Below are positions 1 through 64,000 of a DNA stretch of 64,000 bases, piece after piece; the stretch's first letter is position 1; each line of letters opens with the position of its first letter. The translations under genes and the position numbers were made by a program. Under the pieces are notes generated by a model. That model was given only the letters and a program-made list of their open reading frames with translations, was not told where the DNA came from and did no database searches. Source of the DNA: Rhizaria sp. SCN 62-66 (taxonomy: Eukaryota); assembly GCA_001724265.1 (NCBI GenBank), contig MEDY01000237.1, positions 1 through 64,000 of the forward strand. The letters are read 5' to 3'.

Positions 1-734
1 CCACCTTTATATACCCGCCCCGAAACGACCGTGGGTGGTGTTTGTCCCAGTGTGAGCCTATGAGACTTGGTATTTTATGCAGAATGTCGGTTGTGACAGT
101 GTCACATCAATCAATATGGTAGATTCATATAGAATGCGCTGTACCAAAAATGCATATACGTGTTTCTCTCCCAACGTTGTTGATGTTGAGAAAAACATGT
201 GTGAATAGGAAAATTCAAGGCAGGAGAGGGATTAACCAACGGAGCAAAGGAGTGGCCCACCACACTGTATTGATTTGGGAACCACGGCAATGCACAACAT
301 AATGAGTATCGTGGAAAAGTGGGTCTAGTACCTGCATTTATTATCTTAGTAGTTTCGATTAAGATGCAAATTTAAATCAAAGAACAGAGCTCTACACTGA
401 ACAAGCAACAACAAGATCCCTCGGCGCCGATCACTTCCAAGTCACCACAAATCGAAAGTTGACATAAGCACATGGCTCGAGAGCCCGGACTTTTTGAAAG
501 CGACAAGCGAGACAGCGTCATCGTCGGTAGACATACCATGTGTTTCAGTGTATACCAGCGATGGCTTTTAATTTGTATCCTTTACAGCGCTGCTTAGCAT
601 CCTTATTTTTCGTCACGTCTGAACCATTTTTTGGCACGCCATCTTCCTGCCCTCTCTTCTTATCGCTTTCTCACCTCATCCTCGTCCCCCCACTCTATTC
701 CTGCATCCGCACCCGACGCGTGCGTGACCCAGCT

Positions 735-1901
735 ATGTCTGAGCTTGACACCGCTGGTGCGGGTATCATGGGTCGTCGCCGCCGCGCTGCTCCCAAGAAG
801 GAGGAGGCAGAGGCAGAGGCAGAGGCTGGAATCGAGACCTCGAACGTCAACGTAAGTTCCTCCCTCGGCGTAACGCTTCTAAAACGCCCACTAGGTAATT
901 CGTTGCCTCAACACATGCTGTTGCACATCTCTCATTCTTTATCGTGCTGTTGTTTTTCTATATGTATATAATTGTTCGTCGCTCCAGGTGGCGATCGCAA
1001 AGATGGCCAGTGACATGGCCGAGCTTGAGCTCCCCTCCTCCGTCACCCTCATCAGCGACAAGAAGGACAACTTCCTCAAGTTTTCCATCGTCTTTAAACC
1101 CACCACCGGCTTTTGGGCTGGTGGTTCCTTTGAGTTCCAGTTCGAAATCCCCCCGTCCTACCCCTGGGGCGCGCCCGTCGCTACCTGTATCGACCCGGTA
1201 CGCTCCTCATAATAGCATCGCAACACCAATGCGAAACTGAAACAAAAACGTGTGGCATGTGTGTATAACCTTATATTGTGTGGCATCTTGTTGTAATTGT
1301 TGTGATCATTGGCACATCTCGCTCACGTGTGTCCCCGTTCATGTTGTTGCTCCGTCTTTGCTTTGCGTTGCGTTGCGTCTGTCGCATGCGGTGCGCTGTG
1401 TCCATAGCTGTGGCACCCCAACATCGATATGCAGGGCAAGCCGTGCGTCAACGTGCTCCACAAGAACTGGAAGCCCGTCTTCACGATCCAGACCGTGATC
1501 TTCGCCCTCATGTTCCTCTTCACTGACCCCAACCCGCAGGATCCCCTCAACATCGGTACGATTTTGCGCGAAAAACCAAACAATGACCACGTACCCCTCA
1601 ATATTTATGAAATATTCGTGGCTTTTGTGATGTATTTGAAAAAGATCGTTCGGCACGAACTCATCTTATGACCATGTCTTGCATTCCCAACATCTAATCA
1701 TCGTATATCCCCTCTCCTCATAACCACATTCGTGTGCGCAATGCTTGCACCAATTCAGAGGCCGCCGACGAGATGCGCACGGACCCCGACCGCTTCCGCC
1801 GCAACGTCATCACCGCACTGCGTGGCGGCGTCGTCCACAACCACTCGTTCGCCGGCAACAAAGGCGGCAACCCGGCGCTGTTCGGCAAGGGACCCATGTG
1901 A
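735..1901 (+). CDS. UBC12: NEDD8-conjugating E2 enzyme (UBC12/UBE2M-like), about 205 aa; exons 735-851, 988-1197, 1408-1555, 1759-1901
   Basis: Spliced frame gives a UBC fold: F.F.F.IPPSYPW.AP, LWHPNIDMQGKPCVNVL (catalytic Cys), WKPV, DPNPQDPLNIEAA and C-terminal FRRNV...LRGG. It also has an N-terminal extension as in Ubc12. Three GT-AG introns with consistent phases; TGA stop. Confidence 0.85.
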
Positions 1902-2254
1902 GACAGTGTGGGGGTGCGAAATGGACGCTCGCCGAGAGGACTTAACGAGCAAATTGAGAAGACTGACTGCGAACTATTGGAAGCATGTATGTGTTGCTTT
2001 ACATAGGGCCAATTGCAGTGCGCTGTACGTCTGTGATTGCGCTATCGACAGATCCCAAGCTCTTTGGGGACAGAATACACAGATGCGATAAGGCTACAAA
2101 TGTTGTTGCGAGTTTTGTTCTGAATGAACTTCCAGGATCAAGATTGGATATTGATTTGAATATATAGCTATATTGAATTGAAAACTAATGTAACAGACCT
2201 CATAATGAATATCTTCACTTAAATGTTCCATAGCTCCGCGACAAATGATATCTT

Positions 2255-5200
2255 TCAGTATATGTCATTCCCGAGCCGTCCTTCCCTCTCCTTGGACAGC
2301 TCGTGCTCCAGCTCAGCCACCTTGCGCTGCATCGCCATCATCGTCGCCGTCAGCCGTTGCTGCGTCTCGTTCGCCTGCGCGCGCGTGTCGGCCAGCTCCT
2401 GCTGCCGCAGCAGCTTCTCGTCCTCCAGACTCGCCAACATCGCGCGCAGCATCTGCGCCTCCGCCTGCGCCTGCGACAGCGCAGCCGCGGCCGCAGCGGC
2501 GGTGGCAGCAGCAGATGCAGCGGCGGCGTCCACACTGCTCCGAGCGCCGCCGCCACCGCCGCCGCCGCCGCCACTGCTGGCGCTGAGAGAGTGAGCGCCG
2601 GGGACAGGACTGCCTGGAGTCTGCTGACCGCCATGGGCGTCGCCCGCACTGGCGCCGTTGTTGTTGTTAGCGGCGCTCTCACCGGTCTGGACGTTTTTGA
2701 GCGTTGAGAGAAAGCGTCTGGAGACAAGCGTGCCGCGGGTGCCGCGCAGCGAGCCGCGCACCGCGCCCTCCTCCGCAGCGGCCTCGGCCTCGGCCACGGC
2801 GGCCGCGCCCGCCGCAGCCGCCGCGGCGGCCGTGGCGTCGTCATCGCCCGCACTGCTGTTGACTGTCCCGCGCCGGTTCCCGCCGCCGGCCTGCGCGCGC
2901 TTGAGCTCCGCGCGCAACTCCGCCACAGTAGCCTCGAGCGCCTCGACCACGGCCGCCGTGTGGTCGCCGGCCTCAGTCAGTTGCGCGCGCGCCGCCGCAG
3001 CCTCGCGCCGGGCTGCGTCGCGCTCCACCGTGACCGCCGACATAATGCCCTCCAGGTCGCCCTCAACGCGCTTCAGCCGGCGCAACTCAGTGCGCTGCTC
3101 CTCGGCTGCCGCAGACGCGGACGCGCCCTTGGACCGCAGGAGGTCGACCTGTTGGCCCAACCTGTCACGCGCGTCAGTCAGCGCGATGATCTGCGCCTCG
3201 GACGACGTCTTGAGGTCGTGCAGCCGCAGCATGAGCCGCTGGACGTCGCTCTGCGCCTGCGTAAACGCCAGCTGCAGCTCCGCGCCCGCGTCGGCCTGCG
3301 CCTCCATGTCGCGCACCTTGCGCGCCGCGACGGCCAGCTCCTTCGCGGTGGTCAGGTGCCGCTCCTTGAGCGCCTCGTACTGCCGCAGCAATGCGAGGTA
3401 CTCCTCGCCGGCCTTGGACTGAGTCTTGACCGTCTTGTCGTAGTCGCGCTTCAGCGACAAGTGCTGCTGCTGTGCGTTGCGGCGCTCCTCCGTCTCCGTG
3501 CGCAGCTGCTGCTTGAGCATGTTGAGCTCCGCTTCGATCGCGAGTCGGCGCGCGTCGCCGTCCTTGGCCCCCGCGGCGGCGCCGGCATGCGCCTCCTCAG
3601 CCGCCAGCGCGCGCGCCCGCTCCTCGGCCAGCAGCTGTTCGGCGCGTGAGAGCTTCTTGGCCGTCTCCTCGGTTTCCTCGCGGGACACCTTAAGGTCGCG
3701 CTTGGTCGAGTCCAGTGCCAGCGAGAGCTCGGCCCCGCGCTGCGTCGCGCGCGCCAGGTCCGCGGCCAGTGCGCCCTTCTCTTCGCGCACGACCTTAAGC
3801 TCGGCGTCTGACGCGAGCTGGCGCTGCCTGCGCGCGGCGAGCTGCGACGAAAGCATGTCGCGGCCCTCACCCCACGCGCGCTCGCGGCGCTCCCAGTCGG
3901 CGTGCGCGGCCTCGAACTTGGCTCGCAGCTGCGCCAGCGCGGCGCGGTCCAGCTCCAGCTTCTCCAGCTCAATGTGGCGCCGCTTGCGCTCTTCGCGCAG
4001 CGCCGCGGCCTCCTGGCGGTGCTGCGCGGCCTTGTCGCTTTCGCTCTTCAGTGCAATGCGCGTCGACTCGAGCTCGTCCTCGACTGCGTCCGTGCGCGAC
4101 TGCAGGTGCGAGACGCGCTCGGTCGCCACGCCCAGCTTGCCGCATACCGTGGCCAGTTGGGACAGCACCTGCGCGCGCTCGGAGCGCATCTTGCCCATCA
4201 GCGTGCGCAAGCCTGTCACTTCGCCCTGGACGAGGGCCTTCTCGGCGCCCGTGGCCTCGAGCGCGCGCAGCAGACGCTGCGCCTCGGCGTCGTGCTGCGC
4301 CGCCAGCTCCGTCAGCGCGGCGGCATTGTACAGCAGGTCGCCCGACACGGCGTCGGCCTGGCGCACCGCCTCGGCCAGCCGCGCGTTCTCGTCAACCAGC
4401 GCGCGGTACGTCCCCGCTGACAGGCGGTGCGCGAGCGAGTCCACAGTGATGACGCCGCCGCCACGCGCGACGGCGACCGCGGCGGCAGTCGCGCTCACGC
4501 TGCCCGCGGCCGCTGAAGAGCCGGAACTAGAGCTGGATGCGGGGCCGGTAATGGTGACTGGAGCATGAGGATCGGCAGACGAGAAGTACAGAGAGACGCC
4601 GTTCGCGCTGTTTCCATCGCCCGTATTGTTTTTGGCAGGAGGGTAGATGGCCGCTGCAGTGTTGTTGCTCGGTGTCAGTGACGTGATAGACGGCGAGTGC
4701 GCAATGGGTCGGCGCGGGGTTGAAGTCATCTGATGTTGCTGATGCTGCTGCTGTTGTGCAGTCGCATTCATGCCAGCGGTCCTCAGTAATTTGCCAGCGT
4801 TGCTGTCGAACGACCCGCCAGCGCCCTCACCGAGATTGTAGCCACTACTGTAGTCATTGCTAGCGCCGCCGCTGAAGTTGTTCTGATCCTCTGAGAGCCC
4901 CAGCACGGCCTTGACCTGCGCCAGCACGAACGCGTCCGCAGCCGAGGCCGAGGGCGGTGGATGCGACGCCAGCGCGCGCTGCAGCGAGCGGGGCAGCGCG
5001 CCCGTCGCCGCCACGCCCGGCGCCGCATCCCCCGCGCCCAGCGCCAGCGCTCCGCCGCCGCCGCCACCACCGCCGCGGGGGGTGTTGGCGGTGACGAGCA
5101 TGGACGCCGCGGAGGCCGAGGCGGGCAGGAACACAGGCAGGGCGTGGGCGGCGGTGCAAGGCGGCAGCGGCTGGTATGCGTTGGGCACGAAACGGCCGCC

Positions 5201-6016
5201 CTGCGCCGAACCGCCATAAGCCAGCAGCACCTGCGCCAGCGACTAGGATTGCGAAAGCGGCGACGCACTGGCCACGCCGGGCGCACTCGCAGAGGAGCCA
5301 GCGCCGCTGTTGCCCGACTGGGGGAAGCGTTGGGCGAGCTCTTTGGGCTGCCACTGAGAGCGACTGGCGGGGTCCTCGCCCAGAGCGGCCGCCGCAGACG
5401 CCGCCAAACCGGCCGTGGCAGCGGCGTAGGCGGGCGAGGCGACCGGGGGTGCGAGCGCGACGAGCAGGGCTGAGCCGGGGGGCGGGCGGGTTCCCGTCTC
5501 GTGCGGCAAAGGCGCCTGCGCGGTGGCCGCGAACGACAGCGCTGCGGAGGCTGCGGTCGGGGCCAGGGAGAGCGCCGAGTGGCTCGCAGTCAGGGACAAG
5601 GACGCGTTCTTGCTAGAGAGCGCCGTGGTCGCGGTTGAGGCGGCCAAGTAAGGAGAAGGGGAGATCGATGGCATTGACGGGGCAGTGGCCAGTCCGCCAG
5701 CGCGTGTGTGCCGCGCGTAGCTGCCCAGCGTACCAGCCCGCGCGCCAGCGGTCAGCGTAGAGGCGGCCCCTGAGTGTGGAGGAGGCGCGCGGGCAGAGGA
5801 GCGCATAGCAGACGCGACAGAGGCGCGGCCGTCACGCGGAGTGTGCTTGGCCTCGTGATCGCGGCGAGAGGTGGCACCGAGCTCTCCAGCGTCGAGAAAT
5901 GATGATGAGCTATGTTGCAGAGGACTTTGGAATGCGCCAGGGCCCACAGGGTATGCGGGCAGTGGTGGGCCCAGAGGACTGGACTGCGCTAACGTCTGAG
6001 CAGCAGCCTGGGACAT
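2255..6016 (-). CDS. Large coiled-coil protein of unknown function, about 1253 aa if the in-frame TAG at 5243-5245 is decoded
   Basis: Track ORFs 5243..6016 and 2255..5230 are in the same frame, separated only by one TAG (…CAA TCC TAG TCG CTG GCG CAG GTG…). The N-terminal part is Ser/Ala/Pro-rich, followed by a long E/K/R/L/A/Q heptad-like region (about 4430-2890). No AT-rich intron or spacer at the junction; ends in TGA. Confidence 0.7.
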
Positions 6017-6573
6017 CGGCGAGCGAGACCAGCAAAGTGACTCTAAATGATCGCCGACTCGAGGCTCTATGGGGGAAGTGTCGCAAGGGACCCGAGCCTA
6101 ATAATAAAAGAAATAATTTAAACACCGTAAGTTTTGATCAGAATCAGTGCTATCATTTCTATGGAATTGAGGTTATTCGCGGTCGAGAGCCGTTTCGTAA
6201 GTCGATGAACCAACCACCAGCACTCCAGTCGATACAGTCTTATATTCTGACGCTTCCAAAGATCCCACGGCAGTCTGGCATCATCAATCTTGCCGAGCAC
6301 ACAGAATGAAATTGAAAGATGGCACTTTGAATAGTGACTATATGTGTTAATCTGTGGTCAGGTTTAATTATCTTGTCTAGATCCACGTTCCGGGCTCTCT
6401 GCAGCAGTGCCATTATCGGGTCTCAACTCACCGCGCTATCACTCCCTCACCTTCCACTTGCACTTGCCCCAGCCAACCCTCTTGAGAACCTACTTTGACA
6501 GCATCCGCGCCGCGTCTAACAACACAGCTGCAGTTAGTCCTTGCTCCCGGCTGCTGCCGCACAGCTGCCCTTC

Positions 6574-9500
6574 ATGCTTCCTCAGACTGCTCATGACAGC
6601 AGCAAATATGCAGCGTCTGCTGCTGCCGCTGCGGCCACCGCTGCCGCTGCGGCCGCTGGTGCTGAGCAATTGCCATTCATGCGTGTGAAGCACCTCTACA
6701 ACACGACGCACCAGCGCATCTCTCTTGACGTCGACCTCGCGAAGCAAGACGTCGTTGGCGTGACTGAGATCACCATCGTCCCCTCGGTGTTCGCCTTCAA
6801 CGAGGCGCCCTCTGACTCTGCCTCGGCATCGCCGACGTTCGTGGCGTCGGGGCTCACGCACATCGCGCTCAACGTACACGCGTGCGTGGAGCTTGTTGCT
6901 GTTAGCGTCAACGGCCACCCCGCCGACGTGCACCGCCGGGACGGCTCTATCGCCCAGGTGCGGCATATCCTATACTCTGGACTCTCCGTCGCCGCGCCGC
7001 TTCCCGCCACCAGCACCAGCGCCAGCGCCACCCTCGGCGGCGCTACGCCAGGGAACGCGAATGTGCTCACTTTACAGGGCCCCACTGCCGCGAGCTCGTC
7101 CACTTCCTCGACACCTCCCGCCACAAACGCCGCCTCCTCAAGCGCGAGCGCAAGTGCGGGCGCAAATGCTGGCGCGAATGTGGGATTCGCAGCGCCGACG
7201 ACGGTGGCGCTGGCGGACTTCGCGCTCACGGCACCCGCGGCGGGCCCCGCCGGCCCGGGGCTGTGGGCGCCTCCGCTGGATCCCGCCGAGGCGGCGCCGG
7301 ACTTCACCTCGCAGCGGCAGCAGTACTCGGCGCACGGCGGCGCCTACACGCGCGACGCGCCCGCGCTGGCCTGCGCGCAGGACGCCGCGCTCGAGGCCGC
7401 TAAGGAGGGTGAGGTCGTCGTCACCATCCCCGAGCCCGTGCTGGCGCTGCTGCGCGCGCCGCCGCTGCCGGCGCCGGCCGTCTCTGCGCTGCTGACGGCG
7501 TCATCGCTCACCTTCTCGCCGACCGCGCTCTCGCTTACCTCCACGAGCGCCAGCGCGGCGGGCAGAGGCGGCGCCGGAGCCAAGGTGCCCGCGGTCAGAG
7601 TCGGCGGGCTGACGCTCAACGCGACTAACACGGCCGCCAGCAACCTCTCAGCGCAGTCGCCCATGTTATCGTCAAGCAATAACAGCACCAGCAGCAGCAG
7701 TGCGACTGCGAGCGCCGCCACCGCTGCTGCTGCCACGGTGCCTCTTGTAATCAGCGTGACCTTCCGCGTCCGCGGCGAGAGCAACATTTCCTCGGGCGGC
7801 GGCGGCGACCGGTCTATGGCCGGCGCCGGCTCATCGATCCGCTTCGTAGCGTCCTCGGCCTCCGCGGCCGCGGTGCCGATGGCTTTTACCACGGGCGCCG
7901 GCACGGCCGCGGTGGCGCAGTGGCTGCCGTGCGTGCTGGGCCCGAACCAGAAGGTGTTAACGACGCTCACGGTCACCGCCCCCGCAGGCGTCACGGTGGC
8001 CGCGACGGGGCTGCTCGAGCGCGAGGGCAAGCAGCCCAAGGTGCCCATCGCGCACTACCCGGGGGCCAACGCCGCCACGGCGGCGCGCGCGACGCACTAC
8101 AGCAGCGCCCACAGCCAGGATAGTGCGCATGGTGATAAGAAAAGCGGCGATATCTTGTCTGCGAGCGCGGAGGAGATTGCCGACCAGACTGCCGCCGCCA
8201 GCCACAAAAAAGAGGTCAGCTTCGCGACTCTCGCGGCCTTCGCACAGCAGCCCGGCTCCCGCCTCTCCGCATCGTCCTCTTCCCTTGCCGCCGCCGCGGC
8301 CTCGCGGCCCCGCACGTGGTCCTTCGTCTGCGCGACGCCGATCAGCCCGTCGTACATCGGCTGGGCGTTGGGCCCCTTCACAGCGGCCACCGCGCCGCGC
8401 GTCGAGGACGACCCGCGCGTCGAGTTCCGCTACGTCGCGCCGTCCACACGCGCCAAGGTCCTCGCGCTGGAGCTGGCCGCGCTCGACGCCAAGCTCCGCT
8501 CCGCCACGGCCGTGACGGCGCCGACGGGGACGGCTCCGGCGGCGGCCACGGCGGGTCACGGAAACCACCACCACAACAAGGGGACTGGCGTGTCGCTGTT
8601 TGCGCGGGCGAAGCGTGAGTACGCCGCGTTGACGGCTGCGGCCGAGGAAGCTGAGGCTGCGGCGGCCGCTGGCAGCAGCGCGGCGAAGAGCGCGAACAGT
8701 AGCAGCTCTGGCAGTGGCGCTGGGACAGGCAAGAATGGTCAGCAGCTGCAGCGGGCGTATGGAAAGCGCAACAACATGAGCGATAATGACAGCGACGACG
8801 ACGATGACGACGACTACGACAACGGCTCTAGCACTGGTCTGTTTGGCAACGTCACGCGCAGTACTGCACGGAGCAGTCGTATTTTTACTCCTGTAGCAAA
8901 CACGACGAGCGCCAAGACTACAGCCATCTCTGGTGTTGACGCTGACGCTGCAGCTGCGACGGCGACTCAGGCGGCTCTGTCGTCATTTATGCCGTCCGTC
9001 CTGCAACCGCTTGCCTCACCCTCTCGTACTGCCAGCAACAGCAGTATGGGCAACACCAGCTCTAGTTCAAGCTCGAGCTCGAGCTCAAGCTCTGCAAGTG
9101 CTTTGTTTGACAAGATCAAGACAGAACACAAGAACCCTATGGAGGACGACGACCACACCAGCAGCGCAAGCGGCAGCACCAACAGCAACACCGCAGCAAA
9201 GACCTCAAGCAGTCTGGACTCCGAATCTGAGACTGCCTACCTCGTGTCGCTGTTGCAACAGCACGCGAGTTGCAACCCCTTGCTTACTCCTGCAGCGCTC
9301 GCCGACGCTGCAGCTGCTATTTCAGTAGCCAAGGCAGCGACGTACGGTCTGGTCAAGGCGTCGGCGTCTCTCACTGTCTCTGCGGCCGCTGGCGCCGCCA
9401 CAGGCAGCAGCGGCGCCGCTGGCGGCGCGTCTGCGGCGGCCACGAGCAGCGTCATCAGTGACGATGCGTACGCGGCCATGGTGCACTGCGCGCTCGACGA

Positions 9501-12500
9501 CACGCGCAACGCGTTGACCATCTTCCGCAACCGCATGCGCGGCTACTTCGCCTTCCCCGTTCTCACCGTCATCGTCGTCGACGAGTGCCCCAACGACTTC
9601 GAGTCCTTCGGCGGCATCGTGCTCGTCGACTCGTCACTCATCGCGCCGGTGCGCGTGCTCGAGCAGGCCTTCCGCACCAAAGGCGTGCTCGCGGCGGCGC
9701 TGGCGCGCGCGTGGCTCGCCCCGGCGCTGCGCGTTGACTATACCACCGACTCGTGGCTGCTGGAAGGCATGATCGGACAGCTCGGTGCGGCGTATCTCAA
9801 CTGGGTACGTGTCACTGTGCATCTTTAAACCACCACATGAATTTTTTTTCTGGATAATTACGTATTAACTATGAACTGTATGTCTATCTCACGTTGAATC
9901 ACTTGTATCTTGCTTTGCTATCTCTCAACATGTGCAGTCTTTGGGTCACAACGAGACTGCGTTCCGTTTGTATGCTGCGAAGATTGCTGTCTCTCGTGTC
10001 TACGACTTGTACTTTCATCCTGGCCCGGCTGCAGACGCTGCCTCTAGCGGCACCAGCGGCAACGCGGTCGTGGCTCTCACCAGCCTCACCAGCCTCAGCG
10101 GCCGCGGCGGCACCGTTCGTGGTCGCGGCCGCGCGCGTGGCCGTGGGCGCGGCGGGCGCGGGCGCGGCAGCAGCCTCAACGTCGGCGCGACGCCCGTTGC
10201 GCCCACCATCGAGCTCCCGCCGTTGCACAAAGAGGTGCGCACCTACAGCGCGCGCGACGCGTACGCGTGCTTCACCGACGACCCGCACCTGGGCCCTGCG
10301 TTCCCGCTCTCCTCGCCCGTGGCCGTCACCGTGAGCGACGCGTCCGCGTTTCTGCCGCACGTCACCGTGGTTGAGGCGCTGCACCTCGGCGCCGGGTACG
10401 AGGGTCTGGACCTGTTCCTCGCCGCGATCCGTCCCGTGGACCCGCGCGTGGCCGATAAGGTTACCAAGGCCTACGACGACGGCATGCTGATGATGGAGCG
10501 CCCCGCGGCGTTTGTGGCGCATCCGTGTCCGACAACGACTGAAAACAATGGGGTGTATCTTAAGTCGTATGGGTCGATTCACACCCCGCAGGTGCGCGAG
10601 CTGCCCGTCCAACTCTTCAGGTACGAAGCGAGCTTATGATATAGCCGGGAACATCAACGTGTCTTTTTGGGGTGTATATTCTCTTGCTTTATTTTCTATC
10701 TCTTTTAATGTGATGCATCATGGCCATTCTTCGACTGATGATAGTAATTTCTTTCTGTTTACTTTATGCGAATAGTGTCGAGGGCGTAGGCTTGCGCGGT
10801 GCGGCCCTGACAACGCCCGCCGTGTTGAGTGACAGCGCTTTTGGTGCAAAGGCCTGGGCGGTGATGGCCGCTCTAGAGGACATGCTGGGGCCGGACGGTT
10901 CGCTTGTGCTGTGGAATATTATCACAAAACACACAGAAGTCCGCTACGGTGGCGACGCGAAGGTACGAACTTGCGGTTTCACTTCACATTTCCTCTCTTT
11001 GTCACGAAAACATATGCACGTTGTGACTTTGACATTGTGGCTTTTCTCTTGCTTCACATTCATGTACTTCCATTATTTCACTGTCCTTTTATTGATTGAA
11101 TCATGTCGATTCCTTTAATTCCTGTAGGTGCAAGCACTGCCGTATCTCACGACCGAGCTTATGAAGCAAGCCCTGACTGCTGACATTGAAGAGCCCAACT
11201 TGGACCCCTTCCTCCGTCAGTGGGTTCTCTGCGAACTCATTCCGATTCTAGTGGCCCACACAGAAGACAACAAGAAGGACAAGCTCCTCATCAACCTCTA
11301 CCAGCTCCAGGCCTACACCCCGACCGACGTTCCGTACGTGCCGTTCTCCCGCGTTGACGCCGCCTCCGACGCTGCCAAGCACAGCCGCACGCTCGTCGCT
11401 CCCGGCCGCGGCCGCCGCTCACACCTTCAGACCGCGGCGCTCCGCGAGGCCACCCCCAGCGCCGTTCTCGCCAAGTCCGCGGCAAACGGCGCTGGCGGTG
11501 ACGATATGACCAAATTTGGCGAGATTCTTCTCGGCGGCATCGCCGGTGTATTGGCGTCAAACAAGCAACAGCTTGCACAGAGTCTGCAGCACCCCACTGG
11601 GCTCAGTGTAGACGGACGGCACCAGCGTCTGACTATGCAAAGGCTCAGTGAGGCGCGCGAGAAAATCGTCAGAAGGTACGAGCTCAAACGATCTTAATAA
11701 ATGTTGTCAATAATGCATTGTTCATTCTATCTAAATGACCTGTATTTGTTTGTACGTTAGTTTTATCCTGTGGACTCACTGTATCTTGTGTCACTTCTTT
11801 TATTTTCCTTCTCGACTGAACTTTCTTACACAGGATGTTGCGCAGCGGTGTGAAGGGTGCTTTTGTGGTTGGCAAGGGCTCTTGGCAACCGCCGACAACC
11901 GCCGCGTCCAGTGCCGGCGCTGCTGCGGCGGCCGTTGTTGCTCCTAGCGCTGGCGCTGGCAGCAGCGGCGACGTCAAGATCACGATCGAGAAGACGAAGC
12001 TCGAGGTCGCGTGCAAGACCGAGATCCAGATTGACTGCGACGCGGGCTCACTCACCAAGACCGTGCGCAAGCGCCGCAATGCAGAAAACGCAGCTGCAGC
12101 CGACGCTGATGACGATGACGACGCGGCCGTTGCTGCGACCGGCGCCGCAGCTGACGACGCCGCGACCGCCGCCGCCGGTACATCGTTTTTCCGTATCGAC
12201 CCGCAAGTGTCTTGGCTGCGCCCAGTGATCCTTGTCACGGACGAAACGAAGCTCGTCAGCCAGCTGGCGCACGACCCGGAAATGCTGTCGCAGCTGCACG
12301 CCATCGCCGCGCTGGCGCGCATCTTCCGCCGGTCCCTGCCGCAGAACATCTCCCAGCCCGCCGTAGCCGTGCTCAAGCGCGTGCTCCGCGGCGAGCTCCG
12401 CCGGCCCGTCTTCTGGCGCGTACGCGCCGCCGCGGCCGTTGCGCTCTGCTCCTCCGACTCGCTGATCGACGGGCCCAAGATGGTCGTGCGCTTCTTGCAA

Positions 12501-15500
12501 GACCGGCTGCAGGGCAGCGCCGTGGTGCACACGACCGCGAGCGACGCTGGCGAGGCCGCGGCCGAGGCCGTCGCCACGGCTCTGGCGCGCGCGGGTGGCG
12601 GTGGCATCGTGACGAGCGTGACCGCGGCCGAGGCGGAGGACCTGGCCCGTCGCTGGTCGGCGCCTGCCGGTGGCCGCAGCGGCATCGTGCGCACGCGCGG
12701 CGCCAACGGCGAGGTTATTCTCGAGGATTCTGCGTTCAGTGGGGTCGATGCTGCGGCGCGCGCTGCGGCGTCGGCCTCCGCCGCGGCCACTGGGGGCCGG
12801 AGCTACGAGGTCAAATACGTCATTCCCAACAGGTTCTCGAACCCGCAGGAGATGCTTCTGAACAAGAGTCTGCTGCGCACCTTGGCACTGTACCGCGACG
12901 CTCACGGGCACTCGCCGCGCGAGGTCGTAGACCTGCTCGAGAAGCTGCTCTGCGGCAACAGCAACACGCTGAACCCGCTCGACGACACCTATTGGCGCGC
13001 GGGCCTCATCGAGTCGCTCGGCCTGCTCGCGCTCGACAAGGCCGAGGCCCGCGCGGCCCCGGCGGACTCTGCGGCGCCGCGTGTGTTTAACCTGCTGCAT
13101 AGCGCGCTGGAGCGCGACCGCATCCTGGGCTCGCACGACCAGGCCGTCACCGCCGCCGCGTTGCAGGCGCTCGCGGCGCAGCGACTGCGGCTGCCCGGCG
13201 TCGACCAGCGCCCGCTGATGGCCGCGCACTACACTCTGCCATCGCACTCGCGCCGTGTGCGTCTGGCCGCGATGCAGGTGCTCGTCGCGGAGTGGCTCTC
13301 GCTCGCGAACCGGGAGTTCCTCCTCACGCTGCCCCCGCCGCAGCTCAAGGCGTACGCGGAGCGGTCCGCCGAGGCGCTCAAGGGCGGGCCCCCGCTCGCG
13401 GGCGGCGCTGGCAGTCGCAAGAGGGCGCAGCTTGCTGCCGCCGCCGCTGCCTCCGCCGCCAACGCGGGTGCGGGCGCCGCTGCTGAGCCGGCGGAGGCGG
13501 CGACGAAAGACCCCGCGTACCGCGCGCCCACCGACGACGAGGTGTTTGGCATGTTCTGCCCACATTATCATCGCGGGGCGCTCGCCGTCGCGCGCAGGCC
13601 GCTGCGCAGCACGGCCGCAGCGGCGCAGCCCGTGAGCACGGCGGCCGGCGTCGTCGTGCCGCCCGCTGCGATCGCGCTGGCGGCGCGGCTCAATGCCGCG
13701 GCGTGCGTGCAGCGCGGCTACGTGGGCCACATCTCTAGCCATAACTTTGGCAGTGGTGGCGGTAGCACTGGGAGTGCGACCGTTTCCGTCGTGGACAGTG
13801 ATGAAGACGAAGACGAGTACGACGACGACGATGACGGCGGCTTTGACGACGCCGACGACTACCTCGGCGCTGGTGGCAGGCACGGCGGCCGCGGCGCGCT
13901 CCGTGTCAGCGGCGAGTACTGGGCCGCCACTCTGCCCTGCGGCCCCCTGCCTCCCTCGCCCGCGCTCGCGCTCGCTGCCGTTACCGCCGCAGCGACGCTC
14001 CGCAACAACAACAAGAACAAGCTCAAAACCATCAGCAACGCGACGGCCGGCATGCGTTCTGTCGCGATCGGCGGGTGTGGTTGGGGTCCGCTGTCGACTC
14101 TCGCTTCGACATCATCGTTTGAGCCTGAGTTCAGCCGCACTAACTGGTCGAACGTCGCGCTGTCTGGGCTGCTCCGCGTCCTCTCGCGGGAGTCGGATCC
14201 AGGCGTGCGCGCGCAGATGGCGCAGGTGTGGGCCGGCATGGTTGCCAGTCTGCAGGCCACGAGGCCCGCCGTGCTCGAGTGCCTGCGCTATGGCCCGCCG
14301 TCGATGCTGTCGCTGATCACGCACTCCGTCTCCACAGGCGCGTCCAACGTGGTGCTCCTGGCCGAGGCCCGGCGCGGCCTGTGCAACGTGCTACCCTTGT
14401 TCCTTACGCTCGTCGCCACGCAGCTGCACGTCGTCACGCTGCTGCTGGAGAACCTGCGCGCGACCGTCTACGTCGCGCACGGCATCGTGGAGCCGACGGA
14501 GGCGCGGAAGCTGTTTCCGTTCATCGAGCGCGCGGAGACGGCGACGCCCGTGCTGGCGCAGTACGGCGGGCTGCAGAAGGCCATGCTAAACTTTGTGTGG
14601 AGCGTGGACATCGCCGAGTCACAGCTGGCGCTGCTCTTTGCGGCCTCGCACTCGCCCAACACCAGCGGCACCACGGGCGGCAGTGCCAGTGTTGGTGCTG
14701 GTGCTGCGACGATGGCTGCGACTGCCGCCGCCGCCGCTGTCGGTGACTCTGGTGTCTCTCTGCTTATCTGCGTGATTGAGCTGCTCAAGAGGCTTGAGGA
14801 TGACCACGGCAAGGAGTACGAGCGCGTGCGCAACGGCTTCGAGGCTCAGAAGTCCAAGTCTGACCGCATTCCTAAGCACCTGCCCTTCCACTGCTACATC
14901 TTCATCAACATCATCAAGGACAAGGACTGCAACAACACAAACAGTGCTAGTAGAGCGAATGCTAGAGCGGGCACTCCTGCTGCTGCATCTGGTGCGAGCA
15001 CGACCAGCCCGAGCGATGCTGCTTCGATGCTGCAGCGCATGCTGCCGACTCCCACGGCCAACGTCAACCTGTTCTTCGAGCCCTTCAGCTCGGCGAGACT
15101 GGTTGCCCACATGAGAACGGCCGCTGCTGCGCGCGCGGGAGCTAGCGCGGCTGCCAATCCCCACGCTGTCCCTCCAGCTTCAGCTACTGCTGCCGCTGCT
15201 GCTGCTGCCGTCGCCGCTGCTGCTGCCCCTGCTTCTGTGGCTGGTGTTGGCGTTGCCATGACCGACAATGCCGCCCCTGCGACTGCTGCTGCAGCTGTAC
15301 CGTGGCCCCGCAGCATTACGATCATGTCCGCGCGCGCGCGCACTCTGCTCAACGCCCGCAAGGACCCTCTGTTCAAGTCGGCTGCCGATGCCGCCGCCGC
15401 TGCCGCCGCTGCCGTTGCCGCTCCCGCTTCTGGTGGTGCGCCCGTGGCCGTGGCCGTGGGCCCCTTCGGCAGAATTATTTCTCCGGCCGCGTCCGCGACC

Positions 15501-16736
15501 AGCGGCGGCGCGGGCAGCGGCGACGCGGGCTGCGTGCCGCACCTGGGGCTGCTGTGGCAGTCTGCGATGTGGCCGGCCATCGCGCGCAACCAGTTCTGCA
15601 TGCACACGCTGTGGGGCGCGGTCGGCGGCGCGGTGGCCGACGCCGCGCTGGACCTGGCGTACCCCGCGGCGGCACTACTGCACGTCGACCGCAACGGCAA
15701 TGGGCACGGCAACGGGGGCACGGGCGCGAATGTCCGCGGTCGCGGCGGTAAGGGCGCTGCCGATGACGAGAGTGATGATGACGACGACGGAGACAGTGAC
15801 TGTGGGGCTGGGCGGCTTGACTTCGGTATCCCCGTCCGTCCTCCCGGCGCTCCTGGCTCCACCGCTGCATCATCATCTGCTTCTGCGAGTACTAGTGTGA
15901 GCGCGAGCGCAACGGCTGCGAGTGCAGCCGCGATCGCCGTCAGCGGCAGCGTGACCGACCGTGAGCACGGCAACGCGTTCCCGTACCCGCGCACCGACGC
16001 GCGGTTGCGCCACACGCTAACGAGGCTCTACACGACGCTCTACGGCCATAGCCGCCCCGCCGTGGCACCGCCGCCGCTGGTGTCGGCGCGCCACAGGGGC
16101 ATCTTCTCGCGTGTGACCCGCGCGATCACGCGGCGCCGCGAAAAGGCGCTGGCTCGAGACGCAGCCGCGCTCGCCAGCAACTTCGCGACCGGACACAGCA
16201 ACACGACTCCTAGTGCGAATGCGGTTGATGGTGTGGCTGCTGCGCCGGTGAGCAGCAAGGTCGAGGTGCCGGTGTGGTTGCTCGAGTGCGTGCCGTTCAC
16301 TGACTTTATCGGTGTCGGCGCCGAGCTTTCGCTTGGGTGGAGCGAGCAAAACGATTTGCAGGTACGTTGTATCATCAATACCCGAATTGATATAAGATTC
16401 TTTTTTATGTGTAGTCTCAGTAACAATCTTCCTTTATTCTATGACATCGTCTCACATAACTCTCTTTGTCTCTCATGTGCTCAACTCTCCCACTTTCCCC
16501 TTACCCCCTCCCTTCCCTCTTATTCGTGCACACAGGGCAAGGCTGTGGCAAATGCAATCCTTCGCTCGGGCGACATCCTTCGAGCACGTCATCATGATCT
16601 TACGTTTGAGGAGTTCTTGGCGCGCAAGAAAGAGCACAGGGGCCCGGGTGCGAAGAAGTCGACGGTGAAGCTGGCTTTCGACAGCCGGTCCGGTGAGGAC
16701 CCGCATGGCGAGTGGATCTTGGGCGTTCACGGGTAA
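6574..16736 (+). CDS. TAF2: TFIID subunit 2 (TAF2, M1-aminopeptidase-like fold), about 3125 aa; exons 6574-9804, 9938-10620, 10776-10962, 11128-11675, 11834-16361, 16536-16736
   Basis: TAF2-like blocks occur in order: HQRISLDVD…GVTEITI, QWLPCV, VAATGLL, IGWALGPF, LAAALARAW…DSWLLEG, SLGHNE, FFRIDPQVSWL, QLAHDPEMLSQLHAI, FWRVRAAAAVAL, PNRFSN…SPREVVDLL…NSNTLNPLDDTYW. No HEXXH motif seen. Five GTACG…AG introns with matching phases; TAA stop. Confidence 0.85.
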
Positions 16737-17492
16737 ACAATCTGAAGACATGTATCCGCTGCTGTGCTGTTGAATATGTTGCAATCGCGGATATTTTATG
16801 TTTAATTACTGTATCTGATGGGTCATATTGGCTATGCCGCTATATATACACGCATTTGACCTTGTTTTAACAATTTTTGCATGTTGCCCCCATATGACCA
16901 ACGAGGCTCAGGAGAGGAATGCAACGAAAACCAAGCATAACGCGAACGAAACACTGATCCTAAGGCGACATGCGGATGTATATTGCTAGATGTGTGGGAG
17001 TGTATCATGTTTGCTTTATCATTCGCTTTAACTTTTGCCTGGTAGTGTGAATATCCGATATTCGAACGGCACGAGGCGACGTCGGAGCTTTAACGTTGCC
17101 TCCTCAGATAAAGAGGCACAGCACTCGTTTTCTATCGTCAAGTCTGGTGCTGGCGATTGATATTCTGACCGCGAGCATGTTATTATGTTATAGTCTAATT
17201 ATATTATCACATGTCCTGAGCAAGGGTCTCATTCCACATACTGTTCAAACCCAACGGACCTGCTTATGCATGCCTGCGCACAAACGAGTGTATACCACTC
17301 GCAAACAACAATCCGAATCTCTAAGCATGGACGCAACGGATGCAAACCCTCACATTAACAACATTTATTTGATGTTTTTTTAAAACTCTCTTTTATTCCT
17401 GCTCCATAGAACCCTTCGACCTCACCTTCGCCAACGAAACAACTACCAGTCGTTTGCTCGCCAAAGCCAGTCCACTCCCACCCCCGCGTCTC

Positions 17493-20400
17493 ATGTCTTC
17501 TCCCGCGCGCTCCCCGTCGTTCCCCTCGGCGGCGGCCGCAGTCGCCCCCCTTGCCGTGCCAGCCACGAGCTTCACCCTCCCGACCAACGGCATCACCTTC
17601 ACTGCGGCCCACCTCAAGACCCTCCTCGCGCTCGCCGACACATTCCTGTCCCCGATGCCGTCCGCCGAGGCCCGCGCCGCCGCGCGCCGCTTCGGCTCTT
17701 CCCCGGCTCACGCACGCGATGTGCTGCAGTTCTGCGCTATGTCCGGCGCCGAGACCGACGCCGTCCCCAAGCTCGTCGCCGCGCTTAACGACCCGACTAA
17801 GTTCCCCCGCTACCTCGCCGACCAGCTCGCTCTCGGCGTGCAGCTACTCTCGACGACCTGGGGCACCTTTCTGCTCACGGGCTACACCTCGGCCTTTGCG
17901 GCGCTCTCCCGCGCCGACCGCGCCGCCGCCGTGTCCGGGATGCTGACGTCAGCCCTCGAGCTGCGCCGCTCGCTCGCGCACGGGCTGCGCTGCCTCGTCT
18001 GCATCATCGCCGTGTCCTCGGTCACGCCGCCCGACTCTGTGGCGCCTAAGGGCATCTCCCCGCCGCGCACACGCCTGCACCCGGCCGTCAACGGGGCCTC
18101 GCTCGCGTTTGCGCCCTTCGGCCACAGCAACAGCACCGGCAACGCCAGCGCCGGCGCTAGCTCGTCTGCGCTGGCGCCCGCGCTGGTCCCGCTGCCCGGC
18201 ACGCGCACCAACGCCGCGTACGCCGCCATGGGCTACCCTGGTCCCGACCCCGCCGCGCCCCTTGCCATGCCCGTTGTCCACGCTCACGGCCACACGGCAG
18301 ACGACAGCGCGGGTACCGAAGTGACCGTGGGGACCACGCGTACCTTCGTGCACGCGCCCCTGGTCCTGCCCCCGCCGCCCTCAACCCCCGCAGCCGCCTT
18401 TATCGGCGCCGCGCTGGCCGCCGCGCGGTCTGGCCAGTCGCGCGCGCCCCCGCTGGCTGCGCTGGCATCGTCGTTCGCTGCCGAGCTGGCGCGCTGCGCC
18501 GGCGTGCCCAAGCAGTTCTGCCCGCGCGTGACCGTGACGCCAGCGGCCTTCGCGCTGCTGCGGGCGCACGCCGCCGCGCTTGCGGCCGAGAACCTGCACA
18601 GCCTCGCCAGCGGCGGGCAGCCCAAGACGGCCGTGTTTGAGTCCGCATTCGGACCCGGCAACGTGGACGCCGGCACCGGGCTGATGCTGCCGCCGCACGT
18701 CAGTCTGCCGACCGACGCCGCGCTCCCCACGGTCACTCTGTCTGCCGACGCCGTTGTCATCGGCTCCGGCGCTGGCGGCGGCGTGGTGGCCGCGACGCTG
18801 GCCCGCGCCGGGCGCCGCGTGCTGATCCTGGAGAAAGGGCAGTACTTCGCGCCGCACGAGCTCACTGGGCTCGAGGAGGAGTCGATGCAGGCGCTCTACG
18901 AGGGCAAGTCGCTGCTCACCACGGACGACGGCGGCATCGCGCTGCTCGCGGGCGCCACGGTCGGCGGCGGCACCACGATCAACTGGGCGTGCTCGCTGGA
19001 CTTGCCACACTACGTCCGCCACGAGTGGGCCCGCTCGCACGCACTGCCCTTCGTCGCCTCCCCCGTCTTCTCGCGCGCGCTGGCCGCCGTGTCGGCGCGG
19101 GTCGGCGTCCACGCCGGCGACAGCGTGGCAGCCAACCACAACGGGCCCAACACCCTGCTCCTGCGCGGCGCCAAGGCTCTGGGCCACCCGGCGTCGGTGC
19201 TGCCGCAGAACACCGCCTGCGGCCACGGCGGCGGGCACGGCGGGAAGCACCATGACTGCGGGTGGTGCTCCATGGGCTGCCGCACCGGCGCGAAGCAGGG
19301 CACGCAGGCCACGTATCTCAAGGACGCAGTGCAGAGCGGGGCGCGCATCATTACCGGCTGCTACGTCGAGAAAATTCTCATCAATAACACTGACTCCGAC
19401 GCCAACACCACCTCTAGCTCGACAGCGAGCGCGAAGTCCAAGATTGAAAGCGGCAAGGTGACTGCGAGTGCGAGTATGAGCGACGCCGAGGCCGCAGTGA
19501 CTGTGAACGTCTACGGCCCCGCGACTGAGACCGGCGGCTATACTACCAGTGGCTCTGACGCGGCCTCGCTTCTCGCCGCCGTCGCCGCGCTCGACAGCAA
19601 GACGAACGCCATCAACGCGCGGAAGGCGAGCAGCAGCAGCAGCAATTCTTACAGTGCACCGCCTGCGCAGCAGTCGACCATGGAGCCGCCGCCCGCGCGC
19701 CGCGTCACGGTCTCCGGCGTCAGCGCCGTGGTGACATCCCCGCACGGCCGGTTGCGACTGCTGGTGTCGGCGCCCGTCGTGGTGAGCGCCGCGGGCGCGC
19801 TCCACTCGCCGCTGCTGCTGCGCCGGTCGGGGGTGCGCAACCCGCACTTGGGCACAAACCTCCGGTACGTTTTCAGTGCTACACGTATCATAACTTAGCA
19901 CATCATGATAATATTCGCTTCTTTATAATGATTCGCTCTGTTTTGAGTCTCAAAATGCTCATGTTGTTTCTTGTCTTTTTTGTGTGTGTAAAATGCTTGT
20001 GTAAAATGCTATTATCCAAGGCTGCACCCTGTCGTTGGCGCCTGCGGCTTCTTCGACCGTGGCATCGAGATTGACGAGCAGGCGCTGAAGATGGCTCAGC
20101 AGACTCTCGCCGCCAACGCTGCCGAAACTGACGCTGCTGCCACCGACTCCGCTGCGCCTGCGCCTGTGGCTGCTAACCCCGACGCTGGTGTATCTGGCGA
20201 GGGCACTGCTGCCGGCGCGAGCGAGGCCGCTGTGTTCGAGGACGGTATGCTACGCAGCACCGTGGTCACGCGCGAAGTGGACTGCTTCCGCGGCGCTATC
20301 ATGACCTCGATCGACTCCATCGTCGAGAACGGCGAGGGTGACGGCTACGGCGCGCGCCTTGAGACGCCCTCGTTGCATCCCGGGCTGGCCGCATTCGCGT

Positions 20401-21186
20401 GCAACTGGCGCAACTCGGGCGACTTCAAGCGCAATCTACTTAGTTTCCGCCGTCTCTGCCCGATCATCATCCTCGCCCGCGACAAACAAGCGTACGTCAC
20501 AATCAATCATGAACAAATAGTTGTAGCTGTATTTGTGACTTATTTACTTGGTGTACTCATTTCAGATTTCTCTCGTCTCTTTTCTTGTCTTGTCATGGTC
20601 CAGTGGCACGGTGACTCAGGGCCCCCACGGCCACCCGCGAGTGACCTACACCGTTTCCCCGCGCGACCAGCGCTCTCTGACGCAGGGCCTGATCCAGGCC
20701 TTCCACGTGCTCGCCGCGGCGGGCGCGACGCGCCTGGTGCCACCGCAGTTCGCGCTCGACGCCGTGGACATCGACCCCGCGCTGGGGCCGCGCGACCCGC
20801 GCTTCGCGGCGCTCATCCGCGGCATCGAGCGCGAGGGCGTCAAACAGTCGCGTTCGGGGCTCTTCTCCGCGCACCAGATGGGCACGTGCCGCATGCACGG
20901 CGTCAAGCGCGAGGGTGTGGTGCGCCCCACGGGCGAGAGCTGGGACGTGGGCAACCTCTTTGTCGCCGACGCGTCGGTCTTCCCCACGTCTTCGGGTGTG
21001 AACCCCATGCTCACTGTCCTCGCCATGGCGCAGTGCATCGCGGCTCACGTGGATAAGCGCTGCGAGCAGCTCAAGAAGTGGGGCACGCAGGCGCAGTCAT
21101 ACGCTTTCGCGCAGTCGCACGCGCAGGCGCTGGCGCTGCAGCAGGGCGCCGGCAAGGAAGCTGTGGTGCTTAAGGCAAAGCTCTGA
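17493..21186 (+). CDS. FAO: Long-chain fatty alcohol oxidase (GMC oxidoreductase) with PTS1, about 1141 aa; exons 17493-19864, 20021-20491, 20604-21186
   Basis: FAD-binding motif DAVVIGSGAGGGV…LILEKG, plus LAGATVGGGTTINW, CGWCSMGC, GALHSPLLL…NLRLHPV (across an intron), SAHQMGTCRM and NLFVADASVFPTSSGVNPMLT. C-terminal AKL is a canonical PTS1. TGA stop. Confidence 0.88.
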
Positions 21187-21577
21187 GTGCCGATCGCTTA
21201 TATTTGAATTGATTTTCACAACGTATAGAACAATAGTTGAGCAGGACTCGCATGGTTATAGTTGCTCGTTGTTTCAGTGTTCGTAAGTTATTTGACAAGA
21301 TGGTGATGGTTTTATCTTGATTTGTATTATTGGTGTTTCCTGTTTCCTGCTTTAAGAATGAATAAACACGAATCAATCCTTTGCACTGGTTTTCTTTTTT
21401 CGCTTTCTCTCCTTTGATCGTGTTTCGTTTCTTGTTGTCGCATCCAAACACATCGATCGACGTATTCATACACATACACTACTACTACTGACACAAATTC
21501 CTAATATTACTACATTTACATCTCGCAATCTTCAGTCCTACAAAAATCACATTCTTGCATTGAACGGCACAGTCAGC

Positions 21578-24500
21578 TTAGTACGCCTTGGTGTCGTCGT
21601 CGGCGACGCGGGTGATGCGACTGCTGCCGCCGAACTGCTGCTCGTGCTGCTGGATGTAGTTGGTACGCAGCAGCGTATAGGGCAGCGTGCGCTCGAGCTT
21701 GGAGAATGGCAGCGCGGCACCGCACGAGCGCACGAACGTCTCGATGAAGTTGAGCACGCTGGGGTGCACGGTCTTGGTGACGGCGGCGTTGACGTTAAGC
21801 GTGCAGTACGCGGCCAGGTCCAGCACGCGCTCCAGCTCGTACGTCGCGCGCGCCAGCGGCGTCACCGACCCGGGGGCCACGACGGCCGTCGCGGAGCCCG
21901 CGCCCGCGCCCGCGCCCGCCGAGAGCGGCTGGCCGCGGGTGAGGCCGACGGGCGCGACCTCGGGCGGCAGCGAAACAGTGGCGAGCGTGATGTCACGCAG
22001 CGCGCGCGCCATGAGGTGCGCGTTGCCCGTGTGGCCGTTGTTGGCGATGGTGAATGTGCCGGCGACGAGCGCGCCCGCGGGGTTGTGCATCGAGAGGCAG
22101 AACATCTCGGGCAGCAGCGCCCAGACCTGCGCGTTCTGCACCGTCGTCTTGGTGCGGCGGATGATGTCCTTGAGCCCGACGTCGTCGAACAATGAGCGTT
22201 CGCCGCCGACGAGCTCGCTCACAGACCGCAGGTTCGACGCGCGGCCGTCCCCGCCCGTGGCGCCCACCACGGCGTACGCGGCGCTGTTGGCGGCGCGGAC
22301 CGACGTCACGACGTCGGGCATCGCCTGGCGCGCGGCCTCGGCCATGCCGGATTGGACCATGTCGCGGAACTCGAGCATGGCGCCGCACGAGATAAGCAGC
22401 GTGAGCAACTGCTCCTTCTCTTTGAGCGCGGCCTCAGTGCTCGCCCACGCGAGGGGCTCGGTGAAACGGCCGCGCACGGCGCTGAGCGCGTTGACGTTGG
22501 CAGCCAGAATGGTGAAGATGGCCTGGATCTGCGTCGAGAGCTGTGCCAGGAGCTTCTTCTGCAGCATGTCCACGCCCATGGGGCCCAGGAGCTTGCCCAG
22601 CGCGATCATCTCGGTGAAGTCCGTGTACTCGGCCAGACTGCGCAGCGGCGGCACGTTCTTGTCGCGGTCCGTCGGCGGCAGCGTGATGAAGGTGCGGTAC
22701 AGCGGCGCGTGCACGACGCGGCCGGCCTCGAGGTCGGAAGACAGCACCTGGATGTACCAGTTGCAGATGGTGACAATGCACGGGTCCGTGATCTCAGTGC
22801 CCGCGATAGTCAGTCTGTCGCCGAAGGCGGCCTCGCCGGTGAGCTCGCCGCCTGTCTTGGGGTGAAGCCCGGTGAACTCGCTCATGAGCACGTGGCGCGC
22901 GATGCCGACGGCGTTGAAGTTGCCGTAGCGGTCCAGGCGCTGCACCTCGAGCAGCAGGCGCGAGAGACACGACGCGATGACCGAGGGCCGCTGCACCGTG
23001 CGGGGTCCCTTGACGAACTCGGCGCCCTTAGCGGTGACTGTGGCGACGTAGGTCGCGGGCATCGCGGCGGGGCGCACGATCTTGTGGAGGATGTCGCGCA
23101 CCGAGGCCTGCAGCGACGTGATGAAGTACTCGCGCGGCGAAAACACCGCAGTGAAGACCGTCAGCACGGGCGTATGCGAGAGCGCGTAGACGACGTCCTG
23201 CAGCGCCTTGTGTTCGTTGCGCAGGCGGCGCAGCGGGTCGGGGTTGCGCGCCACGAGCGCCGACTCGAAGCCCGGCATAGGCGGCAGCGCGGCCTTGTCC
23301 TTGGCGAGCATGCGCGTGATCGCCTCGTCGGGCTCCAGCGCCAGGCCGAGCGCAATCGACATCTTGTAGTTGATGAAGAGCCACTGGCGCGTGGCTGTCT
23401 CGCAGACGAGCCGCAGCCAGTCGTCGGTGTACTTCATCGCGACGCCGCCCACGGTCGCGGCCTCCTCGGGACAGACGCGGTGCACGCCGCGCGTGCCGGC
23501 CGACAGCGCGCGCACCATGTACACGGCCGACACGGCGTCGCGGCCGCCCGCGGCAAGCGCGAGCGCCTCGCGGAGGTCTTGCTCGACCTGCGGCAGCCAC
23601 CAGCGCAGCTGCTCCAGCGACGCCTGCGCGGTCGTGTGCGCGGCCAGCTGGTCCACGAGCCGCGAGCGCGCCACGGCGGCCGTGAGCGTGCGCGTGAGCG
23701 TAAGCAGCAGCGGCGATGTCAGGTTCACGCCCGCCGTGCGGTTCAGCAGACTCGTGGTGGCGCGGTGCACGTTGAGGCGGAACGAGCCCAGGTAGTCCTC
23801 GTCGCCCGTGGAGCCTGCGGCGCCGGGCACGGCGGCGGCGGCGGCCTCGAGCAGCTGCACGGCGTCCTCGACGGTGTTGTGCACCGCGGGTGACAGTGGG
23901 TTCGCCTTGTTGAGCGCCTCGAGCGCGGTGCGGATGGCGCGTGCGTCGATACTCAGGTACCCGCGGTAATACCACTCGACCACGCCGGGGGACCGGCCTG
24001 CGGCGGCGGCGGCCGCGGCGGCCGCGGCGGCCGCGGCGGGGTCAGCGACGCTGTTGATGGTGTGCGGCGAGGTTGTGACGGCGGCGGCGGCGTGGCGCGG
24101 CAGCAGCGAGCGCAGCGAGGCCGCGGTCTTGGCGCCCAGCAGCGCGGCGGCGTCGGGGGCCTGTGCCAGCAGCATGTCCGAGACGAGGAAGATGAGGCGG
24201 TAGAGCGAGCGCGCGTGCGCGTCGAGCGTGAAGGCGAAGCGCGAGGGTGCGCGGTGCGGCTTGACGTTGCGGTGCGAGACGTACCATAGCAGCTCCTCCT
24301 TGGCGAGGCGCAGCGCGGCAAGCACCATGGGCGCCTGCGGGCCGAGCGATGCCGGGGAGACGGTGAAGAGCGAGTGCATGGCGGTGAGCTCGGAGACAAG
24401 CAGGCGGCGCATCGACAGACGGCGGTCCTGGAGCTCCTGGTAGCCGTTGGCGACGGCCTTGAGGTTGTCCGAGTACTTGGAGAGACGGAACTTGATGAGC

Positions 24501-25411
24501 TTGATCTCAAAGTTGCTGAACAGCTCCTTCATGTGCGTGCAGATGTCGAACGTCTCCTCGCGGTGGATGACGAGGGTGTGGAAGTCCGAGAGCGCGAGCA
24601 GCAGCACGTCGACCGAGCCCTCGGCCGCGAGCCCCGAGGGGCAGACGAGGTAGCCCCAAAGCACCCACTGGCGCAGCGGCCACAGCGTGAGCAGCATCGA
24701 GTGCACTTTCTCGTGCTTATTCGACAGCACGTCCTCGCTCTTGTGCAGCGGGTTGAAGTAACGCTGCATCAGGAAGTTCTTGGCTTCGTGGAACTGCAGC
24801 AGCGTGCTGTGGAGCGGGAGGAGCGCGCCGCCGACGTACTTCGCGACGTCGCCGTCGAGCAGCTGCCGCACACGGTCCACGGGCCGCGCAGAAAACTCAT
24901 CCAGGTAGCGGCCGATAATCTCGCCGCGGGGCTCCTCCATGCCCGTCAGCGTCGCGTGCGCGCGCACGAAGCACGCGAGGATGGGGCGCGCGGCCTCGTG
25001 GAAGGAGCACAGCAGTACGTTGAGCTTCGTGAACGACGACAAGAGGCCTAGGTAGAGCGCGAAGATCTCGGGGGAGATGTCCAGGGAGATGATGGCGCAG
25101 TTCTTGGCGATGTCGGTGAGCACCTGGACCGTCTTCTTGTTGAAGTCGATGACGTCGAGGAACGTCAGGAAGTAGTCCTCGTACGCGCTGCGGACTTCGG
25201 GGGAACGGCGCGTGAAAAACTCCATTGCGCGGTCGCGGGCAAACTTATCGGGAAACGCCGGGAAAGACTGGCCGATGCGGCGCGCGAACGAGTCGAACTC
25301 GGGGTCATTCCACTTGGGGATCTCGAAGCGCTTCATGTTGTAGACGCGGTTTAGCAGGCCCTCAGCGTGGTCGTGCAAAATGAGCAGGTGCTCGGTGAAC
25401 TTGGTCGACAT
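21578..25411 (-). CDS. NCKAP1: Nck-associated protein 1 (NAP1/NCKAP1/HEM), SCAR/WAVE regulatory complex subunit, about 1277 aa, no coding intron seen
   Basis: N-terminus KFTEHLLILHDHAEGLLNRVYNMK resembles NCKAP1 [24 protein letters not shown]. Also YFLTFLDVIDF, PGFES, VFSPREY, ICNWY, AEYTDFTEM.AL..LLGPMG, NNGHTGNAHLM and LE..LPY.LLR. TAA stop. Confidence 0.85.
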   Translation of the reverse strand: MSTKFTEHLLILHDHAEGLLNRVYNMKRFEIPKWNDPEFDSFARRIGQSFPAFPDKFARDRAMEFFTRRSPEVRSAYEDYFLTFLDVIDFNKKTVQVLTDIAKNCAIISLDISPEIFALYLGLLSSFTKLNVLLCSFHEAARPILACFVRAHATLTGMEEPRGEIIGRYLDEFSARPVDRVRQLLDGDVAKYVGGALLPLHSTLLQFHEAKNFLMQRYFNPLHKSEDVLSNKHEKVHSMLLTLWPLRQWVLWGYLVCPSGLAAEGSVDVLLLALSDFHTLVIHREETFDICTHMKELFSNFEIKLIKFRLSKYSDNLKAVANGYQELQDRRLSMRRLLVSELTAMHSLFTVSPASLGPQAPMVLAALRLAKEELLWYVSHRNVKPHRAPSRFAFTLDAHARSLYRLIFLVSDMLLAQAPDAAALLGAKTAASLRSLLPRHAAAAVTTSPHTINSVADPAAAAAAAAAAAAAGRSPGVVEWYYRGYLSIDARAIRTALEALNKANPLSPAVHNTVEDAVQLLEAAAAAVPGAAGSTGDEDYLGSFRLNVHRATTSLLNRTAGVNLTSPLLLTLTRTLTAAVARSRLVDQLAAHTTAQASLEQLRWWLPQVEQDLREALALAAGGRDAVSAVYMVRALSAGTRGVHRVCPEEAATVGGVAMKYTDDWLRLVCETATRQWLFINYKMSIALGLALEPDEAITRMLAKDKAALPPMPGFESALVARNPDPLRRLRNEHKALQDVVYALSHTPVLTVFTAVFSPREYFITSLQASVRDILHKIVRPAAMPATYVATVTAKGAEFVKGPRTVQRPSVIASCLSRLLLEVQRLDRYGNFNAVGIARHVLMSEFTGLHPKTGGELTGEAAFGDRLTIAGTEITDPCIVTICNWYIQVLSSDLEAGRVVHAPLYRTFITLPPTDRDKNVPPLRSLAEYTDFTEMIALGKLLGPMGVDMLQKKLLAQLSTQIQAIFTILAANVNALSAVRGRFTEPLAWASTEAALKEKEQLLTLLISCGAMLEFRDMVQSGMAEAARQAMPDVVTSVRAANSAAYAVVGATGGDGRASNLRSVSELVGGERSLFDDVGLKDIIRRTKTTVQNAQVWALLPEMFCLSMHNPAGALVAGTFTIANNGHTGNAHLMARALRDITLATVSLPPEVAPVGLTRGQPLSAGAGAGAGSATAVVAPGSVTPLARATYELERVLDLAAYCTLNVNAAVTKTVHPSVLNFIETFVRSCGAALPFSKLERTLPYTLLRTNYIQQHEQQFGGSSRITRVADDDTKAY

Positions 25412-26663
25412 TTGCGGTGACAAAGTAGAGAACAACAGTAGCTGTTGTGTGGGTGCTCCTGGCTGTGTAGTGGTGGGTTGACCTGGTGTTAGGTTAGCGG
25501 AGACCGGCGTGTGCCTGTGTGGGGTGGGGATGTGGTTGGTTGAGCTCAGGGAGCGTCAGACCAGCCAGAAGAGGAATGGAACAAGGCTGTAAGGAGTCAG
25601 GCAAAGCCAAAGGTGGATGCTAAACAAGCTTGAAGAAGCCTGCGTCGACGAAACCTGGTTTGGGCAAGAGGCAGAGACGTGGCACAGGGAGAACGGGTGT
25701 GCAAGATGAAGTAAGCAGAAGGCAACAGGAGCAGGATCAAAACCGAGGGGACGCTCATCAGGTCAAACGCTGTACAAAACAAAAGCATTATTTTATGTTC
25801 AGCCAGCTGACGCGTGAATCTAAAAGTTTAGTTCAGCGTCTAAATGACGATCACAGCCTGAGATACAAGAGGTTTCTTAGCGAAACCACAAGCCGCTCGG
25901 CTCACTATGCTCGCTCGTGGTGGGTCGGCTTTTTTACGAACCGAATGTGTTGTTGGCACGCGTCCAAAACCTGCATTGATAATATCTATCTCGTAACAGT
26001 GTCAATGCCTGTGACTTAAACACTACAATATCATGTTGTTCATCGAGCTTTGTAGCGTATGACGCTATTCACTACTCTATACCAAACCAACATGACGAAA
26101 TATCCTTGAATATCATACGTCACTACTGCTTTAACACATGTGCAGAAAGATATATAAATGTTTCAAAAGAGTAAACTCTGTAATTAAGTTCAAAGTGTTT
26201 CTTAGTCTATATTAACATGTTTTTAAAGCACTTTACCTTGTTTTCCCAATGGTATGTGTAATGTTCTACCTCCTTTGACAAACCCATTCGAGTGATGAGC
26301 GTTCAATTTTGCGTGTGTTCAAATAAATTAAGCATTTTATGAAATTCAAAACCACTTGAAAACGGTTTACTAATAGTTGATATATCATTTTTCGTTTTTA
26401 AAAAACCTCTAGCTAACGAATATCAATGATAAGCGAAGATTTGTTGTCCTTTCGTGCCGGGTCGTGACTGTTCTGGTTCAAGAGTCTGCGCTCAACGTGA
26501 GTAACGCCAGATCTTCAACCAAGCTGAAATCGATGCATCATCCATCAATAGCTCCAGCAGCAGTAGATCCGGAATGCCTCTTTATTTTTGTTGTAGTTCC
26601 CTTAATAATGTTTCTCACAGACTTGTTTATACCCGTCTTTCACCCACTCGTAGACCTCACGTC

Positions 26664-27498
26664 ATGCCCAAGAACCCCAAGGTACGCTCCCATTCTCCGC
26701 CTGCACGTTCCTCGTCATCAACGCTATCCAATCAACCCCCCAGAGCTCACCATGGCACTTGATATGCTTGTTTTTACAGGTTTTTCTTGACATCTCCATC
26801 GACGACGCGCCCATCGGTCGTCTGGAGATCACTCTCTTCGCCGACGTGGTGCCGCTCACTGCCGAGAACTTCCGCGTCCTCTGCACGGGCGAGAAGGGCT
26901 TTGGCATTGCTGGCTCGCCTTTCCACCGCGTAATCAAGGGCTTTATGGCGCAGGGCGGCGACTTCACGCGCCAGAACGGCACCGGTGGCTATTCTATTTA
27001 CGGACAGACGTTTCAGGACGAGAACTTCAACATCTCGCACTCGCGCCGCGGCCTGCTTTCACTCGCCAACGCGGGACCCAACACCAACGGTTCCCAGGTA
27101 CGCGTGACCACATTATCATCTATACGATATCATATCTCTATTTGTTCAGTATCACGTGTATGCATGGCTGTTACATCTTGGTTCACGTCTTCTGAATCCC
27201 ACTCTGCAACGTTCACTATCTTCACATCTCTCGCTTTAACTCACTCCATGCTTTGCTTATGCTGTGTGTTGCTCGATATGTACGCGTATAGTTCTTCATC
27301 CTGTTCAAGGCTGCGCCGTTCTTGGACGGCCGCCACGTCGTCTTCGGCGCCGTCGAGCCCGACTGCGAGTCCGTGCTGACGCAGATCGAGACTGCGGGCG
27401 TCATTTCCGACGGATACCCGCTGCAGCACTCGATCACCATCACCAAGTCCGGTATTGTCGGTGAGGGCGATGACGAGGCGGCTGCTTTGGCCGAGTGA
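26664..27498 (+). CDS. Single-domain cyclophilin-type peptidyl-prolyl isomerase, about 180 aa; exons 26664-26681, 26780-27097, 27292-27498
   Basis: [57 protein letters not shown] and LDGRHVVFG. Two GTACGC…AG introns; ends in TGA TGA TGA. Confidence 0.93.
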
Positions 27499-27902
27499 TG
27501 ATGACAAACACGCTGTGAAACTAGGTTTAGTCGATATGAAAGTACTAAAAAATATGTCAATATGGCCGTTCGCCGTGGATAAAAGTCGATGCGCGAACCC
27601 ATAGTTTATAAATACATATATTACGTGTTATAATGATGTTATTTTTAATATTAATAGCAGAGATCCTTGCTTCGTCTAGATACGCCTTGTTATGTGAAAC
27701 TGTGTGTCTCGGCTCCAGAGTCGCGCTCTTGTGCAACGCAATCCTCATAATTCGAATATTCAAGATCTCTCCAGAATGATCGTCATCAGCTCTGTTATGA
27801 TAGCTCTGAATTTGTCACATACTTTTCGCAATGGTTCTAAAATTATATCACGTATCACTGATTTCTTCATTGTTTATCTCTCCATTTTTCCGCAGTGGTG
27901 CG

Positions 27903-30900
27903 ATGCAACCGCAGCCATCAGCGCCGCCCGCGTCTGGTGCCGCGAACACGCATTTGAACGACGATGTCATCGACCTCGTCTCCAGTAGCAGCGACTCCGA
28001 AGATGCTATGACTGTCCCCGCTGTAAAGCGCTCTCGCCCTGCTGGCACTGCCGGCCACACTGCAGCTGCGGACTCGACTGAGGTTGTGATTGATAGGACA
28101 ACCGATACGACGGACGTCTCAACAGCGACAACCGAAGCAAGCGACTCGCATGCGCCCGTCACAGCGGCACAGTCTCTGACGTCTGCCATATTTTCCCTCG
28201 ACCGGTTCCGCGCTGTGCTCACCTCGCAGCAAACCAAGCGCAGCGCCGCTACGGCCCACCCCGCCCCTGCCCCTGCTGCTGCTCCCCCTGTACCTGCTGC
28301 GGCCACCCCTGCCCCCGCTGTTCCTGCCCCGGCGGCCCGCTCTGCGCATGTGTTTGCTGCCGCCGCTGCGCAGGGAACGGCCAGCTCTGGCTCATGGTGG
28401 AGGCAGCCCTCTGCGTCGGCCACTGCGGCCTCGCTCTCCGCGGTCGTCGCCGCCACCCCCGCAGTCTCGAACACCACAAACACCTCGCTCGCTGGCGCGG
28501 CATATGCAGTCGCGGTCGCCGATACAGCAGACGCGGGCAACGATGTCTTAGGCAATATGATGGTGTCGGCCCATCCCGTCAAAGCCCCTGCTAAGAAGCC
28601 GGCTAAGACCGCTGCCGCTGCTGCTGCCGTTGCCGCTGCTGCCGCTGCCGATGGTGCTGCTTCTGCAGCCAAAGGTGCCAAGGCCACCGGTGCGATGAAG
28701 AAGCCGGCCGCCGCGGCAGCGGCTGCCTTTGTCCCTGAGCCAACCGCTGCGGCCGCCACTGCGAGCAAAAGCAAGGGCACGGCTAAACCTGCGACGGCTG
28801 TGGCAGGATTTAACAACGCCAACAGTGTGAAACCTGCAGTCGGCAAATTTGGCAATACCGTCGATGCAAAGTCCCTTAACATGGGAGAGGGTTTGAACGC
28901 TAACGGCGCAGCCCCGAACGGCTTTTGGCGGCCCGGCGACGCACCGTACACGCCGAGCGCGCGCAGCATCAAGCGCGCGGAGAAGTATAAGCGCGAAATG
29001 GCCACGCGCGTGGCGGCGCGGCAGGCGGCGCTCGACGGGCTGTCGCTGTTCACGGTGGCTCCAGAGAGCGCGCTCAAGTTCGAAGCGCTTGCCGACCGTG
29101 CCCGTGGTGAAATCGTTTCCAGCGCAGACGCTGGCGCGAATGCTGTGAACATGATCGACACTGATGATGTGGCGATTGTTGGCGCTGCCGCTGACGCTGA
29201 AGCTGTGAGCCGCAAGGACGGTGATGATGATGCTACTGCGGCAGCTGTCACGGCTGCTGCTGCTGCGGCGGCGGCGGCGGCGGCTGACAACGAACCTGTC
29301 GTATTCTTCAATACTGACGAAGACCTTGCGACTGCGGCTGCTCCTGTTCATGTTCCTGTTGCTTCTGCTCAACATACAAAGAAAGAGACGTTGCCGCCGC
29401 CGCCGCTGTTGTTGTGCCCTACGCCGCTGCTGGTGTTTCCCATCGTGCCCCCGCCCTCGCTGCTGACGGCCGCCTCACTCGCGTGCTTTCTGCCGCCTGT
29501 GTTATCTCTAACGGCGACAAGCCCAAATCTAAGTGTCCTGACCCCCTTAGAGCGCCAGGTCCGCGCGCTCAAACTTGCCCACCCGTCCCTTGTCCTGTTC
29601 TTTGAAGTCGGCTACCGCTATCGGCTCTTTGGGCCTGATGCGCAAATTGCGGCGGCGCTGCTGCACGTGCAGTGCGTGCGCGACGGCGAAGGCTCGGCCG
29701 CGAAACCCGTGCTTGTGAGCGCTGGACCGACCGAGAACGACAAAGTCGGCATCGACGCCAAGGCTCGCGTCGTCAACATCGACGTCGCTCGCTCGACGCG
29801 GCTCGTCTGGAAGTCCTTCGACGCGGTGAAGGCGTTAAAGATGGGTTCTTTGGCGGCGCGTGATGCGGCGAGGAAGGAGGCAGCGAAGGAGCCGATCGTT
29901 GAACAACTTGATAAGCCAACCAATGGCCGGTATATGGCTGCGTCAGTGCCCACCGTGAGGGGCAACATCGCGCTCCAAGCCTTTCTGAAGGCCGGTTACA
30001 AGGTTGGCATCGTGCGTCAGCGCGCTGAATTGAAGCCGCGCGCAGAAGCTAAGCCCCGCTCCAAGAAGGGTAGCAATGTCAGTCAGAGTCGTGTTGGTGA
30101 TGACGACGAAAATAAGCCAATCATTACGTTTGATGACGACAACGACGCCAGTGATGACGCCGATGATGTTGGGGACGGTGGTGACAAAGCCATTCGCCGC
30201 AAAAACGACTCAAGCAATCGGTCCGACTTCCAAGCGCACTCGCGGACACAGACGCAGACAACAGTGCAGCCGCAGTCCGCAGCAGAGGGTGAGTCTAGCT
30301 GGGGCGTGCTCACAGCGTCAGCTGCGGGCGCGGCCACTGCTTTGAATGACACGACTCTCCGCTCGGCCTCGGGCTCCGTCCTTGACGTCAACGGTGTCAG
30401 CAGCGCGGGGAGTAAGAAAGGTACGGTTGTGTACGTGCGTTACTTAGAACGCATCTTCTCGCCGTCCACGTACTTTACGCCGCCCTCAGTGCCCCTTGCA
30501 CTGACACTCGGCGGCACAGACGCGGCGAGTGCGGGCGCGCAGAGCAAGGCGGCCGCTGTGGCTGCGGCGGCCGCGGCGGTTGCGGCCGCGGGCGCTGGCG
30601 CCGACAGCGGGGCAGCGCGGTGGGTGTTGTCCCTGATCGAACTGCCAACGGCCCACAGTCACATTGCCGCGCACAGTCGCCTTCAGGGCGTACCTGCAGC
30701 GCTGAGCCAAGTGGTGCACAGTCATTATAGCACCGCCACCACCACCAGTGGGGCAAATCGCCATTCAAAGCGTTCCGTGGCTGTGGCAGTTGCGCTGTGT
30801 GCTGTCGATGTTGTCTCGGGCCGCGTGGTGTGGGACGTATGGCGCGAAAGTCAAGCCGTGTTGGCTCAAGGGCAAGCGGCAACAACGCAAACAGAGCAAG

Positions 30901-33900
30901 CCAATACCGCCACTCCATCAAACGTGTTTAGTGACCGGACTGGCCTCCAGGGGCGGCTTGACTTTCTCGCGCCTCGCGAAATCGTTCTCTTTAGTCTTCC
31001 TTCAAACATTCTCGACCACAGCAACGAAAGCAGCGACACTGCAACGAGTCGCGCGTCAGCGTCAGTGCTTACCCCAGTTGATCCACTTGCAATCCCTGCC
31101 GACTCTCCTCTTGCAGCCACTGCAACCGCGCTAGAGCTCGCGCTCTCGGCCCTCCCGCGCCCTGCAGTGACCGTTGGCACGGCTGCGTGTCTCGCCCGCA
31201 TGTACGCGCCCTCCTGGCCTTCAGTGACCATAAGCAGTCGTGACAGTGACCGTGGGAGTGACCATGAGCAAGCGCGTGGCCACGATCCCGAGCGCGCGCT
31301 GTGGGGAGTCACGGGCTCCCCGCGGGGGCTGCTGGCTGCGTGTGCGCGCGCGCAGGCAGTGGGGGCGTGGGGGGAACTGACGACGCTGTTGTCAGCAAAG
31401 ATTGCCAGGGTGAGAGCAGAAGAAGAAGAGTTAGAGTCAAGGCTCGCGTCAAGGCTCGTTAAATCTTCCTTCCAGTGCAAGGGAGGTAAGACCCGGGCTC
31501 CGCCAAAACTCATCGATATCGATCACTTCAAATACTCCGACGATTACGAACCAGATGCGAGCAGTGACAGTGCCATCGATGGCGACGAAGTCTTTAGTGA
31601 CGACGAAGACGCGGAAGCGAACCACGTCGCTGCTCTCGGCATGAACGGCAGAGGCAGTGACAGTGATGACGACAAACCTGGCTCTCAAACGCGTGGCCGC
31701 GGCACGTCTGCGTCGCTTTCGGAAGCGGCCTCGGCGTTCGCGCGCGGCTCTGTGCAGCACCCTGACTCGGCCCTGCTTCCTCCCTTTGCAGCCGCTGTGT
31801 TCAGCCCCAACTCGCGCCTGCTCACGGTTCCTCTGCACACTGGCAGAGCGACGAGCGCGGCGTCTACAGCCACAAACGCGGCAATTGCGACGCACGGTCA
31901 GCTTGCGAGCGCGAGTGCGCGCGTGCCTGTGGCAGTCGAGCTTCTGCCACCGGCCGCGACCGCTGCATTGTTTCCTGCACAAGCTACTGCTGCGAGCGCG
32001 ACAGAGGCAACGGAAGCAACGGATGTGTTGGTGAGGCTTGTCAAAGCACGGCTTGTCGCTGCTGTCACTGTTGCATCTGTTGCGAACAACATTGCTAACA
32101 CTATTGCGAACAACAATAGCAGTGACAGTAATACTAGCGCGAGTGCGAGAGTCAATGGTGGCGTCAATGAGGTCCGCTCGAACAGCGACGCGGTCGCGAC
32201 AGTTGTTGCATCTTTGCTATCCCAGCATCAGCACAGCCATGGCCACAAGTACGCCACGGCTCTGCACTATGCCGCGATGGCGATTGTGACTGCGCTGGCA
32301 TTGCCCGCCCCGGCCGCGCTTGCTGCGGCCGCTCTGGTGACGCATCTGTCGCTGCTCTCGGTCACTCCGCGGACCGCGACCACGGTGGCGCCCACCGGAG
32401 TCGTCACAGTCGCCGCGTCCGACAACCCCTTCGCGGTCTCCTGTGACTCAAACAACGGCAGCGGCGAGAACCGTAGAAAGGATAAGAGTGATAACGAACT
32501 GTGGGGTACAGCGTCAGTGCTGGGCGATGCATTTTTAGCCGCAGGCGCGCACATCCTAGTCTCGGGCACGCGTGCAACTGCAGCAGCTGCTGCTGAGACT
32601 GACAGCGCGGCTGCGATGACAGGGGCGGCGCTTGTGCAACGCATGGCGTGGCACGCGCCTGTGAAGCCGCGGCGTACTCAGTCGCAGAAGGCAGCGCAGT
32701 CTAGCTCGCTGTCGCGGCTACAGCCGCAATCGCAAGCGCAGATGGCCTCAGACACTGCAAAGCGTGACGAAAAGGCAATGGGTGCCACAGACGCGGAATC
32801 AGATGCTGATGTTTCTTCAAGCGATACGGACACTGATGATAACGAAGGCGGTGATAATGGCGCCTACAATGCTCGACACGCGCGATCACAGTCTCAGTCG
32901 CACGTTAACGCATCCTTTGGCTCGTTCCCCCTCGACGCAGACACAATCGTCAATCTATCCCTGCTCCCGTCCCCCTTGTGCCCGCCCGGTCACTCCGCGC
33001 TCGACCTGCTCTGCCGCCACGCCCGCTCCCCCGCCACCGCAGCGCTGCTCCGCGCCTGGCTGCTGCGCCCGCTGAGCGCACCCGCTCTGATCCGTGCCCG
33101 CCACGCCGCGGTCGCCGTCGCGCGCGCTGCCCTTGCGCCAGCGGCCACAGTTGCGGCGTTCTCCGCTGTCTCGGATCGCGCTTACAGTGGCCGCGTCGAC
33201 GTGCTGTGCAGCCGCTGCGAGTCGCACTCCAGCACCAGCGGAAGGGCGAATGCAAGCGCAATGTCGAGCTCAAGCGCGAGTGCGAGTGCCGATGTCGCCG
33301 CTGTGTGTTCACGGTCACTGGGCTGGCTGTGCGACCCCCTCAGCGACGCCACCGAGACCTTGCTCCCCCGCGGCCTGCCCGCCTCTGCCGCAGCGCGGGG
33401 CGCGGACCCCGTGGCCGCGGCGCTGGCGTACGCGCTCGGCGCGGGGCCCGCTGCGGACGCCCGGGGCGCGGGACCGCGCGAGGCGGAGCAGCGCGAGGCC
33501 GCGGTGTGGGCTGCGTGGGCGCGCAAGTGTCTCACAGTTACTAGGGGCAGCGCGCCCAAGCTCGGCAACGCGGAAGCGTCTGCAGTTGGTGATGGCAGTG
33601 TTTGTGCGCCGCCGACTGATGTCAATGCTCCCAGGACGCAGTCACAATCTCGGTGTCAGTCGCAGCTACCTCCGCTGTTGCCAGTCACTGAGAGTTTGCT
33701 ATCCCACTTCGCTCCGCTCGGCGCCGCCCCGTGGCTACGCCGCGTGCGCGCTTGTCTTCCCCTGCTGCCCGATATTGCATCGGCGCTCGCCGCGGCTGCC
33801 AGCGCGACGCCCGCGACATTCTCAGCTTTTATCGCATCCTCGACCTCGGGTGTAAGTACTTCAAACGTAAGTGCCTCTCCTGTAAGTGGCAACGCGTGGG

Positions 33901-36545
33901 GCGGGGGCATCACCGCGATGGGTCTATGGCGGCTGCTCGAAGGCGTTGCGATGCTGTGCGACGTCGCTGCTGTGGCCGCGCATGGTGCGCACGCAATGGC
34001 CTTAGTCGCAGACGCGATCGAGCGTGTGTGCAGCTGCAACAAACACAATAGTGACAAGGTGCATGTTGACAGTGACGTCCTCCGTGCAAGTGGATGCGAT
34101 TGCGATTGTGGCTGCCGCGACGACGCTGCGGCGACAGAGCTCCGAGCTGCCGCGATTACGTTTGCGAGTGGGATCGACTCCGCCGCCGTCGCTCAGCTCC
34201 GCGACGCTGTCGTCGCGACTGCGGCGACGCTTGTGTGCCCTATCGCGCCCGCCGTCGCGCCGCGCACACGCGCACTTGCAGCTTCAGCTACGACAACAGT
34301 GGTGTTAAGCCCCGCAGCACCTGTATCAGCTGCTGCTGCGGCCGCTGCAGCTGACCAGACTGCTAAAAGGGTCCCTCGCAAGTCTACAGGAGGAAAACCA
34401 ACGTCAGCTGCTCGCAGCGAGAGCGGCGCGTCGCAGTTTATGTACCGCGGTCGGCTTCCCAACGGACGGCCGCTGTTCGTGCGCCGCCCGACTGTAACAA
34501 CAGTTTCTGATGCTACCGCCGTGCCGACGGACAGTGGCGGCTCTGTTATTGACAGCGGCAATGGCATGATTGATGTGGAATCCACCACCGCCAACAACAC
34601 TGACGCGAACCGAAACAGAGTCGTCAATGTGGATGAGACGTGTGCCGCAGTTGCTGAGGCCACCACCGCCGTCAATGCGGCTGCTGCTGCCACCGCGGCC
34701 GCAGCCTCGCCATCAGCTTTCTTGCTTTCGTCGCCGCAACTGCGACCTGTGCTGCACGCCGCCCGCGCGCGGCTCGCCTCGGCCGAGGCACGCCTGCGCG
34801 GGCTGCTCGCGCTGGTGCGGCGGGCGCTGGGGCCGGGGTACGAGCAAGTCGAGTGGACCGCGGTCTCCGGCGAGGAGTGGCTCATCGAAATCAAGCGCTC
34901 GGTTGTGGATGGCAAGAAATCCGCAGTGTCGAAGGCGGGCAAAAGCAGGGCAACTCTCGCTGGCGATGCCGTTCTCGGCGCAAACGCTGGTGTTGTTGAA
35001 GAGCCGATTGACGTTGCCGCAGTGCTGTCTCAGTGGGAGCGCGTGTCCACGACGCAAAAGGTCGTCCGCTACCGTCCCCCCGCCGTCGGCGCCGCGCTGA
35101 CTGAACTGTCCTCAGCGCGCCTTGCCGTGGCCGCAGCGGCGGCTGACGCGCTTGCGCTCACGGCCACGGGAGTGGCGGCGCGCGTGGGCCCCGCGGCGCG
35201 CCGGCTGCTGCAGAGCGTGCTGGAGATCGACGCGATCGCTGCGCTCGCACAGCTTGCGGCCGAGGAAGGATATGTCAAGCCGCGCATTGTGGCGGAGGTA
35301 AAGTCGCCACGTGATGACACTGCTGCGGGTTCTCGTGTGATGGCGCGAGATTTGCGGCATGCGATGGTCGAGTCGCTCATGAAGACGGAAGGCAAGGGGT
35401 ACTATGTTCCCAACGACTGCGTCCTAGGCTGGGACCTACCTCCTACTACGGACAAGCATCACGAACAAAGCTCAAATCAACTGCATGACCAGCTGCAGCC
35501 GAATCTTAGTCACCAGGCATCCCGTCTCTCCGGCTTCGAGTGGCCGTCGCACGCGCGCGCCCTCGTCGTCACAGGCCCGAACATGGGCGGTAAGTCCAGC
35601 TACTGCCGCTCCCTTGCACTCGCAGTCATCCTCGCCCAGTGCGGCTCGTTTGTCCCTGCCTCGTCCTTCGCGCTGGCCCCCGTAGACTCGGTTCTCACGC
35701 GCATGGGCGCTTCGGACTCGATTCTGACCGGGAAATCGACGTTCTACACAGAGCTGAGCGAGACTAGCCGCATTCTCGCCACCGCGACCCCCCGGTCGCT
35801 GGTGCTGCTGGACGAGCTGGGCCGCGGCACGAGCACACACGACGGCACCGCGCTGGCGTGGGCCGTGCTCAGCGACCTCCGCGACCGCTCGCGGTGCCTG
35901 ACGCTGTTTACGACGCATTACCCGCTGCTGGGCAGGCTCGCGCTGGCGCCGCCGCAGGGACTGGTGAGCAACTGCCACGTCGCCTTTGTCGAACGCACGA
36001 GCAGCAACACCGGCGGCGCTCATAACACCGTCAAACTGCAGCCGAGTCACTCGCAGGCGAGTTTGAGCTTGAGCTCTCAGGAGAGTGCAGTTGTTGGCTC
36101 GCGCGCCAAGGCCGGCGCCGCCGTGTCGTTTCTGTACCGCGTCCGCGGCGGCCTGTGCCCCCGCAGCTTCGGCCTCCACGTCGCTCGTCTCGCTGGTCTG
36201 CCGCCGCCGGTGCTCGCGGCGGCCGCCGCAGCGAGCGCGCGCGCGGAGGACGACGCGCGGGCGCGGGAAAGCAGCCGCGCCGTTGCTGTCGCTGCTGAGG
36301 CGCTAGCAGCGCTCAAGGCGGCGAAGGCAGCGTTGAGTGAGAGGCGGGCGGCGCAGCCGAGTGGCGACTATGGCGAGCAAGAGGATGAAAAGCTCGACTT
36401 ATGGGTCTTGCTTGATCGTGTCGCACTCGCGAACAACATGGACAGCAATAGTAGCTGTGCGGGCATGAAGGAGAGGGTTGCGCAAGCACTTTCAACGCTC
36501 GAGTGGAACAAAAATAACTCTGGGCTTGGCGCTTCAACCAAATAA
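27903..36545 (+). CDS. MSH3: DNA mismatch repair protein MSH3, about 2880 aa, single open frame; start uncertain (a CAG acceptor at 27893-27895 suggests an upstream exon)
   Basis: The mismatch-binding domain LTPLERQV…HPSLVLFFEVGYRYRLFGPDAQIAA has an MSH3-type GY(K/R)Y rather than the Phe-X-Glu of MSH6. GYKVGIVRQ follows. ATPase motifs: VTGPNMGGKSSY, TRMGASD…GKSTFYTEL, LLDELGRGTSTHDG, LFTTHY, SFGLHVARLAGLP. TAA stop. Confidence 0.88.
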   Translation: MQPQPSAPPASGAANTHLNDDVIDLVSSSSDSEDAMTVPAVKRSRPAGTAGHTAAADSTEVVIDRTTDTTDVSTATTEASDSHAPVTAAQSLTSAIFSLDRFRAVLTSQQTKRSAATAHPAPAPAAAPPVPAAATPAPAVPAPAARSAHVFAAAAAQGTASSGSWWRQPSASATAASLSAVVAATPAVSNTTNTSLAGAAYAVAVADTADAGNDVLGNMMVSAHPVKAPAKKPAKTAAAAAAVAAAAAADGAASAAKGAKATGAMKKPAAAAAAAFVPEPTAAAATASKSKGTAKPATAVAGFNNANSVKPAVGKFGNTVDAKSLNMGEGLNANGAAPNGFWRPGDAPYTPSARSIKRAEKYKREMATRVAARQAALDGLSLFTVAPESALKFEALADRARGEIVSSADAGANAVNMIDTDDVAIVGAAADAEAVSRKDGDDDATAAAVTAAAAAAAAAAADNEPVVFFNTDEDLATAAAPVHVPVASAQHTKKETLPPPPLLLCPTPLLVFPIVPPPSLLTAASLACFLPPVLSLTATSPNLSVLTPLERQVRALKLAHPSLVLFFEVGYRYRLFGPDAQIAAALLHVQCVRDGEGSAAKPVLVSAGPTENDKVGIDAKARVVNIDVARSTRLVWKSFDAVKALKMGSLAARDAARKEAAKEPIVEQLDKPTNGRYMAASVPTVRGNIALQAFLKAGYKVGIVRQRAELKPRAEAKPRSKKGSNVSQSRVGDDDENKPIITFDDDNDASDDADDVGDGGDKAIRRKNDSSNRSDFQAHSRTQTQTTVQPQSAAEGESSWGVLTASAAGAATALNDTTLRSASGSVLDVNGVSSAGSKKGTVVYVRYLERIFSPSTYFTPPSVPLALTLGGTDAASAGAQSKAAAVAAAAAAVAAAGAGADSGAARWVLSLIELPTAHSHIAAHSRLQGVPAALSQVVHSHYSTATTTSGANRHSKRSVAVAVALCAVDVVSGRVVWDVWRESQAVLAQGQAATTQTEQANTATPSNVFSDRTGLQGRLDFLAPREIVLFSLPSNILDHSNESSDTATSRASASVLTPVDPLAIPADSPLAATATALELALSALPRPAVTVGTAACLARMYAPSWPSVTISSRDSDRGSDHEQARGHDPERALWGVTGSPRGLLAACARAQAVGAWGELTTLLSAKIARVRAEEEELESRLASRLVKSSFQCKGGKTRAPPKLIDIDHFKYSDDYEPDASSDSAIDGDEVFSDDEDAEANHVAALGMNGRGSDSDDDKPGSQTRGRGTSASLSEAASAFARGSVQHPDSALLPPFAAAVFSPNSRLLTVPLHTGRATSAASTATNAAIATHGQLASASARVPVAVELLPPAATAALFPAQATAASATEATEATDVLVRLVKARLVAAVTVASVANNIANTIANNNSSDSNTSASARVNGGVNEVRSNSDAVATVVASLLSQHQHSHGHKYATALHYAAMAIVTALALPAPAALAAAALVTHLSLLSVTPRTATTVAPTGVVTVAASDNPFAVSCDSNNGSGENRRKDKSDNELWGTASVLGDAFLAAGAHILVSGTRATAAAAAETDSAAAMTGAALVQRMAWHAPVKPRRTQSQKAAQSSSLSRLQPQSQAQMASDTAKRDEKAMGATDAESDADVSSSDTDTDDNEGGDNGAYNARHARSQSQSHVNASFGSFPLDADTIVNLSLLPSPLCPPGHSALDLLCRHARSPATAALLRAWLLRPLSAPALIRARHAAVAVARAALAPAATVAAFSAVSDRAYSGRVDVLCSRCESHSSTSGRANASAMSSSSASASADVAAVCSRSLGWLCDPLSDATETLLPRGLPASAAARGADPVAAALAYALGAGPAADARGAGPREAEQREAAVWAAWARKCLTVTRGSAPKLGNAEASAVGDGSVCAPPTDVNAPRTQSQSRCQSQLPPLLPVTESLLSHFAPLGAAPWLRRVRACLPLLPDIASALAAAASATPATFSAFIASSTSGVSTSNVSASPVSGNAWGGGITAMGLWRLLEGVAMLCDVAAVAAHGAHAMALVADAIERVCSCNKHNSDKVHVDSDVLRASGCDCDCGCRDDAAATELRAAAITFASGIDSAAVAQLRDAVVATAATLVCPIAPAVAPRTRALAASATTTVVLSPAAPVSAAAAAAAADQTAKRVPRKSTGGKPTSAARSESGASQFMYRGRLPNGRPLFVRRPTVTTVSDATAVPTDSGGSVIDSGNGMIDVESTTANNTDANRNRVVNVDETCAAVAEATTAVNAAAAATAAAASPSAFLLSSPQLRPVLHAARARLASAEARLRGLLALVRRALGPGYEQVEWTAVSGEEWLIEIKRSVVDGKKSAVSKAGKSRATLAGDAVLGANAGVVEEPIDVAAVLSQWERVSTTQKVVRYRPPAVGAALTELSSARLAVAAAAADALALTATGVAARVGPAARRLLQSVLEIDAIAALAQLAAEEGYVKPRIVAEVKSPRDDTAAGSRVMARDLRHAMVESLMKTEGKGYYVPNDCVLGWDLPPTTDKHHEQSSNQLHDQLQPNLSHQASRLSGFEWPSHARALVVTGPNMGGKSSYCRSLALAVILAQCGSFVPASSFALAPVDSVLTRMGASDSILTGKSTFYTELSETSRILATATPRSLVLLDELGRGTSTHDGTALAWAVLSDLRDRSRCLTLFTTHYPLLGRLALAPPQGLVSNCHVAFVERTSSNTGGAHNTVKLQPSHSQASLSLSSQESAVVGSRAKAGAAVSFLYRVRGGLCPRSFGLHVARLAGLPPPVLAAAAAASARAEDDARARESSRAVAVAAEALAALKAAKAALSERRAAQPSGDYGEQEDEKLDLWVLLDRVALANNMDSNSSCAGMKERVAQALSTLEWNKNNSGLGASTK

Positions 36546-38076
36546 TCAAACGGTTTGACCACAATATGGAGCGCACAAAGATCACGTTTATGATTTGACA
36601 AATTGTGTTACAGATACTTTAGAACTCACTCTACCATAGACTACGTAGACAGTACGTACTGACAATGTGCTAAATAAAAGTTTTCGTTTTTTCGAACCAA
36701 GATGAAGTTTCTTTGTATGACGTTGAGTTAAATGTTAATGGCACAAATGTGGTGTTCTGATTTGCGAGCAGCGTGTGACGATTGATAGAAGAATTGTCCA
36801 CAGCGATGTGAGCCCTTTTATAACTGTTGTTGTCATAATGAGAGGAGATGGATAATATAGTGTCTTAGAAGGGGTACGCCTTAAAACATATCTGTGTGTC
36901 GTCAAGAGTTCACAAGACGGCAATATGACAAAACGTAAACTGAAATGAAAAAAAAAAAAAATGAAACGCAGAAACGCATTGTGGTCGCAACAACCTGTAC
37001 GCGAAAAGTGCCATGAAAATGGAGGCTTGTCCACTGCTGCGAAAGACGCACGTGAAATTACCGGTACGAACAATTTGATGTACGCAGATAAAAATATACC
37101 AATTGAAACATCAGCACAAACGCGAGTGCAGCGTGAAAGCGACAAATGTGACAAACAAGCAAACAAACAACAAACACGGAACGAATGCAAAATATACTGA
37201 ATATATCTTAAGACTAGGAGGATCAAAAGCAAATGCAGATCACAGACACAAACCATAGACAAAGACAAAGAACTAGGGAAACAGTTGCGTGAACAACATA
37301 GAATAACAGAGGCAAAAAAAAAAATAACTAAACGCGTAAGTATACAGAAACAAAGCCAAAAAAGAAACAGGGAGAAAGGCATAGACTGAGTGGGAGACGG
37401 ATATGGAAACGCGAAACTCTGGTGTGTTACACACGCTTTAGCTCATTTGAGAAGCTACATTGCTGATACTAAGCACTAAGACGTACAGTATTAAGGAAGC
37501 GACCCGCAAAACAAGCTAACGTGGTCCAGTAACACAGACACAGACACATACTACCGAGATCACAGACAAAGCACACAGACAGACACAGACGAGCACTCGC
37601 ACAAACACAAGGCACACTGCACACCAGCACCGAGTCAAAGGCAAAGCAACCACGAAAGCGCGCAAGCACGCCGTGCAGGCAGGTTGGTTTGAATCTCTGC
37701 ATGATGAAAGTAGATATAACGAGTGAGTCAAGTTTTAAATGCGAGCAAGTGTGTTCATAATAATTGAGAGTCGTAATGATGAAAGATTGTAAGCTGAAGA
37801 TAGCGAAGCAAACATAATGGGGGAAGAGTGGCAAGAAATCGAAAGATAGCAAAAAAGCGAAAGAACGATGTGTACACGTGATAGTTACTCGTGGGTTAAA
37901 CAATGGCTATCAAAGAAAGAGTGGTAAAGACATGATATATGTAATTACTATGAGATAGGAACTGCGATGAATCCAAAATGACTGCGTGACACACACACAG
38001 ACAAGAAAAAACTTCGCGAGAACAAAGTGTCTTCGTGAGCCCGAAGAGCGACAAAAATGACAGCAAGTACAACACG

Positions 38077-38132
38077 ACAGCAGCAGTAGGAGCAGCAGCT
38101 GCAGCAGCAGCAGCAGCAGCAGTTGAGCAGTA
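38077..38132. repeat. Imperfect (CAG)n microsatellite downstream of the kinase gene
   Basis: cagcagcagtaggagcagcagctgcagcagcagcagcagcagcag… read directly; it lies outside any supported CDS. Confidence 0.7.
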
Positions 38133-38315
38133 GCAGAGAAACAGCACAAAGCAACCTACAACAATAGAAGAGCCTCTTAAGCAACAAAGCGGAACGTGAC
38201 AATGCTAACAACTTGTTGTCATGTGACCTGCCATTTGATGTTGATAAGTGTGCTGTCTTCAAATGCGCATTTGCGTGTGTGTGCAATCTGTCAAACACAT
38301 GTGTTTGTCTTACTC

Positions 38316-40939
38316 TCAGAAGTCAGCGTCCCAGTTGCTTCCATCGTCGACATAGGGCTCGAAAGCACCAACATCGGCGCTAAACGACTCGAAGTTGGAC
38401 AGATCCGTGTTGTCGCGCACGGCGGGCGTCTGCGGTGGGCGCAGCTGCTTCTGGATCAGCGCGTCCCAGTCCAGGGTGGCAAACCAAGAGTGAATCTTGA
38501 TGAGCTTAGCGCCGCCCTTGACGACACCGAGACGCTTGGTCGCCTTGTGATTCAACAGCCTACGAGAGAGAGAAGAGAGAGCGAAATAAGAAATAAACAA
38601 AATGTGAGCGAATATCAAAGAAAACAAAATCCACAATACGTATCAAACAGTCTGAATTTACAATAATTCACAAGCATCATGGAAAAGGGGACGTACTTCT
38701 TAATAAGCGAGAGCGCCTCCTTGGAGAAATGCGCGGGGAACTGGATGACGCCGTCCATGATCTTGCTGTATGTGCGCATGGGATCCTCGTCGTAGAAGGG
38801 CGGGTACGAGGCCAGCATCTCGAAGACGAAGATACCCACGGTCCACCAGTCGACGCCCATGCCGTGGCCGGCACCCGCGACGATCTCGGGCGCGAGGTAG
38901 TCCGGCGTGCCACACAGGGTGAAGGTGCGGCCGTCGCCGACCTCCTTGGCGAAACCAAAGTCTGTGACCTTGACGTACCCCGCGGCGTCAAGCAGCAGGT
39001 TCTCGGGCTTGAGGTCGCGGTAGATGATCCCGCGTGCGTGCATGCTCTCAAATGCGAGCACGACGCTGGCGGCGTAGAAGCGCGCCGTGCCCTCGTCGAA
39101 TAGCGAGCGGTGGCGCAGCAGCGTGAAGAGCTCGCCGCCGAGCACCGCGTCGAGCAGGAAGTACAGCCGGTGCTGGTCGCGGTACGTCTGCCACAGGCGC
39201 ACCAGGAACGGATGCTGCAGCGACATCATCACGCGCTTCTCGGACAGGATGTGGCTCTGCTGGCCGCTGGCCGCGATCTGCGCCTTGGAGACGGCCTTGA
39301 GCGCGTACGTCTGCTGCGTGCGCCGGTCCTGCACCAGCTGCACGTAGCCGAAGGACCCGCGGCCGAGCGTGCCCAGCACTTTGAGCGAGTCCATGGGCAC
39401 GCCCGCGAAGCCCGGGGAGACGGTGCCGACGGGACCGGCGTTGGTCACCGCCGCCGCGCCCCCGGCCCCGGCGCCGGCGCCAGTGGCGGCGGCCGCCAGG
39501 ATCGCCGACTTGCGCTCGTCCTCGGCCGACGACCCCGCGGCGGCTTGCAGTGCCTGCGCCTGCGACTGGGCCGACTGGGATCCGCCGGCAGCAGTGGAGT
39601 CGGCCGCGGCGGCCGCGGCGGCCGCCTGCTGCTGCTGCTGGCGGTCGCTCTCGATCTTGGCCTTAGCGGCGGTGGCGTCGAGCGAGTGCGTGCGCACCGA
39701 TGACTCGACCTGGTTGTCCTCCTGGATCTTGGCCTTCATGATGTCCTCGAGTGGACCCAGCAGCAGCGAAAATGCGTTGCGGTCGAGCTTGAGCAGCCGG
39801 CAGTCGGTCTGCGTCGTGACCGTGGCGGCGCGCAGCTCCTTGTTCAGCAGCGCGCGCTCGCCGAAGTAGCCGCCGGGCTTGATGACGTTGACGTGCACGG
39901 CCTCGGTGGCGTTGGGCGCGAGCTTGGAGACGGTGAGTTCGCCCTCGAACACGAGGTACATGCAGTCGCCCACCGAGTCCTGACGGAAGATAAGCTGCCC
40001 CGCGCGCACAAACACTTCGTCCAGCGCCTCGGCGATCTTGGCGCGCTCGTACTCGGCCAGCGGTTGCAGCAGTGGCACCTTTTGCAGGAAGCTGACGTAG
40101 GCCTTGTACTTGCGCTCCGAGAGGTCCGTGACGACACGGCGGAAGGTGAAGCGGTCGATGACCCACACCACGGCGTCGGAGACTGCGGTGACCGTGGCGG
40201 CGCGGGGCGAGTTGTACAACAGCGCCAGCTCGCCGAAGAGCGTCCCGCGGCCACGCGTGGCGACCTTGCGGCCGTGCACGAAGACGTGGAACTCGCCAGT
40301 CTCGACCACGTAGAGGTTGTCGCCCAGGTCGCCCTGCACGATCGCGTTCTCCCCCGAGCGGAAGGTCCAGCGGTACATCTCGCGGATCACCGAGTCCTTG
40401 TGCGCGGCGTCCATGCCCATGAACAGCACGTTGTCCTGCACGGCGCGCATGACGAGGTTGTGTTGCGCGGGGGTCTTTGTGCGCACCGCGTCCTTGGGGA
40501 TCTTGGGTGCAGATCGGGTGAGCCCGGACGAGACGGCCTGGCGCTTGGCGAACTGCACGTTAAGGCGCTCCTTGGAGAAGACGGAAAAGAAGTTTGCCTG
40601 GTCGAGGTAGAGGCACTCTGCGGGGCCCTTAACGACCTTGACGGTGGCGCCGCGGGGCGCGTTGCCGATGAGACCGGCCTCGCCGAAGTAGTCGCCCGGG
40701 TTCAGACGGCCGATTTCGACCTCAGCGTCACTCTCAGTCGCGCGGCGGAGCACGGAGGCCTCGCCCGTGATGATGATGTAAAAGCCGTTCGAGGCATCGC
40801 CCTGGGTGATGATGTTTGAGCCGACCGGGAAGGATTGAGTGACAACAAGACCTGCGAGCTTGACGCGATCGCCGTCGGTGAGTTGTTTCAAAACCGGCAC
40901 GTTCTTCAGCACAGCTGCGACACGCTCCAGCGTGCTCAT
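38316..40939 (-). CDS. Cyclic-nucleotide-dependent protein kinase (PKG-like: three CNB domains plus AGC kinase), about 828 aa; exons 40939-38697, 38559-38316
   Basis: Three CNB cassettes (FGEAGL…PRGATV, FGELAL…PRAATV, FGERAL…LRAATV). Kinase motifs GRGSFG, YALK, YRDLKPEN, DFGFAK, TLCGTPDYLAPE and DWW. AGC tail DLSNF…NWDADF. TGA stop. Confidence 0.9.
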
Positions 40940-41516
40940 TGTGCCTGAAAGGGGGTGCGGGAACAGCAGGAATGAGCAAATGTGAGCACGGCAAAGGGAT
41001 AAAAGGTGATGGGGGCAAGAGAGGGAAAAACTGCCCGCCCCTAATTTAGAAGAGAAGATATGTCTCTCAACACATTGAGTCGATGCCGTCATATATGAAA
41101 AATGCATAATTCATTCGTCAAAATAATCGAGAAGATTGCTTCTTTGCAGCGAAATCGACCATGCATCGAGCACATCCATATCTTAAACAGCCCCTCATGA
41201 CGAGTTTGTCGAGCTTGCTTGGTCAGTAAGCGGACACATGAACATGTACTGTTAATCGTCCTTATCGTTGGCAAAACAATGACTAGTGGTTTAAAAAAAC
41301 TATGTGAAATGGAAAGATACAGTACTAGTTGATAGGCGCGCGCAGTTTTATTTTCCTCTGAAACGACACTCAAAGTGAGGTTGAGCTAAAGAGTCGGGAG
41401 AGCGATTCAGATGTTGATAAAGGCATTTAACGGCATACGTAAGGAGTGTCGGGATGTCTTTGCTTGGTGTAAAACCTTATGGGCTGTATTTTAGGATTCT
41501 AGAGTGGATAACCAAT

Positions 41517-42455
<939 letters not shown>

Positions 42456-43010
42456 TTAACTTTTCACAAAACAACCCACCCTAAGACGGTCGAGACCAGC
42501 TCTACCCCCGCCCTGCCCGAGTTGCGGGCATTTTTCCTCAAACTTAAGCCGCGGGGCGTCGACTTGTTTTTACGAACCGGAGATACTTTTTAGGAACCAG
42601 GCCCTCGAAATGATGAGATACATATATTTACATGTATGTCTGACTTCTTCAAATAAAAAACGCTGAATACACTCTACTCAGTTTCAAAGAGACTTTCAAC
42701 GTGTAACTGTGATTTTCCAGCGCCGTGTCCACCAGTCAGAATATGCCCTGCAATCTTGCCCAGCCAAGTTCGACTTCAGCTCTCCTCTCGATGCGGGATT
42801 CAAAGAACAAGCAAGCGTGATAATGATGGGGTCATCGTCAAGCGAAGAGTAAAGTGGTGCGTAGTTGCATTTGTGGAATGTTGTATTGGTTTGGGAAATC
42901 TTTAAGTTAGAGGCGTTCGTCCTGAATGTGGAGTACTGCTTTGAAGCAGTCCTGTCGTACTGGGCCTGAGAATGAAGTCCTGATCGGTTCTTGAGTGTTG
43001 CAGAGTGAGC

Positions 43011-44437
43011 TCAACAAGTGGTCTGCTGTAATGCGGGCTGGGTGCTGCCCTTGCCAAACTCTTTGCTGCCCTTGCGACGCAGCTTCAACTCCTGGCTCAT
43101 CTTGCGGCTTCTACGGTCGCGCTTGCTGTTGCTGTTGTTGCTCTCGTCGTCGTCGCCCTCACTGGCGTCGGCGCTGGCGCTGCCGCTCTCAGTCTCGCCC
43201 TCCCCCTCGCCCTCGTCGTCCGAGGCGCCCTCGTAAGCGTCGGCGCCGGCGTCGTGGAGGCTGTCGGATGTGATCGCGCGGTACAGGATCTTAAGCAGGA
43301 GCCCGAACCACCAGATGTGAAGCACGACGAGTACTGAGAGCAGTACGTTGCACGTCACGGCGCTGATGTAGAAGCGCGTGTATTCGGCCGTCCAGTCGCC
43401 CAGTAGGGCCTTCATGCGCGTGGCCAGCGTGAGCGAGCCGTCGGGGAAGGTCGTGGCCGCCGTGGTGGCGAGTGACGGCAGCGTGCCGCGGCCAATGACG
43501 GAAAAGGGGAAGAGGTACAGCCGGAAGTAGCTCCACAGCGACAGGGTAAGCGCGAACGAGAGCTCGACGATGAACCAGCCTGCACGGCCGTCCAGACGCA
43601 GATAATTACTCATTTTGAGCAGGTCGATGCCGATGTCGGAGATGTCGTGAATGAAAAGCACAACGGCACCGACCTTAAAGTCGTTGTTGGCGTAAGCAAG
43701 CGCGACGAGGCCGATAGTCGCTAAATGGTGGATATACATGGCGAAATAATCCTTGTGGGCGTGCGCGTCGCTGTTAAACCGGTGCGAGATGCAAGTAAAC
43801 ACCCAGACGGCCATTTGCGCGACAAAGAGCATCCGCAGCGACGTCTTAGGCGTGAAATCCTCCGGGTTGGGGAAGAAACACAACCAGGGCTTCGCGATCC
43901 AGGGCTCGCCCCAGAGCACGTAGGCCTCGGCGGTGGCCATGCTGGCGTGAATCACGAGCTGCCACGCCGCGCCGGTAAACTTGGCGCGTGCGGCGCGGCG
44001 GCGCAGCGGGTGGGAAAAGGGCGCGGCCGCGAGCCAGCGCGCTGAGACGACTCTGAACATGACGGTTTCGCAGAACCAGTGCGTCAGGCGCACGGCCGCC
44101 GCGGTGGCGCCCAGCATGAAGAGGAAGAAAAACAGGTCGTGTGGGTTTGTCATCGCCAGGGTGTACAGGATGTAGAGGGTCTCGGCAGCGAAAGTGCCTG
44201 TGAGCAGGAAATCACCTATAGAGAAGAAAATGCAGTCGAGGTGTGGTGTTCAGTGCGTGGAGGGGGAGTTAGAAATGAGTGATTCCGAGATGAAGATTGC
44301 CTTAAATGGGCGTGAAACCTATTTCTAGCTTACGATAGCCTGATGTATGAATGATACACTTGCTTTAAGCACGTACTGAGGGGGGTAATCTGACTTAGGG
44401 CGCGGGAAGTGCTCTTACGAGCGCCGCTACGCATCAT
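43011..44437 (-). CDS. Ceramide synthase (TLC/Lag1p family), paralog A; exons 44437-44377, 44215-43011
   Basis: KF…AWQ, Lag1p motif HKDYFAMYIHHLATIGL…GAVVLFIHDISD…K, W.YFRLY.FP and L.VLHIWWF, followed by an acidic tail. Phase-1 GTACGT intron after the MMRSG… exon; TGA stop. Confidence 0.88.
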
Positions 44438-45929
44438 CCTGTCTGTTGGAGCTTTAGGTAGTTAAACGCCGTCAAACGTTTGCAAAATGCCATGAAATCG
44501 AAATATGTTATCCGTGAGTCATATTTTTAATCTGTTATTGGTGTTATTTTTTGAATATACAAGTATCCATATAAATTTTCTGCGTCTTATGATGGGGCGA
44601 CAGACTATGGTTCGGGGGATTCGGGGTCTCACTAAATAAGCCTACCACACAATTTAAACGCACTAGAAATGCAGTTTAATAATACGATCACTAGAAACAC
44701 AAGTATTGGGATCTGTTAATTAAAGTTTAAAGCCGTTAATATGGGTGTCTACAGAGATATATGCGTGTTTAGGTCTGTGGCCGAATGACGAAGTGCAGTG
44801 ACGTTCGCGGAGTGGGTCTACCTCCAGTTAAAACTCAGCCTGTGGTCAGCATAACAAAACACCGTTTAACGACGCATTAATTCGTGTCATTAAAAATTTA
44901 TGGCATTAATTCAATAAACCCGCCTGTGGGCTGTTTGTAAAACGCATATAAATCTGGAGTCGAAAGTTTGCTATGCTAAAACAAGTCCTTTAAAGATGCG
45001 TTGGCGGTTACGAGCAACAGGTTGATGACGACTATTGACTGAAAGAAAGAAGGCATACGAAATCAAAAATCTTTGTATTGGCGATGAACACACGTTACTG
45101 TTGAATAAAATGATGTAGTTCTAGGAAAACACAATTACGATGCAACGCCTGTTATGGAGCTTCCTCTTTCTGGATATATTCGCGGTCGTGTCAGAATGTC
45201 TGACAAGCGACGACAACAAACACAACAAAAGACAGACAGCTGAAGACAAGGCATAAAACATATCGGAACATGTACAGTATGTACATGTCGTATCATTGAC
45301 ACATTCATGAACAAAAGAACGGCACACTCACAACGAAGTAAGCTGGTGGAGCTCTGGAGCGTGACGGAGCGAATGATACATTTTGAGAATAGGTTAAGAC
45401 ACAAAGTGAAAGCGAGCGAGAAAAGAACATTGCACTGAATACACAAAGTTAAGCCAAGACCCAATGGATAAAGAAAAAAATGACATGCACATTCCATTGA
45501 AGTGTTTGCTTGTTAAAATGATAAGCTTAAGAAAGGGAAACACAGATACAGACACAATGTGATACGATACAACGGCAGCGACAAGCGGCTCAAAAGAATA
45601 CGGAAATACGTAATACTGTCTAACACTGGCTGTAGTCAATGAACTTAGAGGAAACTCTTGGTCTGGTACTGGTATTAACGGTAGTGCAACAAAGACGATA
45701 TTGTTGGTGGTGTTGTTGAAGCTGCTGAAAATGTTTGTTGATATTGTGAAAAGAACAACGACAAGCAAGATGAGCTTATTGATTAATTGGGATTATTACT
45801 CGAGGATAAAACGCACAGAAATCAAAATGAAACAGAATGACGCATACATACACACACAAATAAGAACAAAACACGAAGAAAAAAAAAATCAAATCACGAG
45901 CCTAAAAGCATGCTTGAAGGGTGCCATTC

Positions 45930-47496
45930 TTAGAGAGCCTTCTTGGCAGTCTTGTTGATCTTGGAGCCAAGCTTACGACGGGTCGGCAAGCCGACAGACA
46001 CCATCTCATCTTCGCTCGACTCAGCAGCCTTGTCAGCCTTCGCATCCTTCGCATCCTTCGCATCCTTCGCAGGAGCGACGGACACCGAGCCGCTAGCCTT
46101 GCTCGCGCCCGCAGACGGCGCGACTTCCGGCTTGGCGTTAGCGATGGCCTCGGTCGCGGGGCCGGTCACCTTAGCCTCCCCCTCCTCCTCGTCGTCATCG
46201 TCGTCCTCGCGGTCGGAGTTGCCCTCGTACTCGTCGGCGCCGGCGCTATGGGGGTCGACAGAGCGCAGCATGCGAAGCAAGATGCGGAACAGCAGCGCGA
46301 ACCACCAGATGTGGAGGATGAAGAGCACGATCAAGAGCACATTGCACGTGACACACGAGAAGTAGTAGCGCATGTACGCGGGAGTCCACTCGCCGAGCAC
46401 GGAGACCATGCGTACCGCGAGGGGACGCGTGCCGTCGGGGAAAAGGTAATCTGTGGAGGTGAAAGCCGAGGCGAGTGAGCCCTGCGCAATGATGTAGACG
46501 GGGAACAGGTACAGACGGAAGTAAACCCACATAACCATGGTCATGGTATAAGCGAGCTCAACGATGAAGAGGCCGGGCTTGCCGTCCAAGCGTAAGTAGT
46601 TACTCATCTTGAGGGTATCAATGCCGATGTCGGAGACGTCGTGGGCGAAGAGCACAACGGTGCCAATCTTAAAGTTGTTGTCAGCATAGGCAAGGCCAAC
46701 AAGACCAATCGTGGCCAAGTGGTGAATGTACATGACGAAGTAATCCTTGTGAGCGTGGGCGTCCGAGTTGAAACGGTGGGAAAAACATGTGAAAATCCAA
46801 ATCGCCATTTGCGTCACGAAGAGCAGGCGCAGCGAAGTCTTGGGCGTGAAATCCTCCGGGTTCGGGTAGAAACAAAGCCAGGGCTTCGACAACCAGTCCT
46901 CGTCGTGCAACACGTAGATCTCAAACAGCGCCATGCTTGCGTGGATAACGAACTGCCAGGCAGTTCCGACGAACTTAGTACGCGCGCCGGCCTTCTTCAA
47001 AGGGTGGTTAAAGGGCGCATCACGGAGCACGTAGCCGGAGACAAAGTCATGGACAACGGTGTTGCAGAACCAGGTGGTGGCCTTGACGGCAAGGGCCGTC
47101 ACGGCGAACATGGCGATGAACACGGTGAAGTCGGTCGTGTTTGTGGTGTAAATAGTGTAGGCGATAGCCAGAGTCTCCAACAAGAACGTGGTCGTCAAAA
47201 TCGTATCACCTGTGGGGAGACAGAGAAAAGAGTGAAGTAAAGACGTTCGTTGAAGCGATACAATATTATAAGATGAGGGTGAGCGGAGTCGGGAGAGTTA
47301 GTCGAGGACAACATGAGAGCGGATGAGACAAGGCTGTGATGTGACTGCACGCGAGGCAGACATGAAGAGAAGCACAGAGGTGCACTGGAGCAGGCACTAC
47401 AAGGCACATAAAGCCCGTTTGAGTGTGTGTAAACGTACCTGTTTTAGAAAGCGTGTTCAAAGGACGCGGTTTGGCCACTTGGCCGCGACGCATCAT
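45930..47496 (-). CDS. Ceramide synthase (TLC/Lag1p family), paralog B; exons 47496-47439, 47209-45930
   Basis: Same Lag1p motifs and same intron position as paralog A. C-terminus VGLPTRRKLGSKINKTAKKAL ends in KKxx; TAA stop. Contains a 9-nt repeat x3 (DAK) at about 46042-46068. Confidence 0.9.
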
Positions 47497-49179
47497 CTCT
47501 GACCGGAGGCTGTGTTGAGGAGGGGTGAGAGGCAGCGATAACGAAAAAGCGAACAAAGAAGGGCTCAGAATGAGGCACAACAACAAATGCTACAAGTGAC
47601 GCCAGATATTGAAATAAGAATTCTTCAGAAACAGTTGTGCTTAATCTCTGAATTGCGATTGTTTATAAGCCAAAGATCCACCGATGCAAAAGCGCGGGTG
47701 CTGCAACGAAGCAGAAACCGGTACAAGCGGGAATACAAATGGTCGCTCAAATCAAGGGCTGACGAAACCATCGTAAAGATACAGCAAGCTACGTGATTCT
47801 TATCATGTTATAGCGAGAGCCTGCTCTAAACTGACGAAGATTGGCCTGTTTTCAAAGGCCTTTGAGCTAGTCGCCAATCCATGGACACCCTCTTCGACGA
47901 CGGGCATCCGGCTGAGCAAGGCTAATAGAAAACCACTCGTGGTCAGATTGTAACAGCGTTTTTATCAACACGTGAACAGTTAACAGTGCAAAACTTCTCC
48001 CTTTGAACTGTATCACTTACTATATTAAATGAATTTTGCTATATTATTTCAATCATTTGTGGTTATCCAACTTAAACTGGCTTGCGAAGTGAAACTTCAT
48101 GCCCCTCGCTGCTTTCATCATTCATTCGACGCACATAACAAATATATTTCATAGTAACCAAGTGTGATACGTAAATATTGCATCTACACAAGAGACAACC
48201 TAATGAATTATATGTTTTTGAGTGCGGATTGCAAATTCAAGTCATTATAAACGACTGCATGTCGATGTACCATAAGACATCAAGATCGTAACACAAGGCT
48301 CTATGCTGAAAAGAATGGATATAATGCGAATAATCACATGCGCTCGAGTGGTGGGATACATACAAATGTATTGGAAAACAAGTGAGCACCAGTGACGGCT
48401 TTGAAAGTGCTCAAAAACATGAAAAAGATATAAAATAGCGTTTGTGCTATCTCAAGAATCAATCTCACATTAATCAACGGCAACAACAAGCAAAGCAGGA
48501 CACGTCGTCATTGTAAATGGCAGCTTAAATATATAGTAGTAGTCGTGTGCGGTGATATAAAATATACAGCATTGTAACTGCAACATAATCTTCAAGCCAC
48601 AGCACCAACAACAAAGATGCGCGCTGCCGTGGTATAGCAAAAACACGCGGCAACACGTTCGCTGTTTGTTGAGCTTGTGATAAATAAGATCTACCTGAAT
48701 GACAAAATGTACATGTCAATAGACACTAGGCCATTGCGACCGTTGAAAATATAAAATGATGAGATGTGAAATCGAGGTTGGAATGATGAATGAGGGTGGT
48801 GAAACCATGAGGGATATACAACACACAACAATGCAACGTGGCTTACTGCGAATAACCTAAAGCAGTCTGTAAGGAACAGATTCTGGGATAGATACTTCAT
48901 AAGCAAGATATGACTGCGTAAATCGGGCAAAACTGTTCGGAATATCGCTCTGGCAAGGATGGATAAACGCTGATGATGACGATGTGATGTCGAAAAAGAA
49001 GGAGTAGAAATTGACAACAACACACCCAAAGAAAATGAACTTGAGAAGAAAACTAGAAAATATAAAACTTAAATATAGCTGTGTTGATGTTGGGTAGCCT
49101 CGTCAGCGTGTTTTTTGACCAAAAAAAAAAGGTAAATCAAATATACTGTTTCTGCGTCAGCCGAAGTGAGTCGGCAGCA

Positions 49180-50750
49180 TTAGACGGCCTTCTTGCTGGT
49201 CACACGGCCGCCGAGCTTGCGGCGCGTCGGCAGGCCAACACGCACATACTCGTCCCCATCATCAGCCGCCGCAGCGGCCGCAGCGGCAGCAGGGGCAGCA
49301 GTCGCCGTGTTGTCAGCGACTGCAATCACAGCGGCCTCCGCCTTGCCCTAGACCTGCGTCAGCGGGGGCGCGTCTATGACAGCGGCAGCAGCGGCGGCGG
49401 CAACGCGCTTGGGCCCCAGCGCGGGACTCGTGCCGCGGCTGCTGCCGACGGTGCTGGTCGAGTTGAGCGGCTCGTTGTCCTCGTGGTCCGAATCGCCCTC
49501 GTACTCGGCCGCGCCCGCGCTGTGCGGGTCCGTGCGCACCATGCGGATGAGGATGCGGAACAGCAGCGCAAACCACCAGATGTGCAGCACAAACAGCAGG
49601 ATGAGCAGCAGGTTGCAGATGACGCCCGAGACGTAGAAGCGCGTGTACGCGGGCGTCCAGTCGCCGAGCGCGGCGACCATGCGCGCGGCCATGGCGTGCG
49701 TGCCGTCGGGGAAGGTGAAGTCCATCGTGCGCTGCAGCGAGGGCAGCGAGCCCTGGCCGATAATGAAGAAGGGGAAGACGTAGAGGCGGAAGTAAACCCA
49801 CATAACCATGGTCATGGTGTAGGCGAGCTCGACTATGTACAGCCCAGGCTTGCCGTCGAGGTGCAAGTAGTTGCTCATCTTGAGCGTGTCGATGCCGATG
49901 TCCGAGATGTCGTGCACAAACAGCACGATCGCGCCGACCTTAAAGTTGTTGTCGGCGTACGCGAGACCGACGAGGCCGATGGTGGCCAGGTGGTGGATGT
50001 ACATGACGAAGTAATCCTTGTGCGCGTGCGCGTCCGAGTTGAAGCGGTGCGAGATGCAGGTGAAGATCCAGATCGCGATCTGCGTCACAAAGAGCAGGCG
50101 CAGCGACGTCTTGGGCACGAAGTCGACGGGGTTAGGGTAGAAGCACATCCAGGGCTTCGACAGCCAATCCTCGTCGTGGAGCACGTAGATCTCGAAGATG
50201 ACCATGCTGGCGTGGATAACGAACTGCCAGGCTGTGCCGACGAACTTGGTCCGCGCGGCGCGCTTCTTCAGGGGGTGGTTAAACGGAGCGTCGCGGAGAA
50301 CGTACCCAGAGAAGTAGTCGTGCATGACGGTGTTGCAGAACCAAGTGGTGGCCTTGACGGCGAGGGCCGTCACGCCGAACATGGCGAGGAAGTAGTAAAA
50401 GTCGAACTGGTTGGTGGTGAAGATGGTATAGGCGATGGCCATCGTCTCGAAGAAGAACGTCGTCGTCAGAATCGCGTCGCCTGCAAAAAAGAAGGCAAAT
50501 GGGGGAAAACGTGAGAGAGTGAGAACAAACGGCGAAGAAAGATGTGGGGGTATAGCAAGGCGAGAGAGTTTTAAACGGACGATACGAGTTTGAACACAGC
50601 TGTTGACGACGGGGCGAAAAGGCGGTTTACCGAGAGCAGAAATGCAGTGAACGCACGAGGAATGCACAGCGTAGTTAGAATGTGGGACGTACCAGTGCGC
50701 GACGGCTTGTAGACACCACGCTTGGGGCGGGGCGGGCCCTGGCGCATCAT
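49180..50750 (-). CDS. Ceramide synthase (TLC/Lag1p family), paralog C; exons 50750-50693, 50480-49180; in-frame TAG at 49348-49350
   Basis: TLC domain closely similar to paralog B. After the TAG the frame continues 55 codons to VGLPTRRKLGGRVTSKKAV-TAA, matching the paralog B C-terminus. Confidence 0.88.
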
Positions 50751-51454
50751 TGTATCAAGTGAGCTATTCGTTCGGGCAAAGAAGGCAAACGTTCGGAGGG
50801 ATAATTGTGGATGTCACTCGTTAGAAATGAGGCATTCTTGTATGTTTCAGATTAGGTATATGAAGCTTGTACGTAAAAACATAGACGAAATCCTCTAAGG
50901 AGTCGCGGTTAGATGCGCGGCGCCCCCGAAAGTTGCAACCTCGAATCGCGCCCACAGTTAAAGCCTCGCTTTGGCTACGAACATGATCCTGCTCTGAAAG
51001 CTATAAGCTGACACACTCTATAAAATAAAATGTGTAACCCCGCTCTTCGCGTATGCGTACAATGTGTTATGGTTCAGAACTGTCGTTTGTGCGAGTCAGC
51101 ATATCGCTCGTTCGAACGGCTGAGCAACCACCCGCGCGAGGGGCCGCGTCACTATCACCGAGCCAGTTCGGGAAGGACTGGGGAAGCGGGTTCGGCAGAG
51201 CTAACAACTTGAAAACAAGTCAAGTGCATGGTTACTGTTGCAAATTCATTGTCACTCGCATTTTCCTTGTCACGAGATAACATATCGACAAAACAAACAC
51301 TCTGTTGGAGCTTATTCTGTGTGCGATATATGCCTGTAAATCGTTCGATGTGACCAGAGCGCACGTGTAACAACTTGCTGTATATCCAAATAAATAGTGT
51401 TTATTGATAAATATGGATCAAATGAACGTGTTTTGCTTCTATGCGCAAGCTATC

Positions 51455-54400
51455 TTACATCCACTCGAGCGCGAAGTCGGCGACCTTGCCGCTCTTGCTC
51501 TCGTCCACCGGCGCCCCAGTCAGCATCGTCTCGCGCTGCGCCTGGCCCGCCGCGAGCGCGTCCTCGCTCAGCGCCGACGCCAGCCACGGCACGAGCTCCT
51601 TGAGCTGCGGCTTGACTTCCTCCGCGCTGGGTGGGTTGACGATAAACATGCCGGAGCCGATGGTGAAGCCAGAGCTATTGGTGTAGACCTCCGCCACAAC
51701 CGCGGTGTCCTTGGCTGCGGCAGCAGTCGCACGGCCTCCGCCGCGGCTGGGATCGGCAGCAGAGTCAAGCTCGAAGCCGCGCAGCGCGCGCACGGCAGTG
51801 GGACCCAGTAGCTTCGCCGCCGCACTCTCATCCAGCTCATCATCATTGACAGCACCAGCAGCACTGTGGGTGACACGGTTGTTCCTGTCGTTACTGTTGC
51901 TGTTCCTGTCGTTGTTCTGAGAGAAGCGGCTGTGCTGTCCGCTGTTGGCACCGCGGTCGAAGGCCCGCTTGGACGCCGCCAGCGCGCCGACCTGCTCGCC
52001 GCGCGCGCGCGCCGCGTCGCCGAGCCCGTTGAGGTTGTCGGCGGAGCGTAGCAGACGCTGGACCTCCTCGCTCGTGGCGACGCGCCGCGCGAGGTCCAGG
52101 AACAGGTCGCGGTGGCGGTGCCGCGGTAGCGCGTCAAAGGCGCGGATGAGCGTGCTCTCGTACACGCGCTCGTTGGCTGGCGTGCGGCGGTCGGACGACG
52201 CGGCCTGCGCGGCCTTGATCAGAGCGCGGGTTTCGTCGGCGGGTAGGAAAGACTTGATCTCCTCCTCGAACTCGTCTTCGTTCTTATCAACCTCACTTTT
52301 CGCGTTCTTAGAAGACGTTGCGCTGTGATTACCGTCAGCCGCAGCATTAGAAAGCGCGGCCGCGTTGTCGCCAGAGTACCACTCGCGTGCCCGCTGCGCC
52401 TCGGCCCTGCGCTGCGCGGCGACGCCAGAGCGCTCGTCGTCGAGCGCCTGCTGCGCGCGCCGCTCGTGGTCCGAGGCGCGGACGGCCTGCGCGCGCGCGA
52501 GCTCTGACTTGAGCAGCGCGCCGGGCCGCAGAATGGGATACCACACGGCGACGCACGCAGAGGGCCACTGCGTGAGCGTCGAGCGCAGGGAGGCGAGGAC
52601 CGAGGCGAATTCGTGCGCGCCCTCGTACGCGGGGTCAATCAGCACCAGCCCAGGCGGCGCGGCCGGGACGGTCTCCCACTCGCTCGCGGCCGCAGAACTA
52701 GAGTTGGCGGCAGTCTTCGTGTTCGCGAAGTTCTTGGTGTTGCTAGTGGGAGACTTGCGGGCCTTGCGCACGGTCAGTCCGCGGGGGTTGTCCTCCTGCA
52801 TTTCGCGGTACACGCGGGCCAGCCGCTGCAGCAGGTGCAGACCGTTCTTGCGCGCCACCGCAGTGCCGGAAGTCAAGCCGCCTACAACATAAAAGAAAGA
52901 TAAAGTCGAGTACACGTGAGATAACTAAGTAAAATAATTATAACAATGCGTGAAAAATTCGTTATTATGTTGCAATTTTAAGAAATAGTTGAACATATTT
53001 CGAAACATGTTGACAAATGTGCAGTTTCGTGTGATTTTTGCTACGTCACGTACCGGGCATATGGGGGCCGAGCAGGAAGCGCTGCAGGGCCTCGCGGCGC
53101 GCCGCGCGCACGGGGGCCGCGTCTGTCACGCCGCCAGGGGCGCTACGGGCGCCGTCGGCGTCGGCAGCCAGGGAGGCGAGCGCGCCGCTGTCTGTGCGCA
53201 GGCCGCGACCGGTGCTTGTGCTGCGAGTGTTACCGCCGTTGAACCAAGAGGACGCGATAGGGGCGGAAAGAGGATCGCGGGGCAACTCGTTCATATCACT
53301 GTTGCTCGCGATCGCGTTCTCGTTCACCGCGGTGACTGAGCTGACGCCGGCGCCCGCGATGCTCACGGTCACCTCGCCGTCGTTCTCGCCCTCACTGCCG
53401 CCGTCATTGCCGTTGCTGGCATCGCGCTGGTGGTGGAACTGCGTGTCGCTGCCCGCGCGCCCCGGTGCGAACCGCTGCGCGTGGTCAGTGAAGGTGTCCG
53501 CCAGACTGGGGTTAGCGTAATGCTCCAGCAGGCGCGCGAACTCGGTCGTGTGCAGCTCCGACAGCAGCACGCGGTCGCGCCCCGGCCGCGCCAGCGTCGT
53601 AAAGAGGAACGGCGACGACGGCACGCGCTGCAGCGGCGCCGTCACCGGCAGCGCCAGCGGCGCGAGAGACCGCGCGCGCGGGGGCAGCTCGGCAACGTGC
53701 TGCGCGAAGTCGGCGCGCAGCGACGCCAGCACGGCCGCGCGCGGGCGCTGCGGCAGAGTGAAGGGTGACGGCAGCGCATCGTCAGTGGGCTCCCCGGGCG
53801 CGCGCGTCGCAGCAGAAAAACCCGCGCGCAGGCGGGCGACGGCCGTGGCCGCGGGGTCGCCCTTGACGGCGGGCACCTGCGCGCCGGCCTCGGTCGCGGC
53901 GGCCGAGGCGGCGGCGGCCAGCGCGCGCGCAGCCGCAGCCAAACCCATCGCGCCGCCAGAGCCAGCGCCAGTGTCAGTGCCAGCGCCAGTGCCAGTGTTG
54001 CGAGAGGGGATGTTTGCAAGGCGGAGCGCGGCCGCGATGGACGCGTCGGCCGCGGTGAGCGGGTACGTGCCCTGCGCCAGCAGCTCGATCTTCTCGCCCA
54101 CAGTCACGCGTAGTGCGGACCGGCCCAGCGGCGGCAGCAGCGCCGCGGGCGCGCGCGCCGCCACGGCCTCGGCGTCTTTGGCCGCGACGGCCGCGGCAGC
54201 GGCGGCGGCCTTGCGCGCCGCGGGGGGGCCCGAGCGCGCAGCAGCCTGCGCGGCGGCCTGAGCGGCGGTGGCGGCGGCGGCGGCCGCGGAGGCCGAGTGA
54301 CGCGTGTCGTTGAGCGGGGCCGTCTCCAGCACCAACGCGCCCCCGCGCGCAGCGGCCGCGCTCGCGCTGAAGGCGGCGCTGCTGTCAGCGTTGGCCGCCG

Positions 54401-55903
54401 TGGCCGCAGTGGGATAGGGCGCGGGAGCGTAGGTCAGGGCCTCGTCCGCGAGGGTGTACCGCGCAGACGACACATACCGCAGGTCCGGGAACGCAGAAGG
54501 CTCATACGCGTCCTGGCCCTGCTGCTGGAGCTGCAAGGGGGAGAGGCCGGCGCTAGCGGCGGCGGACGCGGCGGCCGTGGCGGCGGTGTCGGCCAGCGTC
54601 GTGTGGCCCGTGATCTGCGCCTCCGCGTCGAGGCGCCCGTCAGCAGCGAACGGCAGCGTGGCCGCCAACCGCGCGCGCTCGGCCGCGACCAGGCGGGCCG
54701 CGGCGGCGCTGGCGCGGGCGCTCTCGCTCTCCGCGGCCGCGCTCGCCGCATCGCCACTGTCGTAGCCGTCGCTGTTTGCGTGACTGCTGTGGGCGCCAAG
54801 AGGGGAGAGCGAGGTGCGCAGGCGCGAGTGCGACTGGTACATGGGGAACTTGCGCTCCGCCGTGGCGCGGTTACTCAGCGCGGCCTCGGAGGCGGCGGCC
54901 CAGGGGTCCGCGGCCGCGGCAGACGCGCCGAACGCGAGCACGTTCCTTGGCGAACTCGCACTCGCAGGCGAAGGCGATGGCGATGGCTTGGCAGGAGCAC
55001 TGTCGCGGTCAAAGTTGCGGCCTAAACTGCTGTTTGCGTTCGAGCTCGAGCCGTATGGGGATGACTGTGAGCGCGATGCGTTCTTGTACTCATGATCACG
55101 AGTGTTCTTGTGGCTGCCGGCGTTGCCGAACTTCTTGGTGGCGGAGCCCGTCTGCGAGGGCGAGTGCGCGTGCGTGTGCGGCCGCTGCAACTGCTGGCGC
55201 TGCTGGGTCTTCTGCTTCTGCGCCAGCTGCTGCCAAACGTTACCCACGGTCGCCTGCCCCTGCTCACGGTCACTGTCACGCTCACGGCCGCTGTCGCGGT
55301 CACCGTCGCGGTCGCGGCCGGAGTTGTTGCGAGCGTTGTAGCTCATCTCACGCGAAGCCTCTGCATTCACTGCACTGGCCTCGCTGTTGGAGACAGGGTT
55401 ACTGTGAGCGTGAGTGAAGCGGGGCATCAGCGCCATCGAGCGGGCCCTGCGCGTGAGGCTGAGGCTCGCCGACTGCGACAACAGCGCAAGCCGCGACGGG
55501 GACGCGCGCATGGCCAGCCACTGCCCGCCCAACGGCCCACGCGCACCGAGAGTCGCGGCGGCGGCGGTTGTGGGGAAGGCAGAACGGGCGGTGACGGCGG
55601 CGGCGGCGGCGGGAGGGAAGATGCGCGCCGCGGCCGCCGAGGCGGACTCACGGCCACCGTGGCCCTGGCCCTGGCCCTGACCGTGGTTGTGGCCGTAGGT
55701 GTAGGGGCGGGACGCGGCCGAGGCGTAGCCGCGCTTGACGAGGGTGAAGTACGGCGACAGCTTCGTGCCGACCGCGGGCCTCTCAGCCGCAGCAGCATGA
55801 GCTGCAGCGGGGGCCGAAGCAGAAGCAGAAGCGGCAGAAGCAGAGATAGAGCTAGAGCCGGAGCTCGCGCTGTTGCCAGAGCTGCCACTGCCACTGCTAT
55901 TGC

Positions 55904-55943
<40 letters not shown>

Positions 55944-58900
55944 AGCAGAGGGCGGCTTGCGCCAGGAGTTGTCGATGCGCTCGTGGGACCGCAGAGAGGA
56001 CTCGTTGCGGGCGCGCTGCTCACGGTCACCGGAGCCGAAGCGCGGCTCACGGTCACCGAACCGCTGCTCACGGTCACTCGAGCGGGGGCGCTGTTCGCGG
56101 TCGCCGCGCATGTTGCCGCGGTTGGTGTGGGACGGAATCGAGTCGGCCTCGGCGTTGTGCGACGAAGGCCAGCTCGCCGCTGCAGGAGAACGGCGCTGAT
56201 GCTGCGGCTGCTCACGGTCACGAGGACCACGCGGCTCACGGTCGCCAAAGCTGCGTTGCTCACGGTCACCGCCACGGTCACCGCCACGGGGACTGAACGA
56301 GCGCTGCTCACGGTCACCCGAGCCGCGCTGCTGCTCACGGTCACTAGGACGGTCACGGGGACCACGCTGCTCACGGTCAACAAAGCCGCGCGTACCTTCA
56401 CGCGTGCTCTCACGCGTACCGTCGCGCGTACCGTCGCGCGCACCGTCGCGCGCATCGTCGCGCGCACTACGCTGCGGCTCTGAGCGGCCCTTGGGGCTCA
56501 TGCCGCCCCAGCGGCCGTGCTCGAACGGCAGCCCCGCCTTGGCGGCCGCGGCCGCGTCTCCTGCGCGCGCCTGCCCGCCCCGGTACTCCCGCTTCCCGAA
56601 CGCGGCGGAACCATCACTACTGCCGCTGTTGTTGCTGTTGTTGCTGTCAGTGGAGGGCGCTGAGGTGCCGAAGGGCGAGCGGAAGCGGTCCTCGCGCTCG
56701 GCGTCGCGCAGCGCCCCGCGTGCGCGGGCCTGTGTGCGCGCCGCGGCGGCCTGCAGCGGCGACAGACGGCGCGTGTCGACGCCAGCCAGCTCGACGTCGC
56801 CGTCTTCGTCATCGTTGGTATCGTGGGTATTGGGATCACGGCCGTAGCTGTTGTTGCCGCCAGCAGCGGCGGCGGCGGCAGCGGCGCGGCGCAGGGCGGT
56901 GTGGTAGCCCTTGTCCTTTGAGCTGATAAGCTCCTCGCCCAGCAGCGCGTCCAGCCGCGCCTGCCGCTGCCACGCGGGGCCGGAGCCCAAAGCGTCGTGG
57001 TCGAGATCGGCCAGCTCGAGCAGGCCCAGGTCGTCGTCGTCGCCGTCAGCAGTGTTGCCCTTGCCCTTGCCGCTCTTGCCAGCAGCACTGTGGTTGCTGA
57101 CAGGGGCACCGAACTCCCAGTCGCGGCCCGCGCCAGGCCCGGCGCCGTCGCCGCCGAACGCCCCCGCGCCGCCCGCGCCCGCGCCCACCGCCGCCGCCGC
57201 GGCCGCGGCCGCAGGGGAGAGAGGGAGCAGCGCGTCGATGACAGCCTGCGCGCGCGCGGCGTCGGGGCTCAGGCCCGCGGCCGCCGCCACGGAGGCCGCT
57301 ACGGCTGGGGTGAGGGCGCCTCGGTCCACGGCCCCGCCGCTGGTGAGGCCGGAGAGCGTGGAGACCGCGGGCGCGGGGGCGGGGAAAAAGGACGCGTGGC
57401 CTGCCGAGGCCGTAACCGTAACGGCGGAGGCCGAGGAAGGATACACGGGGACGGCGGCGGCCTCGCTCCGCAGCAGCAGCGCCGCCACAGCGCTCTCATC
57501 CTCCGCCCCCGCCCCCGCCCCGCTACTATGGGAACCCGTGGTGGAACTCGTGGTGGCGATGGCGGTGGCGCCGTAGAGCTCGTCCTCGAGGACGGCGACG
57601 GGCCCGCCTGCGGCCGCGGCGCCGCCCCGCGCCGCGGGCCCCGCCGCCCCCCACACTGCGCCCGCGGCGGCGGCGCGCAGCGAGTGCGGCACGGCGGCGA
57701 CGTGGCCGAACTGCCCGCCGTCGTTCTCGCGGCGCGCGGCGCGGCGCTCAAGCCCGCGCAGCTTGTACGGGTGCGCCGTGCGCCGGTCCGCGTCCGACAG
57801 CGGGAGCGCGTCGGGATCCGGCAGCTCGGCCAGAGTCGACAGCGCGGGGGCGCGGTTGGCCGCCGAGAGCAGCGCCAGGTAGGGCGCCAGGGAGGGCGGC
57901 AACGGGAGGTGGCGGTGCATGTAAGCCGCGAGGGGCGCAGTGGACGGGGAGTGCGCGTAGAGTAGGGAGGCGGGGGGCGCGGGCAGGTGGGACGCAAAGT
58001 CTGCGCCTGCACTCTGTGTGTTGTTGGCGCGACGGCTACCCTTGCCCTTGTCGTCTGCCGGCAGAGAGCTGGAGGAGTCAGAGGGGTCCGTGTTAGACTT
58101 CGAGCTACTCGAGTCAGCGCTCTGCGCCTGTGCGGCGGAGGAGGAGCTTGACGGCGCAGGCGCGATGCCGTGGAGCGAGAGCATCGAGCGGTGCACGGCA
58201 TCCACGTACGCCGGGTCCGGCGGCTGCGACAGCAACGGCGTCAGCGCCAGCGCGCGCGCCACCGCCGCCGCGCGGGCCTCGGCCGCAGTCAAGCCGGTCG
58301 AGGCGCTGGCGTGGGCGGTCGCATTGATGCTGCTGTTGCTGATGCTGTTAGAGAGATCGCTGCTGGCATGCCCGCCGCCGTCGCTACCGGCTGAGGACAC
58401 AGCCTCTAGCAGCGCGGCGCGCGCGTGAAGGCGCGGGACGAGCGGCGCGCCGGCGGCGGGCACGGCCCAGCCCTCGCGGTGCGGCGCGGCGTCGTAGAGG
58501 TCCGACGCGGGGCTGTGCAGCGGCAGGTAGAGCGCGGTGTGCGAGGCCAGGGGGAACGGCAGCGGGCCGTGGGGGGACGGGAAGGGAGACGAGCCGTCGC
58601 ACACGCGCCCCGCGCCCGCGCCGGAGCCAGCAGCAGCGCCAGAGCCAGAGTCAGCGGCGGCGGCGGCGGCAGAGGCGGAGCTTGGAGGGCTCGAGCGTGC
58701 AGTCGTGTTGGCGGCATTGGCGTTGACGATGGGGGGCACTGGGTTGAGGTACGACAGACGCGTGATGTGGGGGTTCTGCGCCGCGATGCGCGCGATATCG
58801 TACACGCGACCCACGCCCGCGCGGTACTCCTTGCGCTTGGCGGCAAAGTCTGACGTGAGGTCGTAAGCGCCGCCGGGGCCCGAGTGTGTGTCGATGAAAA

Positions 58901-59030
58901 GGACGCCGTGTCCGTGGCGGCGCAGCGACTGGCCGACCAGCAGCGCCAGCGTGGCGTGCTTAAGCACGTCGCCATGGTTGCCCGCGTGGAACAGGTGCCG
59001 GTATGACAGCGGCTGGCGGCGGAGGGCCAT
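51455..59030 (-). CDS. rlmJ: RlmJ-family (bacterial 23S rRNA A2030 N6-methyltransferase-like) protein, about 2467 aa; exons 59030-53054, 52881-51455
   Basis: RlmJ blocks occur in order: LSYRHLFHAGNHGDVLKH, IDTHSGPG..YDL…EY..GV, LAPYL, VPSSP…RPGRDRVLLSELH, GLVLIDPAYE…WP…VWYPI and GSGMFIVNPP…LVPWL. One GTACGT…TAG intron; TAA stop. Confidence 0.85.
56015..56465 (-). repeat. Coding tandem-like repeats (GDREQR/DREPR and RDGA/RDGT) inside the RlmJ-like insertion
   Basis: The plus-strand unit gctcacggtca(c) recurs many times between about 56015 and 56380, followed by 12-nt cgcgtaccgtcg-like units. Confidence 0.75.
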
Positions 59031-59542
59031 GGGCGGACAACGAGGCGCGCGGCTGGAGGGCGTGAGGCGTGGGGAAGTTTGTTTCTAAGGGGTGAAAAAA
59101 AGGGAGACTCTGGAGGTATAGACGGAGTGTGGGTGAGAAAATAAAAAGAAAATGACATGTTTAAGAGAAATAAAGTCGTAAAATCGTAGAGCCAATGTTA
59201 TCATCGGAAGGTTAGTGGTCGAAAATGCGAAAGACCGGTGCTGCAACAAGGTCCGACGTTGGATGCGGCCGCGGTCTGAGTGAGGCGAGGTGCTCACTCG
59301 ATCGCCCAACAAAACACGATGCATCTCCGTGGATACGCAATTAAAGTGGGATATTACTAATAGAAGTTGAATTTATTTTTATACTTTTCCCTTGTTATCT
59401 TTATCTCACCTCTATTGACGGATGCCTCCCTTCTTTACTTCCACTTTTCTTATTGCGTTCGCAGAGTTCTCTCAGCTTAACTATCTACCTTATCCGACCT
59501 GCCTGCTCTCGCCAGCGCATCTCAACAGTCGCCTGCGCCACA

Positions 59543-61881
59543 ATGAGTAGTCTTGGTCGCGCCGCACTCTCGGCCACTGCGCGCACTCTCGTTCCTCGCC
59601 ACCGCGCCGCGGCATCGGCGACGACAGCAGTCTCTCGCTCTTTCTCATCCTCGAGCAACAACAACGATGACAACGAGAACAGCAACAAGCCGTCCCCTGT
59701 CCCTGTCCCTGCCGCTCCCGCCAAGAACATCCCCGAGCCCGACGCGCTGCTGTTTGCCGCGCTGCGCCGCGCGGGCCTCAGTGCCGCGACCCTCCGCTCC
59801 ATCGGCGACCTCGCGCTCTCCGGCAAGAGCAAAATCACCCAAACCTCTCCCACTAACTCTGGCGCTGCTGCTGCTGCTCCGGGCGCTGTGTCGCTGCCAC
59901 CCGTGCTACAGAACCTCATCGCCGCGCTGGCCGCGGACCCGCAGCTGCCCCTGCGCGCGCCGCGTGACATTGATGCCGCGCTGGCCGACCCCGCCGTGCG
60001 AGCGACGCTGACGGAGGGCGAGCTGGAGACGATCCGGCGCGTGCTCACGCTTGCGCCCACGGTCACGGACCCCTCGGCCGCGCCACGCGCGCCGCTGGGC
60101 TCCTTCGGCAACAACAACAGCTTCAATGCGACCGCGAGTGTGAGTGCGAGTGCGGGTGGCGCGCTCGAAGCCCTGCCGACGCTGCCCGTCCCGCTCGACG
60201 CGCGCCTGCAGCGGGCGACGCGTGCCATCGACCAGGAGCTCTTCGCGAGCGTCATGACCACCGACCTCCCGCGCGCGCGCCGTCTGTTGGCCGCCAAGGC
60301 GGACCCCAACGCGTGGGACCCCGTGCTGCTGACGCCGCTGACAGTTGCGTTGCGCACGCCGAACAACCGCGCGCTGCTCGCGCTGCTGGCCGACGCGGGC
60401 GCGCTCGTCGGCCACCTGCTGCCCGCGACCAACTTCACGGAGGCGCGCGACGCGGCGGCCGCGGCTGCAGCGGTCTCGGACGTCAAGGGGCGGAACCCGG
60501 GGGTGCTGAATGGCGCCGAGATCGGCCAGATGGGCGCGATTCCCAACGGGAATAGCATCGTCGCGCATCTCACCTCCGACTCTTCTTTGAACACTGGCAA
60601 CACAGCAAGCACTGCAAGCGGCACCAACGGCAGCACCGGCAGCAAGTGGCGCGGACTCGCGGCCCCCGTGCAGCTGGCGCCGATCCACATCGCGGCGACG
60701 CTGGGCGACGCCGACAACCTGGCCTTTCTGCTCGAGCGCGGCGCGCCCGTGTCCTCGCGGACCTCGCTCGGCGACACGGCACTCCACCTGGCCGCCGCGG
60801 CCGCCAAGCCCGCCGCAGTGGAGCTGCTGCTGCGGCAGGGCGCCGAGCCCAACGCGCGCTCGCCCCAGGGCACCACCGCGCTGCACGAGGCGCTTCGCGC
60901 AGCGCCGTCGCCGCAGTCGCGTATGGCCGTCGACCAGCTGCTGTTTGCGCGGGCCAACCCCGAGGCAATGGCGGCCGACACGCTCGACTCGCCGCTCACG
61001 CTCGCGGCGCGCGTCGGCGACCCCGTCACCATCAAGTTCCTCCTGGCCTACGGCGCTGACCCCAGCGCGATGGCGGCCAGCGGAGCCGTGCCCGTCGCGG
61101 CCGCCATCGAGGCCGGCAACGGGCCCGCGGGCCGCGCGCTCGCCGCCGCGGGCGCACGCGTCGGGCTCGGCTCGGACCGCCGCTACGGCAACCCCAGCAG
61201 CGGCCACGGCCACGGCGGGGTGTCGGGCGTGGAGGCTGCGGCGAGCGCGGCGGGCGGCAGCATGCTGCACTTGGCGGCGCGTAAGAACAAGGCGGGCGCG
61301 GTGGCGTGGCTGGTCCAGGCCATTACGGCCGAGGAGACGGCGCCCGCGAACCCGCGCTTCCCGCAGGCCAGTCAAAACAGCCACAACAACCACAACGACC
61401 TTGGCGGTAACGACGGTTCGAGCGCCAGCGCCAGCGTTAGGGCGAGTGCGAATGCGGGTGCGGCCAAGGAGGGCGCGCGCCGGCCGTCTGTGGACCAGCC
61501 CGACTCGGCGGGCGCGACGCCGCTGCTGGCCGCGGCCCGCGTCGGCGCGCTCGAGGCTCTGAGCGCGCTGCTCTCTGTCGGCGCGAGCCCCGACCTGGCG
61601 TGCCACCAGGGCCACACGCCGCTGCTCGCCGCCGCGCTGCGCGGGGACGCGCGGATGACCACGACGCTGCTGCAGTGGCGCGCGGCGGCCGACCTGCCCT
61701 GCGCGGGACTGCTCGGGGTCACACCGCTCATGATGGCCGCGCGCGTCGGCAGCGCTGAGTGCGTGGCCGCGCTGCTCCAGGCCGGGGCCAGTGCCGCGCG
61801 GGCCGATGTTAAGGGCCGCGATGCGCTGGGGTGGGCGCGGGACGGCGCCGAGGCCGCGGGGGCAGAGATCGCGGTCGCCGG

Positions 61882-61918
<37 letters not shown>

Positions 61919-64000
61919 GGCGGCAGCGGCAGCGGCAGCAGCAAGACTAGCAATGGGACTGTTGTGACGAGCAGTGGCAAGGGCAAGGGCGCAAACGGCT
62001 GGGACGAGATTGTGGCGCTGCTTGTGGCCGCTGAGGCGAAGTAGCGCGGTAGCGGCGGTGGTACTAGCAACCGCAGTTCCGGTGGCAACAATGGCGGCGG
62101 GTCGAATAACTCTGGTGGCAATGGCAGTGGACTCGCGGCAGCAACATAGGCAAACCGGCATACCTTTGAATCTCTTTTTAACAACGCCAACAACAATGGC
62201 AACAACAAATCAGACAAGAAGAACGCTAAGACGAGCTCGAACACCGACACGACCCGTCATAGTTCAAGTCAAAACACGTCCACTGTGAAAAGCTCACACA
62301 GCAGCACCGAGACCAGCCCCAGCCACGACCGCAACATCGGCAGTAGTCCCCGCCGCCGCAATGTTAGCGCCGCCAGCCGCAACCGCAACAGCAGCAGCGG
62401 CGGCAGCAGCGGTGGCGGCAGCAGCATCGCCGTCGACCGTGCGGCCGCCGCCGCCGCCGCCGCGGCCCGCGCAGCCGGGGACCCTTCGGGCGGCGCGCGG
62501 GCGGTGCAGACGGCGGCGGCGGTCGAGTCCGCGCAGCGGCGCCTGCTGCTCGACAGCGCCATGGTCCCGGGGCTCAGTGTGGTGGCGCTGCCGACCGCGG
62601 CCGAGGCGGCGGCGGCGAGTGTGGCTCGCGAGTGGGAGCAGGAGGAAGACGACGAGGCCGAGGTCGAGCACGGGTTTCTGCGGAACCTGCACAGCGGCGG
62701 TGTAAGTAAGCTGAGCTTGAATAGCGGCGAAGACGATATCGGTCCTGTCGCTGTGCGGGGCGCCAAGAGTGTGGCTGCCGTCGTCACCGACAGTGGCGAG
62801 GAGCTCGACCCCTTCGTCAATAACAGTGACATCGTCGATGTCTTGGACACCAACACTGTTGACCTTGACAGCGACGTTGAGCGCGCGTTTGGGGCGAGCA
62901 ACAACAAAAACAAGCCTAAGTCAACGTCAAAGACTGCTCACATCGCTCCTGCCGTGTACACCGACGTTGAGGGCAACGAAACCGTCGTCAGCGCCGCTGC
63001 TAGCCGCGGCCCGCTGTCCGACGCGGAGGCGGAAGCCGAGGCCGAGGCCGTGTTGCAGCGCCTCATTGCCGACTCCGACTCCGAGTCAGCCGCCGGCCTG
63101 CGCGAGCGGCCGCGCCCGTCGTCGGCGCGCTCGCCGCCGCAGCGCGACCCGCAGTACGAGGAGCCGCTGCAGCGCAGCGTCGAGGGGCTGGCCGTGCGCC
63201 GCGGCGGCGTTCACCCCGTCACGGGACTGCCACTGGCTGCCGCCACCGCCGCCGTGTACCTCGACAGCGGTAGCGAAGGGGTCGAGTTCGGCCCTCTTGG
63301 CAGCGACAGCGACGGGCGGCTATTCATCAGCCGCGGTCACGGTTACGGTGGCGGCGACGACGCTGGGTCTGGCATGGAGTTCGACACCGCGAGCGGCAGC
63401 GGCAGCGACGGGGACTTCCGTGTCACTCACGGCCGTCGCAGCCTCGGCCGTCGCCGCGACGGCGGCGACAGCGACGGCGTCGACAGCGACGGGTACGACT
63501 CCGAGGGCCGCAAAGTAATCCGCGTGGTCAACGATGCCGGCGAGGTCGAGGTGTACGTGTTTTCTGACTCGGACGGCGAGCCGCGCTCACTCGACGAGGC
63601 CATGGAGGCGGTCTACAGGGCCACCGACGCCGACGCTGATGCCGCGGACAGCGACGGGCCGGACGCCGCGCTCGTCGCGCTTGCCAACGCCACCGATGTC
63701 GACGCGGACCACTTCTTCTCCGCGCACGGGCCCAGCGACGCGGCCGGCCGGGCGGACCCGTTTGGGTACTTCTCCAGCCAGAGCGAGAGCGAGGGCGCCG
63801 TTCTTCTGCACCGCGGCGGCGGCAGCAACAACGGCAACGGCGGCCGCAAGCTGCTGCCGCCGGTGCCCCCGCTGGGCGGCGGCTCCGGCGCGGCGCTGCA
63901 CGGCCACGGGCACGGGTACGCAACACACGGGTCGCTCGCATACGGGGACTACCTGCCGGGCGTTGTGCGTGACGCCTGTGCCCCCGGCGCGGTGCTCAGC
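59543..64000 (+). CDS. Ankyrin-repeat protein with putative mitochondrial presequence; reads through TAGs at 62042-62044 and 62147-62149 and stays open to the window end (3' partial)
   Basis: N-terminus MSSLGRAALSATARTLVPRHR…SRSFSS is R/S/A-rich and acid-free. Ankyrin motifs include APIHIAA, GDTALHLAA, GTTALHEA, SPLTLAA, GATPLLAAA, GHTPLLAAA and GVTPLMMAA. The same frame has no TAA or TGA from 59543 to 64000. Confidence 0.75.

What the first reader, a model, noticed from the sequence alone, without database searches (positions are those of the whole stretch)
49180..49350. Paralog-conserved C-terminus and KKxx signal lie downstream of an in-frame TAG in ceramide synthase C
Seen: past the TAG the frame encodes GKAEAAV…DDGDEYVRVGLPTRRKLGGRVTSKKAV-TAA, while paralog B ends SEDEMVSVGLPTRRKLGSKINKTAKKAL-TAA. 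VGLPTRRKLG is identical in protein but differs at synonymous positions (CTG/TTG, ACG/ACC, CGC/CGT, CTC/CTT), indicating selection on the translated product. Known: C-terminal KKxx is the COPI ER-retrieval signal and ceramide synthases are ER enzymes. Inference: this is the best internal control that TAG is translated. If decoding is leaky, it would yield isoforms with and without the retrieval signal.
Basis: partly seen in the sequence, partly recalled or inferred. Interest (0 to 1): 0.85.

Follow-up and report, generated by a model that had tools for sequence, protein, structure and literature searches.

The report
In-frame TAG before conserved enzyme tail
One of three neighbouring ceramide synthase genes of an uncultured wastewater eukaryote carries a TAG "stop" in front of a conserved tail, and the window as a whole suggests that this organism reads TAG as an amino acid.

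Summary
Ceramide synthase paralog C (minus strand) has an in-frame TAG at 49348-49350. After it come 55 open codons that end DDGDEYVRVGLPTRRKLGGRVTSKKAV-TAA. Paralog B ends ...VSVGLPTRRKLGSKINKTAKKAL-TAA.

The 10-codon motif differs between B and C at 6 synonymous and 0 non-synonymous sites. Two orthologs from other organisms also carry it.

The TAG is not an assembly slip. A second assembly record shows it, and the protein that stops there is recorded on 7 contigs. No intron donor of this genome's type lies nearby.

Of 3129 stop triplets in the window, the only ones with coding-like sequence on both sides in frame are TAGs: this one, 5243-5245 and 62042/62147. None of 14 gene ends uses TAG; they use TAA 8 times and TGA 6 times.

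Best reading (about 0.6): UAG is a rare sense codon here (0.27 per 1000 codons), while UAA and UGA terminate. The amino acid is unknown.

Rivals are a recent fixed nonsense allele and gene-specific readthrough. No tRNA, eRF1, RNA or peptide evidence could be obtained.

The parts
49348..49350 (-). In-frame TAG of ceramide synthase C. It is codon 397 of a 452-codon reading frame (exon 1 plus exon 2).
   Evidence: The same letters are in assembly record L001. Coding-like flanks on both sides.
49183..49347 (-). 55 codons after the TAG: an Ala-rich linker, then DDGDEYVRVGLPTRRKLGGRVTSKKAV.
   Evidence: GC is 0.71, against 0.32-0.49 after true gene ends. There is no stop in this frame, while the other two frames of the strand hold 2 and 3 TGA.
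49210..49239 (-). VGLPTRRKLG motif of C.
   Evidence: Identical in B with 6 synonymous differences. Also present in P0004 and P0006.
49183..49194 (-). KKAV, a C-terminal K-K-x-x.
   Evidence: The motif definition comes from passages of PMC4647206.
49180..49182 (-). TAA, the gene end if the TAG is read. GC drops to 0.36 behind it.
49180..50480 (-). Ceramide synthase C, exon 2 (TLC domain, acidic cluster, linker with TAG, tail).
   Evidence: Pfam PF03798 with E 1.9e-23. Matches human CerS6 (8qz6, E 1.7e-13) and yeast Lac1.
50481..50692 (-). Intron 1 of C, from donor GTACGT to acceptor ttttttgcag.
   Evidence: Read from the sequence. The donor is in the list. The same intron position occurs in A and B. 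It is predicted, not shown by RNA.
50693..50750 (-). Exon 1 of C: MMRQGPPRPKRGVYKPSRT plus the first base of a Gly codon.
45930..47209 (-). Ceramide synthase B, exon 2. It ends VGLPTRRKLGSKINKTAKKAL-TAA (motif at 45966-45995). Exon 1 lies at 47439-47496.
   Evidence: L002 is identical.
43011..44215 (-). Ceramide synthase A, exon 2. It ends in TGA and has no VGLPTRRKLG and no di-lysine end. Exon 1 lies at 44377-44437.
5243..5245 (-). A second in-frame TAG, in a long coiled-coil gene (frame open from 6097 to the TGA at 2255).
   Evidence: Coding scores are 0.30 upstream and 0.34 downstream. This is the only frame open across 5246-6016.
62042..62044 (+). A third in-frame TAG, behind the ankyrin repeats of the gene that starts at 59543.
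62147..62149 (+). A fourth in-frame TAG, 35 codons after the third. The frame then stays open and coding-like to the end of the window. The first in-frame ATG comes about 135 codons later.

Best explanation
The organism is an uncultured, intron-bearing, GC-rich eukaryote known only from bioreactor and wastewater metagenomes. It reads UAG as an amino acid, either always or nearly always, and ends its genes with UAA or UGA.

On that reading ceramide synthase C is made as a 452-residue ER membrane enzyme. Its cytosolic tail carries the family's VGLPTRRKLG motif and a K-K-x-x end, like paralog B.

UAG is a very rare codon here, and all four in-frame copies sit in unconserved low-complexity linkers. 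New sense codons are expected to appear first in such places.

Shown: the in-frame TAG, the conserved tail, the other in-frame TAGs, and the lack of TAG gene ends.

Inferred: that ribosomes insert an amino acid at UAG, which amino acid it is, and that KKAV acts as a COPI retrieval signal.
For: 1. Tail under selection. The motif has 0 non-synonymous and 6 synonymous differences between C and B, although core dS is 0.91. The same motif is present in orthologs P0004 and P0006.

2. Window-wide scan of all 3129 stop triplets, with a codon model trained on genes other than the three in question. At flanks of 90 to 300 bases, every triplet with in-frame coding-like flanks on both sides is a TAG: 49350(-), 5245(-), 62042(+) and 62147(+). 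One marginal out-of-frame TAG at 59548 also appears at 90 bases. None of these triplets is TAA or TGA.

3. Composition. GC is 0.65-0.73 around these TAGs. It is 0.32-0.49 behind true gene ends and 0.39-0.48 in intergenic DNA, which holds 1-16 stops per frame per 400-500 bases.

4. Gene ends. In 14 of 14 gene models the end is TAA (8) or TGA (6), and never TAG.

5. Other TAGs that first looked like ORF ends are splice signals or lie inside introns: 19896, 52925, 27288-region and 11125-region.

6. Codon frequency. TAG occurs 4 times in 15000 codons, which is 0.27 per 1000. The rarest ordinary codon, ATA, stands at 0.40 per 1000.

7. Not an error or a rare allele. The TAG is in record L001. The 364-residue product that ends at this stop is on 6 contigs, and a one-residue variant is on a seventh. 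No full-length form turned up.

8. Precedent. Codes with UAG as sense and UAA/UGA as stops are known (PMC5304391, abstract and passages).
Against: - There are only four TAG sites. None lies at a conserved, alignable position, so no amino acid can be assigned and no homolog proves translation through any of them. Searches with the region behind the 62147 TAG found only the protein itself.
- Random nonsense changes in this codon usage would give TAG 64% of the time. Four of four being TAG is therefore weak evidence on its own (p about 0.17).
- Fourteen gene ends is a small sample.
- No tRNA gene lies in the window and no genome is held. A tRNA with anticodon CUA and the eRF1 sequence could not be examined.
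- The gene models for the two other TAG-bearing genes rest on composition and open frames, not on RNA or homology.
- Family members without any tail exist: paralog A, and P0008-P0010 as predicted. A truncated C could therefore still work.
- The eL43 gene shows an apparent frameshift, so the assembly may not be error-free.
Confidence: 0.6

Rival explanations
1. TAG is an ordinary stop. Paralog C carries a young nonsense mutation, fixed in the sampled populations, and makes a 396-residue enzyme without the tail. The tail has simply not had time to decay.
For: - C is one of three tandem paralogs, so a loss would be buffered.
- Tail-less family members exist.
- TAG is the likeliest nonsense outcome, at 64%.
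- The sampled strains are very alike. Run X4 shows 13 differences from the window over the 20 kb laid, so a recent change could be fixed everywhere.
Against: - It does not explain the three other in-frame TAGs in coding-like sequence.
- It does not explain the absence of TAG among 14 gene ends.
- With lineage divergence near dS 0.45, an untranslated motif of 30 bases should have taken several replacements, yet it has none. The mutation would therefore have to be very recent.
Confidence: 0.2
2. TAG is a stop in general, but it is read through at a programmed, partial rate in C. This would give a short isoform without the tail and a long isoform with the VGLPTRRKLG motif and the K-K-x-x retrieval signal. 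It would resemble the way readthrough adds peroxisomal signals to metabolic enzymes in fungi and animals.
For: - The extension is conserved and in frame, and it ends in a sorting-type motif.
- Functional readthrough that adds a targeting signal is known (PMC4207609, search listing and abstract only).
Against: - The stop is not conserved. B, P0004 and P0006 have an uninterrupted linker.
- The context is TAG-GGC-AAG. That the known leaky contexts are UGA-CUA and UAG-CAR-YYA is recalled, not tested here.
- The 117 bases around and behind the TAG fold no better than shuffles (z -1.5; 13 of 200 shuffles fold as well).
- The other in-frame TAGs share no context with this one.
Confidence: 0.12
3. The TAG is removed from the mRNA as part of an in-frame intron, or it is an assembly or base-calling error.
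For: - This genome has introns, and several TAGs serve as acceptor ends.
- GT..AG pairs that keep the frame exist around the TAG. One example is CAG|GTCTAG...GACGAG|TAT, 105 bases long.
- Contigs of several assemblies break near here.
Against: - All nine introns recognised in the window start with GTACG[TC]. The only such word in 49150-49560 is at 49504, and its one frame-keeping partner would delete the motif.
- The stretch is 71% GC and coding-like, whereas the read intron is CT-rich and much less GC-rich.
- Against an error: identical letters are in L001, and the stop-terminated product is on 7 contigs.
Confidence: 0.05

Closest known systems
Nuclear codes with UAG as sense and UAA/UGA as stops: rhizarian exLh (UAG = Leu) and Iotanema spirale (UAG = Gln) (PMC5304391, abstract and passages read). 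Also UAG reassignments in phyllopharyngean ciliates (PMC11687900, listing and abstract only).
   Same: In-frame UAG in coding sequence, and gene ends that are only UAA or UGA. exLh had 56 UAA and 15 UGA in 71 transcripts; here there are 8 and 6 in 14 genes.
   Different: - exLh has 384 in-frame UAGs in 71 genes, many at conserved Leu positions. Here there are 4 in about 15000 codons, all in unalignable linkers.
- No amino acid could be assigned, and neither tRNA nor eRF1 was seen.
- The lineage of the organism is unknown.
Functional stop-codon readthrough that adds a targeting signal, such as the peroxisomal PTS1 behind a UGA-CUA context (PMC4207609, listing and abstract only).
   Same: A sorting-type C-terminal signal lies behind an in-frame stop.
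   Different: The stop is UAG-G rather than a known leaky context. It is not conserved in paralogs or orthologs. Other genes of the window also carry in-frame UAG.
Ceramide synthases of the Lag1/CerS family, with C-terminal di-lysine ER retrieval motifs as in yeast ER lipid enzymes (PMC4647206, passages).
   Same: TLC domain with the HH and D-x-SD residues, an acidic cluster after the last helix, and K-K-x-x at the very end in B and C.
   Different: The VGLPTRRKLG motif is confined to this small clade (B, C, P0004, P0006). Its role is unknown. Paralog A lacks both the motif and the di-lysine end.

Membership tests
Ceramide synthase (Lag1/CerS, TLC domain) | TLC domain above Pfam's gathering score | tested here: met
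   PF03798 scores 83.9-87.2 bits against a cut-off of 24.6 for A, B and C.
Ceramide synthase (Lag1/CerS, TLC domain) | Lag1 motif with the His-His pair and the D-x-SD stretch (motif definition recalled) | tested here: met
   H162, H163, D190, S192 and D193 are invariant in 8 of 8 aligned sequences.
Ceramide synthase (Lag1/CerS, TLC domain) | Sequence similarity to enzymes of solved structure | tested here: met
   Human CerS6 (8qz6) at E 1.7e-13 and yeast Lac1 (8izf) at E 9e-5.
Ceramide synthase (Lag1/CerS, TLC domain) | Acyl-CoA-dependent N-acylation of sphingoid bases | not testable with these tools
   This needs an enzyme assay.
C-terminal di-lysine COPI retrieval signal (KKXX / KXKXX) | Lys at -3 and at -4 or -5 from the C-terminus | tested here: met
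   C ends KKAV if the TAG is read, and B ends KKAL. P0006 (KSKKI), P0011 (KAKKV) and P0007 (KSKAE) fit KXKXX. P0004 (NSKTD) and paralog A do not fit.
C-terminal di-lysine COPI retrieval signal (KKXX / KXKXX) | Signal on a cytosolic tail of an ER membrane protein, bound by COPI | not testable with these tools
   The cytosolic C-terminus of CerS is recalled, not tested here.
UAG-to-sense nuclear genetic code (UAA and UGA as stops) | In-frame UAG inside coding sequence of several genes | tested here: met
   4 sites in 3 of about 16 genes, and no such TAA or TGA.
UAG-to-sense nuclear genetic code (UAA and UGA as stops) | UAG not used to end genes | tested here: met
   0 of 14 gene ends; TAA 8 and TGA 6. 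The sample is small.
UAG-to-sense nuclear genetic code (UAA and UGA as stops) | UAG falls at conserved positions of one amino acid in alignments with orthologs | tested here: inconclusive
   All four sites lie in unalignable low-complexity linkers.
UAG-to-sense nuclear genetic code (UAA and UGA as stops) | A tRNA with anticodon CUA, and/or altered eRF1 | not testable with these tools
   There are 0 tRNA genes and 0 Rfam matches in the window. No genome is held.
Programmed stop-codon readthrough | Leak-prone stop context or a stimulatory downstream structure | tested here: not met
   The context is TAG-GGC-AAG. The downstream fold has z -1.5. The list of leaky contexts is recalled.
Programmed stop-codon readthrough | The stop itself is conserved among relatives that keep the extension | tested here: not met
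   B, P0004 and P0006 have no stop in the linker.

The most novel reading that the evidence does not exclude
An unnamed wastewater eukaryote represents a further, independent change of the nuclear code in which only UAG became a sense codon. It would be caught at an early stage: UAG is already gone from gene ends, but it is still rarer than any ordinary codon and is confined to unconstrained linker positions. The ceramide synthase tail would be the first place where a functional sequence depends on reading UAG.
Probability: 0.5. Interest if true: 0.8.

Novelty: new member of a known kind. Interest (0 to 1): 0.6.

Why it matters
Changes of the nuclear code that touch UAG alone are known from only a few lineages. 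How such a change begins is an open question.

An organism in which UAG has left the gene ends but has barely entered coding sequence would show the early phase directly. It occurs in sequencing runs from 11 studies, so RNA and protein data could be collected.

There is also a practical side. Gene callers that use the standard code cut its proteins short. The stored product of this very gene is 364 residues long, from an internal Met to the TAG.

If the rival reading holds, this is only a young truncation of one of three paralogs and of little interest.

Tried and rejected
- Whole genome: none is held. Codon counts across a genome, tRNA(CUA) and eRF1 were therefore out of reach.
- Earlier notes of the scan: nothing found by place, by sequence or by words.
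- Reads: contigs of four runs were laid on 43000-62999. No differing letter was listed at 49348-49350. However, no listed piece demonstrably covers that place, and low-complexity matches from other organisms flood the tables. This says nothing either way.
- Orthologous loci. The metagenome scan gave only the same gene (L001), paralog B (L002) and distant TLC genes at 28-46% identity. The scans of prokaryote genomes and of viral contigs gave nothing. No close relative was available to show what stands at the TAG position.
- One gene or two at 62042/62147. A word-based search with residues 990-1485 found nothing among proteins of 816-2599 residues. A full HMMER search with 62150-63997 found only the protein itself (P0027).
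- Taxonomy.
- Intron across the TAG: rejected.
- Readthrough structure: not significant.
- Literature. Searches found no report of a UAG-sense code in a wastewater eukaryote or a labyrinthulomycete. Supplements were not seen.
- P0002 ends ...TQL instead of ...TQV at the same length. Without its DNA I could not tell whether this is a neighbouring polymorphism on a TAG-bearing haplotype or a contig-end artefact.

Full report
**What the window is.**
The 64-kb window alternates GC-rich coding blocks (GC3 about 0.8) with AT-rich spacers. It carries eukaryotic genes:
- Nckap1, a cGMP-dependent-type protein kinase, a MutS homolog, a TAF2-like protein, a GMC oxidoreductase and ankyrin repeats;
- a cyclophilin, an E2 enzyme and ribosomal protein eL43, read from the translations.

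Introns are few. All nine that I could recognise begin with GTACG[TC].

The DNA is held by bioreactor, wastewater and sludge metagenome runs from 11 studies. No genome is held for it, and I could not place the organism taxonomically.

**The three genes.**
Three tandem minus-strand genes, A, B and C, encode TLC-domain proteins. They score 84-87 bits on PF03798 and have the His-His and D-x-SD residues. They are similar to human CerS6 and yeast Lac1.

Each gene has a short first exon (MMR...) and an intron at the same position. B and C are 81% identical over 335 core codons, with dS 0.91 and dN/dS 0.13. A is more distant.

**The observation.**
C's frame reads ...PPLTQV, then TAG (49348-49350), then 55 more codons to a TAA at 49180-49182. 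The last 27 residues are DDGDEYVRVGLPTRRKLGGRVTSKKAV. B ends SEDEMVSVGLPTRRKLGSKINKTAKKAL.

In the ten motif codons there are 6 synonymous and 0 non-synonymous differences. Two orthologs from other organisms, P0004 (75% identical) and P0006 (51%), carry the same motif followed by a Lys-rich end.

So the tail is a real, selected part of this protein family. In C it lies behind a stop codon.

**Error, allele or intron?**
- The same letters (cag gtc tag ggc aa) close another assembly record, L001.
- The 364-residue product that ends at this stop is recorded on 6 contigs. A variant that differs only in the last residue is on a seventh.
- No full-length form with a sense codon appeared among the hits.
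- Laid contigs of four runs listed no variant there, but cover at that spot cannot be shown, so I do not count this.
- No GTACG donor lies near the TAG. The only one in 49150-49560, at 49504, has a single frame-keeping partner that would delete the motif. The stretch is also 71% GC and coding-like.
- I therefore reject an intron and an assembly error.

**Is this TAG alone?**
I trained a codon model on eight genes, leaving out the three in question. I then scored the in-frame flanks of all 3129 stop triplets on both strands.

With flanks of 120 bases and a score above 0.1 on both sides, two triplets remain, and both are TAG: 49350(-) and 5245(-). With flanks of 90 to 300 bases and a score above 0, the survivors are again only TAGs: 49350, 5245, 62042 and 62147, plus one marginal out-of-frame TAG at 59548. 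None is TAA or TGA.

- The TAG at 5243-5245 lies in the only frame that is open from 6097 to the TGA at 2255. GC3 is the highest position on both sides of it.
- The TAGs at 62042 and 62147 follow the ankyrin repeats of the gene that starts at 59543. The frame stays open and coding-like to the window's end, and the first in-frame ATG comes about 135 codons after the second TAG.
- Sequence around these TAGs has GC 0.65-0.73. Behind true gene ends GC falls to 0.32-0.49, and spacers hold many stops in every frame.

**Gene ends.**
After sorting out introns, 14 gene models end as follows.
- TAA (8): the gene at 6538-9828; the end at 11695; the TAF2-like gene; Nckap1; MutS; eL43; CerS B; the RlmJ-like gene.
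- TGA (6): the E2 gene; the coiled-coil gene; the GMC oxidoreductase; the cyclophilin; the kinase; CerS A.
- TAG: none.

TAGs that first looked like ORF ends turned out to lie in an intron (19896) or to be acceptor ends (52925 and two others).

TAG makes up 4 of 15000 codons, or 0.27 per 1000. The rarest ordinary codon, ATA, stands at 0.40 per 1000.

**Weighing.**
Each line of evidence is modest.
- Random nonsense changes would be TAG 64% of the time, so four of four is weak.
- Fourteen ends without TAG would happen by chance a few times in a hundred if TAG had a usual share. That share is recalled, not measured here.
- The other two TAG-bearing gene models rest on composition alone. They have no homologs.

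Together, however, the lines point one way. Three of about sixteen genes would otherwise need a premature stop, or a gene boundary without a spacer, and each time at a TAG.

I put sense decoding of UAG at about 0.6. A young fixed nonsense allele of C gets about 0.2, gene-specific readthrough about 0.12, and an intron or error about 0.05.

Against programmed readthrough:
- the stop is absent from B and from the orthologs;
- the context is TAG-G;
- the downstream RNA folds no better than shuffles (z -1.5).

**What remains unknown.**
- The amino acid is unknown, because all four sites are in unalignable linkers.
- Whether decoding is complete or partial is unknown.
- Whether KKAV works as a COPI signal is unknown. 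Di-lysine ends are common in yeast ER lipid enzymes (PMC4647206, passages), but paralog A and P0004 lack one.
- The role of VGLPTRRKLG is unknown.

**Comparison with what is known.**
Codes with UAG as sense and UAA/UGA as stops are described for the rhizarian exLh (Leu) and for Iotanema spirale (Gln) (PMC5304391, passages). They are also described for some ciliates (PMC11687900, abstract only).

The present case would be a further member of that kind, and it differs in how rarely UAG is used. My searches found no report of such a code in a wastewater eukaryote. Supplements were not available.

Noticed in passing
window 41500-42460 (-): The ribosomal protein eL43 gene has three GTACGT-type introns. 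It also shows an apparent shift of reading frame within about 15 bases, between ...[10 protein letters not shown] and [15 protein letters not shown]... This could be an assembly indel, a pseudogene or a real oddity. It bears on how far single bases of this assembly can be trusted.
   Followed up: partly
window 51455-59030 (-): The RlmJ-type rRNA methyltransferase signature is split. The N-terminal part (YRHLFHAGNHGDVLKH) is at about 58900 and the rest at 51455-52924. About 1900 residues of low-complexity sequence and a predicted intron (donor at 53053, acceptor TAG at 52925) lie between them.
   Followed up: partly
window 27810-36545 (+): A MutS homolog of 2911 residues in a single open frame. 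Its domains I, III and V are spread far apart by long inserts.
   Followed up: no
window, both strands: The intron donors are unusually uniform. All nine introns recognised begin with GTACG[TC], and several acceptors are ...TAG.
   Followed up: partly
window 50614-51026 and 52848-53231: Contigs of a poly(A) RNA run (X8) are collinear with the genome across part of C's predicted intron 1 and across the predicted RlmJ intron. This may reflect DNA carry-over, unspliced RNA or wrong intron calls. Contigs cannot settle it.
   Followed up: no
protein P0002 against P0025: An assembly from another source gives the same 364-residue product, but it ends ...TQL instead of ...TQV. This may be a polymorphism next to the TAG on a second haplotype. 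The DNA could not be seen.
   Followed up: partly
window 43011-44437 (-): Paralog A has lost the VGLPTRRKLG motif and the di-lysine end. It ends in a different basic tail (...KLRRKGSKEFGKGSTQPALQQTTC), so the three paralogs may differ in sorting or regulation.
   Followed up: no

Follow-up and report, generated by a model that had tools for sequence, protein, structure and literature searches.

We found that UAG is almost certainly decoded throughout the genome represented by a 34.9-Mb eukaryotic assembly. The explanation that we favor, and consider probable, is a variant nuclear code: UAG would serve as a rare sense codon, most likely for glutamate, with UAA and UGA as the stops. The window analyzed here covers the first 64 kb of this assembly's contig C237; its genes are GC-rich, its spacers AT-rich, and its introns short and AT-rich. 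Near its end, a single forward-strand frame runs from ATG 59543 through TAG 62042 and TAG 62147 to TGA 64616 on the contig, 1691 codons in total. Pfam matches and the translation give its N-terminal 833 codons (59543–62041) as a leader followed by ankyrin repeats split by low-complexity inserts (Ank_2, E 7.9e-33); the leader, rich in Arg, Ser, and Ala, resembles a mitochondrial presequence by eye. The first TAG (62042–62044, codon 834), a putative sense codon, stands directly after the last ankyrin-like helix. A 34-codon Gly/Ser/Asn linker (62045–62146), coding-like and not intron-like (GC 0.62, T 0.16), leads to the second TAG (62147–62149, codon 869), likewise a candidate sense codon. From 62150, an acidic, low-complexity C-terminal part fills the window to 64000 and runs past it to TGA 64616–64618. 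This part has no Pfam family and an Atlas search of it gave no usable match; judging from its Atlas model (pLDDT 0.36), it is probably disordered.

An earlier note on this DNA had described two TAGs 35 codons apart, more than 600 open codons behind them, no in-frame TAA or TGA up to 64000, and a first in-frame ATG at about 62561. All of this held: the spacing is 35 codons, the two TAGs are the only stops of the frame in the window, 617 open codons follow the second TAG within the window (822 up to the TGA on the contig), and the first in-frame ATG 3′ of both TAGs is at 62561. The true stop that was to be sought beyond the window is the TGA at 64616, with AT-rich DNA (GC 32–41%) downstream. The note's remark that no AT-rich spacer lies here stood only in part. 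GC falls to 45–49% at 62101–62300, but this stretch is A-rich (T 12–21%) and strongly coding, unlike the true spacers and introns, which are T-rich (T 31–51%). The dip is due to Asn, Lys, Ser, and Thr codons, and in-frame coding periodicity is the highest of the whole locus there (+0.65 per codon, against −0.08 and −0.10 in the spacers). A Markov coding model, for which 121 long frames served as training set, gave in-frame coding scores to the DNA between the TAGs and to every stretch behind them (+0.12 to +0.65 per codon) and negative scores to the spacers on either side.

A contig of run X4, which belongs to a study other than that of the possible source run, spans both TAGs with no differing letter, which rules out assembly errors. 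We rejected an intron that would take out both TAGs, an option that the earlier note had itself raised. A GT..AG pair at 62041–62149 encloses 109 nt whose removal would shift the frame; the stretch has GC 0.61 and T 0.17 and no pyrimidine-rich acceptor downstream, whereas nine introns of this genome have T 0.33–0.51 and eight of the nine start with GTA(C/T)G. Contigs of four runs show no joint at the TAG site; runs with small shares were left out of the evidence. No RNA contig crosses the TAGs; pieces from the polyA run lie on both sides, polyA cover at the TAGs is 0.25–0.5, and the gap there is uninformative in a library that may contain DNA.

We then took a census of stops in 684 kb of contiguous sequence (C237, C11, C64, C5, C63, and C44), listing every stop preceded by at least 60 coding-like codons: 68 TAA, 59 TGA, and 23 TAG. 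At a first threshold of 0.1, in-frame coding-like sequence lay behind 15 of the 23 TAGs but behind only 1 of 68 TAAs and none of 59 TGAs. We then set aside 13 TAA, 13 TGA, and 4 TAG that had a splice-donor motif within 45 nt upstream. For the remaining stops, with the downstream threshold at 0.09, coding-like sequence continued behind 18 of 19 TAGs, 6 of 55 TAAs, and 1 of 46 TGAs (7 of 101 for TAA and TGA together; Fisher P = 8e-15). In a two-sided test over 899 kb, 27 TAGs, no TAA, and no TGA had coding sequence both before and after them; six of these TAGs had been preselected, either in loci fetched for their TAG or as the present finding, and additional TAGs in the flanks were tolerated for TAG sites only. 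As gene ends, the strict census gave 49 TAA and 45 TGA, with TAG at 1 of 95 ends and none clear by eye. Among stops free of a donor motif, a looser census gave 54 TAA and 55 TGA ends, and non-coding-like sequence followed 5 of 28 TAGs (at most 5 of 114 ends); two of these five continue to a TAA 3 and 26 codons on, and three resemble, by eye, intron or wrong-frame calls.

As a sense codon, UAG is rare: we detected 25 sites for a total of at least 149,083 codons, or ∼0.2 per 1000, below the rarest ordinary codon (ATA, 0.77 per 1000). In total, 40 distinct in-frame TAG sites were found in many unrelated genes, 11 of them inside Pfam matches. The base 3′ of these 40 TAGs is A in 14, G in 11, C in 10, and T in 5, whereas true TAA and TGA stops of the 684-kb sample (n = 94) show a strong purine bias, with G after 63 and A after 23; the avoidance of G after sense TAGs is not significant (P = 0.10). 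Readthrough confined to particular genes does not match this pattern, as no common base follows TAG and UAG is nearly absent as a terminator. These counts support reassignment over local readthrough, and it is plausible that two successive leaky stops would in any case leave too little full-length product. The earlier note's reading of the locus as one protein with two reassigned UAGs is thus supported by the stop census, as it is by a TAG in the eRF1 gene, a TLC-domain paralogue, and a CUA tRNA, described below.

The 11 TAGs inside Pfam matches fall in eRF1, five kinases (one of them within an insert), three ankyrin proteins, a USP5-like protease, and a ubiquitin-like domain, and the TAAs and TGAs that we fetched inside Pfam matches were all intronic; the fetched set did not include the kinesin and Ras matches whose stops are TAA or TGA alone, nor the matches with mixed stops in SNF2 and UCH (five) and in kinases (two). 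Among 142 kinase matches, nine held TAG only (five in frame, four as splice acceptors), and the sole TAA-only match is an intron. In-frame TAGs occur in 3 of 74 ankyrin, 1 of 19 UCH, and 1 of 5 ubiquitin matches, as well as in the eRF1 match. TAGs at match edges that proved to be splice acceptors or intronic had been removed before counting (L141, L142, L146, the first site of L147, L148, L149, L150, L151, L165, L166, L177, L178, and L179), and what looked like an in-frame stop in one dynein heavy chain is an in-frame intron. No sense TAG was seen in three dynein genes, and no stop at all inside any ABC (19), AAA (21), EF-hand (48), or WD40 (149) match; in most housekeeping families searched, UAG is missing or intronic only.

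Several genes illustrate the pattern. In the window, a TLC-domain gene on the reverse strand (49180–49350) has an in-frame TAG at 49348–49350 and then a 55-codon tail to TAA 49180–49182; the tail ends in a motif that it has in common with a TAG-free tandem paralogue at 45930–47297. The two belong to three tandem TLC-domain paralogues at 43011–50754 (−), one of which carries the in-frame TAG. Also on the reverse strand, the gene from ATG 6016 to TGA 2255 has a TAG at 5243–5245 with coding sequence on both sides, in the census and the two-sided test alike. One coding-like frame on contig C64 (L103:3–623, −) contains three TAGs within 36 codons. A CAP-G-like gene on the same contig (L089:566–1090, −) is split at its TAG in public protein records, with an upstream piece of 73 residues and a separate downstream piece (P0225 and P0223), and the orthologue of a relative (P0224) is whole. 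One kinase TAG was confirmed by a second public contig. At the TAG site of the USP5-like protease, USP5 structures have a gap or a variable residue. The ubiquitin-like domain lies in an AT-richer, foreign-looking element (L162:1–2085, contig C681) with a tandem repeat and a Peptidase_S74 chaperone domain. This element is possibly mobile or virus-derived, and a repeat related to its own is also present in L126. In a 20-kb locus of a relative (L183), one of eight long frames ends in TAG, a sample too small to call its code.

The sole eRF1 gene found (contig C63) has its TAG (L042:1594–1596, −) in frame in the N-domain, at human position 107; the other match of the eRF1 search is Pelota-like. Among 116 homologues, this column holds Glu in 105, Asp in 10, Val in 1, and Gln in none. 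The closest relative, P0004, has the Val; T58K and L126M are common to both proteins, and T32S and G57S are absent from P0004. Changes at places otherwise nearly fixed among the 116 homologues include T32S, G57S, T58K, L124M, L126M, and K130Q; L124M belongs to a ciliate UGA-only motif. E55, the NIKS motif, Y125, N129, and F131 are retained. T32 touches the G of UAG (PMC5304391), and T32A is lethal in yeast (PMC4381064). However, E55, Y125, and N129 are residues tied to UAG recognition, and the T32S change had little effect on human eRF1 at any of the three stops in vitro (both PMC3632111); because these residues are kept and T32S is near-neutral, the substitutions are no proof that UAG recognition has been lost.

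To read UAG, the cell has a candidate tRNA. A pattern search with 23 candidates, followed by ARAGORN, gave one gene with a CUA anticodon (C84:76008–76080), and a second pattern for CUA and UUA anticodons with longer spacing gave 11 rows with no other such tRNA by eye; the Rfam search scored 63 of 506 tRNA candidates, so that the number of CUA genes is at least one. This gene scores 58 bits on RF00005, has a T-run directly after it, and is flanked by genes in agreement with the organism's coding model, on a contig whose composition is like that of the genome (r 0.95). ARAGORN labels it Pyl, a label that follows from the CUA anticodon alone; its best Rfam match is the generic tRNA family. With the organism's own tRNA-Glu(CUC), it shares 47 of 73 letters in an ungapped comparison, against 33 and 26 with tRNA-Gln. 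Base pairs 1–5 are identical to both tRNA-Glu, and the acceptor stem is Glu-type, unlike the G1-C72/G2-C71 of the genome's tRNA-Gln. It also has U11-A24, U13-G22, A46, and no base 47, which are elements of E. coli tRNA-Glu (PMC9976931); U11-A24, U13-G22, and the missing base 47 are present in the organism's tRNA-Gln(CUG) as well. With 73 nt, a 4-nt variable loop, and no long variable arm, a Leu-type tRNA is ruled out. Engineered human tRNA-Glu with a CUA anticodon inserted ∼95% Glu, and the E. coli counterpart inserted 59% Glu and 17% Gln (both PMC12204705). Among other tRNA calls, those of ARAGORN's intron mode were false, and a tRNA-Tyr-like gene with a short intron (L019:2709–2793, −) received no ARAGORN assignment.

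With fair confidence, we take UAG to specify mainly glutamate. The tRNA body is the strongest evidence on the residue and favors Glu; the alignments do not separate Glu from Gln. Pfam scores over nine sites, summed by hand with 8 of the 20 residues tried, were 632.4 bits for E, 630.8 for Q, 628.3 for K, 624.2 for D, and 623.7 for S, followed by Y (below 622.4), L (below 618.3), and W (below 617.4). Leu, at least 14 bits below Glu and without a Leu-type tRNA, is excluded; the margin of Glu over Gln is 1.6 bits. TAG stands mostly at tolerant positions. In CAP-G, the closest orthologue has Glu in a column that is variable beyond that orthologue, and at two kinase sites the paralogues have T/I/V and D/A.

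It is possible, though unlikely, that UAG instead means Gln or a Glu/Gln mixture, with the Glu-derived tRNA charged partly or wholly by glutaminyl-tRNA synthetase. Besides the narrow Pfam margin, this would agree with one kinase site, where Gln is the residue of the closest orthologue and the top 49 homologues have Q 16, K 14, and E 3 in the column, and with the foreign element, where Gln stands opposite the TAGs both in the ubiquitins of the cell itself and in a twin repeat. The residues flanking the 40 TAGs are intermediate between the Glu and the Gln pattern; they differ from those at Gln sites (P = 6e-5) and at Glu sites (P = 0.03) and not from those of all codons (P = 0.71); the Glu-like share of the contexts is 0.66 (95% interval 0.34–0.92), with 7 of the 40 sites clearly Gln-like. 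A pure-Gln context model nevertheless fits worse than a pure-Glu model (−9.0 vs. −4.1 log units), Gln is absent from the eRF1 column, and the acceptor stem is of the Glu type. Moreover, CAG→TAG is a transition, so some Gln-derived sites should appear at tolerant positions even with Glu as the meaning of UAG.

Some termination at UAG may accompany its decoding. In the stronger form of this idea, UAG is ambiguous: eRF1 terminates part-time and the CUA tRNA suppresses part-time, and the locus yields both an 833-residue ankyrin form and the long form. The rarity of UAG relative to every sense codon, its scarcity in housekeeping families, the single CUA tRNA gene found, the eRF1 residues linked to UAG recognition, and the position of the first TAG at the end of the ankyrin region would all suit such a state. 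We nonetheless hold it to be improbable, with no clear UAG-ended gene among ∼95 gene ends (at most five in the looser census), three TAGs within 36 codons of one gene, and no significant avoidance of G after sense TAGs when G follows 63 of 94 true stops. Rather doubtful is a further version, in which the code change is at an ambiguous, self-tuned stage: tRNA-Glu(CUA) and a UAG-competent eRF1 would contest UAG, eRF1 would limit its own synthesis because its mRNA carries UAG in the stop-recognition domain, and this loop would set the ratio of isoforms. Bacterial RF2 is regulated by an in-frame stop. If the self-tuned reading were true, the eRF1 UAG would be a eukaryotic counterpart of that stop, and genes like the ankyrin locus would produce short and long isoforms.

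Very improbable is the standard code, with two genes (833 and 685 codons), a decayed 3′ half, an intron, or a sequencing error at the locus: the GC dip at 62101–62300, the in-frame ATG at 62561, the GT..AG pair, the Atlas's separate record for the downstream frame, and the lack of an RNA contig bridging the TAGs could be read in its favor, but the intron fails on composition, frame, and joints, error is rejected by the X4 contig and by the second contig with the kinase TAG, the sole eRF1 found would be cut at residue 106, and the census and the CUA tRNA would go unexplained.

We return to UAG as a rare codon for glutamate and to how it could have arisen. UAG would have become rare first, and a copy of tRNA-Glu would then have acquired a CUA anticodon. 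This single tRNA-Glu-derived gene would be expressed, charged by glutamyl-tRNA synthetase, and decode UAG; we infer both the residue inserted and the efficiency of decoding against eRF1. New UAGs would have come from GAG and, at tolerant places, from CAG, and UAG would no longer be used to end genes. At the locus in the window, the ribosome would pass both TAGs and make a 1691-residue protein of ankyrin repeats and a long, acidic, disordered tail.

From sequence comparisons, the organism is probably a rhizarian. The best named match of one kinase is from Plasmodiophora brassicae (58%), and the ubiquitins have one extra residue before the usual start, with no junction assembled; this is in line with ubiquitin junction insertions described for Rhizaria (PMC12930898 and PMC13746701). 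The runs that contain the locus are labeled bioreactor, wastewater, and activated-sludge metagenomes. On contig C706, an 18S rRNA gene of high divergence (L159:1501–5945) has four group I intron matches, and one stretch of it encodes a His-Me finger homing endonuclease; the composition of this contig is unlike that of the genome (r −0.34), and it may come from another organism. Elsewhere in the window, an RlmJ (RsmJ) methyltransferase-like gene (51455–59030, −) has two long exons and an intron near 52880–53055; its profile positions 4–45 lie in a 1994-codon frame and 120–167 in the next frame, and low-complexity inserts stretch the domain ∼10-fold. A MutS homologue (27831–36545, +) has 2904 codons, and long inserts spread out its domains I, III, and V.

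Known codes in which UAG alone is reassigned give it to Leu or Gln (PMC5304391 and PMC11687900), and known codes with UAG as Glu recode UAA too (PMC10553269 and PMC12153298). The rhizarian exLh (UAG as Leu) and Iotanema spirale (UAG as Gln) likewise keep UAA and UGA as stops (Panek et al. 2017, PMC5304391). The present organism is probably rhizarian as well, but exLh has 384 UAGs in 71 genes (PMC5304391) against ∼0.2 per 1000 codons here, and its Leu is excluded here by a tRNA without a long variable arm, among other evidence. The exLh eRF1 change L69A is absent, and T32, which is Gly in Iotanema (PMC5304391), is Ser here. Phyllopharyngean ciliates made the same UAG-only change with a CUA tRNA from an existing isoacceptor (McGowan et al. 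2024, PMC11687900), although UAG there means Leu or Gln and its use is described as widespread (PMC11687900). Oligohymenophorea sp. PL0344 (UAG as Glu, UAA as Lys) also has CUA tRNAs derived from tRNA-Glu (McGowan et al. 2023, PMC10553269), with 69–93% identity to it compared with 64% here; in PL0344, UAA is sense, UGA is the sole stop, and the CUA tRNA genes number ten (PMC10553269), whereas here UAA is a main stop and one such gene was found. Peritrich ciliates (PMC11687900) and Blastocrithidia (PMC12153298) have UAG as Glu in common with our organism but read UAA as Glu too, and here we saw no tRNA with a UUA anticodon. A literature search, with subscription papers and supplements mostly outside its scope, gave no report of UAG as Glu with UAA as a stop, and the main texts of two 2026 papers on Rhizaria (PMC12930898 and PMC13746701) do not contain "UAG." Glutamate at UAG with UAA and UGA as stops is thus probably a new code variant.

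If this is true, standard-code annotation cuts these genes, as the records of CAP-G illustrate. Codes used so rarely would escape methods that rely on alignment votes, and more may therefore be hidden in protist assemblies. UAG is here nearly unused both as a stop and as a sense codon, a state on which codon-capture and ambiguous-intermediate models differ in their predictions, so both could be tested in this organism. The finding would add a further nuclear code outside the ciliates and, if the organism is indeed rhizarian, a second and different reassignment of UAG within Rhizaria.
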